From Octopus sinensis (taxonomy: Eukaryota), in NCBI RefSeq assembly GCF_006345805.1, contig NC_042997.1, positions 100,254,001 through 100,318,000 on the forward strand: a DNA stretch of 64,000 nucleotides, in the 5' to 3' direction. The notes below the pieces were generated by a model. That model did not search any database, had not been told where the DNA came from, and was given only the letters and a program-made list of their open reading frames with translations. Position numbers and translations under genes: made by a program. Positions 1-64,000 of this stretch are shown piece after piece. The number at the start of each line of letters is the position of its first letter. The stretch's first letter is position 1.

Positions 1-59
1 GAGAGAGGTACGCACACACAGATATATTTATAAATAGACATGTATATACCTTAACTTTT

Positions 60-370
60 GTTTTGTCTCACCTCACGAGCTATGGCTAAGCTGGATCATC
101 ATCAATGTTGCTACACTTTTTACTGATCTTCCTCCTTTAGTGGGCATTTGGTGAATGAGGGAGTTCGAAGTTGCAGCCTTCAGTTGTGTTTCTTGCCATG
201 AAGTAAGCTCGTGGTTCTAGAGGGAGAGGTCTAGTTGCTTCTTGAAAACTTCTCCCACTACAATGTGCATGTCTCTTTACATAGGATACTGAAAAGCTAT
301 AGGCCTTTGAACCCTAAGCGACTGCATTATCTACTCCTCAAATTGGAAGGCAAGGATGGGATACACACAA
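60..370 (-). mobile_element. CR1/Jockey-like LINE 3' end remnant
   Basis: Minus-strand remnants FKKQLD and AATSNSLIHQ, typical of this ORF2 C-terminus. Confidence 0.55.
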
Positions 371-811
371 CGTATATATGCGAGGGCATATATACATATA
401 TATATATACACACATAAATAAATATATATATATTATACAGTCTCACATCTATTTATACATAGATATCAACATCTACAACGGAATGAATGAAAAGGTAAAC
501 AATTAGCATCAGTTTAGAGCATGAAATTTATACAACTAAACATAATTGTAGAGGTATTACAATAGGGTTGTTAGAATACATTATATCATAGAAACAAGGA
601 AGGTGTGCAGACAGTCTCTTACAGCTGTTTCCAGAATAGATGTACATACAGCATGTTCTCAGAAGACAGATAAGTTTTCCATATATTAGTGGACTATTCT
701 ATCGGAGAAGAATTGACATGTGTCTGTTTGTATCACACACACATATATGTATCTGTTTAGTGCTGACCATCAGAAACACGAAAAAGTACTTATTTTATTT
801 TGACTGATGGT

Positions 812-1030
812 GGCAAGCTGGTAGAGCCATTAGCATGCCAGGCATAGTGCTTGAGCCATTAGCATGCCAGGCATAGTGCTTAAGAGCATTTTAGCCATCT
901 TTACGTTGAGTTCAAATTCCGCCAAGACTGACTTTGTCTTTCATCCTTTCAGGGTCAATAAAATAAGTACAACTTGAACACTGGGGGTTGGTTTAATCAA
1001 CTTTTTCTTCCTTCTAAATTACTGATCTTG
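812..1030 (+). mobile_element. tRNA-derived SINE with a 29-bp tandem duplication
   Basis: A-box/B-box-like head (gagttcaaattcc); gagccattagcatgccaggcatagtgctt occurs twice at 824-881. Confidence 0.6.
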
Positions 1031-1179
1031 TACCAAAATTTGAAATCAATATTTCATTTTGATCAAGCCAGTCTCTTGCTGCTCTGAGTTTTACCTATGG
1101 ATGCACAGTCTTCAGGAAAGTTACAACAGCATTTGTTTTGTTCCCATTTTGAATGTAACAGAACTTTCTTTCTAACCTT

Positions 1180-1352
1180 GTGTGTGTGTACACATATATA
1201 CACACACATGTATATGTGTTTGTATACATATATACACACACATGTATATGTGTTTGTATACATATATACATGAATATATATCTATACACATATAAGTACA
1301 TATATATAAAAATACATATATACATATGTATGTATGTATGTATGTATGTATA
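1180..1352. repeat. Compound (CA)/(TA)/(TATG) microsatellite
   Basis: Directly visible; source of several spurious ORFs. Confidence 0.9.
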
Positions 1353-1529
1353 CCTTACACAAAGTGGCTGGTGTTAGGAATTGCATGCAGTCATAGAAAC
1401 CATGCCAAAGCTGACAGTTGAGCTTGACACAGTTTCCTGGTTTGCCACCTACTGTCAAAAACCATCCAACCCATGCCAACATGGAAATAATGTTGATATA
1501 AAGATATATTAGGAGTATCAAATCAGCAT

Positions 1530-2520
1530 AAAACATAACTATATTTATCCATTGAAATATAATCACCATAGTTAGCAATAACACCTTTCCACTTTGAAAC
1601 CAGTTTTCTGATTCCTTGAGCAAAACAAAATCAGGCTCTTTAGAAGAGAGAAATGTGTGGTGTGCCACTCTTCTAAATGTTTTCCACTGGCAAAGTGTTA
1701 ACTGACCTGAATAAATGAAAATCTCATGGTACTAGGTCTGGTGAGTAGGTAAAGTGAGGTAGAACTTCCTAGCGTTATGAATTTATCTTTTCTTGAATTA
1801 CCTACATTGTGGCCTTGCATTATTATGTGAAAGGATGATGACTCCTCTCTTGACTAGAAATGGTTTGTTTTTTTGACTCACACATTCAAGTTGTTGACAA
1901 AGTTCTGCAGTAATGCTTTTCCCTTGCTCCAATAATTCAAGGTGGACATTACTTAATGTGTTCTACTTTGGATGTTGAAACTGGATTTTCATTGCTGACT
2001 TCAAGGCTTAAGAATAAAGAGCATTACTTCTTATGTTTATTGCTGGCATAGACTATCCATTTCTCATCATTTAATACAATTCAATTAAGAAAAGGTGTTT
2101 GTTCATTCTTCATTTGCAAATTATTGAATGTACTGTTTCATTTTCTATACAATTTCCCAATGTACTTGAGATAATTTTGCACAGTGAATCAAGGTTCAAA
2201 CCTCTGGGACAAGTCTCCAAGACTCTGGTGCAGATCTTGAACTGCTGTTTCAATGTGTCACTATTGAAAACAATTGGTTTTTCTGATTGATACTCATGTA
2301 AAAAAATATCAAAATCAGTTTTTGAATATGTTAAACCACTTTTAGCATTTCTGAATACTCACACCATCAGAATATACTGTACATTTGTTTTCCCCTGCAG
2401 GTGTTGCAAAAATATGCAATGCTAAATATGCATCATGCTAAAGTCCTTGTATTTCACAGGCTATCAAATAGAGCATATACAAACAATGTTTGTCCCCATT
2501 AATACTTAGTCATTAACACT
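1530..2520 (-). mobile_element. Degenerate mariner (Tc1/mariner D,D34D-type) transposon
   Basis: Minus-strand remnants VQDLHQS..QRF..TVQNYLKYIGK, NDEKWIVY (about 2051-2079), HNNARP and YSPDLVP..DFHLFRS (about 1700-1750), with stops and frameshifts. Confidence 0.8.
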
Positions 2521-2574
2521 ATGCTGATTGGTTGATTATAAGTACATCTTTTATCAACTTGTAACCTATTTGTG

Positions 2575-2860
2575 ATATGACAGACTGGTACATCAGTTAT
2601 GACGATGAGGGTTCCAGTCGATCCAATCAATCAAACAGCTTTCTTGTGAAATTAACATGCAAGTAGCTGAGCAGTCCACAAATATGTGTACCTTTAACGT
2701 AGTCCTCAGGGAGATTCAGTGTAACACTTATTGTGTCAAGACTGGCCCTTTGAAATACAGATACTACTCATTTTTGTAAGCCAAGTGGACTGGAGCAATG
2801 TGCAATAAAGTGTCTGGCTCAAGAATACACATGAGCTGAATACCCTAACCACTAAGGCCA
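2575..2860 (-). mobile_element. SINE
   Basis: Head is the reverse complement of the 32200/33753 family head. Confidence 0.55.
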
Positions 2861-3142
2861 CATGACATGACAGACTATTTGCTTGAAAATACATTGCTTT
2901 TCAGTACTTCTATATACCTATCTACCTGTCAATTAATATATACAGAAATCCCTCACCATATTGCAGTTCACCTATTGTGCACTCAGTACATTGTGAATTT
3001 TTCTGACTAATATATGTAAATTTATATCGCAGACTCCTCAGTATATCCAGGTTTCTGCAGCTGTTAGGTATTTATATTTTTTTAAATTTTAATTATTTCT
3101 GTGGGAGGTTTTGGAATGTAACACCTGCGATAGTTGAGGGAT

Positions 3143-3179
<37 letters not shown>

Positions 3180-3182
3180 CTT

Positions 3183-3560
3183 CTGTGGAATGACTAGGGA
3201 ATCTCATTTGAAGCAAAACTTAATGTTTATGAAGCTGCAGTCCTTTCTGCTTTCCTGTGCAGAATGGAATCTTGGGTGTCCTATCAATCACATATCAAAT
3301 AAGCTTGATGTCTTTCATAAGCAATGCCTTGGGACCATTTGCAGATACAGCCTGGATAACAGAATTTTTAATATTGACTTAATCTCTAAATGTAAAATAG
3401 GTGGTATTGAGTCCTTTGCATTGTAATCTCAAGATCGATTGATCTTGTTCTCAGAATGAGTGTCAACAGAATTCAAAAATCCCTCATGTATAGCCAGTCC
3501 CATGATGGAAGAAGTGTAGGAAAACCATGGTTAAGCTAACCTGAAAGTGAGAAAGGCTGC
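3183..3560 (+). mobile_element. Old RTE (BovB-like) LINE fragment
   Basis: Frameshifted KLNVYEAAVLSA, LDVFHKQCLGTICRYSLDNRIFNIDLISKCKIGGIES and RMSVNRI..GKPWL; follows a (TA)n tract. Confidence 0.75.
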
Positions 3561-4429
3561 ATAGAATCATAATGAACATAGGTGAACTTGCTACAAAACC
3601 ATAATTAACTATGAATTAAGCTGTATGGATCATTTTAAAGAACTGAGAGCAAAGACAAGAGTTGCTTAGTGTAACAATCATTCATGGCCCATCTGAAAAT
3701 TGTTGGCTTGATTAAAGTCTCATAAGAGACAGACATTAGAATGAAAAAATCAAAAGAAATAAAAGAAAAAAAGACTGATGGACCCTCATTTGTGAAAATC
3801 AATGAGAAAATCTGCTATATTCTTTTAAAAATAGCACAACCATACAATCACTACTTTTTGTTTACTGTCAATAACTTCACCAAAAGAAGCGCCTTCATTT
3901 GTCAACTTAGAATTTGTGTTCCATTATGTCAACACAGTCCTTTAAGGTTAATCGAAGGGAAGATGTCTATATTCTTGAGCCTTGAAGTTAGCAATTCAGG
4001 AGTCAACAAAATACTCAAGACAAGTAGCATAAATGGCAGTTGAGACCAAAATTTTTTCAACTCTAAAAATATATAAATGGAAAATATTTACCAAATTTTT
4101 AAAATGTTGAAACTTTTTTTCTTATAAATCTTGATATAAAAACATTCCAGGAAAACATATTCATATCTAAATACACAAACATACCAATTTGTTGCTGCTA
4201 CGTAGCCATAGGTCACTCAAACTCAGATAGAACACATCAATGATTCAAAGTCATTCCAGCCATAACCAGGCCATCCTTTCATTTGGAATAGTATAACATG
4301 TCCAATATGTGTCCTTTCAAAAGATAGTAGTGTATGATTTGAGGAAAATTTGTTCATTCTAAAAGGTTGGATGTAGGGGCTCCTCCATTTGGCCTGACAT
4401 ACACTGTATTGGTAACATGCAGTAACTAT

Positions 4430-4620
4430 CCTTTTAGCATTCAGATTACTGTCAAATGTAATGCTCATTTATTCAGCTTGTTTTGAAATAATGATGTATT
4501 ATTTTGTAGCTTAAAGATTTCAATAATGTGATTGTTTATTCTTAGAGTGACATTGTAGGACAAGGTATAAGAGGCTGGATCTAGTCATGTAGAATATTTG
4601 AGCCTGATATGGATTTGGTA
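4430..4620 (+). mobile_element. MITE family A, truncated
   Basis: cttttagcattcagatta... homologous to the other A copies. Confidence 0.6.
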
Positions 4621-4769
4621 GACAGAAACTGTCAAGTGTTAAAGAAAGCACTTTGGCCAATGCTCACTAGCCAGAACTACATCCATGCACAGATTTTACA
4701 CTATAGGAATTAACCTACAGAAATTCAAGCTTACTATCAACTAGAAATGAATTAAAAAAGTGTCTATAT

Positions 4770-4992
4770 TTAACCCTTTAAATATTTAAACTGGCCATAT
4801 CAGGCCCAAATATTTTACCTGTTTTATGTTCAAACTAGCCAGATCGAGCCTCTCATCCTACCCTACAATTCATTCTAAAAAAATAAAGGACCACATCATT
4901 GAAATTTCATGGCTATGAGATAAATGTGCGATTAATAAAAAGCAATGTGAATAAGCATTACATTTGACAGAGTAAACTGAATTCTAAGGGGT
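4770..4992 (-). mobile_element. MITE family A
   Basis: TTAACCCTTT start; reverse complement of the A consensus. Confidence 0.7.
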
Positions 4993-6065
4993 TCGGGAGT
5001 TGGTTTTTAAGAAAAGTTCAACATTATAAAGATAACAGATTTACTAAATCACTCAATGGTGCACTAAGTCTTATATTCTTTGAATTTTCAAATGTAGATA
5101 AAGTTATTGGCAAGTTTAATCTTCTCAGAGAAGGACAGAGGGAGAAAGAATTAAAAGTGAGAGGAGTTACAGCCTAAAATATTGGGTTTGGGAAATGCCT
5201 GAGAGTTGTTTTCACTGTGATAGCATAGAAAGGAATTCTGCTTATACTGATCTAACATATGCTAGAAGAGGAAACTATTTCTTCCTAGCAACTCTCTTAT
5301 AGAAACTCAGTAGCTGAGCATTCCACAAACACTTATATGTTTTTAATTAAATATTTGAGTAAACTCAGCATGACATTCTTTGGCCTCCAACTTGCAGTCA
5401 CCGTCTATCTAACAGGTGACTTGAGTTTCTATCTACTCAATTTCATTTTCAAGGCAATTGAAGCAAGGGCAAGGAACATGACACTTGCCCAAGATGATGT
5501 ACATTGTGATTAAATGCTGAACTCTGCAAATGGAAAGCTTTTTAATCATTCAGTCATGCATGAATATCTCTCTCCCTATATATAAACATAGAAAGAGATG
5601 AGATACTTTCCAATAAAACACTGAATTTCACATTTCTGGGAATTATTTGATGTTTTTTTCTGTAACAAGTGTGCATGTTATATGTCAAATATATAAAATT
5701 TGTTGGCAGTTTGTGTATCTATTTTTTCCAGGACAAGTCAAGACTGGCTTCTTGAAATCACAAACATCTGGTAAACCATGTATTACAATGGTTAGAGTAA
5801 TGTGTGTCTGCCACAATGAAATACCACAACTTGCATACAGTTTCCTTGCTTATGAGAGCACAAGGAATATGTAACATAAGCAGAAGCAATCGTAACCTTC
5901 CAGTCCATGTAGTTGCATCCTCCACTTAAATATAGGTCTTGCTATATTGGTGTTTGTCTTCACCACTCTGGGAGCCCATAACAGGAAGGCACTACATCTT
6001 AAAAGGAGAGGAAAGAAGTACAAAATATAGTCATGCTTGATAGCAAGTCAATAGACACCATATAT

Positions 6066-6520
6066 ATCATCATTTAATGTCTGCTTTCCATGCTGGTATG
6101 GGCTGAATGGTTTGACTGAAAACTGGTAAGCAGATGGGTGGGTGCTGCACCAAGTTCCAATCTGATTTGGCACAATTTCTATGGCTTGATGCCCTTCCTA
6201 ATGCCAACCACTCTGAGAGTGTAGTGAGTGCTTTTTATGTGCCACCAACATAGGTGCCATTGACCTGACACCGGTATCAGCCATAGCTACAATTTCACTT
6301 GGCTTGACAGGTCAACACAAGCATAGTATATCACCAAGAGTCTAGGTCACCTGTCACTGCCTCCATGAGACCCAACACTCGAATGGTGCTTTTTATGTGC
6401 CACTGGCATGTGTACCAGTCAGATGGCACTGGTGTCAGCCACAACTATGATCTCACTTAGCTTCATGTCACTGACTCCATGAGGCCCAACACGCAAAGGG
6501 TACTTTTTACATGACCCCAG
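6066..6520 (-). mobile_element. Older RTE-tail/SINE copy with tandem units
   Basis: catcatttaatgtctgctttccatg..., homologous to the young tails. Confidence 0.65.
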
Positions 6521-6533
6521 CACATAATTATAT

Positions 6534-6680
6534 ATCATCATCATCATCGTTTAATGTCCGTTCTCCATGCTAGCATGGGTTGGACGGTTCAACCGGGGAT
6601 CTGGGAAGCCAGAAGGCTGCACCAGGCTACAGTCTTATCTGGCAATGTTTCTACAGCTGGATGCCCTTCCTAACGCCAAC
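6534..6680 (-). mobile_element. Young RTE 3' tail, inserted in TA repeat
   Basis: Nearly identical to the 3' end of the 57863 LINE; (ATC)n tail; TA repeats on both sides. Confidence 0.85.
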
Positions 6681-9600
6681 TATATATATATATATATATA
6701 TATATAGTTATATGGTGGGGGCACGTAAAATCATATATATAAATCAGCATGAAGACCTCAATGACAAATATTAGTTAAAGGCTGAATGCTATTTTAAAAA
6801 AATGTAGTGTTCAGGGAAATTATAAATAACCATACTATCTTTGTGCATGATAGAAAATTAGCATTTCTTTTTCAGTTTTTCAGGCTATTCCTTAATTTTT
6901 AAAAATTTTATATTAACTTTGTTAAAGCTATCTTTTCATTATTTGGAACATCTGAAGTAGTACAAACCCTTTCACAACTAAAACGCAACTTTAAAAAACC
7001 CAAAGAGAGAAATATTTTGTATTAATTATTAGCTAAACTGAATGTATCCACAAAAGATATAATCAACACATGACTCATTGGACATCACTTTTCCTACTTA
7101 ATTTGAAGGAAAGGAGTAGATTAATTTTTGTAAAATCTATCCCAAAAGACTATAGAGCACACAATAGAGTTCAAGTTATAATTGAGGATAGAATGAGTGA
7201 TGCTAGAACTGATATTTATCATGCTATTTGTGAAGCTTGTTATGTATGATATTTAGAATGCTATTTGTTGCTTAAACTTCTGAAAATCTTATTTAGTGGA
7301 AGGGAAAAGAGCACATCTTACAGAATGCAATATATGAATATATCAATAGATGATTGCACAAGTAATATTTCAAATCTTCTATTAATAAATCTTTTAACAT
7401 TCCTATTTCAAATCACGATCAAGATTTTCATCTTGAAAATAATTATCAGAAGTGACCTAATTCTGAACACCAGAGGAAAATAATATACACTTCCTTATCT
7501 CATGAACAACTTCCAATTGAATATCTCTCATTCATGCCACACAATTTCCTTATAAAAATGAAAAGAAAATAAGAATTATTTTCAAAATCAAAGACTATCT
7601 TGTTTGTGAACAATTGTTTACTATTTGTAAAGATGAAATTTTCTTGTATTTTTACTCCCACACATTTAACTAAATTGAACTGATTGAGTACATTTATCAC
7701 TAATTCTTCCAATCTCTGGCTCATTGCCATCCTTAGTATTCTCTTCAACATCAATTAGTACACCAAATTCAACTATTCAACTTGCTTATAGCACCAGAAT
7801 CTCAATGAAGATGCCTCATAGACATGTTCACTGTAACTAGTCAAACCCAATACATCAACTTCCAAACTTTCAAGCTCACAAAAGAACCTTTACAAGTCAC
7901 GCAGTTATTAAAAATAGATGTTAAATCCCCTAAACTACATTCTATCAACATAAGAACAAATTCAATGATGTATTTCAAGGTAGACTCTGAAGAAAGCTAA
8001 AAGACAAGACAGTCAAAGGTGGACTACTTTTGAACATGGGTTTGCTTGATCTCGGGGATAGAACAACCTCCAAAACTTTGTTCTGAACAGTATTATCCAA
8101 AAAACTCTTCAACATTAATAAATTCCTTCAACCCACTTTCTATGTACAAAAGGCTTATCATACCAAAATATAATTATAGCAATAAAAAATTTACTTATAC
8201 ACCAACAAAATGTTTTAAGGGCAATAAGATGTTTTAAAGATCAACTAGATGGTTTAAGAGCCAAAACTAAATTTTATGAAGCTAACACAACTACCAATCA
8301 TTTTAGAGAATTCAGTCAAGAAAGTTTTCAGATTTGAACAAGCAACTACATACAGCTAAGATTGTTGTGCATTTTAAAAGATGAAAATGCTCTAAAATGC
8401 GGGTAACCAAATTACTTTGCACAAAAACAAATTATTACAATACTTCATTCACAATTTCATTATCCAGCTATAATATTTTCTTACAGAAATACTGTCTTCT
8501 ATATTAGATATTTCTTTGACTAAATCAAAGTAATTACATTCAGTGTTTAAAATGTTTTTTTCTAAATTTTCCTAATTCCTAATAAAAAAATTTTCTTTCA
8601 AAATATGTAATCAAAAATATAATTGATGAAGAAAAACTCTATATGAAAAAATCAAATAATCTTCAAACAATCAACCCAACACAAATGTTTAAAATGCAAG
8701 TTACTCGATTTTATTGCTCAAATATAAATGTTATAGATTACAAAAGTTATATATATGCCTTCAGAATCTTGTCTAATTGTTTCTTCTAATAAAAATTAAA
8801 TCTAAATTAGAAACTATAAGCAGCTAAAATTGATTTGTATATTAACAAAGCAAACCAGAGAATATATTTTCAGCTATATAATTCAATTATTATTCTTAGA
8901 AAAATCAAACTTACTCAATGTGTCCAAACTATATTCAATATGTTAATCTACCAAAATGAGAAACGTGCAAAACAATCCATACTCAATGAAATGTTACATG
9001 ATAATTGTGGGTTGGGGTGCTAATTGACAAGGTAATATGCTTGGTCTAGATTATAAATTATAATTTGGAATTATGCTGATAATAGGTATTAAGCTATCTG
9101 GCCTCCTTTAAACTAAAAGAAAATTACCATTCCACTAAAAATGGAATTTAAGTAAGCTTATTATTCAAAAATATAAGCAAAAGAATTTTTTAAATAAATT
9201 CAGACACTAGATTAAATTAAACCAAATTACACACACACATCAGGAGAATGTTTTTTCTAAACAGACTTCAAAATACCTGTAGAGATTTCTGGAACAGAAA
9301 TGAAACTAACAATGTTCAACAGTTTAGAAAGTATATCTGATATTTTATTGGCCTTTAACTTTTATAGATGTTCCTACTAAAAGCACACCTGATGACACAC
9401 ACGTTCTAATTAATTGGCCTTTCATTAAAAAGCATTTGGCAGACTTTAAACAAAAGACAGACTTTGAACAAAATCAAAAATTCTGAATTTGTTAATACTG
9501 ATAGATAGCAGCTCTACACAGTTTATTTATTTATTTAGATCTGAATCAATCATTTACAATTATTTCTATGCCGCTTTTAACACTAACCCAAAACAAAACA

Positions 9601-12600
9601 AAAAAGAAAAAAAATCAATAAGTATTCCTGAAGCTTAAGAGAATATCTGATAGCATATCCAGCTTCAATTCAGTCTCTATATTCTTTTGATTAATATTGA
9701 ATGAATACAAAATCTATTAACCTTATTGAATAACTAGGCCATGAACACAAGCAATAGTGTAGCAAAATTTAGCAGGTTCCAAGGCCAGAAAAATGTGTTC
9801 CTTCCCTCAAATGCTATGCAAGAAGAAAATTGGTAAATTCAAAATTTAGTGAAGCTGAATTCTAATTATTTTGATGACATTAACAATACAATTTTAGTAA
9901 ATCAATTTTAAATCTTCTTTGGCAAACAGTCATTAAAAAATACAGAAATCACCATTATGAATTATTATAATCTGTACTAAAAGTACCAAAATACCATTTT
10001 AATATTGAAACTAATTCTAATGAATTCAACGAATCAAATGTGTGTAGACTGAGATGCAAATAAGTGAAATTGTATTATTAGATTACAAGAGGATGCTGAA
10101 AGCACAAAGGAAGGTTCAAATTATCTCAAGAAATTAAAAATGTAGTCAAGGATTATACTATTAAGATACTACTTTCTATCTTTCAATTACAATTTGACGG
10201 CAATAATTTTTTTTATGAATGATTTATTTCTAACACACCTGTTATAATATGTAGTCAACTTTATTTGCATGCTTTGTAGGAAAACTTTTATTTATTTTAG
10301 ATATATAACTACGTTTATCTGCACACAAAATGGAAAACGATTTTGACACTTTCATGAAAATGCAACATACAGAAAATTCATCTGCTATTGCCTGAGAGAG
10401 AGAGAAAGAGAGAGAGAGATCGTTTTCAAATAACCTTCATAATGGCAAATTCAAAGAGAAAATATAGATCAAAGAAAATCATTAGGAAACGTGTTAGTTA
10501 TGGAGTAAATGTGCTAGGTTTGCTGTTAACTGGAAACGAAACGAAAAAAGAAATTTTGATTAGATTTGCTTGAGATATAAAAACAAAGAGCACCTAGCAT
10601 TGAAACTATCTCTTAAGGCAAATAGTATGCTTTCGGTGATCTTTTATACACATTTGCCGACGTTGGCACGGTAGTCGACCGAATTAATTGTAACGAACCA
10701 TGCAGGTCTTTGTTTCGAAGAGTATTTGAAATGTTTAGCTTCATCTTCACGTGTATGATTAAGGCATTCATATATTCGGCATAGATTTAGTGAAATTAAA
10801 ATGGCAGATAATCGAGAGATGTAGGAATAACCGATAATTAAATAATAATAATAAAACGAAATTCATGAATACGAGAACATTTTGACAACACAACTCATGG
10901 ATACAAGATGGTATATAAACATCTAGATATGTAATTCAGATGTAAAATTGCAATAGCATCTTTTAATTGCTTTATTTATGCATATCCATTCTGCTAAAAA
11001 GAAAAACCAGTTCTATAAAATTAATGACTATTAGCCCCTTTGATTGTTCCCTACTTTAAACAAATATGAACAGAAAGGGAAAACGGGAATTAAAAAAAAG
11101 CAAGATATCTTCACTTTTTATCTAATGAGACTCAGTCATCTGCTATATTGGTCTTTATGAAGAGGGAGAAGCAGAATTGAAGGGGACTAGCCCAACCCTC
11201 CTACTGACAGGATTGCTACTACTGCTGAGCTACATACTGCATTACAAACCCCCTACAAATAATTATAAGCATGTAAAGATTGTGTCGCTTGCTGATATTT
11301 TTAATTCCGAACGGGAACTATCAAGCGAATTTAGTTAAAATCAATAAGAGAGCTCGACTGATATTGTGGGGGAAAATCTGCCTTTAATTGTCATTCACAG
11401 TAACATATAAAACATCTAACTAAACAAGGCTTATGTAAATAAAAATAATTAGACACGTTCTCAGAGATTAGCAAAGGAAAATGGAAATGACAAGAATGTG
11501 CGAAGCTGAAAGAGCGTGTGAGGGGAAAAAGAAAGACTAGGGAGGGGGAGTAAGAGGAAACGAGTAGAAATAAAGGAAAACCAGGAGAGGTGAAAGAGAC
11601 TGTGAGAATGAGAGTAGGATATAAAAGCATAGCGAGAACGTGCAGTAATACTAATAGGAAATGTAGGTGAGTTAGAAATAATAAAGCCGAGAGGAATCAC
11701 GGAAAAGAATTATATATATATGTGTGCGTGTGTGTGTGTGTATTTCTTTTTCGCGTTTTCTATCGTTTATGTAAACGAGAGAGAGCATGAAAGCGAGAGA
11801 AAAAAAAAAGGTGAATGACAAGGAAGAGAAGTTATAAGAAAACGAAAGAAGTCAAAAGGAAGTGAGGAAATGACAGAGCAACGGATTGTAAAGAGAATGA
11901 GAAAATTTACTTCTGAAAAGACTGAAGTGAACTGGAAAACTGGAAGGTAGAGGTTTGGGTAGAAAGACACTTTTTTCTTTTTCTTTTTTGTCTTTGGAAA
12001 ACAAAAGCAACGTCGAGATGCGCTGCCGACTAATTAAGCAGGCACTGCCATACTTTGTACTCACTTTCTAAAATGCAGGGGAAGAGGTAGGTTGACTTGC
12101 ATAATAATCATACTAGTTATTTTTGATAGAAGCAGTTGTAGAGAGAAAAAAAGTCTAGGATACAATAAAAGCAACACTACGTTGCCAATAATCAAAAGCA
12201 TGACAATAATTAATCTTCACTTTGAAAGTGGCATTACTGCAGATGATAAGGAGTGTGCAAGAGAAGTTGTGTGCGTGCTTTATTTATTTATTTTTTTCTG
12301 AAAAGGTTAAAGTGCTCTGAAAATAGTAATGTGAAACGAGATCAGAGTAGCTTTATAAAGCTGAATGGAGAATATTGATCAACATCGATAAAAATGGTTG
12401 CACTTTTTTTTTTTTCAAGTGATTGAGTGCATGCGTGTGTGTCTGGTTCTGTTGCGTTAAAGCAAGCAGACGTAGTTCGATGTGATGGAGCTCGTCAAAT
12501 GAAACAGCATGACAGCTCCTCCTCCCATGCCAACACGTGCTGCTGCTGCTGCTAGATAATACTGACAATAAAACAAACTTTCAGCACATTAAACGTTTTT

Positions 12601-13992
12601 AATTTTTTTCTTTCCGTATCTAAACACAATATAATTTCCCTATGTCTAATCTGTAATGGCGAAAATGTGAACTTTTAAAGAGGTAAACCAAAAACAAAGG
12701 TTTGGAAAAGCAAAGAAAAAATAAGCGATTTCTTTCTAATCGATATTTTTTTTTAATCGATAGTTTTCAGTAAACATAAACACTAAAACAAAGATTCAGA
12801 TAACACTACGAATTAAACAAAAACTACAAATCAAGTGAGAATGTAACCAGATTGTGGAAGTCTGGTTGTATGACATGTCAACTAAACTAGTAAGGAGTCA
12901 GTCACGCTATAACTACCTTCACCTATGCATATACATACATATAAATACACCTATCACTTATGAAAAAACATAAATATTTCGAAACAATTGTACAAAAAAG
13001 AAAAAATTGCAAAGCAGAGCATATGCAGGAATTTTTATCGCGTGTTCCTGAGCATAAATTGCAAATCCAAGCTTAAACCATGTTGACCAGACGCAATGAG
13101 ATAACGGAGAAAACAAAATGAAAGATGAGTAGTAGGCAAGGCAGAGACATTTTGTAAAGGGTAATAAAGAAGAAAGCTTAGGACAGGAAATTATTTTTGA
13201 ATCCCGGAAATCTGATAGATTACAACTGCTCAGAAGTGGGGGAAAAAAAAACATATCCGTGTTGTTGAGAGGAAAAGTTAGGAAAATATCACTCGAAGTA
13301 TATTGTGAAGAAGAAGAAGAAGAAAAAGGAAATAACCCATTACATATCCGACAAGTTGAGAATTTTATTGGATCAGAAGAATAAACAAACTTGTTTCTTT
13401 CTTAAGACTAGATTGTATAGATAGTATACTTGGAGCTGTTAAGCTGAGTGAAACAGTAATCAGCATTCAGTGAACACTGGAGAATGATGGTAGTGTGTAT
13501 GTGTGTGTATGCTTTGATCAATCGTTCGAAAAGTGTTGTGTTTGTAGTGTTGTAAAGTATTGTTTGCTTCAAGTGATATAATAATAATATAGTCTGTGTT
13601 ATATTCTGTTATAGTGTGCAAGAGTGGCATCCAATATTATGGCTAATCCAGTGTTCTATTTGTGTGTGTGTGTGCTCCATGTGATTTCTAAATAGAATTT
13701 ACAGCACTCTGGTAACCTATTTAGCAGTACTAAATAGGTTAACAGTGTTGGGGAATTTTGGCCGCTGACCAGCGTTACAGAACTGATGGAAAATACTTCG
13801 GTTAAAACGCAAACAGCGGTTTCAGTAGTATTGGACAATTAATGAGACAGAAAAAGAAGAGGAAAATAAAATGATATAAAAAATAAAAATGTAAATACGA
13901 AGGTAAAAAAAAAAAAGTGATTAGAGAGAGAACGAGAGAGTGAGAGAGAGGAGTAAAAGAAAACGGCGACAATGAAGTCTAGCGAGGAGTGG

Positions 13993-14030
13993 CTATAAAT
14001 AGCAGTTCTTTGTCCCGGCCCACTGCAGTC
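13993..14030 (+). promoter_or_regulatory. MEF2-consensus/TATA element CTATAAATAG with downstream CAGTC
   Basis: gCTATAAATAGc matches both MEF2 YTA(W)4TAR and TATA. gcAgtc lies 33 nt downstream and a Kozak-like accATGg is at about 14064. Confidence 0.3.
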
Positions 14031-14419
14031 GAGCGACCACTACTGGACCCTGCTTCACACACCATGGCATGTTATTGCTCCATACATACACATACACATC
14101 ATAGTATATATTTGCATGAACAAACATAAATACAATCATCATTAAATTTCTTTAGAAAACTACAAACATTATTGTTACTTCTCGCCACCTAAATTTAAGC
14201 TAAGACTTTTTTTTTTCTTTTTACCATACAAGTTCTTACTTCCCTTCCATTTTTCGAAATAATGTGTCTCCCTTGACGTGTGTGCTTGTTCCTATGTTCT
14301 GTTTATTTTCATCTCAAAACAAAAATACACTCGCTTATCAATCACAAAAGATCAGTACCTATATTTTCTGCCACTCGTTTGTTTTCATTCTGGCCAGATA
14401 TGTAAAAAATCTAGCTTAC

Positions 14420-15111
14420 CTTTTAAAAATGTGGCATTTCAAGAATGCTGAAAAGGCGAGCCAAACCACAGGGGAAAAATAGCTGCTATAATCACAATGA
14501 GAAAACTGCGAGGATGGAGATGAAATAGTCTGCAGGAACTGGTGTTATAGCTATAGAACAACGAGGAGGATCGCTAATGTTGTTACTACTACTAATAGTA
14601 GTGTTAGTGCAAATCCTAACGACAGTGCTGGCCAACACACTAGTACATTCCTAGCAGTGGAAGCCCAGATCGCAGCAGCAGACGAGAAGCACTCAGTAAT
14701 AGCAGCAGCAGTATTACAGTGGATATAGTGACAGTGGGAGCACTACCAGTGAGATAGTAGCAAGAGAAGCACGTACGTTGCAGGTGGAGGACATCGGTTT
14801 TGGTAGGAGTAACAAAAGCACGGTGGAAGTAGGAGGAGGCAAAGATATACAGGAAGTAATAGGGGGAGCGTCTCCCTCCTTATTCATAGTCAAACTAGCA
14901 GTAGTAGTAGTAGTGGCTACGGCGGCAGTGGTGAACACAAGGTCAGCAGACCATATAAAGCCAAGGTCACAGAGCATGCTCAGTCGTTCGTTTTTAGCTG
15001 CCGGCAACCGACGGTACGTTCAACAACGATAATACTTTCGGATAAGACCAATACGATCGTAGAAATTGAGTGGCAACCAACATGAACGTACCGCACCCTC
15101 GCCGAGCGACT
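14420..15111 (-). ncRNA. Candidate non-coding first exon (alternative 5' leader or lncRNA)
   Basis: Inr-like gcTCAGTCgc (15108-15113) to a strong donor AAAAG|GTAAGC (GT at 14419-14418). GC-richer with trinucleotide runs. No ATG-initiated frame is open across the donor. Confidence 0.4.
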
Positions 15112-15159
15112 GAGCGTGTGTGTAAACACGTACGCTACTGAGGGACATTTTCAGTATGT

Positions 15160-15282
15160 GTGTATATGTATGCGCGTGTGTGTGTATGCATCTCTCTCTC
15201 TCTCTCTCTCTTGCACACATTATATATATATATATATATATATATAAGTGTGTGTGTGTGTGAGAGAGAGAGAGAAAGAGAG
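15160..15282. repeat. Compound (TG)(CT)(TA)(GA) microsatellite
   Basis: Directly visible. Confidence 0.9.
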
Positions 15283-15710
15283 TGACGCCATCTATCCCCG
15301 GGAATCATCGCTAAACAGTGGCTAGCTGCGGCGGTGGGGGTGGTGATCGCCCCCACAGTTATTTTAAGAACCACAATGGCACATTTAATATACAAAGCGT
15401 CAACAGTAAAATAAAGTAGACCAGCAGCAACCAGCGTGTATCTATTAAAAATAATCCAAGACTCATGTTTCGTGTACATAATCGTCGAATAAAATAAGAA
15501 AGAGATGGAAATGTTCAAAACTTTCTTCTGTTTAACTATTTAGATTTATGTTAAGAAATAAACTGAACTTATTCGAGAAACCAATTATTGTTATTCTGAA
15601 GATTAGTTGAGTATTACGAACACAATTACAACATCTGAAATATCACTTTCAAAAACTGTTTTGATGATTGATAAACCGAAAGCTAATAACACTTTTACCT
15701 TTTTCTATTT

Positions 15711-16068
15711 TTTTACTTGTTTCAATCATTGGACTGCGGCCGTGCTGGGGCACTGCCTTGATGCGTTTATATAAACAAATTGCCCCAATACTTGTTTTCT
15801 TTTAAAGTCCGAGACTTACACTATTTGTCTCTTTAGCTGAACCGCTAAGTAACAGGGACGTAAACAAACACCAGTTGCCAAGCGGTGGTGGGAAAGAGAC
15901 AGACACTCTCACACGACGGGCTTCTTTCAGTTTCCGTTCACCAAATCCATTCACGAGGTTTTGGCAGGTCCAAGGCAAAAGTACAAGACACTCGCGCAAG
16001 ATGCTACACAATGGTACCGAACCTGGAACTATGTGGTTGAGCACCAAAATTCTTACCAAACAGCCAAG
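15711..16068 (-). mobile_element. Octopus-type tRNA-derived SINE, CpG-retaining copy
   Basis: Full head and body homologous to copies at 22495, 23372, 27770 and 37213, but CpGs are intact (gcggccgtg, acgacgggc, ctcgcgc). Confidence 0.8.
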
Positions 16069-18368
16069 TTTTTAGTAATCACTATAATTAAGCATATTGG
16101 ATTTTTTCACCCTCGATCTTGCACAAATCTGATATATTGCTGAATTTTAAGGGGGAAATATTCACAAAAATAATAAATAAGCAAAACGAAGAAAATACAG
16201 GAAAACATTTTTCTGGGCCGATTCAAATATAATCATCATTTACAAACAAGTAAGGAAATTTAGATTTAATATTTCAAAATACCGCACCTGACATAAAAAG
16301 CAACATGTTCTTCCAGTTTGTCAAAGAGACAGTAGTTGCCACTAGTTTTATTATTTGCATGTCTGAAGTGAATAACTATCGAATGATCTTCAGTAAACTG
16401 AGAGGAATTATTTCCTATAAATGGTACAAATTCCCAGTTGTTCTCCTCTAAAACTAATTCCATTTGCATTTAGTGCCCTTGACAAACAATGTGTTGCACC
16501 TGTCTATACTATGTACAGACACCCCGCCCCTCTATTAAACTCCCAAACTTCACAGGTAATGCGCGAAAACATCTTAATACAGATGATACAAAACGTAAAC
16601 CTTGCAAATGTTCCGCTATAAATTTACTCAATCAAAACACACGTAAGTAATTAGGAATTTGAAGAAATATCACAGAACCCTGCACAAAGCAGGTAGGAAT
16701 AATTACTATTTCATTTTACCAAAAGTTAAGAGAGGTTAATAGGATGTAAACAAACGGGGAAATGAAGAAAAGTCAAGTAAAAAAAAGTTTACTAAGTTAT
16801 ATCCTTTGAAATATGATTCATGCAATTTAATTAATATATATATACACACACATACAAGTAGCTTCATTGAAGGATCATTTGTTTCACATAGATTTTCCAA
16901 TACACTTTTTAATATTTTAGCCACATTCAAAGGAGATACAGATATATTACTTGTAAACTAGAAAAATATCAATGTCATTTAGCTACACATTCTGACACTA
17001 TATCATGTACTATCACATATTATCCTCTCCTAAGTCTATTTCAAAGTAAATGAGTAAACTCATTTTTCTCTTTAAATTTTACTGAAGCTTATTTTAGCAT
17101 ATTTTTTTTTAATTCACAAATGCTTTTCATCATATGATGTAAAAACCCATTATGATAAAATACTAGTAATTTTGATTAACACTTGAACTACTTTTGAAAA
17201 GTTATTTAATTTAAAAACATGAACATTATGAGTTCATATTGCAATAATAAAAATAGGAAGGCTAAAAATATTCAGTGTAAATTAGATTTTTTTAATAGCT
17301 CTAATTTTAAGACAGTAAAGAATAACAAAATGTTTTTACACTTAAGAAATATTAACTATGAAAATTAGAAAGGAATCAAACCTAGATATATAAATTCTGG
17401 ATATAAAATTAACAGTTACTCATAGTTCAATTATTTTTACTGTAATTAAGCTAAATATAAATTATTACAGGGAAATACTTCATATATAAAAACACTTTTC
17501 ACAGGAAATTGTTTCAAGATGAATAAGCAGTGAATAACATATAGTTGGTATCTATTGAACTTTCCAACAACTTATAGTGAACAAAACAAACAATTGTCAT
17601 AAATCTTGAAAACTACCTACGTGCCTCCTCCACAAGTAGGAAGTAGTAGATATATAAATATTTATACATTCACAAGTAAGATCATGAATGTATATCCAGT
17701 TTAAGTGGATATCAAAATGCAATGTTTCAATGTTGTATATTGTCTCTTGTTAAACAATAGCAAATAACAGTGTATCAAGTACAGGATAGATTAAAAACAG
17801 TGCAGTTTATAACTAGGATCTCATATCACAGCTGTTGTATTTCTGCCGAGAAGGCTGCAGAAAGGAAAAAAACTTCACCTTTGTCAATTTGAATAGAAAA
17901 GGCATTTAACAATGGCATACATGCTATACAATAAGTTTGGATAAATCTCCTTACAACTGTTCAGGCTATATTTGAGGATTGTAAAATAAGCCAAAAATGA
18001 ACACAAAGTATTAATTACTTTTGTTGTTGATGAGTTTATCTAATTAAAAGAACCACTACAAAGATTTAAGTTACAGACTTCAACTAAGAATTGTCCATTT
18101 TAAACTCTTTCTGTAGCCATATTTATGCTCCATTTAATTTTTTAAACCAATAATTTAGAGAGGTTTCATTTAAATCACTTCATTAATTAACTGGTATTTG
18201 AAACAATTTGACAAAAAGTTCTTATATAAAATGATGGAAAGTTTAAAATTTATATATGAACAGATTAAAACGATTTTTTTTTTTGTATCACTGATACAGA
18301 AGTGGTCTCAAAGGAAGTTTGTTCAGCAAAGTCTGGTAGTAGTTACATGTACATTGAGTAGATTGACT

Positions 18369-18556
18369 AATGTATTTTCCAGCATAGAAATTGAATTTTG
18401 CAGACCAAAATCAACAGCCAAAACTGGTAGGTTAATTTATACACCAAGACGCCTTTAGAGGACCAAAAATTTCCTGTGAAATGCAGCAAGATTTGGAAAG
18501 ATGTGTGAATATTTACATTATATACTACACTGACTTATATGCCGGAAAATATGGTA
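18369..18556. mobile_element. Small pogo/Tigger-like MITE
   Basis: Degenerate inverted termini tgtattttccagcatag ... ttatatgccggaaaatatgg, flanked by TA. Confidence 0.5.
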
Positions 18557-19249
18557 CACAGCTCTCTTGTTAGATCAACTGCAATTGGAAAATGACCAAA
18601 TTCAATGCATAGAGAAGAAATGGTTGTAAACTTGGTTTTATGTATTCCTATGCAATGAAAATAGCCACAAGTGATACATAGAATGAATGAGAAGACAAAA
18701 CTAAGTAAACTGCAATCAAGAGACATTGTGAGTAACCTTGATGATGGCTTGCTTGCTCTAGCAGTTTAGTGAAGAAATAAAAGTGATCTGTTAGGCTAGC
18801 TAATAACACTAATAATAATTAATGACTAGAGCTGAGATCAAAGTAAGCAAGTGACTAAAGTAGCTTTGATAGCTACCACTTGTTGGTAAAAAGAAAAATG
18901 AATTTATGCTTGTCTGTTTTTCAATATTATGTGCTAAGATGTCAATGGTAATCTATCTTCTTGATATTCCTAATCCAGAACTGGAAAGTTCATTGCTAAA
19001 TAATGACTGGAGTCTATTTGTGTTTTCTTTTGTATTCTTATAAATCCACTGTCTTTTTCCTAATGATATGCGTAGGATGGTTTTGTAAATTTGGGCAGCT
19101 GCAAATTGTTATACCTATTTTCTATGTAGATGGATGTTCAACCTACTACAGCAAACCAACCAATGATAAAATAAGAATAAACCAGTCATTTAACCTTCAG
19201 AAGAGTTTGCAAAGACCATAACTGCAACACCTTCCAACAGACCAAACCA

Positions 19250-19692
19250 TTAACTCTTTTGACACCAATCTGCCTGAGACCACCTTTGGCTCTATGATAC
19301 AAGTTTCATGATTTAACCCTTTAGCATTTGAACTGGCCATGTCTGGCCCAAAAATCTTGTTTTATGTTTAAACTGGCCAAATCTGGCCTCTCATAGCTAC
19401 CCTACAATGTTGTTCTTAGAACTAAACAATCATATCATCAAAATCTTGAAGTTATGAGATAATGCATGATTAATTCAAAACAATGTGAATAAGTAAGCAT
19501 TACATTTGACAGTAATCTGAACATAAAAGGTTAAAGGATCTAAACCAAAACCATCCATCAACATTTTATATTATGTTTGAAATACCAACTTGATAATGGT
19601 AAAGTTATTTTACTAAATTCTTCATCATTTTCAAAATTAATTGAAACGAAAGTAATGTATTTCAAGAGAAATATGGTGACAAAAGGGTTTAA
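19250..19692 (-). mobile_element. Composite TTAA-type (piggyBac-like) MITE: family A nested in family B
   Basis: Outer TTAA at 19250 and ..aaaagggtttaa at about 19690; inner element bounded by TTAA at 19313-19316 and 19531-19534. Confidence 0.75.
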
Positions 19693-19769
19693 AAGGGTAA
19701 TGCTGTCACATGTTTCTAATTAAAGAAGATATTTTTAAATGTATGTTGCCCTAATACAGACACAGCAAC

Positions 19770-20350
19770 TGCTGTATAGTAAATTTGCTTCACAACCACA
19801 TAGTTTGGGGTTCAGTCCCACTATGCAATCCCTTGGGCAAATGTATTTTACTATAGCCCAAGGGTGACCATGATCAATGCTTTGTGAGTGAATATGGTAG
19901 ACGGAAACTGAGAGGAAGCTCTTTATATGTATGTACAGGTATGTCTTTTGTTTGTTTCCCCACCACTTGACAACTGGTGTTGGTTTATTTATGGCCTTGT
20001 AACTTAGTGGTTCAGTAAAAAGAGACAGGAAAAATAAGTACTGGAGTCAGTTTCACCAGCTAAACCCTTCAAGGTGTTGCCCCAGAATAGCTGCAGTTCA
20101 ATGAGTGAAACAACTAAAAGGGTAAAATAAAATATGAATATCTACTTTTGACACATAAAAGATACCTGTGCTGGCAACATGTAAAAGACAACCAGTACAC
20201 TCTGTAGAGTGGTTGGCATTGGGAAGAGCATCCAGCCATAGAAACCAAGCCAGAACAGACAACTGGAGCTTGGTGCAGCTTTCCAGCTTACCAACTACAA
20301 TCAAACCATCTAACCCATCCCAGCATGGACAACAAACGTTGATGATGAAA
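19770..20350 (+). mobile_element. SINE followed by RTE-type tail
   Basis: ggttcagtcccact head, gtagacggaaactga core, gcatccagccatagaaacc tail. Confidence 0.7.
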
Positions 20351-20809
20351 TTGGCCTTATTTCAATGTGTTTTGTGATTAGTTTAATTGTCTAAGTTATT
20401 ATCAGTTCCTAAGTGTTTAAAATCCAAACTCTTATTTCAAAACAACTGAATAACACTTAGCAATGATTCTTACAGATATTAAAATCTTTTTAACTGATTT
20501 CTTATAAACAGGGGGGGAAAAAAAGAAAAAATTTTTTGCATTCAAGTGCAGCATTTTTATTGTTAATTTTATCAAACCACAAATAAGAGTGAAACATATT
20601 TTTTTGCAAACTTAGCCAAAAGAAATGTGTGATCATTTGATCACAAATAAAATTTAATAACAATATGTAATTTAACAACAAAATATTTTGTTGCCACAAT
20701 ATAATATTTAAATAACCACCTAAAAATATTTCAGCAGTTTCAAAGGGTTTGGGTTTTAATAAAGATATAAAGGAATTGATAACTTAAAGACTATATTTTA
20801 TTTGTTCCA

Positions 20810-21420
20810 AGTGTTGAACAGAAGGTATGCTGGGACAACACCTTAAAGGGTTTAGTCAAACAAATCACCCCTAGGACAAATTTTTTATGTCTGGTACTTA
20901 TTCTCTTGGTCACTTCTGCCAAGCTGATAAGTTACAGGGGATATAAACAAACCAGCACCAGTACACACACACATATACAACACGTTTCCACAAAGCTTTT
21001 GTCTACCAAATTTACTCACAAGGCACTGATTGACATGGGACTATAACAGAAGACACATGCCCAAGGTACCATGCAGTGGGACAGAACCCAAAACAATGTT
21101 CACAAAATAATTGGATATTTGTTAATTCTGACAATGAATATTCAGTTGTTTAATCAACCAAATTGCTTATGAACTCATTATCATCAACATTTAATGTCTG
21201 TTTTCCATGCTAGCATGAGTTGGATGGCTTAATAGAAACTAGCAAGACCAGGAGCCACACCAGGTTCCATAGTCTGTTTTGGCTCAGTTTCTACAGCTGG
21301 AAGCCCTTCCTAATGCCAACCACTTTACAGGGTGTAATGAGTGCTTTTTACATAGCACAATCACAGTGCTTATGTGACACCAGCACCTGCACAAATGCTT
21401 TTTACATGGCACCTTGGTTT
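20810..21420 (-). mobile_element. SINE and RTE-tail copies
   Basis: Homologous to the same families. Confidence 0.65.
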
Positions 21421-23020
21421 TAGGATATCACCTGGGTTTTAGGGTATCTTAATATAATCGAAAGTTACCATTACAAAGTGTGTGGGTGACTAGGCCAAAC
21501 CTTTAAGTTAGATCTAATGGGCTTTCACAAGATTTCTGCCAACCTAATTTCATTCATAAGGCATGAGCTGACATGAAGCTAAAGTAAAAGACATTTTCCC
21601 AAGACAGCACACACTGAAATAATACTCAGAGACCCATGGATGGGTAAGAAACTTCTTAAACATTCAGCCTAACTCTATCTGATATTCACAAAGCATACTT
21701 AAATAAAATCAATTCCAATACAGATAGGTGTATTTATAGTAAAGGAAGATACGTCTGAGTTCACATAATCTACTACTTAGAGAGAATTAAATGATTACTT
21801 AAAGATATATGCAACTTAAAAGTATATATATATACATGCGTGTGTGAATGAATTAAAAGACAACAAACAGCTGGTATTTTCTAAACAATTAACAGAAAAA
21901 GTTTTTACAGAAGTTTAAAATATACAAATAACAAACATGGGTGATAACTCTAATACAACAAGAAAGTTAGGACCAAAATATATGTATTTTAAGTAATGTT
22001 CAATTAACATTTCAGATACTGTATTTACTTACAGTATTTGACAGCTTATAAGACACTTTTTTTTCTCCAATTGCTTTAACTATTATATGCTTTAATGCAC
22101 TAAAAATTTTCCTGAATATGTTCTGCTGAAATTGGGGTACATCTAATATGCTTATGTATCTTTTATGCCACTAAATACAGCATTTTAATATTCATGTTAG
22201 CCAATTAAAAAAAAAAATGATATACACTACTATAATTCTTTTCTTTTTTTTTTTTCGTCTGGATTTTTTACAATAATATATTATGCATGAAAATGTATTG
22301 ATGCATATTTACAACTGATGAAATAATATATGCTTTTGAAAAGATTAATAAGGTGAACTTAATGGTATGTAGGCTTTGAATAACCAATGTCACTATCACT
22401 AAGCAACTGTTGCAGTTGTTTTCCCTCTTAGCTCTCTTGCCAAGCAGGTACAACAGTGAGTTATATTTACATCTTTTTTTTTGTGCATGTTTACTGGACT
22501 GTGTCCATGCTGGTGTACCACCTTGAAGAATTTTAGTTGAATGAATCAACCCAATGCCTTTCTTTTTAAAGCTTGGTACTCAGTTCCTTCTGTCAAACTA
22601 CTACATTACAGGAACATAAACACACCAACACTGGTTGACAGGTGGTAGTGGGGGACAAACACACACACACACACACACGACATGCTTCTTTGAGTTTCCA
22701 TCTACCAAATCCATTCACAAAGTTTTGGCTGACCCCAGGCTGTAATGGAAGTCACTTACCCAAAGTGCCACACAGTGGGACTGAACCCAGAACAACGTGG
22801 TTAGAAAGCAAACTTCCTACTATATAACCACGCCTGTGCCTATAAATGACATTTTTTTTTTCATATCCTCAAGGTAGGCCAAATGAGGAAAAATATGACT
22901 GATGATCCTTTCTGAGAACTCTGGGACTGGTGGGAATTTATCCTTAAACCAGAAACTTAATCCCAAATGCATGCAATAGAATGGACCCTGCTAAAGGCAC
23001 CCAAAAGCTGGGTGGTGGTA

Positions 23021-23253
23021 TTAATACTTTAGCAATCAGATTATTCTGTCAAACACAATGCTCATTTATTCACATTATTTTGAAGTAATCATACATTATC
23101 TTGTAGCTTTGAGATTTTAATGATGTGATTGTTTATTTTTAATATAGCATTGTAGGGTAGGTGTGAGAGGCCAGATATGGCCAGTTTGAGCATAAAACAG
23201 GTAGAAAGAACATTTGGGCCGGATATGGCCAGGTTTAAACACTAAAGGGTTAA
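23021..23253 (+). mobile_element. MITE family A
   Basis: TTAA at both ends; ends ctaaagggTTAA. Confidence 0.75.
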
Positions 23254-23984
23254 AGTAGATCATAGGATTTGTTAATCAACCAAACCAATGACTAATCTCA
23301 CTTTCTGCTTCCTTTTTAAGTACAACAAAGTACACTGAAACTGTCAATGTAAATTATAATAAATATATTTATCTTTTACTTATTTCAATCATTGGACTGT
23401 GGCCATGCTGGGGCGCCACCTTGAAAGATTTAGTTGAATTGATTCCAGTACTTTTTTTTAAGCCTTATATTTATTCTATCAATCTCTTTTACAAAACTGC
23501 TGAGTAAAAGGGACACAAGTTGCCAAGCAGTGGAGGGGACGGACACACACACATACACATGAAACATTCTTCCTTCAAGTTTTGTCTACTAAGTCCATCC
23601 ACAAAGCTTTGGTCAGCCCAAGGCTACATTAAAAGAGAGTTGCTCAAAATGTCATGTAGTGGAATGAACCCAGAACTATGTGGTTGGGAAGCAAACATCT
23701 TACTCACGCAGTCATGCTTGACCTATGTTGGTAAATACATTTTAAAAGTAGAATACTGAATATTGAAATAATACAAACTATAATTTTTATGAGAAACTTT
23801 ACACACATTTAATTGAATTAATTAAAAACATCACTTGCCACATTTTAACAGGGCTAATCTGGATTGCTATTTACACAAGTTGTTAACCCATATTAACCTA
23901 CACAAGCTAACTTACATTTGCTAGCTGTCAAATTCAGAGATCTAAGATAAACTACTTGATAATCTGATGATATTTAAGAAATTC

Positions 23985-24192
23985 ATACCATTCCACTCTT
24001 GATTCTATGATACAAACTTCCTCTTTTAAAGTGATCTAAACAAAAATCTTCCATCAAAATTTCATGTTAATTTCTGCTTCAAACACCAGCTTAACATTGG
24101 CAAAGTTGTTTTACTGAGTTCTTTGTCATTTTTATAATTAACTGAAACAAACGCAGTGTATTTCAATAGAAATATAAAAACAAAAGAGTTAA
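23985..24192 (-). mobile_element. MITE family B (empty internal TTAA site)
   Basis: Homologous to the outer part of 19250-19692, with no insert at ..ttTTAAagtgatc. Confidence 0.65.
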
Positions 24193-26881
24193 TGGTAACA
24201 AACTTTCTATATTTCAATGGAGATCTGCAAATTCATCATATAGATGTCAGATTATCCCCAAATCAACACAAAATCCACTGGAATATTATATCTTTCATAT
24301 ACTGTCTACTAATACAATATCTTTTATCCTTTACTTCTGGCCATGCCGGAACACCACTAGAAGGGTTTAATCAAACAGATTGACCCCAGTCCTTTTTTTT
24401 TTTAAAGTCGGGTATTTGTCCTATTGGTCACTTTTGCCAAACTACTTAAGAATGTAAACAAACCATCATCACTGATTGTCAAGTGGTTGTGGGGAACACA
24501 CACAAACAGGCTTCTAGAGTTTTTATCTCCCAAATCCACTCGGAGGGTTTTGGTCAGCCTCAGGCTATAGTAGAAGATTCCCAAGTTGCCATCGAATAGT
24601 ATTGAACCTGAATAATGTGGTTCTTACCACACAACCATGCCTGCACCTCTGGACTATTTAGATTATACATTTTATAACATTTTCTTTCTTCTTTCAGATT
24701 TCAAATTATCAAGAAGAAATACTAAGCCACTCTGTCTACAATTATACATTTATTTTTGGCTAATGACAGTACTTTAGAAACCTATTTTAGAAATTTAATC
24801 AATAATTCATTGAAAATTAGCTTAATTTAGGCACAGATGTAGCTGTATGGTAAGAAGTTTCCTTCCCAATTACATGGTTCCAGGTTCAAAACCAAAGTGT
24901 GGCACCTTAGGCAAATGTCTTCTACTATAGCCTCAAGCCAACCAAAGCCTTGTGAGTGGATTTTGCACATGAAAACAGAAAGAAGGCCATCAAATGCACC
25001 ATTCAAGTGTGGCCGATGCCAGTGCTGCCTGACTGGCACTTGCTTAAGGAAGGGCATCCAGCTGTAGAAACCTTGCTAAATCAGATTGGAACCTGGTGCA
25101 GCCTCCTGGCTTGCCAGTTCTCAGTCACACCATCCAACCCATACCAGCATGGAAAGTGGCATACAAAATTCTCAAAGACTGACTCATAATATAGATCCTT
25201 GTAGTTACTGAGATGTATTTCCCTTGTGAAATGGGATTATTTTAATTATTTTGGAAAGAAAGGAGAGTGTGAGTAGGCAAGGCTATAGTTTGATTTTCAT
25301 TTTCTTCTAGTTTTACTTGCTTCTATCTCTGGACTGCAGCCATGCTAAAGACATTGTCTTGAAGGATTTAGTAAAATAAATCATCCCTAGTACTTATTAG
25401 TTTTCGTTTAAGTCTGGTACTTATTCTTAGGCCGAACTGCTAAATTACTGGGATATAAAAGAAATCAAGTTGCAGTAGGGGAAAAAAATAAACACAGACA
25501 CACATATATACATGATGGGCTTCCTCACAGTTTCTCTCTGCCAAATTCACTCACAAAGCATTGGTTGGCCTGGATCTAAAGTGAAGATACCCAAGGTGCA
25601 ATGCAGTGGGACTGAACTTGAAACCACAGGGCTATAAGCAAACTTCTTAATCTTGTTAAAGATGACAAACCAAAAATAATGTATTTGAGGCTAGTTGTTG
25701 ATGTTTGACAACAGGGACATAATCAAATGTAAGCTCTTTTTAGGGATATCATTGGGGCCTTCTGAAAAAGTCCAGACAATTGCCTGAAAAAAAAGCAAGA
25801 CACTAACAAAATTGATATCATTATCACTGACAAAACTGAATTATATATAAAAACACTAGGCATGGCTGTGTGATGATAAGCTTGCTTCCCAACCACATGG
25901 TTCCAGGTTCAGTCTCACTGCATGGCATCTAGAGCAAGTGTCTACTACTAGAGCCTCAAGCCAAACAAAGTCTTGTGAGTGGATTTGGTAGAAGGAAACT
26001 GAAAGAAGTCTATTGTATGTGTGTGTGTGTGTGTGTATGTGTCTGTATTTGTACCCCATCACTGCTTGACAACTGGTGCTGGTTTGTTTATGTCCCCATA
26101 ACTTAGCGGTTCAGAGAAAGAGACCAATAGAACAAGTACCAGGCTTTAAAAAAACAGTATTGGAGTCGATTCATTTGACTAAAAGTCGCAGTCTAATGAC
26201 TGAAACAGATAAAAATAGATAAAAGAGTCTATTGTGACATGCTATACCAAGTTAATAACATTACCAATGAAACTATCTTTTACTTGTTTCAGTCACTGAA
26301 CTGTGAATATCCTGAGGCACCACCTTGAAGGGTTTAGTTGAACAAATCAATCCCAGAACTTGATTTCTTAAGTCTGGAACGTATTCTGTTGGTCACCTTT
26401 GCCAAACCGTAAACAAACAAGAATGTAAACAAACCAAAACCAGTTATCAAGAAAAGGAGGAGACAAACACACACATACAAGCTCACACTGGAGCTCAACA
26501 TGGCCTTGTGGCTCACCAGATCCAGTTAAACCATCTGACCCTTGCCAATATGGAAAGAAGAAGTTAAATGATGATGATGAAATATATACACACACAAGGA
26601 GTGTCTGTACCCGTCTACTAAAGTTACTCACAAGATACTGGTTGGCCCAGGGTTGTAAAAGAAACTTGCCCAAGATGCTGCACAGTAGGCAAAAACCCAA
26701 AACCACAGGTTGCAAAGCAAGCTTTTTAACCAGACAGCCATGTTTGCATCTACTCAAAAAAAATTTATTTTTTTCAGTTTTATGATTTGGCTGACATATT
26801 CAGAATCTTTTGACATCAAACTTATAAGTACATGCAGAATTTTGTTGATGGAATAAAGTTTATTTATATGTGTAAAGTGCA

Positions 26882-27105
26882 TTGACCCTTTTGTTACCAT
26901 ATTTCTGTTGAACTACACTGCATTTGTTTCAATTAATTTTGAAAATAATTAAGAATTTGGTAAAATATCTTAAGTCATTACTAAGCTGATAATTCGAACA
27001 TAAATTAACAAGGAATTCTAATGGGAAATTTCAACTTAGATCACTTTACATAGAAAGTTTGTATCATAGAAGCAGTCTTGGGCAGGTTGGTATCAAAAGA
27101 GTTTA
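26882..27105 (+). mobile_element. MITE family B
   Basis: cccttttgttaccatatttctgttg...ggtatcaaaagag. Confidence 0.7.
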
Positions 27106-29479
27106 AAAAACATAACATAAATGGCGGTGCCCCAGCATGGCCACAGCTCGTGAGCTGAAACTAGAATCAATCAATCAATCAATACCAATTTTTGCAAGAA
27201 AACTGGCTTAATTACAAAATCTAAATAGTTAACAATATTGAACTTCCACACCAATACTTAGAAGTGTGCCACCAAACTGGTGAGAAAATTTATTTGGTAA
27301 AGCAGGTCATTATCAGAAATATTATATGCTTAAGGAAATCATCTCAAACCTAATCCAGCCTAGGTTTAGATTACATATCCTAGGATAAGGTCAATTTTCA
27401 TATTCAGATTCAGAACTACCAAACAAACTGCTCTTCTATTATCAAATCTTATGTGGATCTTGATTACTAATCAAAGATGAGCAACTAAACATAATTTAGA
27501 AATTCCTTTTCAATAGAAAATGCTGCTAACAAAAGCTAATAAGTTGAAAGGTCAATAACAATGTTTATTTAACCAAAACAAGTTTACCTATGGGATTTTG
27601 TGGTCATTTGATTATATAATTATATAAAAAGAAAGAAAAAGGAAAACAGTAGCTAACCAACACAATCAATCATTTAATTCTCTTGTTTTGCGATATCAGA
27701 AATTTTATAGGAATACATGAAGATAAGACTGATTAGTCCCCAAACTAAGTGATATTGTAGAAGATATATTTATCTTTTCTTTTAATCTTTTACTTGTTTC
27801 AGTCATTGGACTGTGGCTATGCTGGGGCACCTCCTTGAAGGGTTTAGTCAAACAAATTGACCCCAGTAGTTATTTTCCCTTTTTTAAGTGGTACTTATTC
27901 TATTGGTCTCTTTTGCCAAGCCACTTTACAAGTGATGTAAACAAACCAACACTGGCTGTCAAGTGGTAGGTGGGAGCCAAACACAAACACAAGTAAATGT
28001 ATGTATGTGTTTATATATATATATATGTTTATTTATTTTCACACATACATGTCTTTTTCTCAGTTTCTGTCTACCAAATCCACCCACAAGGTTTTCATCA
28101 GTCTAAGGTTACAGTAAAAGACACTTGCCCAATGTGCCAGACACTGGGACAGAACCCAAAACCATGTGGTTGGGAAGTAAACTTCTTACCATACAGCCTA
28201 TAAGGAGAAAGGAATGTGATAATAAATTCATCCAACTATAATCAGGAGACACAATGATCCCAAAAACATAGAAGTGGCAAAAACTTATTCTAAATAAATG
28301 ACCAAACTGCAACAATTTTGTCACAACTATCTTTCTTTTGAACATAAAGTCTACTAAGTTGCAATATTTCATTATAGAACTAGTATTACAGGATTGTTTA
28401 TACAAGGCTAGATTCAATCAATTATTGAGTTCTATATTATTTGCAATGCAGTAGTGAAGTAACAGAAATGTAGTTTGATATTTGTTGCTAACATCAAAAA
28501 TATTTATTTTCTTAGAAAAATCATTACATCATTCTCACATGTATAAAGAAAAATTTAAGGTGATTCATATTAGTATGAAAAGATAATACAATACTTCACA
28601 ATGAGCTTTATATTTTTCTACTCCATTGCTGAATAAAAATGTTTTTGGTTTGTATCTCGAGGTTTTTATGCTAGCATAATATCTCCATAAATTGTTAGTG
28701 TTCATACATCACTAGATGCCCTTCTTTACAAGAATCATTCAACTGTGAAGTAAGACGGAGATTCATTTTCAAAGATTGACCTAATGCAAAATTATGTTGT
28801 TCTCGATAAACACAATAGAACAGGATTGAAACTCATGCATTTCATGTCAATAATCCAATATATTAACCCCTCAACTACTATTGACCACATTCAGAAACTG
28901 AAATTTGCAAGCTAACTAGAGAATCTCAACCTTGTTACTCAACTAGCTAAAATCAGCAGCTAAAACTTCATACAGCACCCAACCAGCTTAAAAAAGGCAG
29001 GCCGTTTTGAATAATGTCATTAAGAGGAAAGATGGGAACAGCCATGGCCCAAATGCCTTTGATCAAAGGTGCACTCATTCAGAGCTAATTTGGGGCTAAT
29101 CAACAACTAAATGAAAATTTCTCTCTACAATCATTATTAACAAAGGAAGCAGATTTCAAAACCAGGACTTTTAACTTATCAATAGAAATCAGATAGTTAA
29201 GATGAAATAGGAATTCAATAACTCTATACTAAGACCAAATAAATGCTTTTCTACAGTGCTGCCCACACATCTTGCATGATACATCCCTCAAACAAACATA
29301 TATTTGGGATTGTATATACAATAAATCATCAACCAGATATTCACACAAGTCTTCATTCATCCAACTAGCATTGTGTAGTTGAAGACGAGAGCCTCACAAT
29401 TCATCTCTGCTCTTCTGAAAACTACCGTAAACATATCCACTTGATGTACTCATCTTCCTTCTTCCCATAAAATCCACAA

Positions 29480-29810
29480 CAGAATAATACTCCATCTGGA
29501 ATAATCCTGCTGCTACAGACACAAAAATCCTAAACCACATCCAAAAAGAGGCCATTCAAATGATTGTCAAAGACATACTACAACCCCTTAGCCCACAGAT
29601 GTGCTGTCTCTTGAAAGTCGTTTCTTCAATAACACCAACATTCACGCTCCTCCTCCCCTTCCCATTATACCTAATCCTTTCTTCCTAGAATGTCAACACT
29701 TTGGAATTCCCTTCCTACCAATGTTTCCCACCCCACCCCCATCTCTGCAGATATCAACTTACAGGTGTTCAAAACAAACATCAACCATATCAATCATATT
29801 AGAGGGCCTA
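29480..29810 (+). mobile_element. L2/CR1-type LINE 3' fragment
   Basis: FFPRMSTLWNSLPTNVFP..LQVFKTNINHI C-terminal signature. Confidence 0.7.
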
Positions 29811-29842
29811 TGAAGCCACAAACATTGCCCCTTCTTAATGAC

Positions 29843-30045
29843 TGAACCCTTTAGTGTTCAAATTACTCAGACAAATGTAAAGCTTATTTATTCATATTAT
29901 TTGGAATTAATCATACATCATCTCACAGATTCGAGATTTTGATGATGTTATTGTCTATATTTAGAATGACATTGTAGGTATGAGAGGTTAGATCTGGCCA
30001 GTTTGGATGTAAAACAGGAGGCTGGTTTAAATGCTAAGTAGTTAA
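29843..30045 (+). mobile_element. MITE family A
   Basis: aaccctttag...aatgctaag..gttaa. Confidence 0.65.
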
Positions 30046-31379
30046 CCATATAAAATAATAAAAGATGCTACACAAAAGACATTATTCAATTCTTCAGAAC
30101 TATAACACTGATACTTTACACAATTTTTTCCCAACCATTAATGTCTCAATCAACACTAAATTCAATTCTTATAAAACAATTAAGCCAATCTATCAGCCCA
30201 CAATTACTTTTTTTTTAACAGATTAATTTTTTTCAAGATTTTAAACCATACTTTATATATACACACACACGTACTCATTTATAATGCACACTACACTAAT
30301 AAATGTGAACAATGAAGTCCCTGAAAAATTATTTACAATACGCACTAACTTCTCTTCAAAGAGTTTAGTCAGATTTATTATAATTGCTGTCAAGAATATA
30401 TTGGAGAAAGGTTACAAATCGTAAACAGCAAAACCAATTTTGAAGGTGATCTTTGCATTTTACTGGTATCAGCTATAAAAGGTGTCCAGAAGTGCTTTGA
30501 TAGTACAACTGGCAAATACAAGCTCCAAGGAATTGTTGCTGTCAACCTTTCATTGTCAAAAAATGTAAAAATTTTCATTATATGACTGTGAATATAAAAT
30601 ACTTCTGCTCTATGCAATATTTTCCTGACCGAAATACCATTTTAATTCTTTAATATGATGATTAAATTAATAAATATTCAGTAAGGATATTACATAGTTA
30701 TTACAGAAAAATGAATATGTACCAATATTCTATAAATACTGTAATTATTCAATGTGAAAAGGAACAGAAATATTAATATTTTCCATAATAAAAGTCAATA
30801 ATGTAAAGTATTTATATTCTGGCTAACACCTAAAATCATTCCATACTAAAAGTTGATAGCAGTAATTCCCTGGAATTCATGTTGGCCAAGTTATACCAAT
30901 TTCTACATCATATCAACTGGTACATACACATAAATATCAATATATATAGTTCAAATTTGCAAAAAAAAACAAACAAAAAAACAGAAGACAAAGACAGGTG
31001 TAGGAACAACAAGCAGATGTATTAGTTTAACACTCAGGAAAAATGATAAAGTCTTTTACATTTTGAGCCTACGCTCTTTGACAGAAAGGAATAAGAGAAA
31101 AAAATGGAGAGAGAAAAACTGTGTAGAGTTCAGCAGTCTAACATGGCAAAATGACTGGAGGGGGAGTGTGAATGTTGGTGTTACTAAGGAACCTACTTTT
31201 AAAAGAGACAGCACATCTGTGGATTAATGGTGTTGTAGTGTGTCTTTGACAATCATATACACATATATACCTACTTATATATATAGTTTTATTTATTTAT
31301 ATATATATATATACCTACATACATACATAGTTACATATATATACATACATATACGTACATATTCATATATACATATTCT

Positions 31380-31890
31380 TTTATTCTTTTACACGTTCCA
31401 GTCATTTGACTGTGGCCATGCTGGAACACCACCTTTAGTAAAACAAATCAACCCCAGGACTTACTCTTTGTAAGCCTAACGCTTATTCTATCAGTCTCTT
31501 TCGCTGAATCGCTAAGTTTCGAAGACATAAACACACCAACATCGGTTGTCAAGTGATGGTGGGGGGACAAACACAGACACAAACACATACAAATATATAA
31601 ACATGTATATACAAGGCTTTGGTCAGCCTGAGGATATACTAGAAGACACTTGCCCAAGGTGCCGTGCAGTGAGACTGAACCCAGAACCATGTGGTTGGGA
31701 AGCAAGCTTCATACCACACAACCACTCCTGCCTATATATATATAGTTTCCATCCTACCAAATCCACTGAAGACATTGATCAGTACAGAGCTATAATAGAA
31801 GATATTTATATAAAGTACTACCCAACAGGACTGAACCCAAAAGTACATGGTTGCAAAACAAGCTTCTTAACTAGATAGCCACGCCTGCAC
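31380..31890 (-). mobile_element. SINE with a second tandem head
   Basis: Same family; gactgaacc head appears twice (about 31675 and 31830). Confidence 0.7.
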
Positions 31891-32199
31891 TTATTATATA
31901 TCCGATAATATACTGACTGGTTAGTCACAGATGGAACAACTTTGTGTTATTTCGTATTCTTGCAGGTTATTGAAACAAAATTTTAAGAATTATTCATTCT
32001 TGAAGTAACACATACACACACAAACCAAGTACATTTCATTCTTCGGCTAATTGCATTTCCATTAAACATTTTACTTTTGAATTGTGTTGATGTGTTAGTA
32101 AAATTGCAAGCAACATTTGATCGATGTCCTTGTGAACAGAAAAGTGGACAACATTTAGTTTTTGTGCATAAAGTGTACTCCTAATGTTTAGATTTATGA

Positions 32200-32505
32200 A
32201 GGTGCATGGCTCAGTAGTTAGAGTGTAGGACACAAAATCATGAGGTAGTGAGTTCGATTCCCAGACCAAACAATGTGTTGTGTTCTTGAGCAAGACACTA
32301 TTTCATGTTGCTCCAGTTCACTCATCTGTAGAAATGAGTTTTGACATTACTGGTGCCAAGCTGTATCGGTCTTTGCTTTTCCCTTGGATAACATCAGTGG
32401 CATGGAGAGGGGAGGCTGGTATGCATGGGCAACTGCTGGTCTTGTGCCTCAGACAATAACTTTCTAGGTGCAATCCCTTGGCATTCATGACCGAAGCGGG
32501 TATTT
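32200..32505 (+). mobile_element. tRNA-derived SINE (second family)
   Basis: catggctcagtagttagag...gagttcgattccc (A/B boxes); homologous to 33753-34088. Confidence 0.75.
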
Positions 32506-32670
32506 TAATATTTAGATTTAAAAGTTTTAATAAGGTGTGTATTACACAAACACATCAATAATGAGTGTTGTCACAAAATTATAAATAACTTATTTTTTCA
32601 TGTTTTTTTTTTTTTTTAAAAGTGGTCTATATTTTATAGGGGAAAGCATCAATAGGCTGTATACAAAGGT

Positions 32671-32894
32671 TTAACCCTTTAACATTCAGATTATTCTGTT
32701 AAATGTAATGCTTATTTATTTACATTCTTTTGAAATGATTATGCATTATTTTGCAGTTTTGAGATTTTGATGATGTGATTGCGTGTTTTTAGAATGACAT
32801 TGTAGGATAGGTGTAAGAGACCAGATTTGGCCAGTTTGAGCAATAAACAAGTAGAATATTTTGGCCGGATATGGCTAGCTTAAATGCTAAAAGG
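32671..32894 (+). mobile_element. MITE family A
   Basis: TTAACCCTTTaacattcag...aatgctaaaagg terminal inverted repeats. Confidence 0.75.
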
Positions 32895-33752
32895 ATATTA
32901 ATCTAACAGTTATCTCCATCATCTCTGTAAAATACTTTAACAAGTTGAAATTAAATTCTCTTCTCTTTAAACAAATCAATAAGAAAGTAAACTGCACATG
33001 CAAATTCCATTAGTAAAGATTTATTTTACAAATATTTATGAAAAATTATATCAGGCAAATAACATAAGAAATTGACATTAGCCTTTTATACGTCATTGTA
33101 AAACTGTATCAAATAACATTGTACCAACAAAAATTGTGTTATATTAAAGACCATTTTATTTTTCTTATTCTATCTATGAAGATCCTTCTAAATCAAAAGA
33201 ATGGGATAGCAATGGGAGCTAGACTGATTGATACTTTGGAGATTTAATGAATTCAAAAAGAAAAGAAGAAATTCAAGTAAAAACACAAAAAAGTAGTCCC
33301 CTATGAGTTGGGTGCCCAGAACAAATAGTTGAGGGTTGGAGTGAAAGCTATGTAGTTTGTTATTAAAAGAAATTGTAATTATTAGCAATAGAAGCAGTAT
33401 AAATACCAAAGGGTAATATTTATCCCCACATAAAAGTGGAAGCTGTGTTAGAACATAGAGTGCTGAGATAGTTACATGTGAGAAAATCTCATATGGGCTC
33501 TTGTTGCATATAAGCACTTGCTTACATCAGTAGCAGAGATAAGTCATCAGCCACGGCAACTGCCAAGACAACCAGATCATGTGATTTTGTCCTTCCCTGG
33601 GTTTATCAATGGTAGATGATCAGACACTGGAATTAGCAATGATATCCTAACTAGCAATATACATAAAATTACTGTATTTCATCAGGTGAACAACAGAAGC
33701 AGTAATAATACCAAAGGGTAATATTTATCCCCACTTAAAAGTGGATGTTGTG

Positions 33753-34088
33753 ATTGAAGGCACATGGCTCAGTGGTTGGAGTACCAGGCTCACGATCATG
33801 AAGTAGTGAGTTCAATTCCTGGACCAAACAGTGTGTTGTGTTCTTGAGCAAAGCACTTTATTTTATGTTGATCCAGTTCACTCAGTTGTAGAAATGAGTT
33901 ATGACATCGCTGGTGCCATGCTGTATCGGCCTTTGCTTTTCTCTTGGGTAACATCAGTAGCATGGAGAGGGGACCTTGGTATGATGGGTGACTGCTAGTC
34001 TTCCATAAAAAAACCTTGCTTAGACTTGTGCCTTGAAAGGTAACTTTCTAGGTGCAATACCATGGTCATTCATAACCAAAGGGGGTCT
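33753..34088 (+). mobile_element. tRNA-derived SINE with TTGTG target-site duplication
   Basis: TTGTG at 33748-33752 and 34089-34093; the empty site is visible in the neighbouring repeat copy. Confidence 0.8.
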
Positions 34089-34671
34089 TTGTGTTAGAAC
34101 ACTGAGAACTGTGATAGTTACCATGAGAGAAACTCTCATATTGGCTCTTGGTGTATTATAAGCACTCTTGTTTACATAGCTAGAAAGAAATTGTACTTTT
34201 GTCTTTGCTTCTTTTACATATGAATGATGAAGACAAATAATGTTACTCCATTATATGCAAATGTGAATGATTCACAAAGGTCTGACACTAAACATTGGTC
34301 AACAAGAAAGATGAAACTAGACAGATCAAAAGACAAGTCACCTCCTTGAGCATACTTCAGACACCCATGTAAGATGGTTAAAGACTGACACTCATAGGAG
34401 AACTGTTGTATTATTTATTTAAAAACATTCAATGAAAATTTCCATAGATATATAAAGAATATCTGGATACACTTTTTCCTAGCACTGTAGACAATAAAAG
34501 TTGTCTAGGTTTGAGCAGCTTCTATTAACTCATGCTTCATCAGCTCATATTGAATATACATAACCACATACATACTCCATAACATGCAGCAATAAGAAAT
34601 GCTGCCCGAAATATTAAAGCACATCAGCACTAGAGCCACTGATTCACCAGTATTACCGTCAATGTGATAGT

Positions 34672-34901
34672 TTAACCATTTTGTTACCATATTTCTGTTG
34701 AGATGCTCTGTATTTCTTTCAATTAATTTTAAATATAACAAAGAATTTAGTAAAATAACTTAGTTATCATTAAGCTAGTGTTAGGAACATAAATTATGAC
34801 TAAGGTTTGGTAGAAGATTTCAATTCAGAATTTTTGAAAATAAGACATTTGTACTAAAAAGCCAGAGGTAGTTTCAGCCAGGTTGATATCAAAAGGGTTA
34901 A
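34672..34901 (+). mobile_element. MITE family B
   Basis: TTAA at both ends; ..atcaaaagggTTAA. Confidence 0.75.
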
Positions 34902-37212
34902 ATGATGTAAAGCACAAGTTACATGAATCACGTCAACTACTGTTAATTAAAAAAGTAATGTTTTGAAGATATGAAATTAATTATATTTGACTATTTTAAA
35001 TTTCTTTTTAAAGAAAAATTCATTATTTTCCTTTGCTTCCCCCACCCAAAATATTAATTTTTACAAGGTGTAGAGTATTCTTTGTGGAATTGAAACAAAG
35101 TCTATTTGAAACAGTATACTCTTATTATATATGGCAAACTGATTCCAGTGGTATTAAAGTCCAAGCCTGCAAGAACCTAACAAAATACAGTACACAACCT
35201 AGTCTTTTATCAAATATATTAGCCATTTCCTCTGTTAAGGTTTTATTTAAATACAAAAAATTTTGAAGATATTGAAAACTTTTTTGATTTAAAATATACA
35301 TTACAAAATTTATGCTGAACAGAGAGTTTAACTTAAGAAAAATACGCAAATTTCAACTGATATAAAATAGAATAAAAATGAACTCAATCAATTCCATTTA
35401 TATTACAAAAGAAAAAAAACATGCATAAACACTCTGTAAAACTAAAATCTTGAAAATAATAATCAAATGGTTTTTGCTTTTTGGGGTCAAACCAATATTA
35501 CTTAATCTTTAAATATCTATCAATTATAGATATTTTAAAATCTATTTCTAATATAATTTACTTTCAGCAATTTTCCATTATCCATGTGCAGCACATAATT
35601 AATCAAATTAGTCATTTCTTTGGCAATCTTTAAGTTTCATAATTTATTTAAACTAATATATCAATCATGCAATTTTTATAACTGACTAAAGGGAGCCTAA
35701 AACAAGGTTGATGAGCCTTCTAAAAAAAATCAACCAATTCTCCCTCAAATTACACTGTTTTCTTAAAGGATTAAAGGCCACATTTGAAAAAAAAAAAAAA
35801 AAAAAAAGCTGATTACAGCTGCAATGCATTTCATCTAACACAACTCAATTAGGACAGACTATAAGCTAAAACAACTATAAAATGAAAATAATATTTACTG
35901 AAATAAATAAGTAAATAAATAACGATGAAAATGATTAAGACAACACCAAACTAGGATGCATTATTTTTATCAAGTCAAGTGTTTCCCAGTTCTGATTCTA
36001 AAATTCCACTTAGGTCAACTTTCTGTTTCATCCTTCCAGAGTTGATAAAATTAAGACTTGCCAAAGACTATCCCACAAATACAAAAATTACAGCAAACTA
36101 AATAATAAAACAATTCTTTTCTATTTTGTCAAAAGAAACTCAAAAACGAAGAATAAAATAAATATAATTTCCATACATTTGAAAGTTAACATTAGATTTT
36201 GAACAGATAGAATATAAACAAAATAACTGTAAAATGAGTATTTGTTTTTCTCTAATTTTTATACCTAATGCATCCAATGTTCATAATTACATTCTATACA
36301 TCATATATATTATACACAAACACACACACAAATTTTCTTCATAATTAAGTCAAAATTTTTTTAATCAAATGTAAAACAAAACTGTATCTCAACAAATATA
36401 ATCTATAATAATCCTTCTCATTAGTTATGAATTTAGTAACATACAATGCCCTTGAGCAAGGCACATAACTCTGCATACCCCAGCACCCAACTGTTAAAAA
36501 CAATTGATCACTTAAGCAAATATTCAGATACGAAAAAAAATTATACCACCTACGATTCTACAGGAAAATAAATACAGAACAACAAAATTAAATTTATTAG
36601 AAATAAAATTAAAATAATGGGAAAACACACCAATCAAATGTTTTCTTAAGTCAAGAACTGAGAAAACAAGATTTTAAAGTCTGATGATTTATTTACCTAA
36701 GAATATTCTGAAGATAAAATCTTCCTGAAACCAGATATAAACCTAAGTTGAATTTACACTACCAAAGTTTGGTTCAATTTCCAAATCTCTTAAAATTTTG
36801 ATCAAAATCACCCCCCCCCCCAACCTTTTAATCAAGAAAGAAACAATGTTTTGTCTTTAATCTCACACCTTAATTATCTTAATCATGAACATACTTGAAT
36901 AAACATGGTTCCTGCATTCCTTTGAAGCTTCATCACTGCTTATACAACTTGTGTACCATCTGGCAAATACACTTGCCAACTACTGTGCCATTCTCAATCT
37001 TTTTTTTTCCCCTCCTCATGCTTTCCTTAAATAAAATAAATCCATTCCCATTTGTTTAACATCTGGCACAATTTTTCCTTAGAAAACTATTTTTTCTTAC
37101 CTGACAAAAATGCACTGTTCTTTTATACCTATTCACATGATAAAAATCACTTCTTGGTACTATTTCTTGCTAAAATAGCCAGTCTTTTATCACATATTTT
37201 CATTAATTACCT

Positions 37213-37592
37213 CTTTATCTCTTACTTGTTTCAGTCATTGGACTGTGGCCATACTGGGGCACCACCTTGAGTTTCATTGAACAAATCTACCCTAGTACTT
37301 GTTTAAAGTTTGGTACTTATTCTATTGGTCTCTTTTGCCAAACTACTAAGATGCAAGGATGTAAACAAACCAATGGCTGTTGACAAGTAGTGATAGGAGA
37401 CAAATACAAACAAAAAATATACATATGCACGAATCACAGGCTTCCATGCAGTTTCCACTTATTAAATTCACCCACAAAGCATTTGTTGGCCCAGGGCTAT
37501 AGCAGAAGATGCCCAAGGTGCCATGCAGTGGGACTGAACCTGAAACCACAGGTTTGCAAAGTGAGCTTCTTAACCACACAGTCATGCCTGCA
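37213..37592 (-). mobile_element. SINE
   Basis: Same family as 15711. Confidence 0.75.
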
Positions 37593-38924
37593 CTTATTTG
37601 AGGTTTTTAAAATTTTAATGGTTCTTTGTTTCACAATTTCATTTCACATTTGCAACATACAAATAATTACTTCCTGAAAATAAAAGCCAATTTTAAAACG
37701 ACCAACTCCAGTTAATTTTCAATGACAGTTTTGAATTGTAAATCACAAATCAGCTGAGTTCAAACTATGAGAGAATGCTTTATATAAAATAGTTTTATGC
37801 AGGTATTCAGATATAGTTCATTGCTTCAGCTTTCCCAGTCAAAAAATAAAATGCACAAAATTTGTGTAACTGCTTTTATTTTAAGTTTCAATGAAACAGT
37901 TTCTAGAAAAACTTGAAAATCAGGAGGTATTTATGAACAGCTGTTCTATGGCAGCCTGTTTATTCTCAATGCAACTAATTTACAATGGATAGCGTCTAAG
38001 AATTAAAAAAATATAAATATATAAAAAACAAGTATCACTTATAAAAGATGGCTCAGGTGGTATGGACAGATAATAAAAATACATAAAGGAAACTACTGAT
38101 TCAAGTACCAGTTACTACTGCTGCTGATGCATAGCTGATACACAGTTCTTGATAGATATAGACAGTTTGAAAAAGCTAGAGGGAAATTACATGCTAGAAG
38201 AATGGTAAATGGAGATGATAAGAGTGTACTGTAAAAAAAAAAAAAAAAAAAAAAAAGTTGTGTTCAGCCTGTAGATAATTTATCTAACAATTAGGTGAAA
38301 TCCAGATCCATTATTTCAGTGCATGGTCTGAGCAGACAACTATAACATTAGAATAATTCTGACAAGCATTGTTTTGATGTATTGATCCAACAAAGAAACT
38401 TATATACAATTGCTTGACCTGCTAGAATTAGCAAGCAAACTATCCATGAGTCATACCCTACTCTTTCAAAAAGAAAAGGTTTTTTTGTCTGAATCTATGA
38501 AGTAGCATTTCAACTTTTATATTCACAGTAAGACACTAGAAAAAATGCTACTGGAAGTTGCTTTTGATGAACAAAGGCCCAGCCATAGTTTCCCACACAA
38601 CTAGTAATTCTGTAACTATTTTTGCATAATATAACAAAATTAATTATTTCACTGGACCAAGTACAAAATCAGTTTCTACAGGAGCAGGTGTATTAAACAA
38701 ACACAATATTCTAATCTGAGTTGTAATCCCTATTCATTAGAACTAAATAAATTGCTGTATTTAGTAGTATTAATAACAAGTGTAATATCAATGATGATCA
38801 TCTTTTGTGAATTCATAAGCAAGTGTTAATCTCACCAGAAAGTATTAAATTCTTAATGCTACTAGGTTTTGAATATTGCCGTTCTTGGGTACAAATCTTA
38901 TGTCATGAACTTTGCTATGTATAT

Positions 38925-39245
38925 AGGTGCAGGCATGGCTGTGTGCTTAAAAAGCTAGCTTTGCAACTGCATGGTTTTGGGTTCAGTCTTACTGTGTGGC
39001 ACATTAGTAGGGAGAAACTATGTGGAAGTCAGTTGTGTGTATGTCCTGTCATTACTTGACAATCAGTGTTGGCTTGTTTTCACTCCTCAGTAACTTAGCA
39101 GTTTGGCACAAGAGGCTGATAGAGTAAGTACCAAACTTAAAAACAAAATTAAGTACTGGGGGCAATTTGTTCAAGTAAACCCCTTCAAGGCAGTGCCCCA
39201 GCATGGCCACATTCTAATGACTAAAACAACTAAAAATAAAAAGAT
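38925..39245 (+). mobile_element. SINE
   Basis: ggtgcaggcatggctgtgtg head. Confidence 0.7.
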
Positions 39246-40426
39246 ATGAGCCTGAAACAATTCTACATCAGCAGTTCAACAAGTTGTCATCTGCTTAATC
39301 CTTTCCATACCTGCAACCCACTTTAGGTCACCGGCTGGTCATATGTTACTTCACCAGCCTAAATTCTTTCATACTTTGATTCATCAGATGAACAACATGG
39401 AACAGTTCAATGCATCATGGAGCACATCACTTAACATGCATCTTCCATGCTGGCATGAATGTTTTGCAAGGATCCAATGATTCAGAAGACTGTGCTATGC
39501 TCCAATATCTACTCTGGCATAGTTTCTACAGCTGAATGCATTTTCTGATACCAAGAACCTTGCAGAGTGTACTGGGTGCTGTTTTCATAGTACCAGCACT
39601 AGTGAAGTTACTTTGCAACCAGCAAAACTAAGGGCCTAAAGTACCTTCTATGGCTGAGGAGAAAATGTGTGCAGTGATTTTTGCCAGGATGAGGGAGAGG
39701 AAAATGAGAGGAAAAGATTTATAGCTTTGATATGGTAGTGGAGAGAGTAACAGAATAGATGAAATTAGGGAAGAATGGCAGGGGAAAGGAAGGATTAGTG
39801 TCAAGGGTTAGAGAGAAATGGTGGAACAGAGTAGCAAGATTATAAGGTGGATTGTGTACAGAGGAAGGTCCAATGATAAACCTACATTATAAAGTGAATA
39901 TGGAAAGATGGTGTGAGGGAAGGGGAACAAGAAAAGAAACAAAGATGACAAGGAATCTTGAGTCATTGAAGGATTGAGATATTTGGGAAGGGGTCATGAG
40001 AGTAAGCCAGAGATGTATAGATTAGAGGGAGTGCTATGAGGGTAGGCCAGATGGTAGAAATGACAGGGGTATTGAGGCAGATAAGTTAGATGAAAAGACA
40101 ATGACAGATAATGAGGCAGAAGATGGGGAACAGTACATGAGTGCAATGAGACAATGTAGAAAAGAGAAGTTGAAATATATGATGGAAGTGCGGGGAAGAG
40201 CAGGGAGTGACTGCAGAGAAAGCATTCCAGTTGGAAAGACTGTAGATAGTGGATAGTTAGTGAAAGAATAAGAATGAGCAGTGCACTCTAGAGGTGTAAA
40301 AGTGGATAGTTAGATAAGGGCAAGAATAGGTGGCATTAAAATTGACCCTGGAGACATGCAAGATGGGAATATAACGTTCATTCAGAGGAGTAAAATAGGT
40401 TGTACCTCAGCTTTCCACAATGCCAC

Positions 40427-40630
40427 TTAACCCTTTTGTAACCATGTTTCTGTTGAAATACACTGCCTTTATTTCAATTAATTTTGAAGAATTTAAGAAA
40501 GTAATTTTGTCATTATTAAGCTGGTGTTTGAAACATAAATTAACATGAAATTTTGATGGGAAGTTTAAATTTGGACCACTTGTATCAGAGAACTAGGGGC
40601 AGCCTCAGGGAGGTTGGTATCAAAATGGCT
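40427..40630 (+). mobile_element. MITE family B
   Basis: TTAACCCTTTTgtaaccatg...ggtatcaaaa. Confidence 0.7.
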
Positions 40631-40700
40631 GAAGAAACAGTGTTAGCTTTAATCTTGCAATTTGACTATTATAAAATCACTAACATACTTAAAGAAACAT

Positions 40701-40836
40701 GAAGGGCATCCAGCTGTAGAAACACTGCCAGATCAGACTGGAGCCTGGTGTAGCCTCCTGGCTTCCCAGACCCCGGTTGAACCATCCAACCCATGCTAGC
40801 ATGGAAAACGGACGTTAAACGATGATGATGATGATG
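40701..40836 (+). mobile_element. Young RTE 3' tail
   Basis: gaagggcatccagctgtagaaac...cggacgttaaac(gat)n. Confidence 0.85.
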
Positions 40837-42709
40837 AGATTCTACATACCTTTCAAGTTTGATTGCCACTCATACAACTTGTGTATCATCTGGCTGATAT
40901 TCTTGCTTTGCCTCCCCCACACCACATGGTTGTATTGTGCTTTTCTCACAGCAAAGCAGCAATTCTCATGTTGCTCTTTTAGTAGCTTCTATGTGCAAAA
41001 ATGCTGCTGTTTATACAGCACTGGCATGTGCACAAACTTGCAATTACCACGAATATTTCTCTTGCACTTAAGAATAAGAATAAGCTTATCTAAAATTTCT
41101 CTCTAACAATGAGTTAAGACTCCTCTCTAACTTAAGAACTTACTGTGGTTGAAACCTTTCTCCACTATACATTAATAAACATGCATGGTCACTCGGTTTT
41201 GATCTAAATACTTGGATAGGAACTGCAGTAACCACATTCTGCCATTTGCATCAATGTGTGAGATAACCAAAAAAAAAAAAATGTCCAAAGAGAATAACAA
41301 TAAAGATCTATTCAATTTACTTCTTGAAATTTCTGTTCTGCAATGAAATAGTTGTCTCATACACTGAAACTGACATTGCATTAGATAATTCTTTTCTTAA
41401 CTCACAAGCACGTATGGGCTAAAAACTTATCTTCAGTTTGCATAACAAATATTTACTAAGTGATACATTCTCCATAATAGGGGCGCCAATTTATTGTAAG
41501 CAGCTTTTTTGTTCTTTCATTCATTCATTCATCCACAATAATGTTTATGCCACCTTCATTACTTAGTTACAGCTTGGTAAAAACCCAGAAGTTTAGAGCT
41601 AAATGTTTTAGCCATAGATACAATAACAGGATATAGATTACTGAGATCACTGCTAATTGGTTGTCCGAGGGTAAATAACTGAGCTATTTATGCTCACACA
41701 GGAACAATAAACAGGCAAAACAATTCTAGAAGCTGTCAATCAATACTGAATATGAAATACCTTCACATATCTGTCATATGAAATAATAGTCAACAAGTTC
41801 TACTTCACCTGCTGAAGGGAAATTTCTTAGTTTATTTTATTATATCTATTCAAATTCAGAAAATGCTGGCCACTGAAGGAAAAATATGGTAGAAGACTCA
41901 TTGCTGAAGAACTACAAAGGCAGCTGTACTAATGTAATATCAGAAAAGTAAACTTATTGTTGAGCATTAAATAGATCAGGTGAAAGTATATACAGAAGAA
42001 GAGAAAATCTAAAAATAAATTGGTATTTATGAACATTTGTTAGTAAATTACTTATTTTTCAAGATATTGAAAATTTCAAATCAAACACTTCAATTCAATT
42101 GGATAAAACAAAAAAAGCATCTTTGAATATCTTCAACAAATAACTTTGTCATAAAACAAGTAGCTTGGGGGTAGCCTGTAGAATTAAAAACAATTTTGAA
42201 TTCCAACTTTGATCATAAAACATATTCTTATATAGTATTCATATGCTCTATGGCTTGTTACATAATTTTCCTAACAATAATTCTAGACAATTGTTTATTA
42301 GAAGCCTTGTTTTTGTAAAATAACTGTTTAAAACAGATTATTTTAAGTGAAAGTACATACCTATTGAAAATAATTTCAAAGAAGTATATAAAACAAGCAA
42401 ATTTATTGAAAGGTAAGACGACACTGGAAATCTCTAAGTGAAAGGAAATGAGGAAAAGCACAGGAAAGAGGCTAAGTGCAATGTTAAAAGAGCAAACCAT
42501 TAAACAGCAATGGTGCAAAACCCATAGAAACAAACAGTTTAAGTTTTATGTAATATAAAATGTTAGGAGGGTAAATAGCAAAAGAGAATAATGAAGGAAA
42601 CATGCTTAAAAAGTAATTTTCAAAAAAAATTAAACATTTATAAAAGTCCTACAAAATGTGAAGTTAAAGGAAGGCATGGATACAATCTGACTAAATTGCT
42701 AGAGAAGGA

Positions 42710-43060
42710 ACACAAACACAAGTATACACCAGTTAAACACCGAGAATGAGAAAAGCACAAATAATACACACACATGTAAATCCAACTAAAATCTACAACA
42801 CACATACAACACTAGTAATCTTCACTAATAACTAAACACACACAAATACAGTAATCCTAGTGAAAAACAAGACATACAAGTAATCCTAAACACTATAAGA
42901 GACATATGCAGTGATTAAATACTATGAGATACATACACACAAGTAATCCCAACTAAACACAAAAGAGATACACACAAAACTAATCCTTACTAAACATGAG
43001 AGAGAAACATACAAAATAACTCCAATGAGAATGAGAATACTATGAGAATGAGATAAACAA
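42710..43060. repeat. Degenerate minisatellite (acacacaagtaatcct.actaaacac-like units)
   Basis: agtaatcc / actaaacac / tatgaga motifs recur at irregular 25-45 bp spacing. Confidence 0.55.
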
Positions 43061-43329
43061 ACAAATATTGTGCAAATTTAATAAAACAAAAGACTCCAGT
43101 GAAACTAAAAACTATCAAACAGCAAAGTGAAATTATAAATAAGAGAATATTAAAAGGTTTAAAAATTAAAAAGGAACAAAAGAAAAAAAATAAAGAAAAT
43201 ACTCTTACTCTTAATTCATTCATACAAGGACTGTAATACCAGGAACATTGGTATCAAAAAGGTTAAATCTACAAAATTATAAAATTCAAATTTTTTCCTG
43301 ATTGAAATAATTTTGAGATGCAACAAACT

Positions 43330-43700
43330 AGAATTCTGTCAAAGAATTAAAGAAGCAAAGCCTACATTCAAGAGGCTTCAAAATAAATCTAAGAAAGACA
43401 AAGTTTTAGTGAGCAGGAAAGAAAGCAGCACTATTACCATCTGTGAAATGGCCTGCTCAATATGTAAAAAAAGAGGGACCAGGAATACCATAAAGTATAT
43501 CCAATTAAACTATGAATACACAAAAGGTGTAGTGGGATCACAGGTATGCTAACAGTCAATGTATGTAGCAGATAGAAAGGTGTAGTTAGAGCACCCATTG
43601 AACAAATTCCTAAAATGCCCAAAAGGCTCCCAAAAAGAAGTTGACGATGTAGGTGGGTATTCTGAAAGCATAGTAGCAAGAGTAAGAATTAATTCAATGA
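43330..43700 (+). mobile_element. Degenerate RTE LINE fragment
   Basis: KVLVSRKE..ACSICKKRG..NTI, homologous to the region around 59100-59230. Confidence 0.65.
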
Positions 43701-46325
43701 GGTATTATTTCCATTGGCGACAAAGAGATTCTCTTTCCAAATGAAGGTCAATTTGTGTGATACTTGTGTATATAATGTGACAATTATTGTACAGCAACAA
43801 AATGCAGGGGAGAATGATAAAGGAGTGCAGAGAATAGCAAAATGTTCTTCTGGGAAAAAAAAAACAGAATGGGATACCATATTTCAATTATTTTAAGTTG
43901 GCTGTTAATTTTAATTCATGCTGTTCTTCATAAAGTTCTAAACATATGGACAATCCTTAAAAGTTATATTTACATGATGCTTTGGGTTCTATGAGTAAAT
44001 ACCTTCTAATATAGCCACAGGCCAATCAATAACTTGTAAGTGAAATTGTAAACCCATTATGCACATGTATAAGTGCGTGTGTGTGCATGAATATTTGCAT
44101 TCCTTATTGACAATGTCCTATAACTTTGTACTTTCAAAGACAGTTGGAATAAAAAAAAAACATATCCCTTAAGGGTTAGCAACAGGGAGTGCAGCCCGCC
44201 ATAAAATACTATCTCAAATCTTCCAATTCATGCTAATACAGAAAAATGTGTGTGCATATGTGTGTGTGTGTATGTATGTATGTATATATATAGTGTCATG
44301 CAAGCTGCATGGTGACCTCACTACTGCTTGGTGGCATGAAAAAAGAAACAGCACCTAGCACATACTGTGAAGTGGTTGGTATTAGGAAGAACATCCAGCT
44401 GTAGAAATCATACCAAAAGCAGACATTGAAATACAATGCAGTCCTTGGATCCACTGGATCCTATCAAACCCATGTCAGCATGGAACATGGACATTATAAA
44501 ATTAATGATATATTTTTATATCACTCTTCCATACTTTTTTATATTATTTTCCAAGGAATTTCTCACATGGATCCACATAAGATATTAGGTTCAATTAACT
44601 TTACAATTTAAAACAAGTTTACTTACAACATACATCTAGCCACTTTGCTAGGAAGAAGTCTATTATGTTTTGATTTTTTTTTTTAACAATTAATCTATTT
44701 TATCTAAAAATAGCTAACTGGTTAAAGAACTATCCACATATAGATTTTAGGAGTTCACATCTGCATTTGTTTCAATGTGCATTAAAACACGACACTTGTA
44801 TGTGCTTCACTATATATAACTATTGCAAATATAGATTTTCTGATAAAACATCAATACTATTGATCTTTTGCTAATGATTACCTTTTATCATGAAAGAGTA
44901 AATAATGGAAGGATAAACATCCTTTCTGTGACAGCATTGTAGAATAGGAGGTAAATCTTCATTGAATTAAGTCTATAACCTCATACTCATCCCTTGAAGT
45001 TAATGATGTTGATTTATTGATGGATTATTGATCTCAAAAGGTAATTGAAAATTTATTCCAATTGTATACAAAATAAACAGGTTTTATTAAATTGTTTATA
45101 TTTATACCTATCAATGTGAATATGTCTAATGTTATAGCAAACAGTTCAATCTGTTTTATTTTGCCATATTATTTCTCAATATATTTATAAGACTCCATGG
45201 GTAGTGTTAATATTCTTAATAATAATGAAGATACAGTTTTTATTGAAAGAAAAAGTAACTTCAGAAAGAACTGCTTTCCAATATAGTTTGGTGCAATATT
45301 TATAAGCTACCTGCATTCTATTCAAATCAAACAAGATAAAAATATATCAATTACTGACTGGTTTTAATCACTTGTTTATATTGAAAGTATTTTGTCAAAA
45401 TTCCATGAAAACAACTATTTAGCAATATTCGCTATCTTCAAAACGAAAATTATTATTTCATATCAAAATCAAATATACGTATTTTAAGTATATTTAGTAA
45501 AACATACATAGTAAATTTCTTGTGACAAGTCATTGTCTAACTCCAGATCAGCACTGATCAGACTGGTAACCAAAGCCGTAATTTCCGCCCCCATCCCAGT
45601 CATACTGCATTAAGGACTATATTATCCTTTCCTTTTTTATGAAGGTCAAGTGTAATAATGTGGGAAGAAAGCTTTGGCTGTTATTTTCAGCAGGCCGAGC
45701 GACCGTGTAGGGACTTCCGCGCTAAGTGGTCTTGTTATTAAAAGTGCAACACGCTCAAGGGAAATAACTCAAACTAACTCCTCTGCTTAGAAGATTCTAA
45801 ATAAATTGCATCAACCGGATATCTTTTAATGAAACCCCCAAAATCCATTATACATAACATGCACAGTAGTTTTCACTCATATTTAAAGTATAATATTTTC
45901 AGACAATAATAGCTTTAAATCTCATTTATAAATGTACATTCAGTACACTTAATTTAAAGTGGAATAATCATGCAATGCAGTTTGAAATTTAGAAGTGGGT
46001 CTACAGGCGAATGTTCAGCAAAAACTAACCTGGAAAAAAATCTAAATACCAAACGTGAAACATTTATTAACCCTTTAAGAAGTGAACGCTGATAATATTC
46101 TCATCTTAATTGCAATAAAAAAAATATATCAAACACAATAGAAACAAAAAATGTGAATTTCAAAAAATTTGAATGTTAAAGCTAATGCTTTATAACACAT
46201 TCAATGTGACAAACATCAGTTAATTTAAAGCTATATACCTTTTAAATAAGATGCAAAATAAGTAAAAATGGCAGTGCATCCAAAACGATATGTAAATGAA
46301 AATAAAAAGCCAAAAGTTTTGAAAC

Positions 46326-46326
<1 letters not shown>

Positions 46327-46376
<50 letters not shown>
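46327..46376. repeat. (TA)n microsatellite
   Basis: Directly visible, with one phase break. Confidence 0.9.
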
Positions 46377-46647
46377 CAAAATTTATAACATTAAATTACA
46401 AAAAAAAAAAATTACAGAAGAATTAACTTATCTAAAAGCAATATGATTTTTTTTAATGTATCAGTTAAAAGATAAGTTGATGCAATTTTAGTTTTATACT
46501 TTTAATATAGCAACCAAAGCAATAACAAAGATTTTTTGTATCAATCATAAATTATACCCAAGAGAAAAGAATTCTAAAATTCAAATTTCAATAAACTTCA
46601 TCTCAAACAGAAATTTTGATATATCTTGAATACAAAGATTCTTTAAC

Positions 46648-46790
46648 AGGCTGTGTGGTGAGAAGCTTCCCAACCACATGGTTCGGGATTCAGCCCCACT
46701 CTAGCACCCTGGGCAAGTGTCTTTTACTATAGCTTGGGGTTGACTAAAGCTTTGAGAGAATTTAGTAGACAGAAACTGAAAGAAGCTCAG
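46648..46790 (+). mobile_element. SINE head
   Basis: ggctgtgtggtgagaagcttcccaaccacatggttcggg. Confidence 0.7.
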
Positions 46791-46907
46791 CGCGCGCGTT
46801 ACTCTCCCCTTGCTTCGACATTGAGTGATAGTTGAAAACAAATATCACCATCATGTGAGTGGTGTTCATTTCCAATCTGAAAACATTTCTTGTCATAGGA
46901 AAATATT

Positions 46908-47160
46908 ATCATCATCATCATCGTTTAACGTCCGTTCTCCATGCTAGCATGGGTTGGACGGTTCGACCGGGGATCTGGGAAGCCAGAAGGCTGCACCATG
47001 CTCCAGTCTTATCTGGCAATGTTTCTACAGCTGGATGCCCTTCCTAACGCCAACCACTCCGTGAGTGTAGTGGGTGCTTTTTACATGCCACCTGCACAGG
47101 TGCCAGGCGAGGCTGGCAACAGCCACGGTCGGATTGGTGTATTTTACGTGCCACCGCTCC
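46908..47160 (-). mobile_element. Young RTE 3' tail
   Basis: Near-identical to 57863-58110. Confidence 0.85.
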
Positions 47161-47386
47161 CTTGGAAACAGGTGAAGGTTGATAACAAGAGCATCCTGCT
47201 GTAGAAAATTAGTTTCAATAAATTCCAATTGACTCATGTGAGCAGGGAAAAGTTGACATTAAGATAATGATGATGATGATGTATTCAAACTGCCCAACCC
47301 ATGCCAGCATGAAAGATGGGCATAAAATGATGATGAATACAAAGCAGCTATCATACAGCTAAGAATAATGGAATAAAATTACTCAC

Positions 47387-47445
47387 CAATGAAAAGCCCC
47401 AAAATGAAAGTACACAGTCCCAAGACCATAAAGGAATGGAGCATC
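47387..47445 (-). CDS. KDM6A: KDM6A/UTX-like coding exon (equivalent of human exon 5)
   Basis: tttttag|GATGCTCCA...TTTCATTG|gtgagt; 59 nt, phase 0 to 2. Encodes DAPFLYGLGTVYFHFGAFH(W), versus UTX [20 protein letters not shown]. Confidence 0.95.
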
Positions 47446-47850
47446 CTAAAATCAAAAAAATACATAAATACTTTTAAATTTCTACATATACATTTCATAT
47501 TAATCTTATTTTCTAATTACATAAATGTTTCAAACAAAAATGAGAAAAAAAATTGTTTCTTTCATACTTTCTATAATATTTTCACCATATTTTTTTTACT
47601 TATTTTCATTCACTTAATTCAATACTTAATTTCTGTATAAAATATATTGGTTTCCAGAATAAACATATTTTTGGAATCATTTTTAAATCTTTGCTTTTAG
47701 CATAACTTTTACCCAGTAAAAAGTGGGAAACCTGAAACGATATCGACATCTGCTTGCAACTACAAAGGCAGCTAAAATAATTAACAAAAGCATATGATAT
47801 GCTAACAAGTCATAACTGCTTGTATGTGACAGCTAGAGTTTGTTTTTTGA

Positions 47851-47907
<57 letters not shown>

Positions 47908-47910
<3 letters not shown>

Positions 47911-48304
47911 GTGATACCTGTGCCGGTGACACATAAAAAGCACCATCCAAACGTGACCGATGCCAACCCTGCCTCGAATGGCTTCTGTGCTGGTGGCACA
48001 TAAAAAGCACCATCCGAACGTGGCCGATGCCAGCACTGCCTTGACTGGCTTCTGTGCCGGTGGCACATAAAAAAGCACCAACCGATCGTGGCCGATGCCA
48101 GACCCCTCTGGCACCTGTGCAGGTGGCATGTAAAAAGCACCCACTACACTCGCGGAGTGGTTGGCGTTAGGAAGGGCATCCAGCTGTAGAAACACTGCCA
48201 GATCAGACTGGAGCCTGGGGCAGCCCCTGGCTCCCCAGACCCCGATCGAACCATCCAACCCGTGCTAGCGCGGAAAACGGACGTTAAACGATGATGATGA
48301 TGAT
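47908..48304 (+). mobile_element. Young RTE 3' UTR and tail with tandem ~65-bp units
   Basis: Repeated ggtggcacataaaaagcacc units, then the conserved tail and (GAT)n; flanked by TA repeats. Confidence 0.85.
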
Positions 48305-48379
48305 ATATATATATAAGAATTTTTACATGGATCTATATTAACTTCTTCTAAGGGGTGATGGGTAAAAAGTGTAAATGCA

Positions 48380-48590
48380 TATTATATATATATATATATA
48401 TATACACACATGTATGTGTGAGTGTGCATATGTATTAATGTATTCGTGCATACATATGTGTATGTGCAGATGTATGTATGCGTGGATGTATGTATATGGG
48501 TGGATATATACATGTGTATACATATGAACGTACTGATACATATGTGTGTATATATGCATACGTGTGTACTTGCATATATACAAATTTTCA
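48380..48590. repeat. Compound TA/TG microsatellite
   Basis: Directly visible. Confidence 0.85.
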
Positions 48591-50886
48591 TAACTTTATT
48601 TATACCTTATAAACGAATATTCCATTATTTTATTAACTATAAACTTACCTTATTTATATTTAAACTTCCCCTATGATCTCTATTTAATTTATTCATTGAT
48701 TGTTCTAATTATATTTACCAACTCTATCTTATCACCAATCAACCTGTAAACTCCATGCCCGAACATATAAAAATACAAATCATAAACAGTATCATTCAGT
48801 CTGCTATAATGAATCCATAAACACATATAAAACATCCAAGGGTATATCCCCCCCCCCTCTGAAGATATTATGCTCATGTCAATTTAATATTTACTAAGTA
48901 TTAATTGAAACAGCAGTAAGTGACAATGATTAATTTGCTGTTAATAATAAACAATTATTAATTTCCTAATCTCTATTTTCTTTTTCTTCTCATTTATTTA
49001 TATATAGGTACACTCGCACATTACATATATACACAAGAAGCATTCCTTTATGGAATTAAGTATAGACAAATACAGTAGCAGATGTCTCAAACAACAATTA
49101 TGAATATATTGAATAGAGACATGAACCCCACAGTGAATGGATGCATTATCAAATATGTAAATGCATTCCTGTCCTTAAAAATGTTTAGGTAAAAGGCAAA
49201 GAATTTTCAAGTACATGAGTGTGAAATACTTTCAGGATCATTTCTTCTGTGCTTAACACAGCAACAATGATATTTAGATTTTTCCCTGCTGTTTAACAAA
49301 CTGTTCTAACCATAGGCTGGCTCCTTAAGGATCAACTATGTTCATCCACAAAATTTGCTTTCCAGAAAGACTATCAACTGTCATAAATGTAATTTGGCAA
49401 ATTCATGTCTAGCAATGATCATATCAGGTTAATATCTATCCTGCAGAACTAGAACCACCATTTTCCTGGTTATCAGCATGCTATCTAGTGTTTTTGAAAT
49501 GCAACTATCACAAATATATTTTGAGACAGTTGCATTTTGTCTTGATATATCTTTAGCAAGCTGACTGATGGAATATTGCATATTACCTCATACAAGAAGA
49601 CATGCATTGCATCATCTACTAGGTTGTGTAATGACTTTTATTTTCCTTGTATTTATATAATGTTTTAAAATTATTCTATTTGCAGTTTCCAAATTAATGT
49701 TAATAGACTAAACAAAATAGTAGTTTAAGCCACAATTGAGCTGACCATGGGCATTCTCAGTGTCATATCTACTTGATGCTACTTGTTGGAAAACACTTTA
49801 AAGATTATGCAATCTAAAATAGTTTAAGTGAAATGTGCTTACTTTGAAATTGAGAATTTCTGAAGTGACAAGTGTTCACTTAGAATTACAAATACTGTGT
49901 TATCCACTCATTAACTAGTGTACGTTGAACTATGTAAAATGTTAGAGAAAGAAACTTAGCTGTTTCTTCCAATGCATACATCTAAAGCAAAATTTTTTCA
50001 GGGACCCCAATTTACTATTTTGTTACATGAACCACCACCCTACCCCAAAATCTTATAGGCCCTGGTTGAGAACCACTGGTATAGATAGTAAAATTGATGA
50101 TCTGCACAATTCCTACTCACTATCATTGCTTCACAAAATATGCTACTCTATTGTTCTCTCTCCTACTACATTCAGCAGATACATTTGAGCTGCAATCACA
50201 AACCTGCATGCAAGAAGTTTATGACATATACTCATTTCTCTTCAAAGTAGTGGAGAAATTCAATTCAATAATATGTCTCCAAGTGACAGAACAGGCATTT
50301 TCAAGATCAAGATTATATTTCTCTCAACCAGTCTGAGGAATGAATTAAAAAATGTACCCATTCTCCCCTTGAGTCACTCACTTTGACTGAAAGATATCTA
50401 CTTTAATGAAGTGAAGACACTATTTAGAAGGTGACAGTAAATTATCTTTGGCATATGGATGTGCAACTCTCCGTAAAATCAAAGCAGATAAACTAGGACA
50501 ATGTACTGAACTACTCCAGATATAATGTACACACAAGAAACATTTAGCAGGTGAAGGACAACTAAAAGATAAGCATAAATGACATATTTTTCTAAAAATA
50601 GATGCAATGATATAGATAGTCATGAGAGATATTTCAGATTTGTTGTATTTTTAATCTTGTAAACAAACTTTGCAGTTTTCCAAAAACATCAACTTAGAAC
50701 TTTTTTTATAAGTTCAGGTAGTGTTATAGTACTTATAGGCTTTGCAAATCCTCCCAGACTCATATCAATGATGCAGCTGTAACCAAATTCAACAGCTTGT
50801 GGTTAGTGGTGAGAAGGAACTAGAGTCAGTTCCAAATGCTTGTAACATAGCAAACTCCACTAAGTTTCCCCAAGCATGAAGTGATT

Positions 50887-51341
50887 TTAACCCTTTTGGT
50901 ACCACATTTTTTTTTTTTTTGAAATATACTGCTTTTGTTTCAACTGATTTTGAAAATATTGAAGAATTTGGTAAAATAACTGTCTTTATTAAGCTGGTAT
51001 TTGGAACATAAATTAACAGGAAATTTTGATGGAAGGTTTTAATTTATATCACTTTAACCCTTTAGCATTCAGATTATTCTGGCAAATGTAATGCTTATTT
51101 ATTCAAATTGGTTTGAATTAACCACTCATTATCTCATTGCTTCTAGATTTCAATGATGTGAAAGTATATTTTTAAAATGACATAGTATGGTAGGTGTGAG
51201 CAGCCAAATTTGGTCAGTTTGAACATAAAACATGTAGAATATTTGGACCTGACAAGGCCAGTTTAAATGCTAGAAGGTAAAAGCAGGGTATTTGTATCAT
51301 AGAACTAGAAGATTTTAGGCAAGTTCATATCAAAAAGTTAA
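50887..51341 (+). mobile_element. Composite TTAA-type MITE: family A nested in family B
   Basis: TTAA at 50887 and 51338; inner A element starts after TTAA at 51054-51057 and ends at about 51277. Confidence 0.75.
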
Positions 51342-51692
51342 ACTGTACAACATGTTAGAGGTACTGACACATTCCAAAAGATTCCCTTTTGGTAACTTTT
51401 GGAATATCTGGAATATCTGGATCATTGTATAAGTGGCTAAGAGCTTACTTTATAATGTACTGAAAGGTCAATTCATCTAAATACCAGATATAATGTTTTA
51501 GATGTTTAGTTTTCTTGACAATGTTGAGTTACTGTGATTTTAAACTGAAATAGTCGTTAGATGTGTCTACTGTTATGCAACATCACAGAGCAGATGGCCA
51601 AATAGTTTTGTAAGTTATAGTAAAGAACCAGCTGACAATACTGTTTATTGCTCATCTCTTAAAATTAGATTCATTGGTTGAAAGATACCTTA

Positions 51693-52050
51693 TATCATCA
51701 TCATCATTTAACATCCACTTTTCCATGCTTGCATAAGTCAAACAGAATTTGTTAAAGCAGATATTCTATGGCTAGATACCCTTCCTGTCACAGCCAGACA
51801 TGCTTTTCATAGAAGACTGAAAATGAACAACATCACTGGTGCATGTTTACAACCATGATGTCATGGCAAGGATACATGCCAACACACACAGAGACTTCGT
51901 TAAGTTTCTTTTTACCAAATCTATTCACAAAGCTTTAGTCAGCCTAGGGCTACAATAGAAGACACTTGCTCAAGTACTGTGCAATGAGACTGAACCCAAG
52001 ACTATATGATTGAGAATCAAGCTTCTTAACCACACAGCCATGTCTGAACC
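51693..52050 (-). mobile_element. RTE-tail plus SINE head
   Basis: catcatcatttaacatcc... and gagactgaaccc. Confidence 0.6.
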
Positions 52051-52089
52051 TCCACGAAGCTACATCCATTTGATAATTATATTATCTTT

Positions 52090-52900
52090 AAAAGTTTGTA
52101 ATTACAATGCAAAGCAGAAGTACAAGAATAAGAAAGTTAGAGACATTAAGTTGATGGACCAAGTTATGGAAGTTACTGAAAAAGTCATAGCACAACTGAT
52201 AAAGAAAAGAATTAACCTGGATGAGACACTGTTTGGGTTTGTGTCAGGAGGAAGGATTACTGATGCCCTTGCCCAAGAAAGACAAAGCTAAGAGTAAGCT
52301 GCCATACCTATCATTTGTTGACATAGAAAAGGCCTTGAGAAGGTTTTCCCACTGTAATCTGATAACTTCCAAGATAACTAGGGACCACTGAAAGATCTGT
52401 AAGGGCCACAGAAGCACTGTACAGATATACAGTCATCAAAATGAGAGTTAGTAATGAATAGAGCAATAAATTTAGCATGCAGGTAAGAGTGCACCAGGGT
52501 TCACTTTTCAGATTCTATTTATCATAGTTCTTCAGAAAAAGTATACATGATGATGATAGTGAGGAGCAAATTTTGTGGCACTTGAATATAAATTGTGATG
52601 CTACATAGTGACAACATGTGAACCTTGAATGTAGAAGATTTGCAGTGACTAAAAAGAAAAGTACTCCATTGGATGTGTAATGATATGCATGAATGGCAAA
52701 GCATAAATGAGCCAAGTGAAAAGCTGGATGTAAAAGAAATCTAACTGTATGCAAGAGAGACAACTGGCACATGGGAGATGTTAGCAATATAAAGTAATGT
52801 TGAGCAATTGAAGTGGCTGGAATCTATAGAAGAGTGAGACGAAGTAATGGAGGCTGATCTCAAGAAGCTGAACCTTATGAAGGAGATGATTAACTGTGAT
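52090..52900 (+). mobile_element. Degenerate RTE LINE fragment
   Basis: RDIKLMDQVMEVTEKVIAQLIKKRINLDETLFGFVSG..TDA, homologous to the RT ORF. Confidence 0.75.
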
Positions 52901-55479
52901 GATTGGTGATGCAATACTGGAAAAGGCTTGCTCTGTGGTGCAAGCATGGCAAAACAAATGTTAAAATAATAGTTACAGTGATGGAGGTTTGGATACCTAT
53001 CTATATTGGGTCTCCCACCCATCTTATTCCTATTAAATTTCTATCAACTGCCCTCTTACCCTCAATCCCAATTAAGCATGCCACCTATGATATTTGATTA
53101 GTTTGATCAATGATGCTTGAATAACAAAGAGCCAGCATGAGATTACTCCACATGTACACTTATCTTCATTCCTTCACTATTTGCTATTGTTTTCATCCTC
53201 TCTGGTTCACGTGACCTTTCTCGACATCTATCATTCTCACCATCACCCATCATGAGCTCTTTTACTGTGGCCCATCTTTATTTATATCTCATCATGCATC
53301 AGGTTTCTTATACAATCTCCTTACAACAATCAATAAGTAGCTATCACTAATGCTTCCATTACACCCTGCCTACCATTCTATCACGTTCTTTTCTTCTACC
53401 CTCTTATTCATACTATCAGTCATGTTTGCTTTGAGAAAAAAAAAAAACAGGACAATGTAAAGTACAGAGATAAAGGCAACTTTAGTATTAGTGCCCTGAG
53501 AAAATGCACCCAGTCCACCCTGGAAAGTGGTTGGTGAGGGTAGGGTAGAGAGATCTTTAATTTTGCTAAATATATGACAACCTCTTTAGAGCCGATACTA
53601 TAAAATGTACCCAGTGTACTCCACTGAGTGATGGGTATCGGATGGGTATCCAGCCATAAAAACCATGCCAAAAATCTAATGCATATGTTAGACAAGGTCC
53701 TCCAGGTAGGAGGATACAGATTCTGAATAAGATTTGACTCAAATCATGACGACCTGGCCAACCCATACCAGCATAGAAAAGTGGACATAAAATGATGATT
53801 ATGATGATACTATACTCATTCTAAGTTTTTAGAATTTACAATTGAGGCAGTTGATATCCCTCACCTGAAATGTCATCACTTTCCTTCACTGGAAAAAAAA
53901 ACCCCTAACCATACAAAGTCTATCAGGGTGAGAGAACCAGAATTGAAACTTCTACAAACAAGCACTTTTCTCTTGATGGTTTACATTTGTTTCTTTGTCT
54001 GCATGTACAGGCAAAAGCCACAGTATTGTTATACTATCATTTCAAAACATTATGTGGAGTATATCTGTACCATTTAGTTTCAATGTCAGATATCAAACAT
54101 TGGTGGTTTCCAATCTGTCTACTTCTTTATTGCTTTTATGGACACAAATATTATTTAGAATGCACATCATGAAACCACATACTCAATTATTTTTCTGGTG
54201 CCCACATGGTCCAATCCTTTGAATTTTTTTAAAATATATCATTTTTATGCAATTTTTCTTATGGTCAGGCACTAATCTTACTGCTATCAGGTTTTCAGCT
54301 ACAGCTTTTTTAACCTGAGCCTTAGAACCAACGGTGTGAGACTTAATAATGATGTGATGGCTATTTCTACTTAAAATGAATTAACAATTCAAAGGTGTTC
54401 CAATACTACCTCCTTATTGCTGTTTTTTTTTTATAATTTGCAATTTTTGATTCTTTCTTTTATGCCAACCTTCTTAAAAAACAAAATTATTTGCATTTTT
54501 CTATTCTTTCCACATCATCATTCTCTATTTAGAGTTACTGTACACCTAATTGGGTAAGAGGACCACATCCCTTTCATAAATTAAATTTTAGTTAAGGTTT
54601 ATATGGTTGGATGCGCTTCCTAATGCCATCTGAGTCTACAGGGTGCATTGGTACCAACACTAAAGAGTTGTCATAGTTAAGGGGTCCTCTCAACCCTACA
54701 TTGTCTCCACTCATATGCCAACCACTTTACAGTTACCACGTGTCCATAAGGTAGGAGTCCTCACAACTCTTCAGAGAAAGAAAATGAATTTGGATGAGTG
54801 GATAAAAGAAGATAATGTATGATAGAAGTAAAGTGATTGGGATGAAAAGGTGGTGGAATAAGGAGTAATAAAAGAGATAGAATTGACATGGCATAATGGA
54901 AGATAGTGATGTAGCTACATGTTTGCAGGTGAGGTTGAAACTCACTCACTCACAGATAGTAAGGGATTAGTGATAAGAAGAGAGAATGAATGACAGATGT
55001 CAATATACTGGACTAGGTGGGGCAAAGTGCATAAGGAGTGGTGCCCAGCAGCACAGAAAGATGATGTTAGGCTGTACCAGATATATGTAGATCTGATTCA
55101 ATCCTTCACAAACATTCCTTTTTGGAAGAGAAGTAGCAGAATAGTGATGGTAGTAGGTATTGAAGGGACAGGTTTAACACCATATTTCATCACAAAGGCA
55201 GCATGATGCAGTGATTAAGAAAGATCAGTCTACTGCCACTCCTAGTCAATCAGAGAATAGAAGAAAGTGAATGGAGAGAGAGAGAGAGGTCGTGCGAGAG
55301 ATGAGAGTATCAAAGAAGAAGGATAGCAGATGGAGACTGAATAGAGACATACTGGGCAAGAGAGCCAAATCTAGATATACTTCATCATTCTTAGATGGAT
55401 AGGAGGATTTTCTCCAACACCTCACATTACCAATCATTAGTTCTGTCATCTTTAAGAGGTTCAGTATCTTGACATCATC

Positions 55480-56250
55480 AGCCCTCATTACTTCATTCTA
55501 GATCATCCTACGTCTCTTTCTTCCGGAGGTTCCAACCACTTCTTAAAACAGCTTCCATATATGTCACATGCCCATACAAGTGTCTTCCATCTTGCACATT
55601 ATATCTTATTTCCCTTTTCTCTTAGTTTGTGATGTCATTCATAAACACTAACGCAGCATATCCAGTGGATCATGTTCACTTCATTTCTTTCAAGCCTTCA
55701 AGATCCACATCTCACTGTCATTTATACATGGGCAGCATAAAATCTGCCCTTTACTATAACACACACATCCTTTGTTACAAGTAGAGTTAACAGTCCCTTG
55801 AATATTTCCATCCCCTTCTTACTCTTGTTCCTATGTTTTCAGAATACACACTATTAGCTTATCCAGCAAGCTTTATTAAGCTATCAACAACTACTAGAGG
55901 GCTTCCCTCTTACTGAAAGGTAACCATTTTACATGTGCTCTTAGCACATGTTGCTCCTATATATCTACTGCATACAAAGTCTACCTTCTCCAATAACCTA
56001 CTTGTAATCACACTACACTATTGTACATCTATAGTTTACACTAGGTACACATCATATAAAATTTCCATCTACTCTTCTGCATATCATGCATGGCTATTTC
56101 CTCGATGTTGCATGGTCCCGTCTTCTTTCTTACTTATTAAAACTTTAGTCTTTACTAAGTTTATTTTGAGGCCACTTGATTCTAGATTTCATTTCCATAT
56201 CTTGAATATCTCCTACAAATTGTAGGTCAATTGTAAGAACTAGGTCATAA
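55480..56250 (-). mobile_element. Degenerate RTE LINE fragment
   Basis: Reverse complement resembles the RT C-terminal region (RLERNEVNMIHWIC-like remnants). Confidence 0.5.
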
Positions 56251-56278
56251 ATTCCAGATATCTAGCCTTAAACTCCTA

Positions 56279-56770
56279 TTAACCCTTTCGTTACTATATT
56301 TCTGACCAAAATACACCCCTTATGTGTTTCAATTAATTTCTAACAATCATAAATTTAGTCTGGTTTCATTAAACAACTATAACTTTTTTATTTTATCAAT
56401 ATATTAACGTGAATTTTGGAAGATAATTTAATGAAATGTTCTCAACCAATTCTATACTATAATTTTTGTCACAAAGTGACTCTAATTGCAGGTAGATACA
56501 GGTAAATTCAACAAAATATAAAATTATTAAAATTTTGTTCAAACATCGCTGTAGAAAATGGGTTATTAGCTAATATTCAATTGGGTATACAACAAAATTT
56601 TACGATAGAATTTGTTATTCTGGGTAACTTTCTGATACCCATATATAAGCCTTTTCTATGGCTTGTGTGGTGGCATATGTTATGAATCAGAGTGTGTAGA
56701 GTTTTCATGCTTGAAAACTCATGCTAGTATCTCAAAGAAAGTTTAATATTAAAATTTTGTAATCATTCAG
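56279..56770 (+). mobile_element. Related TTAA-type MITE (third subfamily)
   Basis: TTAACCCTTTcgttactatatttctg start, similar to the family B terminus. Confidence 0.45.
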
Positions 56771-56959
56771 TAGAAAAAAAAAAACAATATTCTTTTGCCC
56801 ATTATCTGGGAATTATGTACATTGCTTTCATTTTCTTACCCTCTGAATTGTACTAAACATCAAGGACATTAAATCTGCATGGCTGCAGTACATTTATCCT
56901 CATGATTACACACACTTTTTTTTCTTTAAACCCTAACTCATCCTCCATGGCAGAAGTAT

Positions 56960-57860
56960 TAAGACTGCATCCCCTGGTGAAGAGGATCCATCTGCAAAAG
57001 TCCTGTGCCAGTGCTATGTAAAAAGCACTCAAGCTGGTACTATATAAGAGCACTCATGCTAGTGACATGTTAAAAGCACTCAGCACAAACTGTAAAGTGG
57101 TTAGCATTAGGAAGGGCACCCAACTATAGAAACCAAACCAAATCAGACTGGAACTTGGTGCAGCTTCCCAGCTCTGGTCAAACAGTTCAACCCATGCCAG
57201 TATGGAAAACAGATATTAAAGGATGAGGGTGATGATTGTCATTTGTGGTGTAGCTAGTTTGATAATTCATTTGTTCATCTCCACACAACAATGTAAACAA
57301 ATAATAGGCATTAGGACAGGAAGATTAGCTAAGTTTGTTCTGTATATGTTACAACTTATGTAAGAAGCATTGCTTTGCCATGAAATAATCAGTCCATGTT
57401 TTACTAGTTCTTTTCCTAACTTTATTGGATTTTTATTACAACTTTTAGCAACTTTAATTGCTAAACCACAAGTCGTATGGTGACTGTTAGCTTATTGAAA
57501 TTTCTTTTGATTTCAATATAGGACAAAGTGTGTAACTTACCACATTAATAAACTCACTTTAATGTACACTGTCCACCTTTTGTCACCTATGCTAGCTGCA
57601 TAAATGTTTGAAACTTACTAACTTCTTACGCTTGGCCTTCTGGATTGTATTTATCTATTACTATTATAAAATCATCATCGTTATCATCATATAACCATTT
57701 TCCATGCTTGTATGAGTTGGCCAGTTTGACAGGAGCTGGCAAGGCCAGGAGCCACACCAGCTTCCATAGTCTGTTTTGGCTTGCTTCTACTTCCTAATGC
57801 CAACCACATTATAATGTACTAGGTTCTTTTTACATGGTACCATCACCAGTGCTTATGCTT
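56960..57860. repeat. Older RTE tails: about 56960-57235(+) and 57670-57860(-)
   Basis: taggaagggcacc..(gat)n and its reverse complement. Confidence 0.6.
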
Positions 57861-57862
57861 TT

Positions 57863-60291
57863 ATCATCATCATCATCATCGTTTAACGTCCGTTCTCCAT
57901 GCTAGCATGGGTTGGACGGTTCGACCGGGGATCTGGGAAGCCAGAAGGCTGCACCAGGCTCCAGTCTTATCTGGCAATGTTTCTACAGCTGGATGCCCTT
58001 CCTAACGCCAACCACTCCGTGAGTGTAGTGGGTGCTTTTTACGTGCCACCCACACAGGTGCCAGGCAAGGCTGGCAACAGACACGGTCGGATTGGTGCAA
58101 TTTATGTGCCACCAGCACGGAAGCCAGTCGAGGCGGCGCTGGCATCGGCCACGATTTGGATAGTGCTTTTTACGTACCACCAGTCCAGGGGTCCTGGCAT
58201 CTGCCGGGTGCCAGTCATAGGATTGGTTCAATTTCGATTTCACTTGCCCCAATATGTCTTCGCAAGCAAAGGGGGTTGGCATGGGTGCCTGTCGTCAGAT
58301 GAGGTTCAATATCGACTTCGCTTGCCTCAACAGGTCTTTGTGTCCAAGGGAGGAAAGGCATGCATAAGTGGGCTGGGCTCACTTGTCCTGCCTGGTCTTA
58401 TCACGTACAGCATATTTCCAAAGGTCTCGGTTGCTGGTCATTTCCTCAGTGAGGCCTAAAGTTCAAAGGTTGTGCTTCACCACCTCGTCCCAGGTTTTCC
58501 TGGGTCTACCTCTTCCACGGGTTCCCCCAACTGCTAGGGATTGGCACTTTTTCACACACCTATCTTCATCCATTCTCGCCACATGACCATACCAGCGCAA
58601 TCATCTTTCTTGCACACCACAACTGATGCTTCTTAGGTACATTTCTCTCAAGGTACTAACGCTCTGTCGAGTATGTACACTGACATTACACATCCATCGG
58701 AGCATACTGGCTTCATTCCTCGCGAGCTTACGCATGTCCTCAGCAGTCACGGCCCATGTTTCACTGCCATGTAGCATGGCTGTTCGTACGCATGCATCAT
58801 ACAGTCTGCCTTTTACTCTGAGCAAGAGGCCTTTAGTCACCAGCAGAGGCAAGAGCTCCCTAAACTTTGCCCAGGCTATTCTTATTCTAGCAGTTACACT
58901 TTCAACGCACCCATCCCCACTACTGACTTGGTCACCTAGATAACAGAAGCTATCAACTACTTCTAGTTTTTTCCCCTGGAAAGTGACGGAAGTTGTTTTC
59001 TGCAGATTTTCGGAGGTTAATGCTCCCAAGCATCTGCCACATACAAAAACTATCTTCCCAGTTAGCCTACCTTTGACATTGCTGCACCTCTTATGTGTCC
59101 ATAGCTTACACTGGGTACATCTTATAGAGTTTCTACCTACACCTTTTCTACAGATCGAGCAGGGCCATCTTCCTGAAGACATTTGTGGATTGTCTACCTT
59201 CCTACTTATTAGTACTTTGGTTTTAGTTGGGTTGACTCTAAGGCCCCTCGATTCTAAACCCTCCTTCCACACCTGGAACTTCTCCAGTTCTGATAGTGAC
59301 TCAGCAATTAGAGCAAGGTCGTCAGCATAGAGGAGCTCCCAGGGGCAACCTGTCTTGAATTCCTCCGTAATTGCCTGGAGGACTATGATAAATAGGAGAG
59401 GGCTGAGTACTGAACCCTGGTGGACCCCAACCTCTACTTTGAATTCTTCTGTGTACATGTTGCCAACCCTAACCTTACTTACGGCATCTCTGTACATGGC
59501 TTGCACAGCCCTCACCAGCCATTCATCTATCCCTAGTTTCCTCATTGACCACCAGATAAGGGATCGGGGGACCCTGTCAAAGGCTTTCTCCATGTCAACG
59601 AAAGCCAGGTACAGGGGCTTATCTTTGGCTAGGTATTTCTCCTGCAGCTGCCTTACCAGGAATATAGCATCAGTGGTACTTTTCCCTGGCACGAACCCAA
59701 ACTGCATCTCATCTAAACTAACTCTCTCTCTAATTAGTTGGGCTATGACCCTCTCCGTAACCTTCATTACCTGATCCAACAGCTTGATACCTCTGTAATT
59801 ATTTGTATCTAAAGCGTCACCTTTACCTTTGTAGCAGTTGACTAGTATGCTGCTACACCAGTCATTGGGTATGACTCCTTCGTGTATCACCTGGTTGACT
59901 ATACGGGTGACTAGGTTATAGCCAACACTGCCAGATATTTTGAGCATCTCTGCAGTAATTCCTGATGGGCCTGGGGCTTTCCCTGTCTTCATGCTTCTAA
60001 TTGCTTTAACTACCAAAGAATTTTCAACTCGGATGGCTGGTCCCTCTGTTGGGTTGACATTCGGCAGACTCTTTATCCCATCCATTTTCTTTATTCAGCA
60101 ACCTTTCATAGTGGCATCTCCAAACCTCTCTCTTTGCATCCTCATTTAGCGCAAGTGAACCATCATCCATGCGAACACACTTCTCTCCTACCATATCACG
60201 ATTCTCTCTCACACACTGTCTTGCAACACGAAATACCTCAAGTCTTTCATCCTCATGGCTCAGAACATTGGCAAATTTTTTCTTATCCACT
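57863..60291 (-). mobile_element. Young 5'-truncated RTE-clade LINE
   Basis: (ATC)n tail at 57863, a 3' UTR shared with dispersed tails, and RT coding sequence. No endonuclease domain within the copy and no clear TSD. Confidence 0.93.
58601..60085 (-). pseudogene. RTE reverse transcriptase ORF (494 aa, disrupted)
   Basis: Motifs GKAPGPSG, NYRGIKLL, QFGFVPGKSTTDAIF, FVDMEKAFDRV, GVHQGSVLSPLLF, LYADD. A frameshift near 60085-60100 separates it from the upstream frame (60024-60290). Premature TGA, probably from CGA, after ..VQER, with the frame continuing LRWYGHVARM. Confidence 0.92.
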
Positions 60292-61242
60292 TAGTAGCAG
60301 TATTACAGAATGTGTGAATTCTATTCCAATGTGGGATTCACCTAAGCTTCTATATGGTCAATAACTGATTTTTTTTTTTTGTATTATTATTTAAGGAAAT
60401 CTAGAATGTGTGAATGAAGGTGGCTCCAATGGTTTAGATGTACTAGTAGTCTAGCAAATGACATATTTGCACTTCTCAGAGTAATAAATAACAAAGGTGA
60501 AGAAAAACAAATATTAGTTCTCTACGCTAATGCATCACTCTTTAACAAGATCTTATGTCTATAGCTAACAGCTAGGTGCACTCATGGAGGGCCATTAGAG
60601 ACAATGAAGGTACTAAAGAAGTAGTAATGCAGTAAGCAAATTTAAGCAAAGACATGACAAATGTCACACATTCAGAGTAGTCAAGACCATTGTTGAATGT
60701 CAAAACACTACATTGGAGAGAGCTCACTGATCAGTGAAGGTTTGCATACCAAGAGGAGAGAGGCAGTTTTTTTCATGGTTAAGTTAGAATGTGCATACAT
60801 GACAGTGTACCATCCTTAACACCTACTTGAAGTATTCCTTGGTTCTTAAAAGGAAACCCAATTTTGTTTAGTAGTCTTCATTGATCAGCCTGAATAGTCA
60901 CCATAAAAAGTGTAGCAACTGCTACAATACATTTTTAATAACTAAAAACCAATATTTAAATGTAATAAAGGAATGGATAAAGTTTTAAAGTAACGGTCTT
61001 ATTGAAATCTATTGCAAGCATTTCATTGGGTTTTAAAGTTGCCATTTCTTTTTTTGATGGCATCTAACGCAGAAGATTTATCTGTCACCGTTATTAAAAT
61101 AATACTAAGCAAGACTGTATTTTTGAAACTAATATTTTCTGGTTAACAGGATACTGACTCATGGATATTCAATCAAATGGCAATATTCACGTTAAGATTC
61201 TTTTAAAATTATCATTGCACACAATAACAAAAATTAAATTAC

Positions 61243-61292
61243 CTTCCAGGTTTCCTGATTAGAATAATAATATTTCTGATAAGCTGATAGAG
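61243..61292 (-). CDS. KDM6A: KDM6A/UTX-like coding exon (equivalent of human exon 4)
   Basis: ttttatttcag|CTCTATCAGC...TGGAAG|gtaatt; 50 nt. In frame with the previous exon and encodes ALSAYQKYYYSNQETWK, versus UTX ALSAYQRYYSLQSDYWK. Confidence 0.95.
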
Positions 61293-62446
61293 CTGAAATA
61301 AAACAAAATATTCAATCATTTCTTATTGAGTAAAATATATATATATAAAAAACTTTAAGTCTTACTCTTACACAGAATAAAGTACTGAAGCACATTTGGT
61401 TTAGTTGTTAGAGCACTACATTACCAGCTTAGTTACTCATATCCCACCACCAGAGCTGAATCAGACCAGTCCATCTAGATTCACATAAGTACTGCTTGCA
61501 GGGCCAATGAGAGGTGGAGTAAACCAGTACATCAGTATGAAGCCCAAAGAATTTCTGATAGTGAGAATGAAATCTCATTCTCTTCCAAGAGCAAAATCAC
61601 CTTGTTCTACTTTGCAAATTTCTTCTTCTAGACCCTGACCTTGACTGATCAACACCACTGCCACTACAAGACTGACTTGCCTAAAACACACTTCTTGTAC
61701 AGAAAAATTCTGTGATGCTTGTTATTTGATAGTTATGAAATGTACAATCAGTTATAAGCTGTTAAGTGCATTACTCATCTTTATTTTACATTGATACACT
61801 TATATCACTAACAAAAAGCATCAATTCCGTTTTAATTGATAGGTTGAAAGATTTCAGTATACCTGAGTATACAAAAAGTTTAAAAATAACAAGCATATAA
61901 GAAATTTATGAGCTGAAAAAGTAGACAACCAGCCCCAAAACCCAAGAGTTAGAATATGGCTAAGAAAAATCAAGCCAAACCTTGAAATGTCTATCTAGCT
62001 TAATGAATTGTAAAAGTATATTTGCTCCAACAGTCCATACATACATAAACAAAAAATTCAGAATCAACCCATGCTAACAAGAAGAAATTATATAAAATTC
62101 AAATATTTGCAGTTTTTAATGCTAAATGAACTTATAAATAATCATAGATTTTTTTTTACCCTTTTAAATTGATAATTACAATACCTTACAAAATTTTTAA
62201 TCAACATTCATTAAGTTAGAAAACTCTTTCAATAACTTATAAGATTAGTAATAGATCAAATGGTTCTGAAAATCGAAACATGCATCTATTCTTGAGAATG
62301 GTACTTTTACCAAAAACTTTTCTGGAAGGATATTGTCCAGTTAAGTAAACTTCAATAAACCAAGATACGTTTTCTCAAAGTATTTAAAATATTGCAAAAT
62401 AGAGCAAAAAATGTTATTCAAGGAATTTTATGAAAATATGACTTAC

Positions 62447-62588
62447 CTTTACTATATTGTTCAAGAAGTAAATGTACATGACCCAATTCACGGTAAATAT
62501 TAGCAATAGCGGGATCCTTGCCTTTTGATGAATCTTTCGTAAGCAGAATTGCATGTTCTTGGATTTTCTGTTGATAATATATAATACC
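62447..62588 (-). CDS. KDM6A: KDM6A/UTX-like histone H3K27 demethylase, internal coding exon (equivalent of human exon 3, first TPR)
   Basis: Minus strand reads tttcag|GGTATT...AGTAAAG|gtaagt; 142 nt, phase 0 to 1. Encodes GIIYYQQKIQEHAILLTKDSSKGKDPAIANIYRELGHVHLLLEQYSK, whose end matches UTX ...CQLGHFNLLLEDYPK (recalled). Confidence 0.93.
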
Positions 62589-62699
62589 CTGAAATAGGAA
62601 ATGTTTTACTTTATTTTATAACAGAATTTCAAGTGGCTTTAAATATATATATGGCAACTAAATCAATACAAAGAATGTTTAAGTATAGATTATCAGAAA

Positions 62700-64000
62700 A
62701 AAATAAGTTAAACTATAGATTGAGCTGACGTATGATCATAGGGTCTAGCCATGACCATCCCATCTATTTTCAGGCAATCTAAACAGGACTAACTACATTA
62801 TCCAATGCTTCCTCCAATTTTAAGATGATATAGTGCAATATCAAGGGAAACTTAGCTATTATTGCTAAACAAGTCGATCGACCATTCAATAACGTTTCGA
62901 TCTTAAATCTAAACTCAGTCGTAAACACCGTGGTAAATATGAAAAATCATCATTGGAGGAGTTTCAAGATTTACTCAGTGTGGTCCTGCTTCTTGTTAAT
63001 GACCCTCGCTTATTTATCCCTATTCATTTAACTACCATATATTCTCACTAAATGCTCAGAGGGCCATTATTTCGACAATATTTCTTTTGAGTTTTATTCG
63101 AAATTGTTGCTGGATTTACGCTCAATAACAAATGAAATGTCAAAAATAAAGGAAATTATAATATTTAATAATGCAGTTTCAGAAATCCCCAACCTTGTTC
63201 AAACGTTATGATACTAATTATTTTAGCCAACGTGTCTCAAAAATTCGGTTAGTATAAGGTTAAGATATCTGAGTTCTGCTAACACAGAAAGGACCTTATT
63301 TGCGCCTATCTTACAACGAAGATTACATAACATACTATTCAACAATTCCGAAATGAATAAATTCAAACGAAAGAAAAGACCCCCACCACGCATGCCTTTA
63401 TTTTCAACAATATATAAACAAGAACTTCCTTTTTCATTGTTGTACAAATTCTGAAATTAAAAACTTTTTATATCTAGTTTTTCAAAAGATGGGCCTCTGG
63501 GCCTCTGTATTTTTCGGTTTACATGTAAAAACAGGAATTTCAAACAATAACTGTGACAAGAAGATTGCTCCAATATTTTAAATTAGTGCTTAGAACAGTT
63601 AATATTATTACCAATAAAAATGTTCAATCATGCTCTTCACCAACATACGAATTCGATAACAGGTGACGTAAAAGAAAAAAAAAAAAAGAAAAATCCTACG
63701 CGAATATCCTCAAGTTTGTTCCTTAACCATTTCCAATATTCCGTCACACTTTGTCACCTGCTTATTAGTTAGGATTATTCATCATCAATTCCAAGATTGA
63801 TCATTTCCACCGATAATAAATGCAATAAGTTATTTAACAGATATATTTAAATACTGGAGACATGAAAATTTTAAATAACTGAGGATTTTTTTTTTAAAGA
63901 AAAAAGTGGGGGCACAAAAGGTTTTTCTATCTGATTTCGGTCTAGAACCTGTCAACAGTGACTGCAGTTTTTAAAAAAATATCGATAATATACTGCATCC
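62700..64000 (-). promoter_or_regulatory. CpG-retaining promoter-proximal zone of the KDM6 gene
   Basis: CpGs reappear here (gtcgatcgacc, cgaattcgat, tacgcgaat; TGACGT at about 62726 and 63665), unlike the CpG-depleted intron body. Suggests the main promoter lies just beyond the right edge. Confidence 0.45.

Follow-up and report, generated by a model that had tools for sequence, protein, structure and literature searches.

Does the giant intron of the octopus KDM6/UTX gene contain a second, internal start of transcription? The question arises from a window of 64,000 nucleotides of Octopus sinensis DNA (contig NC_042997.1, positions 100,254,001 to 100,318,000), by which we mean the whole stretch analysed and to which all coordinates below refer. 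The original prediction for this locus placed a CpG-rich island deep inside the intron, at 14420-15330, and read it as an internal promoter with a non-coding first exon from which an N-terminally truncated and partly KDM6B-like histone demethylase could be made.

The host gene and its giant intron

Exons of the host gene were located with an approximate human KDM6A probe and then confirmed against UniProt A0A0L8FIN7 from Octopus bimaculoides. Three KDM6/UTX exons, all on the minus strand and 100% identical to that entry, were recognised: exon A (62588-62447), exon B (61292-61243) and exon C (47445-47387, DAPFLYGLGTVYFHFGAFHW), the last of them, whose donor lies in phase 2. Because positions 1-47386 of the window contained no further UTX exon, the intron that follows exon C must exceed 47 kb, and the CpG island begins about 32 kb downstream of exon C within it. 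The next exon lies beyond the window, as do the first coding exon or exons of the gene. To our knowledge, octopuses have a single UTX-type KDM6 gene.

A CpG-preserved domain within the intron

The predicted island is present, and its CpG density is far beyond chance. The window averages 1.6 CpG per 200 bp, yet 18 CpG fall within positions 15001-15200 (scan-corrected Poisson probability ~1e-10), and the two CpG-richest 500-bp windows in the entire 64 kb start at 14751 (observed/expected ratio, o/e, 1.05) and 15001 (1.24). The full interval of 14420-15330 has 38 CpG, a GC content of 0.457 and a CpG o/e of 0.82. It passes the length and o/e thresholds of Gardiner-Garden and Frommer (at least 200 bp, CpG o/e at least 0.6), with a G+C content of 0.43-0.49 in the peak that lies under their minimum of 50%, as does that of the interval; the vertebrate definition of a CpG island thus applies only in part, because GC stays below 50%.

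The island is the peak of a larger domain, absent from the original prediction, that spans 10401-16800 (6.4 kb, 165 CpG) and has a CpG o/e of 0.79 versus 0.21 in the rest of the window (whole window: CpG o/e 0.28, mean GC 0.34). In the minus-strand sense, about 1.7 kb of the domain lies upstream of the peak and about 4.7 kb lies downstream of it, and GA/CT-rich tracts occur throughout 10-14 kb. Nothing else in the window compares with it except the 5' side of the gene itself (62-64 kb), which provided an internal comparator: the 2-kb bin 62001-64000 has a CpG o/e of 0.78, and from 62251 to 64000 CpGs are preserved at an o/e of 0.55-1.23. The asymmetry of the intronic domain is like that of this gene's 5' CpG domain, which continues several kb into the body. 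Elsewhere in the window, CpG o/e is 0.42-0.58 in a LINE (58.6-60.1 kb) whose RT ORF is intact.

No coding content was detected in the domain: six-frame ORFs of at least 45 aa from both strands of 10.1-17 kb had no match in Pfam, and the long frames of 14.2-15.5 kb had no match in a collection of 5.8 billion proteins. The only protein match obtained, P0124, was rejected: it is a spurious ORF from a call in which TGA was decoded as Trp, and its cluster has no other member. A nested protein-coding gene was likewise discarded, no ORF having a true homologue or domain. Apart from one SINE, the domain sequence has no other copies in the window, and a search for transposon termini around it yielded nothing beyond microsatellites and a single 18-nt inverted pair of the kind expected by chance. 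Neither Rfam at gathering level nor a tRNA scan gave a match; the sub-threshold miRNA families of a permissive Rfam search fell without exception on a microsatellite palindrome and were dismissed as artefacts.

Age of the domain and probable germline hypomethylation

Within the domain lies an old SINE-like repeat copy (15690-16070) that has kept 14 CpG (o/e 0.76). Copies elsewhere have 0-3 CpG in eight of nine cases, and a poorly aligned copy near 46.8 kb has 12. Outside CpG sites, the divergence from the SINE consensus is 0.17 for the copy in the domain versus 0.17-0.25 for the seven well-aligned copies, and a comparison of CpG retention at inferred ancestral CpG sites set the domain copy apart (Fisher p = 7e-4). 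An old SINE has therefore kept its CpGs here at equal divergence, which speaks for lasting germline hypomethylation and against a young insertion; both this test and the second species described below show CpG retention relative to the flanks that sequence age does not explain. Judged from CpG decay, the domain at 10401-16800 has probably been hypomethylated in the germline over a long time, and the surrounding KDM6/UTX gene body would be methylated, with its CpGs lost through deamination.

This pattern can be set beside the methylome of O. bimaculoides, a genome with mosaic methylation of gene bodies only and fewer than 10% of CpGs methylated (PMC9476566). In that species a subset of expressed genes is methylated along the gene body, the TSS and promoter being unmethylated in the class termed MP2 (Macchi 2022, PMC9476566), and one KDM6A fragment model falls in the fully methylated class 'pattern1', a class defined at gene level only (PMC9476566 supplement).

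Conservation in a related octopus

Positions 11537-12947 (minus strand) have an orthologue in a related octopus, on Logan contigs L002-L006, which are collinear with the window, unspliced and end in low-complexity sequence. This 1.4-kb stretch was assembled from five independent runs (within SRR11869384-94) and has a substitution-only identity of 91.6%. The CpG o/e of L002 is also 0.79, and 24 of 37 CpGs are common to both octopuses.

A conserved non-coding core at 12416-12612 reaches 95-99% identity in 100-column windows, with a block of about 200 bp that is 98-99% identical, and near-identity runs on to ~12300 across one homopolymer indel. The core holds an E-box (CACGTG) and GCATGC, and its extension holds TATCGAT at 12384. 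Two splice-like signals are also conserved, an acceptor-like ttgttttattgtcag/ at ~12562 and AAA/GTGAGT at 12064 (the slash marks the splice boundary here and below). The hairpin predicted in the conserved core was no better than those of shuffled sequences (z = -1.4 and -1.9).

Promoter-type motifs around the peak

All of the sequence motifs on which the original prediction drew were recovered in place: the Inr-like TCAGTC, the GA/CA tracts and the YY1-like motif. The Inr-like element (15113-15108, minus strand) sits in the CpG peak, and its hexamer occurs 47 times in the window and is not significant alone. A window motif scan further placed the 9-mer GCTCAGTCG at 14978-14986 on the plus strand, convergent with an identical minus-strand copy at 15115-15107; with the motif present on both strands, it does not decide the orientation of a TSS. 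Upstream in the minus-strand sense, a YY1-like AGATGGCGTC (15293-15284, minus strand) contains the only GATGGCG in the window, and a CACCC/GC-box-like CACCACCCCCACCGCCGCAGC (15325-15345, minus strand) was read from the sequence as a motif resemblance only. The GA/CA tracts make up the compound microsatellite palindrome (15188-15288; inverted repeat I1), which in minus-strand reading runs (CT)n(CA)n(TA)n(TG)n(GA)n and has a predicted DNA hairpin of -29.9 kcal/mol (z = -8.7). Reading the sequence around 15111 revealed neither a TATA box at -30 nor a DPE at +28.

The candidate leader, its donor and a competing acceptor

From the Inr-like element to the donor, the candidate non-coding first exon or leader (14420-15111, minus strand) measures 692 nt, has 29 CpG and a GC content of 0.465 against the window mean of 0.34, in agreement with the predicted GC-richer leader of about 690 nt. 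It contains seven uATGs, all closed by stops, compared with 10.1 +/- 2.5 in shuffled sequences; uATGs are not depleted in it. The 5' splice site AAG/GTAAGC (14414-14422, minus strand; first intron base 14419) is as strong as predicted, with a PWM score of 11.2 that just 6 of the 3788 minus-strand GT sites reach, the true donor of exon A among them, and it lies at the edge of the GC-rich block. A stop-free frame of 42 codons without an ATG (14544-14419) does end in phase 2, the phase of the exon C donor. The phase is nevertheless irrelevant, because uORFs precede any KDM6 AUG and the open frame has no ATG.

An acceptor-like tatttcatctccatcctcgcag/ at 14505 ranks, by a crude score, in the 99.6th percentile, and each of the three true UTX acceptors scores lower. 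Because this strong site precedes the donor by 86 nt, the donor can equally well be read as the end of a cassette or poison exon within the intron (14420-14505, minus strand), and it thus has the competing acceptor that a non-coding first exon should lack. The 86-nt candidate exon is not a multiple of three, and in a hand translation from the exon C phase a TGA stop follows.

A possible internal promoter and its alternatives

That the island is an internal promoter or a regulatory island is well supported, because its CpG preservation is old and partly conserved and because it has no coding, transposon or known-RNA content. Our leading interpretation, to which we give about an even chance, is that it marks the peak of a 6.4-kb, long-unmethylated regulatory region and acts as an internal TATA-less promoter of the CpG type. 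A start region is favoured since, in O. bimaculoides, the intragenic unmethylated pattern is documented at the TSS (PMC9476566). Active-promoter chromatin would exclude the gene-body methylation machinery, transcription would start in the CpG peak at ~15.0-15.3 kb, more probably on the minus strand, and the GC-richer 0.7-kb leader would be spliced at the strong donor 14419. We infer the hypomethylation itself, as well as promoter activity, strand and splice partner. The promoter reading first put forward for this locus is in part strengthened, by an island that is unique, non-repetitive, non-coding and apparently long unmethylated in a CpG-depleted gene body, and in part weakened, by an Inr that is not significant and has a plus-strand twin, by the closed uATGs and by the competing acceptor. 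Should a promoter be present, we would roughly allot one third of the expectation to a KDM6 transcript without its first exons and two thirds to a nested non-coding RNA on either strand.

Among the specific alternatives, it is tentatively plausible that the island is the promoter of a separate non-coding RNA gene nested in the intron, on either strand, with the block at ~12.3-12.6 kb as its body or second exon. This would fit the lack of coding potential, the unmethylated-like state of the whole 4.7 kb downstream of the peak, as for the body of a weakly expressed gene, the conserved block with the acceptor-like site and the conserved AAA/GTGAGT, and the recovery of the same 1.4-kb stretch from five independent runs of the related octopus. 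Those runs may, however, consist of plain genomic reads, the contigs show no splicing and run out into low-complexity sequence, and neither an Rfam family nor a significant hairpin was found.

That the domain is a cluster of conserved non-coding elements in the intron, of enhancer, insulator or Polycomb type, kept free of methylation by bound factors and giving no stable transcript, falls on the low side of possible; the donor and the Inr would then be there by chance. The 98-99% conserved block ~2 kb from the peak, in which an E-box and further motifs contain CpG, would suit such a cluster, as would a domain larger than a simple core promoter, the GA/CT-rich tracts through 10-14 kb and promoter motifs that are not significant, but the sharp CpG/GC peak with a top-ranking donor at its edge is more promoter-like, and the unmethylated intragenic pattern documented in octopus is that of the TSS (PMC9476566).

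The more specific proposal of a minus-strand internal KDM6 promoter, with the 692-nt non-coding exon spliced from 14420 to the next UTX exon and an N-terminally shortened demethylase as product, is doubtful. The island lies on a gene of the same strand, with a strong donor in a compatible phase, and a germline-unmethylated state suits a testis-active promoter. In published TPMs from testis, the N-terminal KDM6A fragment stands at 2.9 versus 9.2 and 8.2 for the other two, and in arms and hatchling it exceeds both. When the other two are set against the N-terminal fragment, testis gives the highest ratio (5.9) of 11 tissues compared, with arm and hatchling clearly lower, in a comparison that spans three fragmentary gene models and mixed libraries, in which the other two models may be from another gene and the N-terminal model ends in a SINE-derived exon. 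The under-representation of the N-terminal fragment in testis is only suggestive and weakly favours a truncated KDM6 isoform, and the TPM ratios are equally explained by intronic polyadenylation, 3' bias or multi-mapping of SINE reads. Translation is a further obstacle, seven uORFs preceding any KDM6 AUG and the open frame having no ATG, and the phase match is a 1-in-3 event.

The product itself would also depart from what was predicted. The skipped exons reach only to about human residue 148 and the TPR region extends to before residue 398, so a truncated protein would keep most of its TPRs; in place of a partly KDM6B-like enzyme, the outcome would be a TPR-shortened one. The TPRs of UTX mediate its interaction with MLL3/4, PR-DUB and MiDAC, and a long-read study located all alternative splicing of human UTX in exons 12-17, with promoters not discussed (Fotouhi et al. 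2023, PMC10296593), a distribution that also counts against an isoform of this kind. A literature search for KDM6A alternative promoters and TPR isoforms returned no papers, and the downstream TPR peptide, compared with the protein collection, had no cephalopod protein among the matches listed, all of which were shorter than 460 aa. The furthest-reaching form of the idea, in which a conserved germline- or testis-active internal promoter yields a demethylase without its first TPRs and promoter use replaces part of the vertebrate KDM6A/KDM6B duplication, we regard as improbable.

It is similarly unlikely that the donor has nothing to do with the CpG island and either ends the 86-nt cassette or poison exon (14505-14420) or serves recursive splicing (AAAAG/GTAAGC), through which the intron of more than 47 kb would be removed stepwise. 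The acceptor at 14505 does outscore all three true UTX acceptors, and AG and GT are juxtaposed at 14420/14419. Moreover, a transcript from another cephalopod (L001) has a 79-nt insert with a stop precisely at the junction that spans this intron, from which it follows that unproductive splicing occurs in this intron. Against this, ~0.4 such acceptor-donor pairs are expected by chance across the window, the 79-nt insert has no match anywhere in the window, 14420-14505 included, and the CpG domain is left unexplained. Finally, the idea that chance, or the recent arrival of a transposon, retrocopy or piece of organelle DNA, accounts for CpGs not yet lost is close to refuted: young repeats such as the LINE at 58.6-60.1 kb do show intermediate CpG levels, but the domain has no other copies in the window, no transposon protein and no terminal repeats, the old diverged SINE inside it kept its CpGs, the state is common to a second species, and the probability of a fluctuation is ~1e-10.

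Significance and comparison with known systems

If the island is an internal promoter, the KDM6/UTX locus would have a second, independently regulated transcription unit that fragmentary annotations have missed and whose product could be either an H3K27 demethylase with a shortened TPR region or an intronic non-coding RNA that is conserved. Were the testis or germline promoter reading true, the island would be a methylation 'hole' kept by an intragenic TSS in a mollusc; were it only an enhancer, a key chromatin regulator would still have a conserved element controlling it. More generally, CpG decay maps can expose hidden regulatory regions in the giant introns of gene-body-methylated cephalopod genomes, with repeat copies usable as internal clocks for that decay, and this locus is a clean example that draws on sequence only. 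The feature itself is of a common type, though its host is unusual, and current understanding would not be overturned.

Very long introns can be removed with the help of recursive splice sites, such as the ratchet points of Drosophila and the RS-exons of vertebrates. The octopus site is like these in its AG/GTAAG juxtaposition and in having a strong acceptor-donor pair deep in an intron of more than 47 kb; unlike recursive splice sites, it has an A at -3 and a short pyrimidine tract. Unlike an RS-exon, the 86-nt candidate has no GT at its start and so cannot rebuild a donor, and the recursive-splicing model offers no link to CpG preservation. As for the KDM6A/KDM6B pair, the proposed octopus enzyme would be a KDM6 protein whose TPR module is reduced, whereas KDM6B is a separate gene without any TPRs.

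Orphan intragenic CpG islands reportedly serve as alternative promoters in vertebrates (Illingworth et al. 2010; Maunakea et al. 2010). The octopus island is similar in being CpG-preserved deep within an apparently methylated gene body, with a splice donor downstream, and in being TATA-less with GC-box-like and YY1-like motifs. It differs in its genome, which would have mosaic, gene-body-only methylation, in its GC content of 0.43-0.49 and in a domain size of 6.4 kb in place of 1 kb. From the MP2 genes of O. bimaculoides (PMC9476566) it differs in that the patch lies ~32 kb inside an intron without an annotated start and that its methylation is read from CpG decay. With those genes it would share a methylated body set against an unmethylated start, the same CpG signature that the KDM6/UTX gene carries at 62-64 kb.

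CpG-preserved domain in the giant KDM6/UTX intron

Three minus-strand KDM6/UTX exons, A (62588-62447), B (61292-61243) and C (47445-47387), were mapped by tblastn with an approximate human KDM6A sequence, and their joined peptide was 100% identical, over the covered part, to UniProt A0A0L8FIN7 from Octopus bimaculoides. Exon C ends at a phase 2 donor (CATTG/GTGAGT). Because the downstream KDM6 exons (AIKAYQQVLY...), known from L001 (Logan run SRR9970004), another cephalopod's spliced transcript with 77% KDM6 protein identity, were absent from 1-47386, the following intron exceeds 47 kb and leaves the window at its left end. At the junction equivalent to that after exon C (47387), L001 carries a 79-nt insert (427-505) that begins GTAAAA directly past ...GAFHW and produces an immediate stop ahead of the normal next exon; this resembles splicing at an alternative donor farther downstream, or a poison exon, within the same intron.

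The original prediction placed a CpG-rich island about 32 kb into this intron past exon C, as CpG counts and exon mapping bear out. The island (14420-15330) contains 38 CpG at an observed/expected ratio (o/e) of 0.82 and GC of 0.457, with o/e 0.28 for the whole window. Its 500-bp windows from 14751 and 15001 are the CpG-richest of the 64 kb (o/e 1.05 and 1.24), and 15001-15200 holds 18 CpG, whereas 200 bp of the window hold 1.6 on average (p about 1e-10 after scan correction). It forms the peak of a 6.4-kb domain (10401-16800; 165 CpG, o/e 0.79 versus 0.21 for the rest of the window), outside which most 2-kb bins lie at 0.03-0.2. The only comparable stretch, at 62-64 kb, faces the gene's real 5' end; across 62251-64000, including exon A, o/e climbs rightward to 0.55-1.23, which presumably marks the trailing end of an unmethylated zone belonging to the true KDM6 promoter, itself outside the window.

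Five of the window's 11 GTACGT/ACGTAC sites and two of its three CGTACG sites fall within 360 bp of the CpG peak (14771-15128), and three DRE-like TATCGAT sites occur at 12384, 12739 and 12756. Elsewhere, an intact 494-aa minus-strand ORF in the upstream KDM6 intron (58601-60085), matching RVT_1 reverse transcriptase (E = 2.8e-30) and weakly a PHD finger, is a LINE-type retroelement; its o/e of 0.42-0.58 points to fairly recent insertion. CpG content is also intermediate in another area, around exon C (46500-48700, o/e about 0.5), which has a repeat in common with 57900-58460 (ORFs starting MLAWVGRFDRGSGKPEGC...); rather than a regulatory island, both probably represent younger repeats.

Age, conservation and content of the domain

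A dispersed SINE-like repeat, with at least 10 copies in the window (outside the domain, for example, at 20119-19781, 23374-23703, 26163-25863, 27769-27975, 37222-37370 and 39236-39090), served as a clock. The copy within the domain (15690-16070) carries 14 CpG (o/e 0.76), whilst eight of the nine others keep only 0-3. Inferred ancestral CpG sites gave 7/32 in the domain copy versus 7/205 in the others (Fisher p = 7e-4), at a non-CpG divergence from the family consensus of 0.17 versus 0.17-0.25 for seven well-aligned copies. Since so diverged a copy kept its CpGs, the domain is old, and by this sequence clock it appears to have long escaped methylation-driven deamination rather than to have been recently inserted. 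The repeat translates to S(F/L)DCGHAG(A/T)PP..., and the C-terminus of A0A0L8FIN7 (SFDCGHAGAPPLVEQIDPRTYSL) is an exon derived from it; the window contains no exact copy of that exon, the best being 87% identical (31402-31470, plus strand).

When the other long frames of the domain were searched without profiles, the sole match was between a junk ORF and the Logan protein P0124, which derives from five 1.38-kb contigs of a related octopus (L002-L006; runs SRR11869384/85/90/91/94). These are collinear with 12947-11537 at 91.6% substitution-level identity; L002 has an o/e of 0.79, as in the domain, and 24 of 37 CpGs are common to both, so that over 11537-12947 the CpG-preserved state appears to be shared with another species. 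A non-coding core at about 12416-12612 reaches 95-99% identity in 100-column windows, versus about 92% for the whole contig, and contains an E-box CACGTG (12534), GCATGC and conserved CpGs. Near-identity continues to about 12300, including the TATCGAT at 12384; a hairpin predicted in the 12416-12612 block was not significant.

No Pfam domain was detected in ORFs of at least 45 aa on both strands of 10.1-17 kb, no frame of 14.2-15.5 kb matched a collection of 5.8 billion proteins, and Rfam at gathering score and a tRNA scan returned nothing. Neither other copies of the island interval in the window nor terminal repeats bracketing the domain were found. Permissive Rfam miRNA matches were rejected, as all fell on a compound microsatellite, (CT)n(CA)n(TA)n(TG)n(GA)n, at 15188-15288, which mimics low-complexity miRNA families. 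This near-perfect palindrome folds as a hairpin (z = -8.7) and, lying just upstream of the CpG peak, could extrude a cruciform there. Taken together, the domain reads as a conserved, long-unmethylated, non-coding and putatively regulatory island.

A proposed internal transcription start region and its alternatives

The 6.4-kb CpG-preserved hole, its sharp CpG/GC peak and a top-ranking donor at the edge of that peak are best explained by an internal transcription start region, and the chance that the region contains a promoter is about even. The hole extends farther to the left of the peak (about 4.7 kb) than to its right (about 1.7 kb); minus-strand transcription would fit this asymmetry if the unmethylated zone spreads from the start in the direction of transcription, as at the gene's 5' side. 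The promoter activity is putative, as are its strand and splice partner.

In O. bimaculoides, <10% of CpGs are methylated, clustering within the bodies of some expressed genes, with transposons and intergenic DNA largely unmethylated; MP2, one large gene class, combines a methylated body with a TSS and promoter free of methylation (Macchi et al. 2022, PMC9476566). The v1 annotation of this species splits KDM6A into Ocbimv22018482m, Ocbimv22002927m and Ocbimv22020383m (PMC9476566 supplementary tables). Ocbimv22002927m belongs to the fully methylated class (PMC9476566 supplement), in agreement with the extreme CpG depletion in the window, whilst Ocbimv22018482m is the N-terminal fragment, equivalent to A0A0L8FIN7 and the exons of this window. 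This fragment was recorded at 2.9 TPM in testis versus 9.2 and 8.2 for the other two, at 15-21 in arms versus 5.6-10 and at 2.5 in ova versus 0.25 and 1.9 (PMC9476566 Table S6), a comparison of fragment models across differing libraries, in which the other two may not belong to this gene and the SINE-derived exon ending the N-terminal model is uncontrolled. As the three tissue profiles are not proportional, published octopus 'KDM6A' expression needs careful reading. The testis excess of downstream over N-terminal signal is suggestive of a germline-active internal promoter, although the ratio would shift in the same way through intronic polyadenylation; such a promoter, if real, would also explain germline CpG preservation.

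A nested non-coding RNA in the domain and, slightly less probably, an enhancer-type element without a stable transcript are tentative alternatives. That the promoter makes a truncated KDM6, from a minus-strand start near 15111 through a 692-nt leader, is unlikely. The GA/CA tracts, the YY1-like AGATGGCGTC (15293-15284, minus strand) and the GC-richer leader are all in the sequence, and the donor AAG/GTAAGC (intron from 14419) is among only six of 3788 minus-strand GT sites scoring as high, the true exon A donor being another. The Inr-like TCAGTC (15113-15108, minus strand) is likewise present, but the window has 47 copies of the hexamer, and the 9-mer GCTCAGTCG lies also on the plus strand (14978-14986), convergent with the minus-strand copy. 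Around the proposed start, neither a TATA box at -30 nor a DPE at +28 was seen, and the leader's seven upstream ATGs, each closed by a stop, represent no depletion, as shuffles give 10.1 +/- 2.5. The predicted 42-codon open frame exists and ends in phase 2, but its phase match carries no weight because it lacks an ATG. In addition, an acceptor-like tatttcatctccatcctcgcag 86 nt upstream of the donor scores higher than each of the three true UTX acceptors. An 86-nt cassette or poison exon could thus end at the donor, or the donor could act in recursive splicing, although chance alone is expected to yield about 0.4 such acceptor-donor pairs across the window. Nor would the product be partly KDM6B-like, as first proposed: of a TPR region lying before human residue 398, only the part as far as about residue 148 would be lost, leaving the product TPR-shortened. 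A young insertion or chance fluctuation is highly improbable as the origin of the domain.

To our knowledge, orphan intragenic CpG islands and alternative promoters have been little studied in this lineage. The domain, with its putative internal transcription start region, adds a new instance of this known type.
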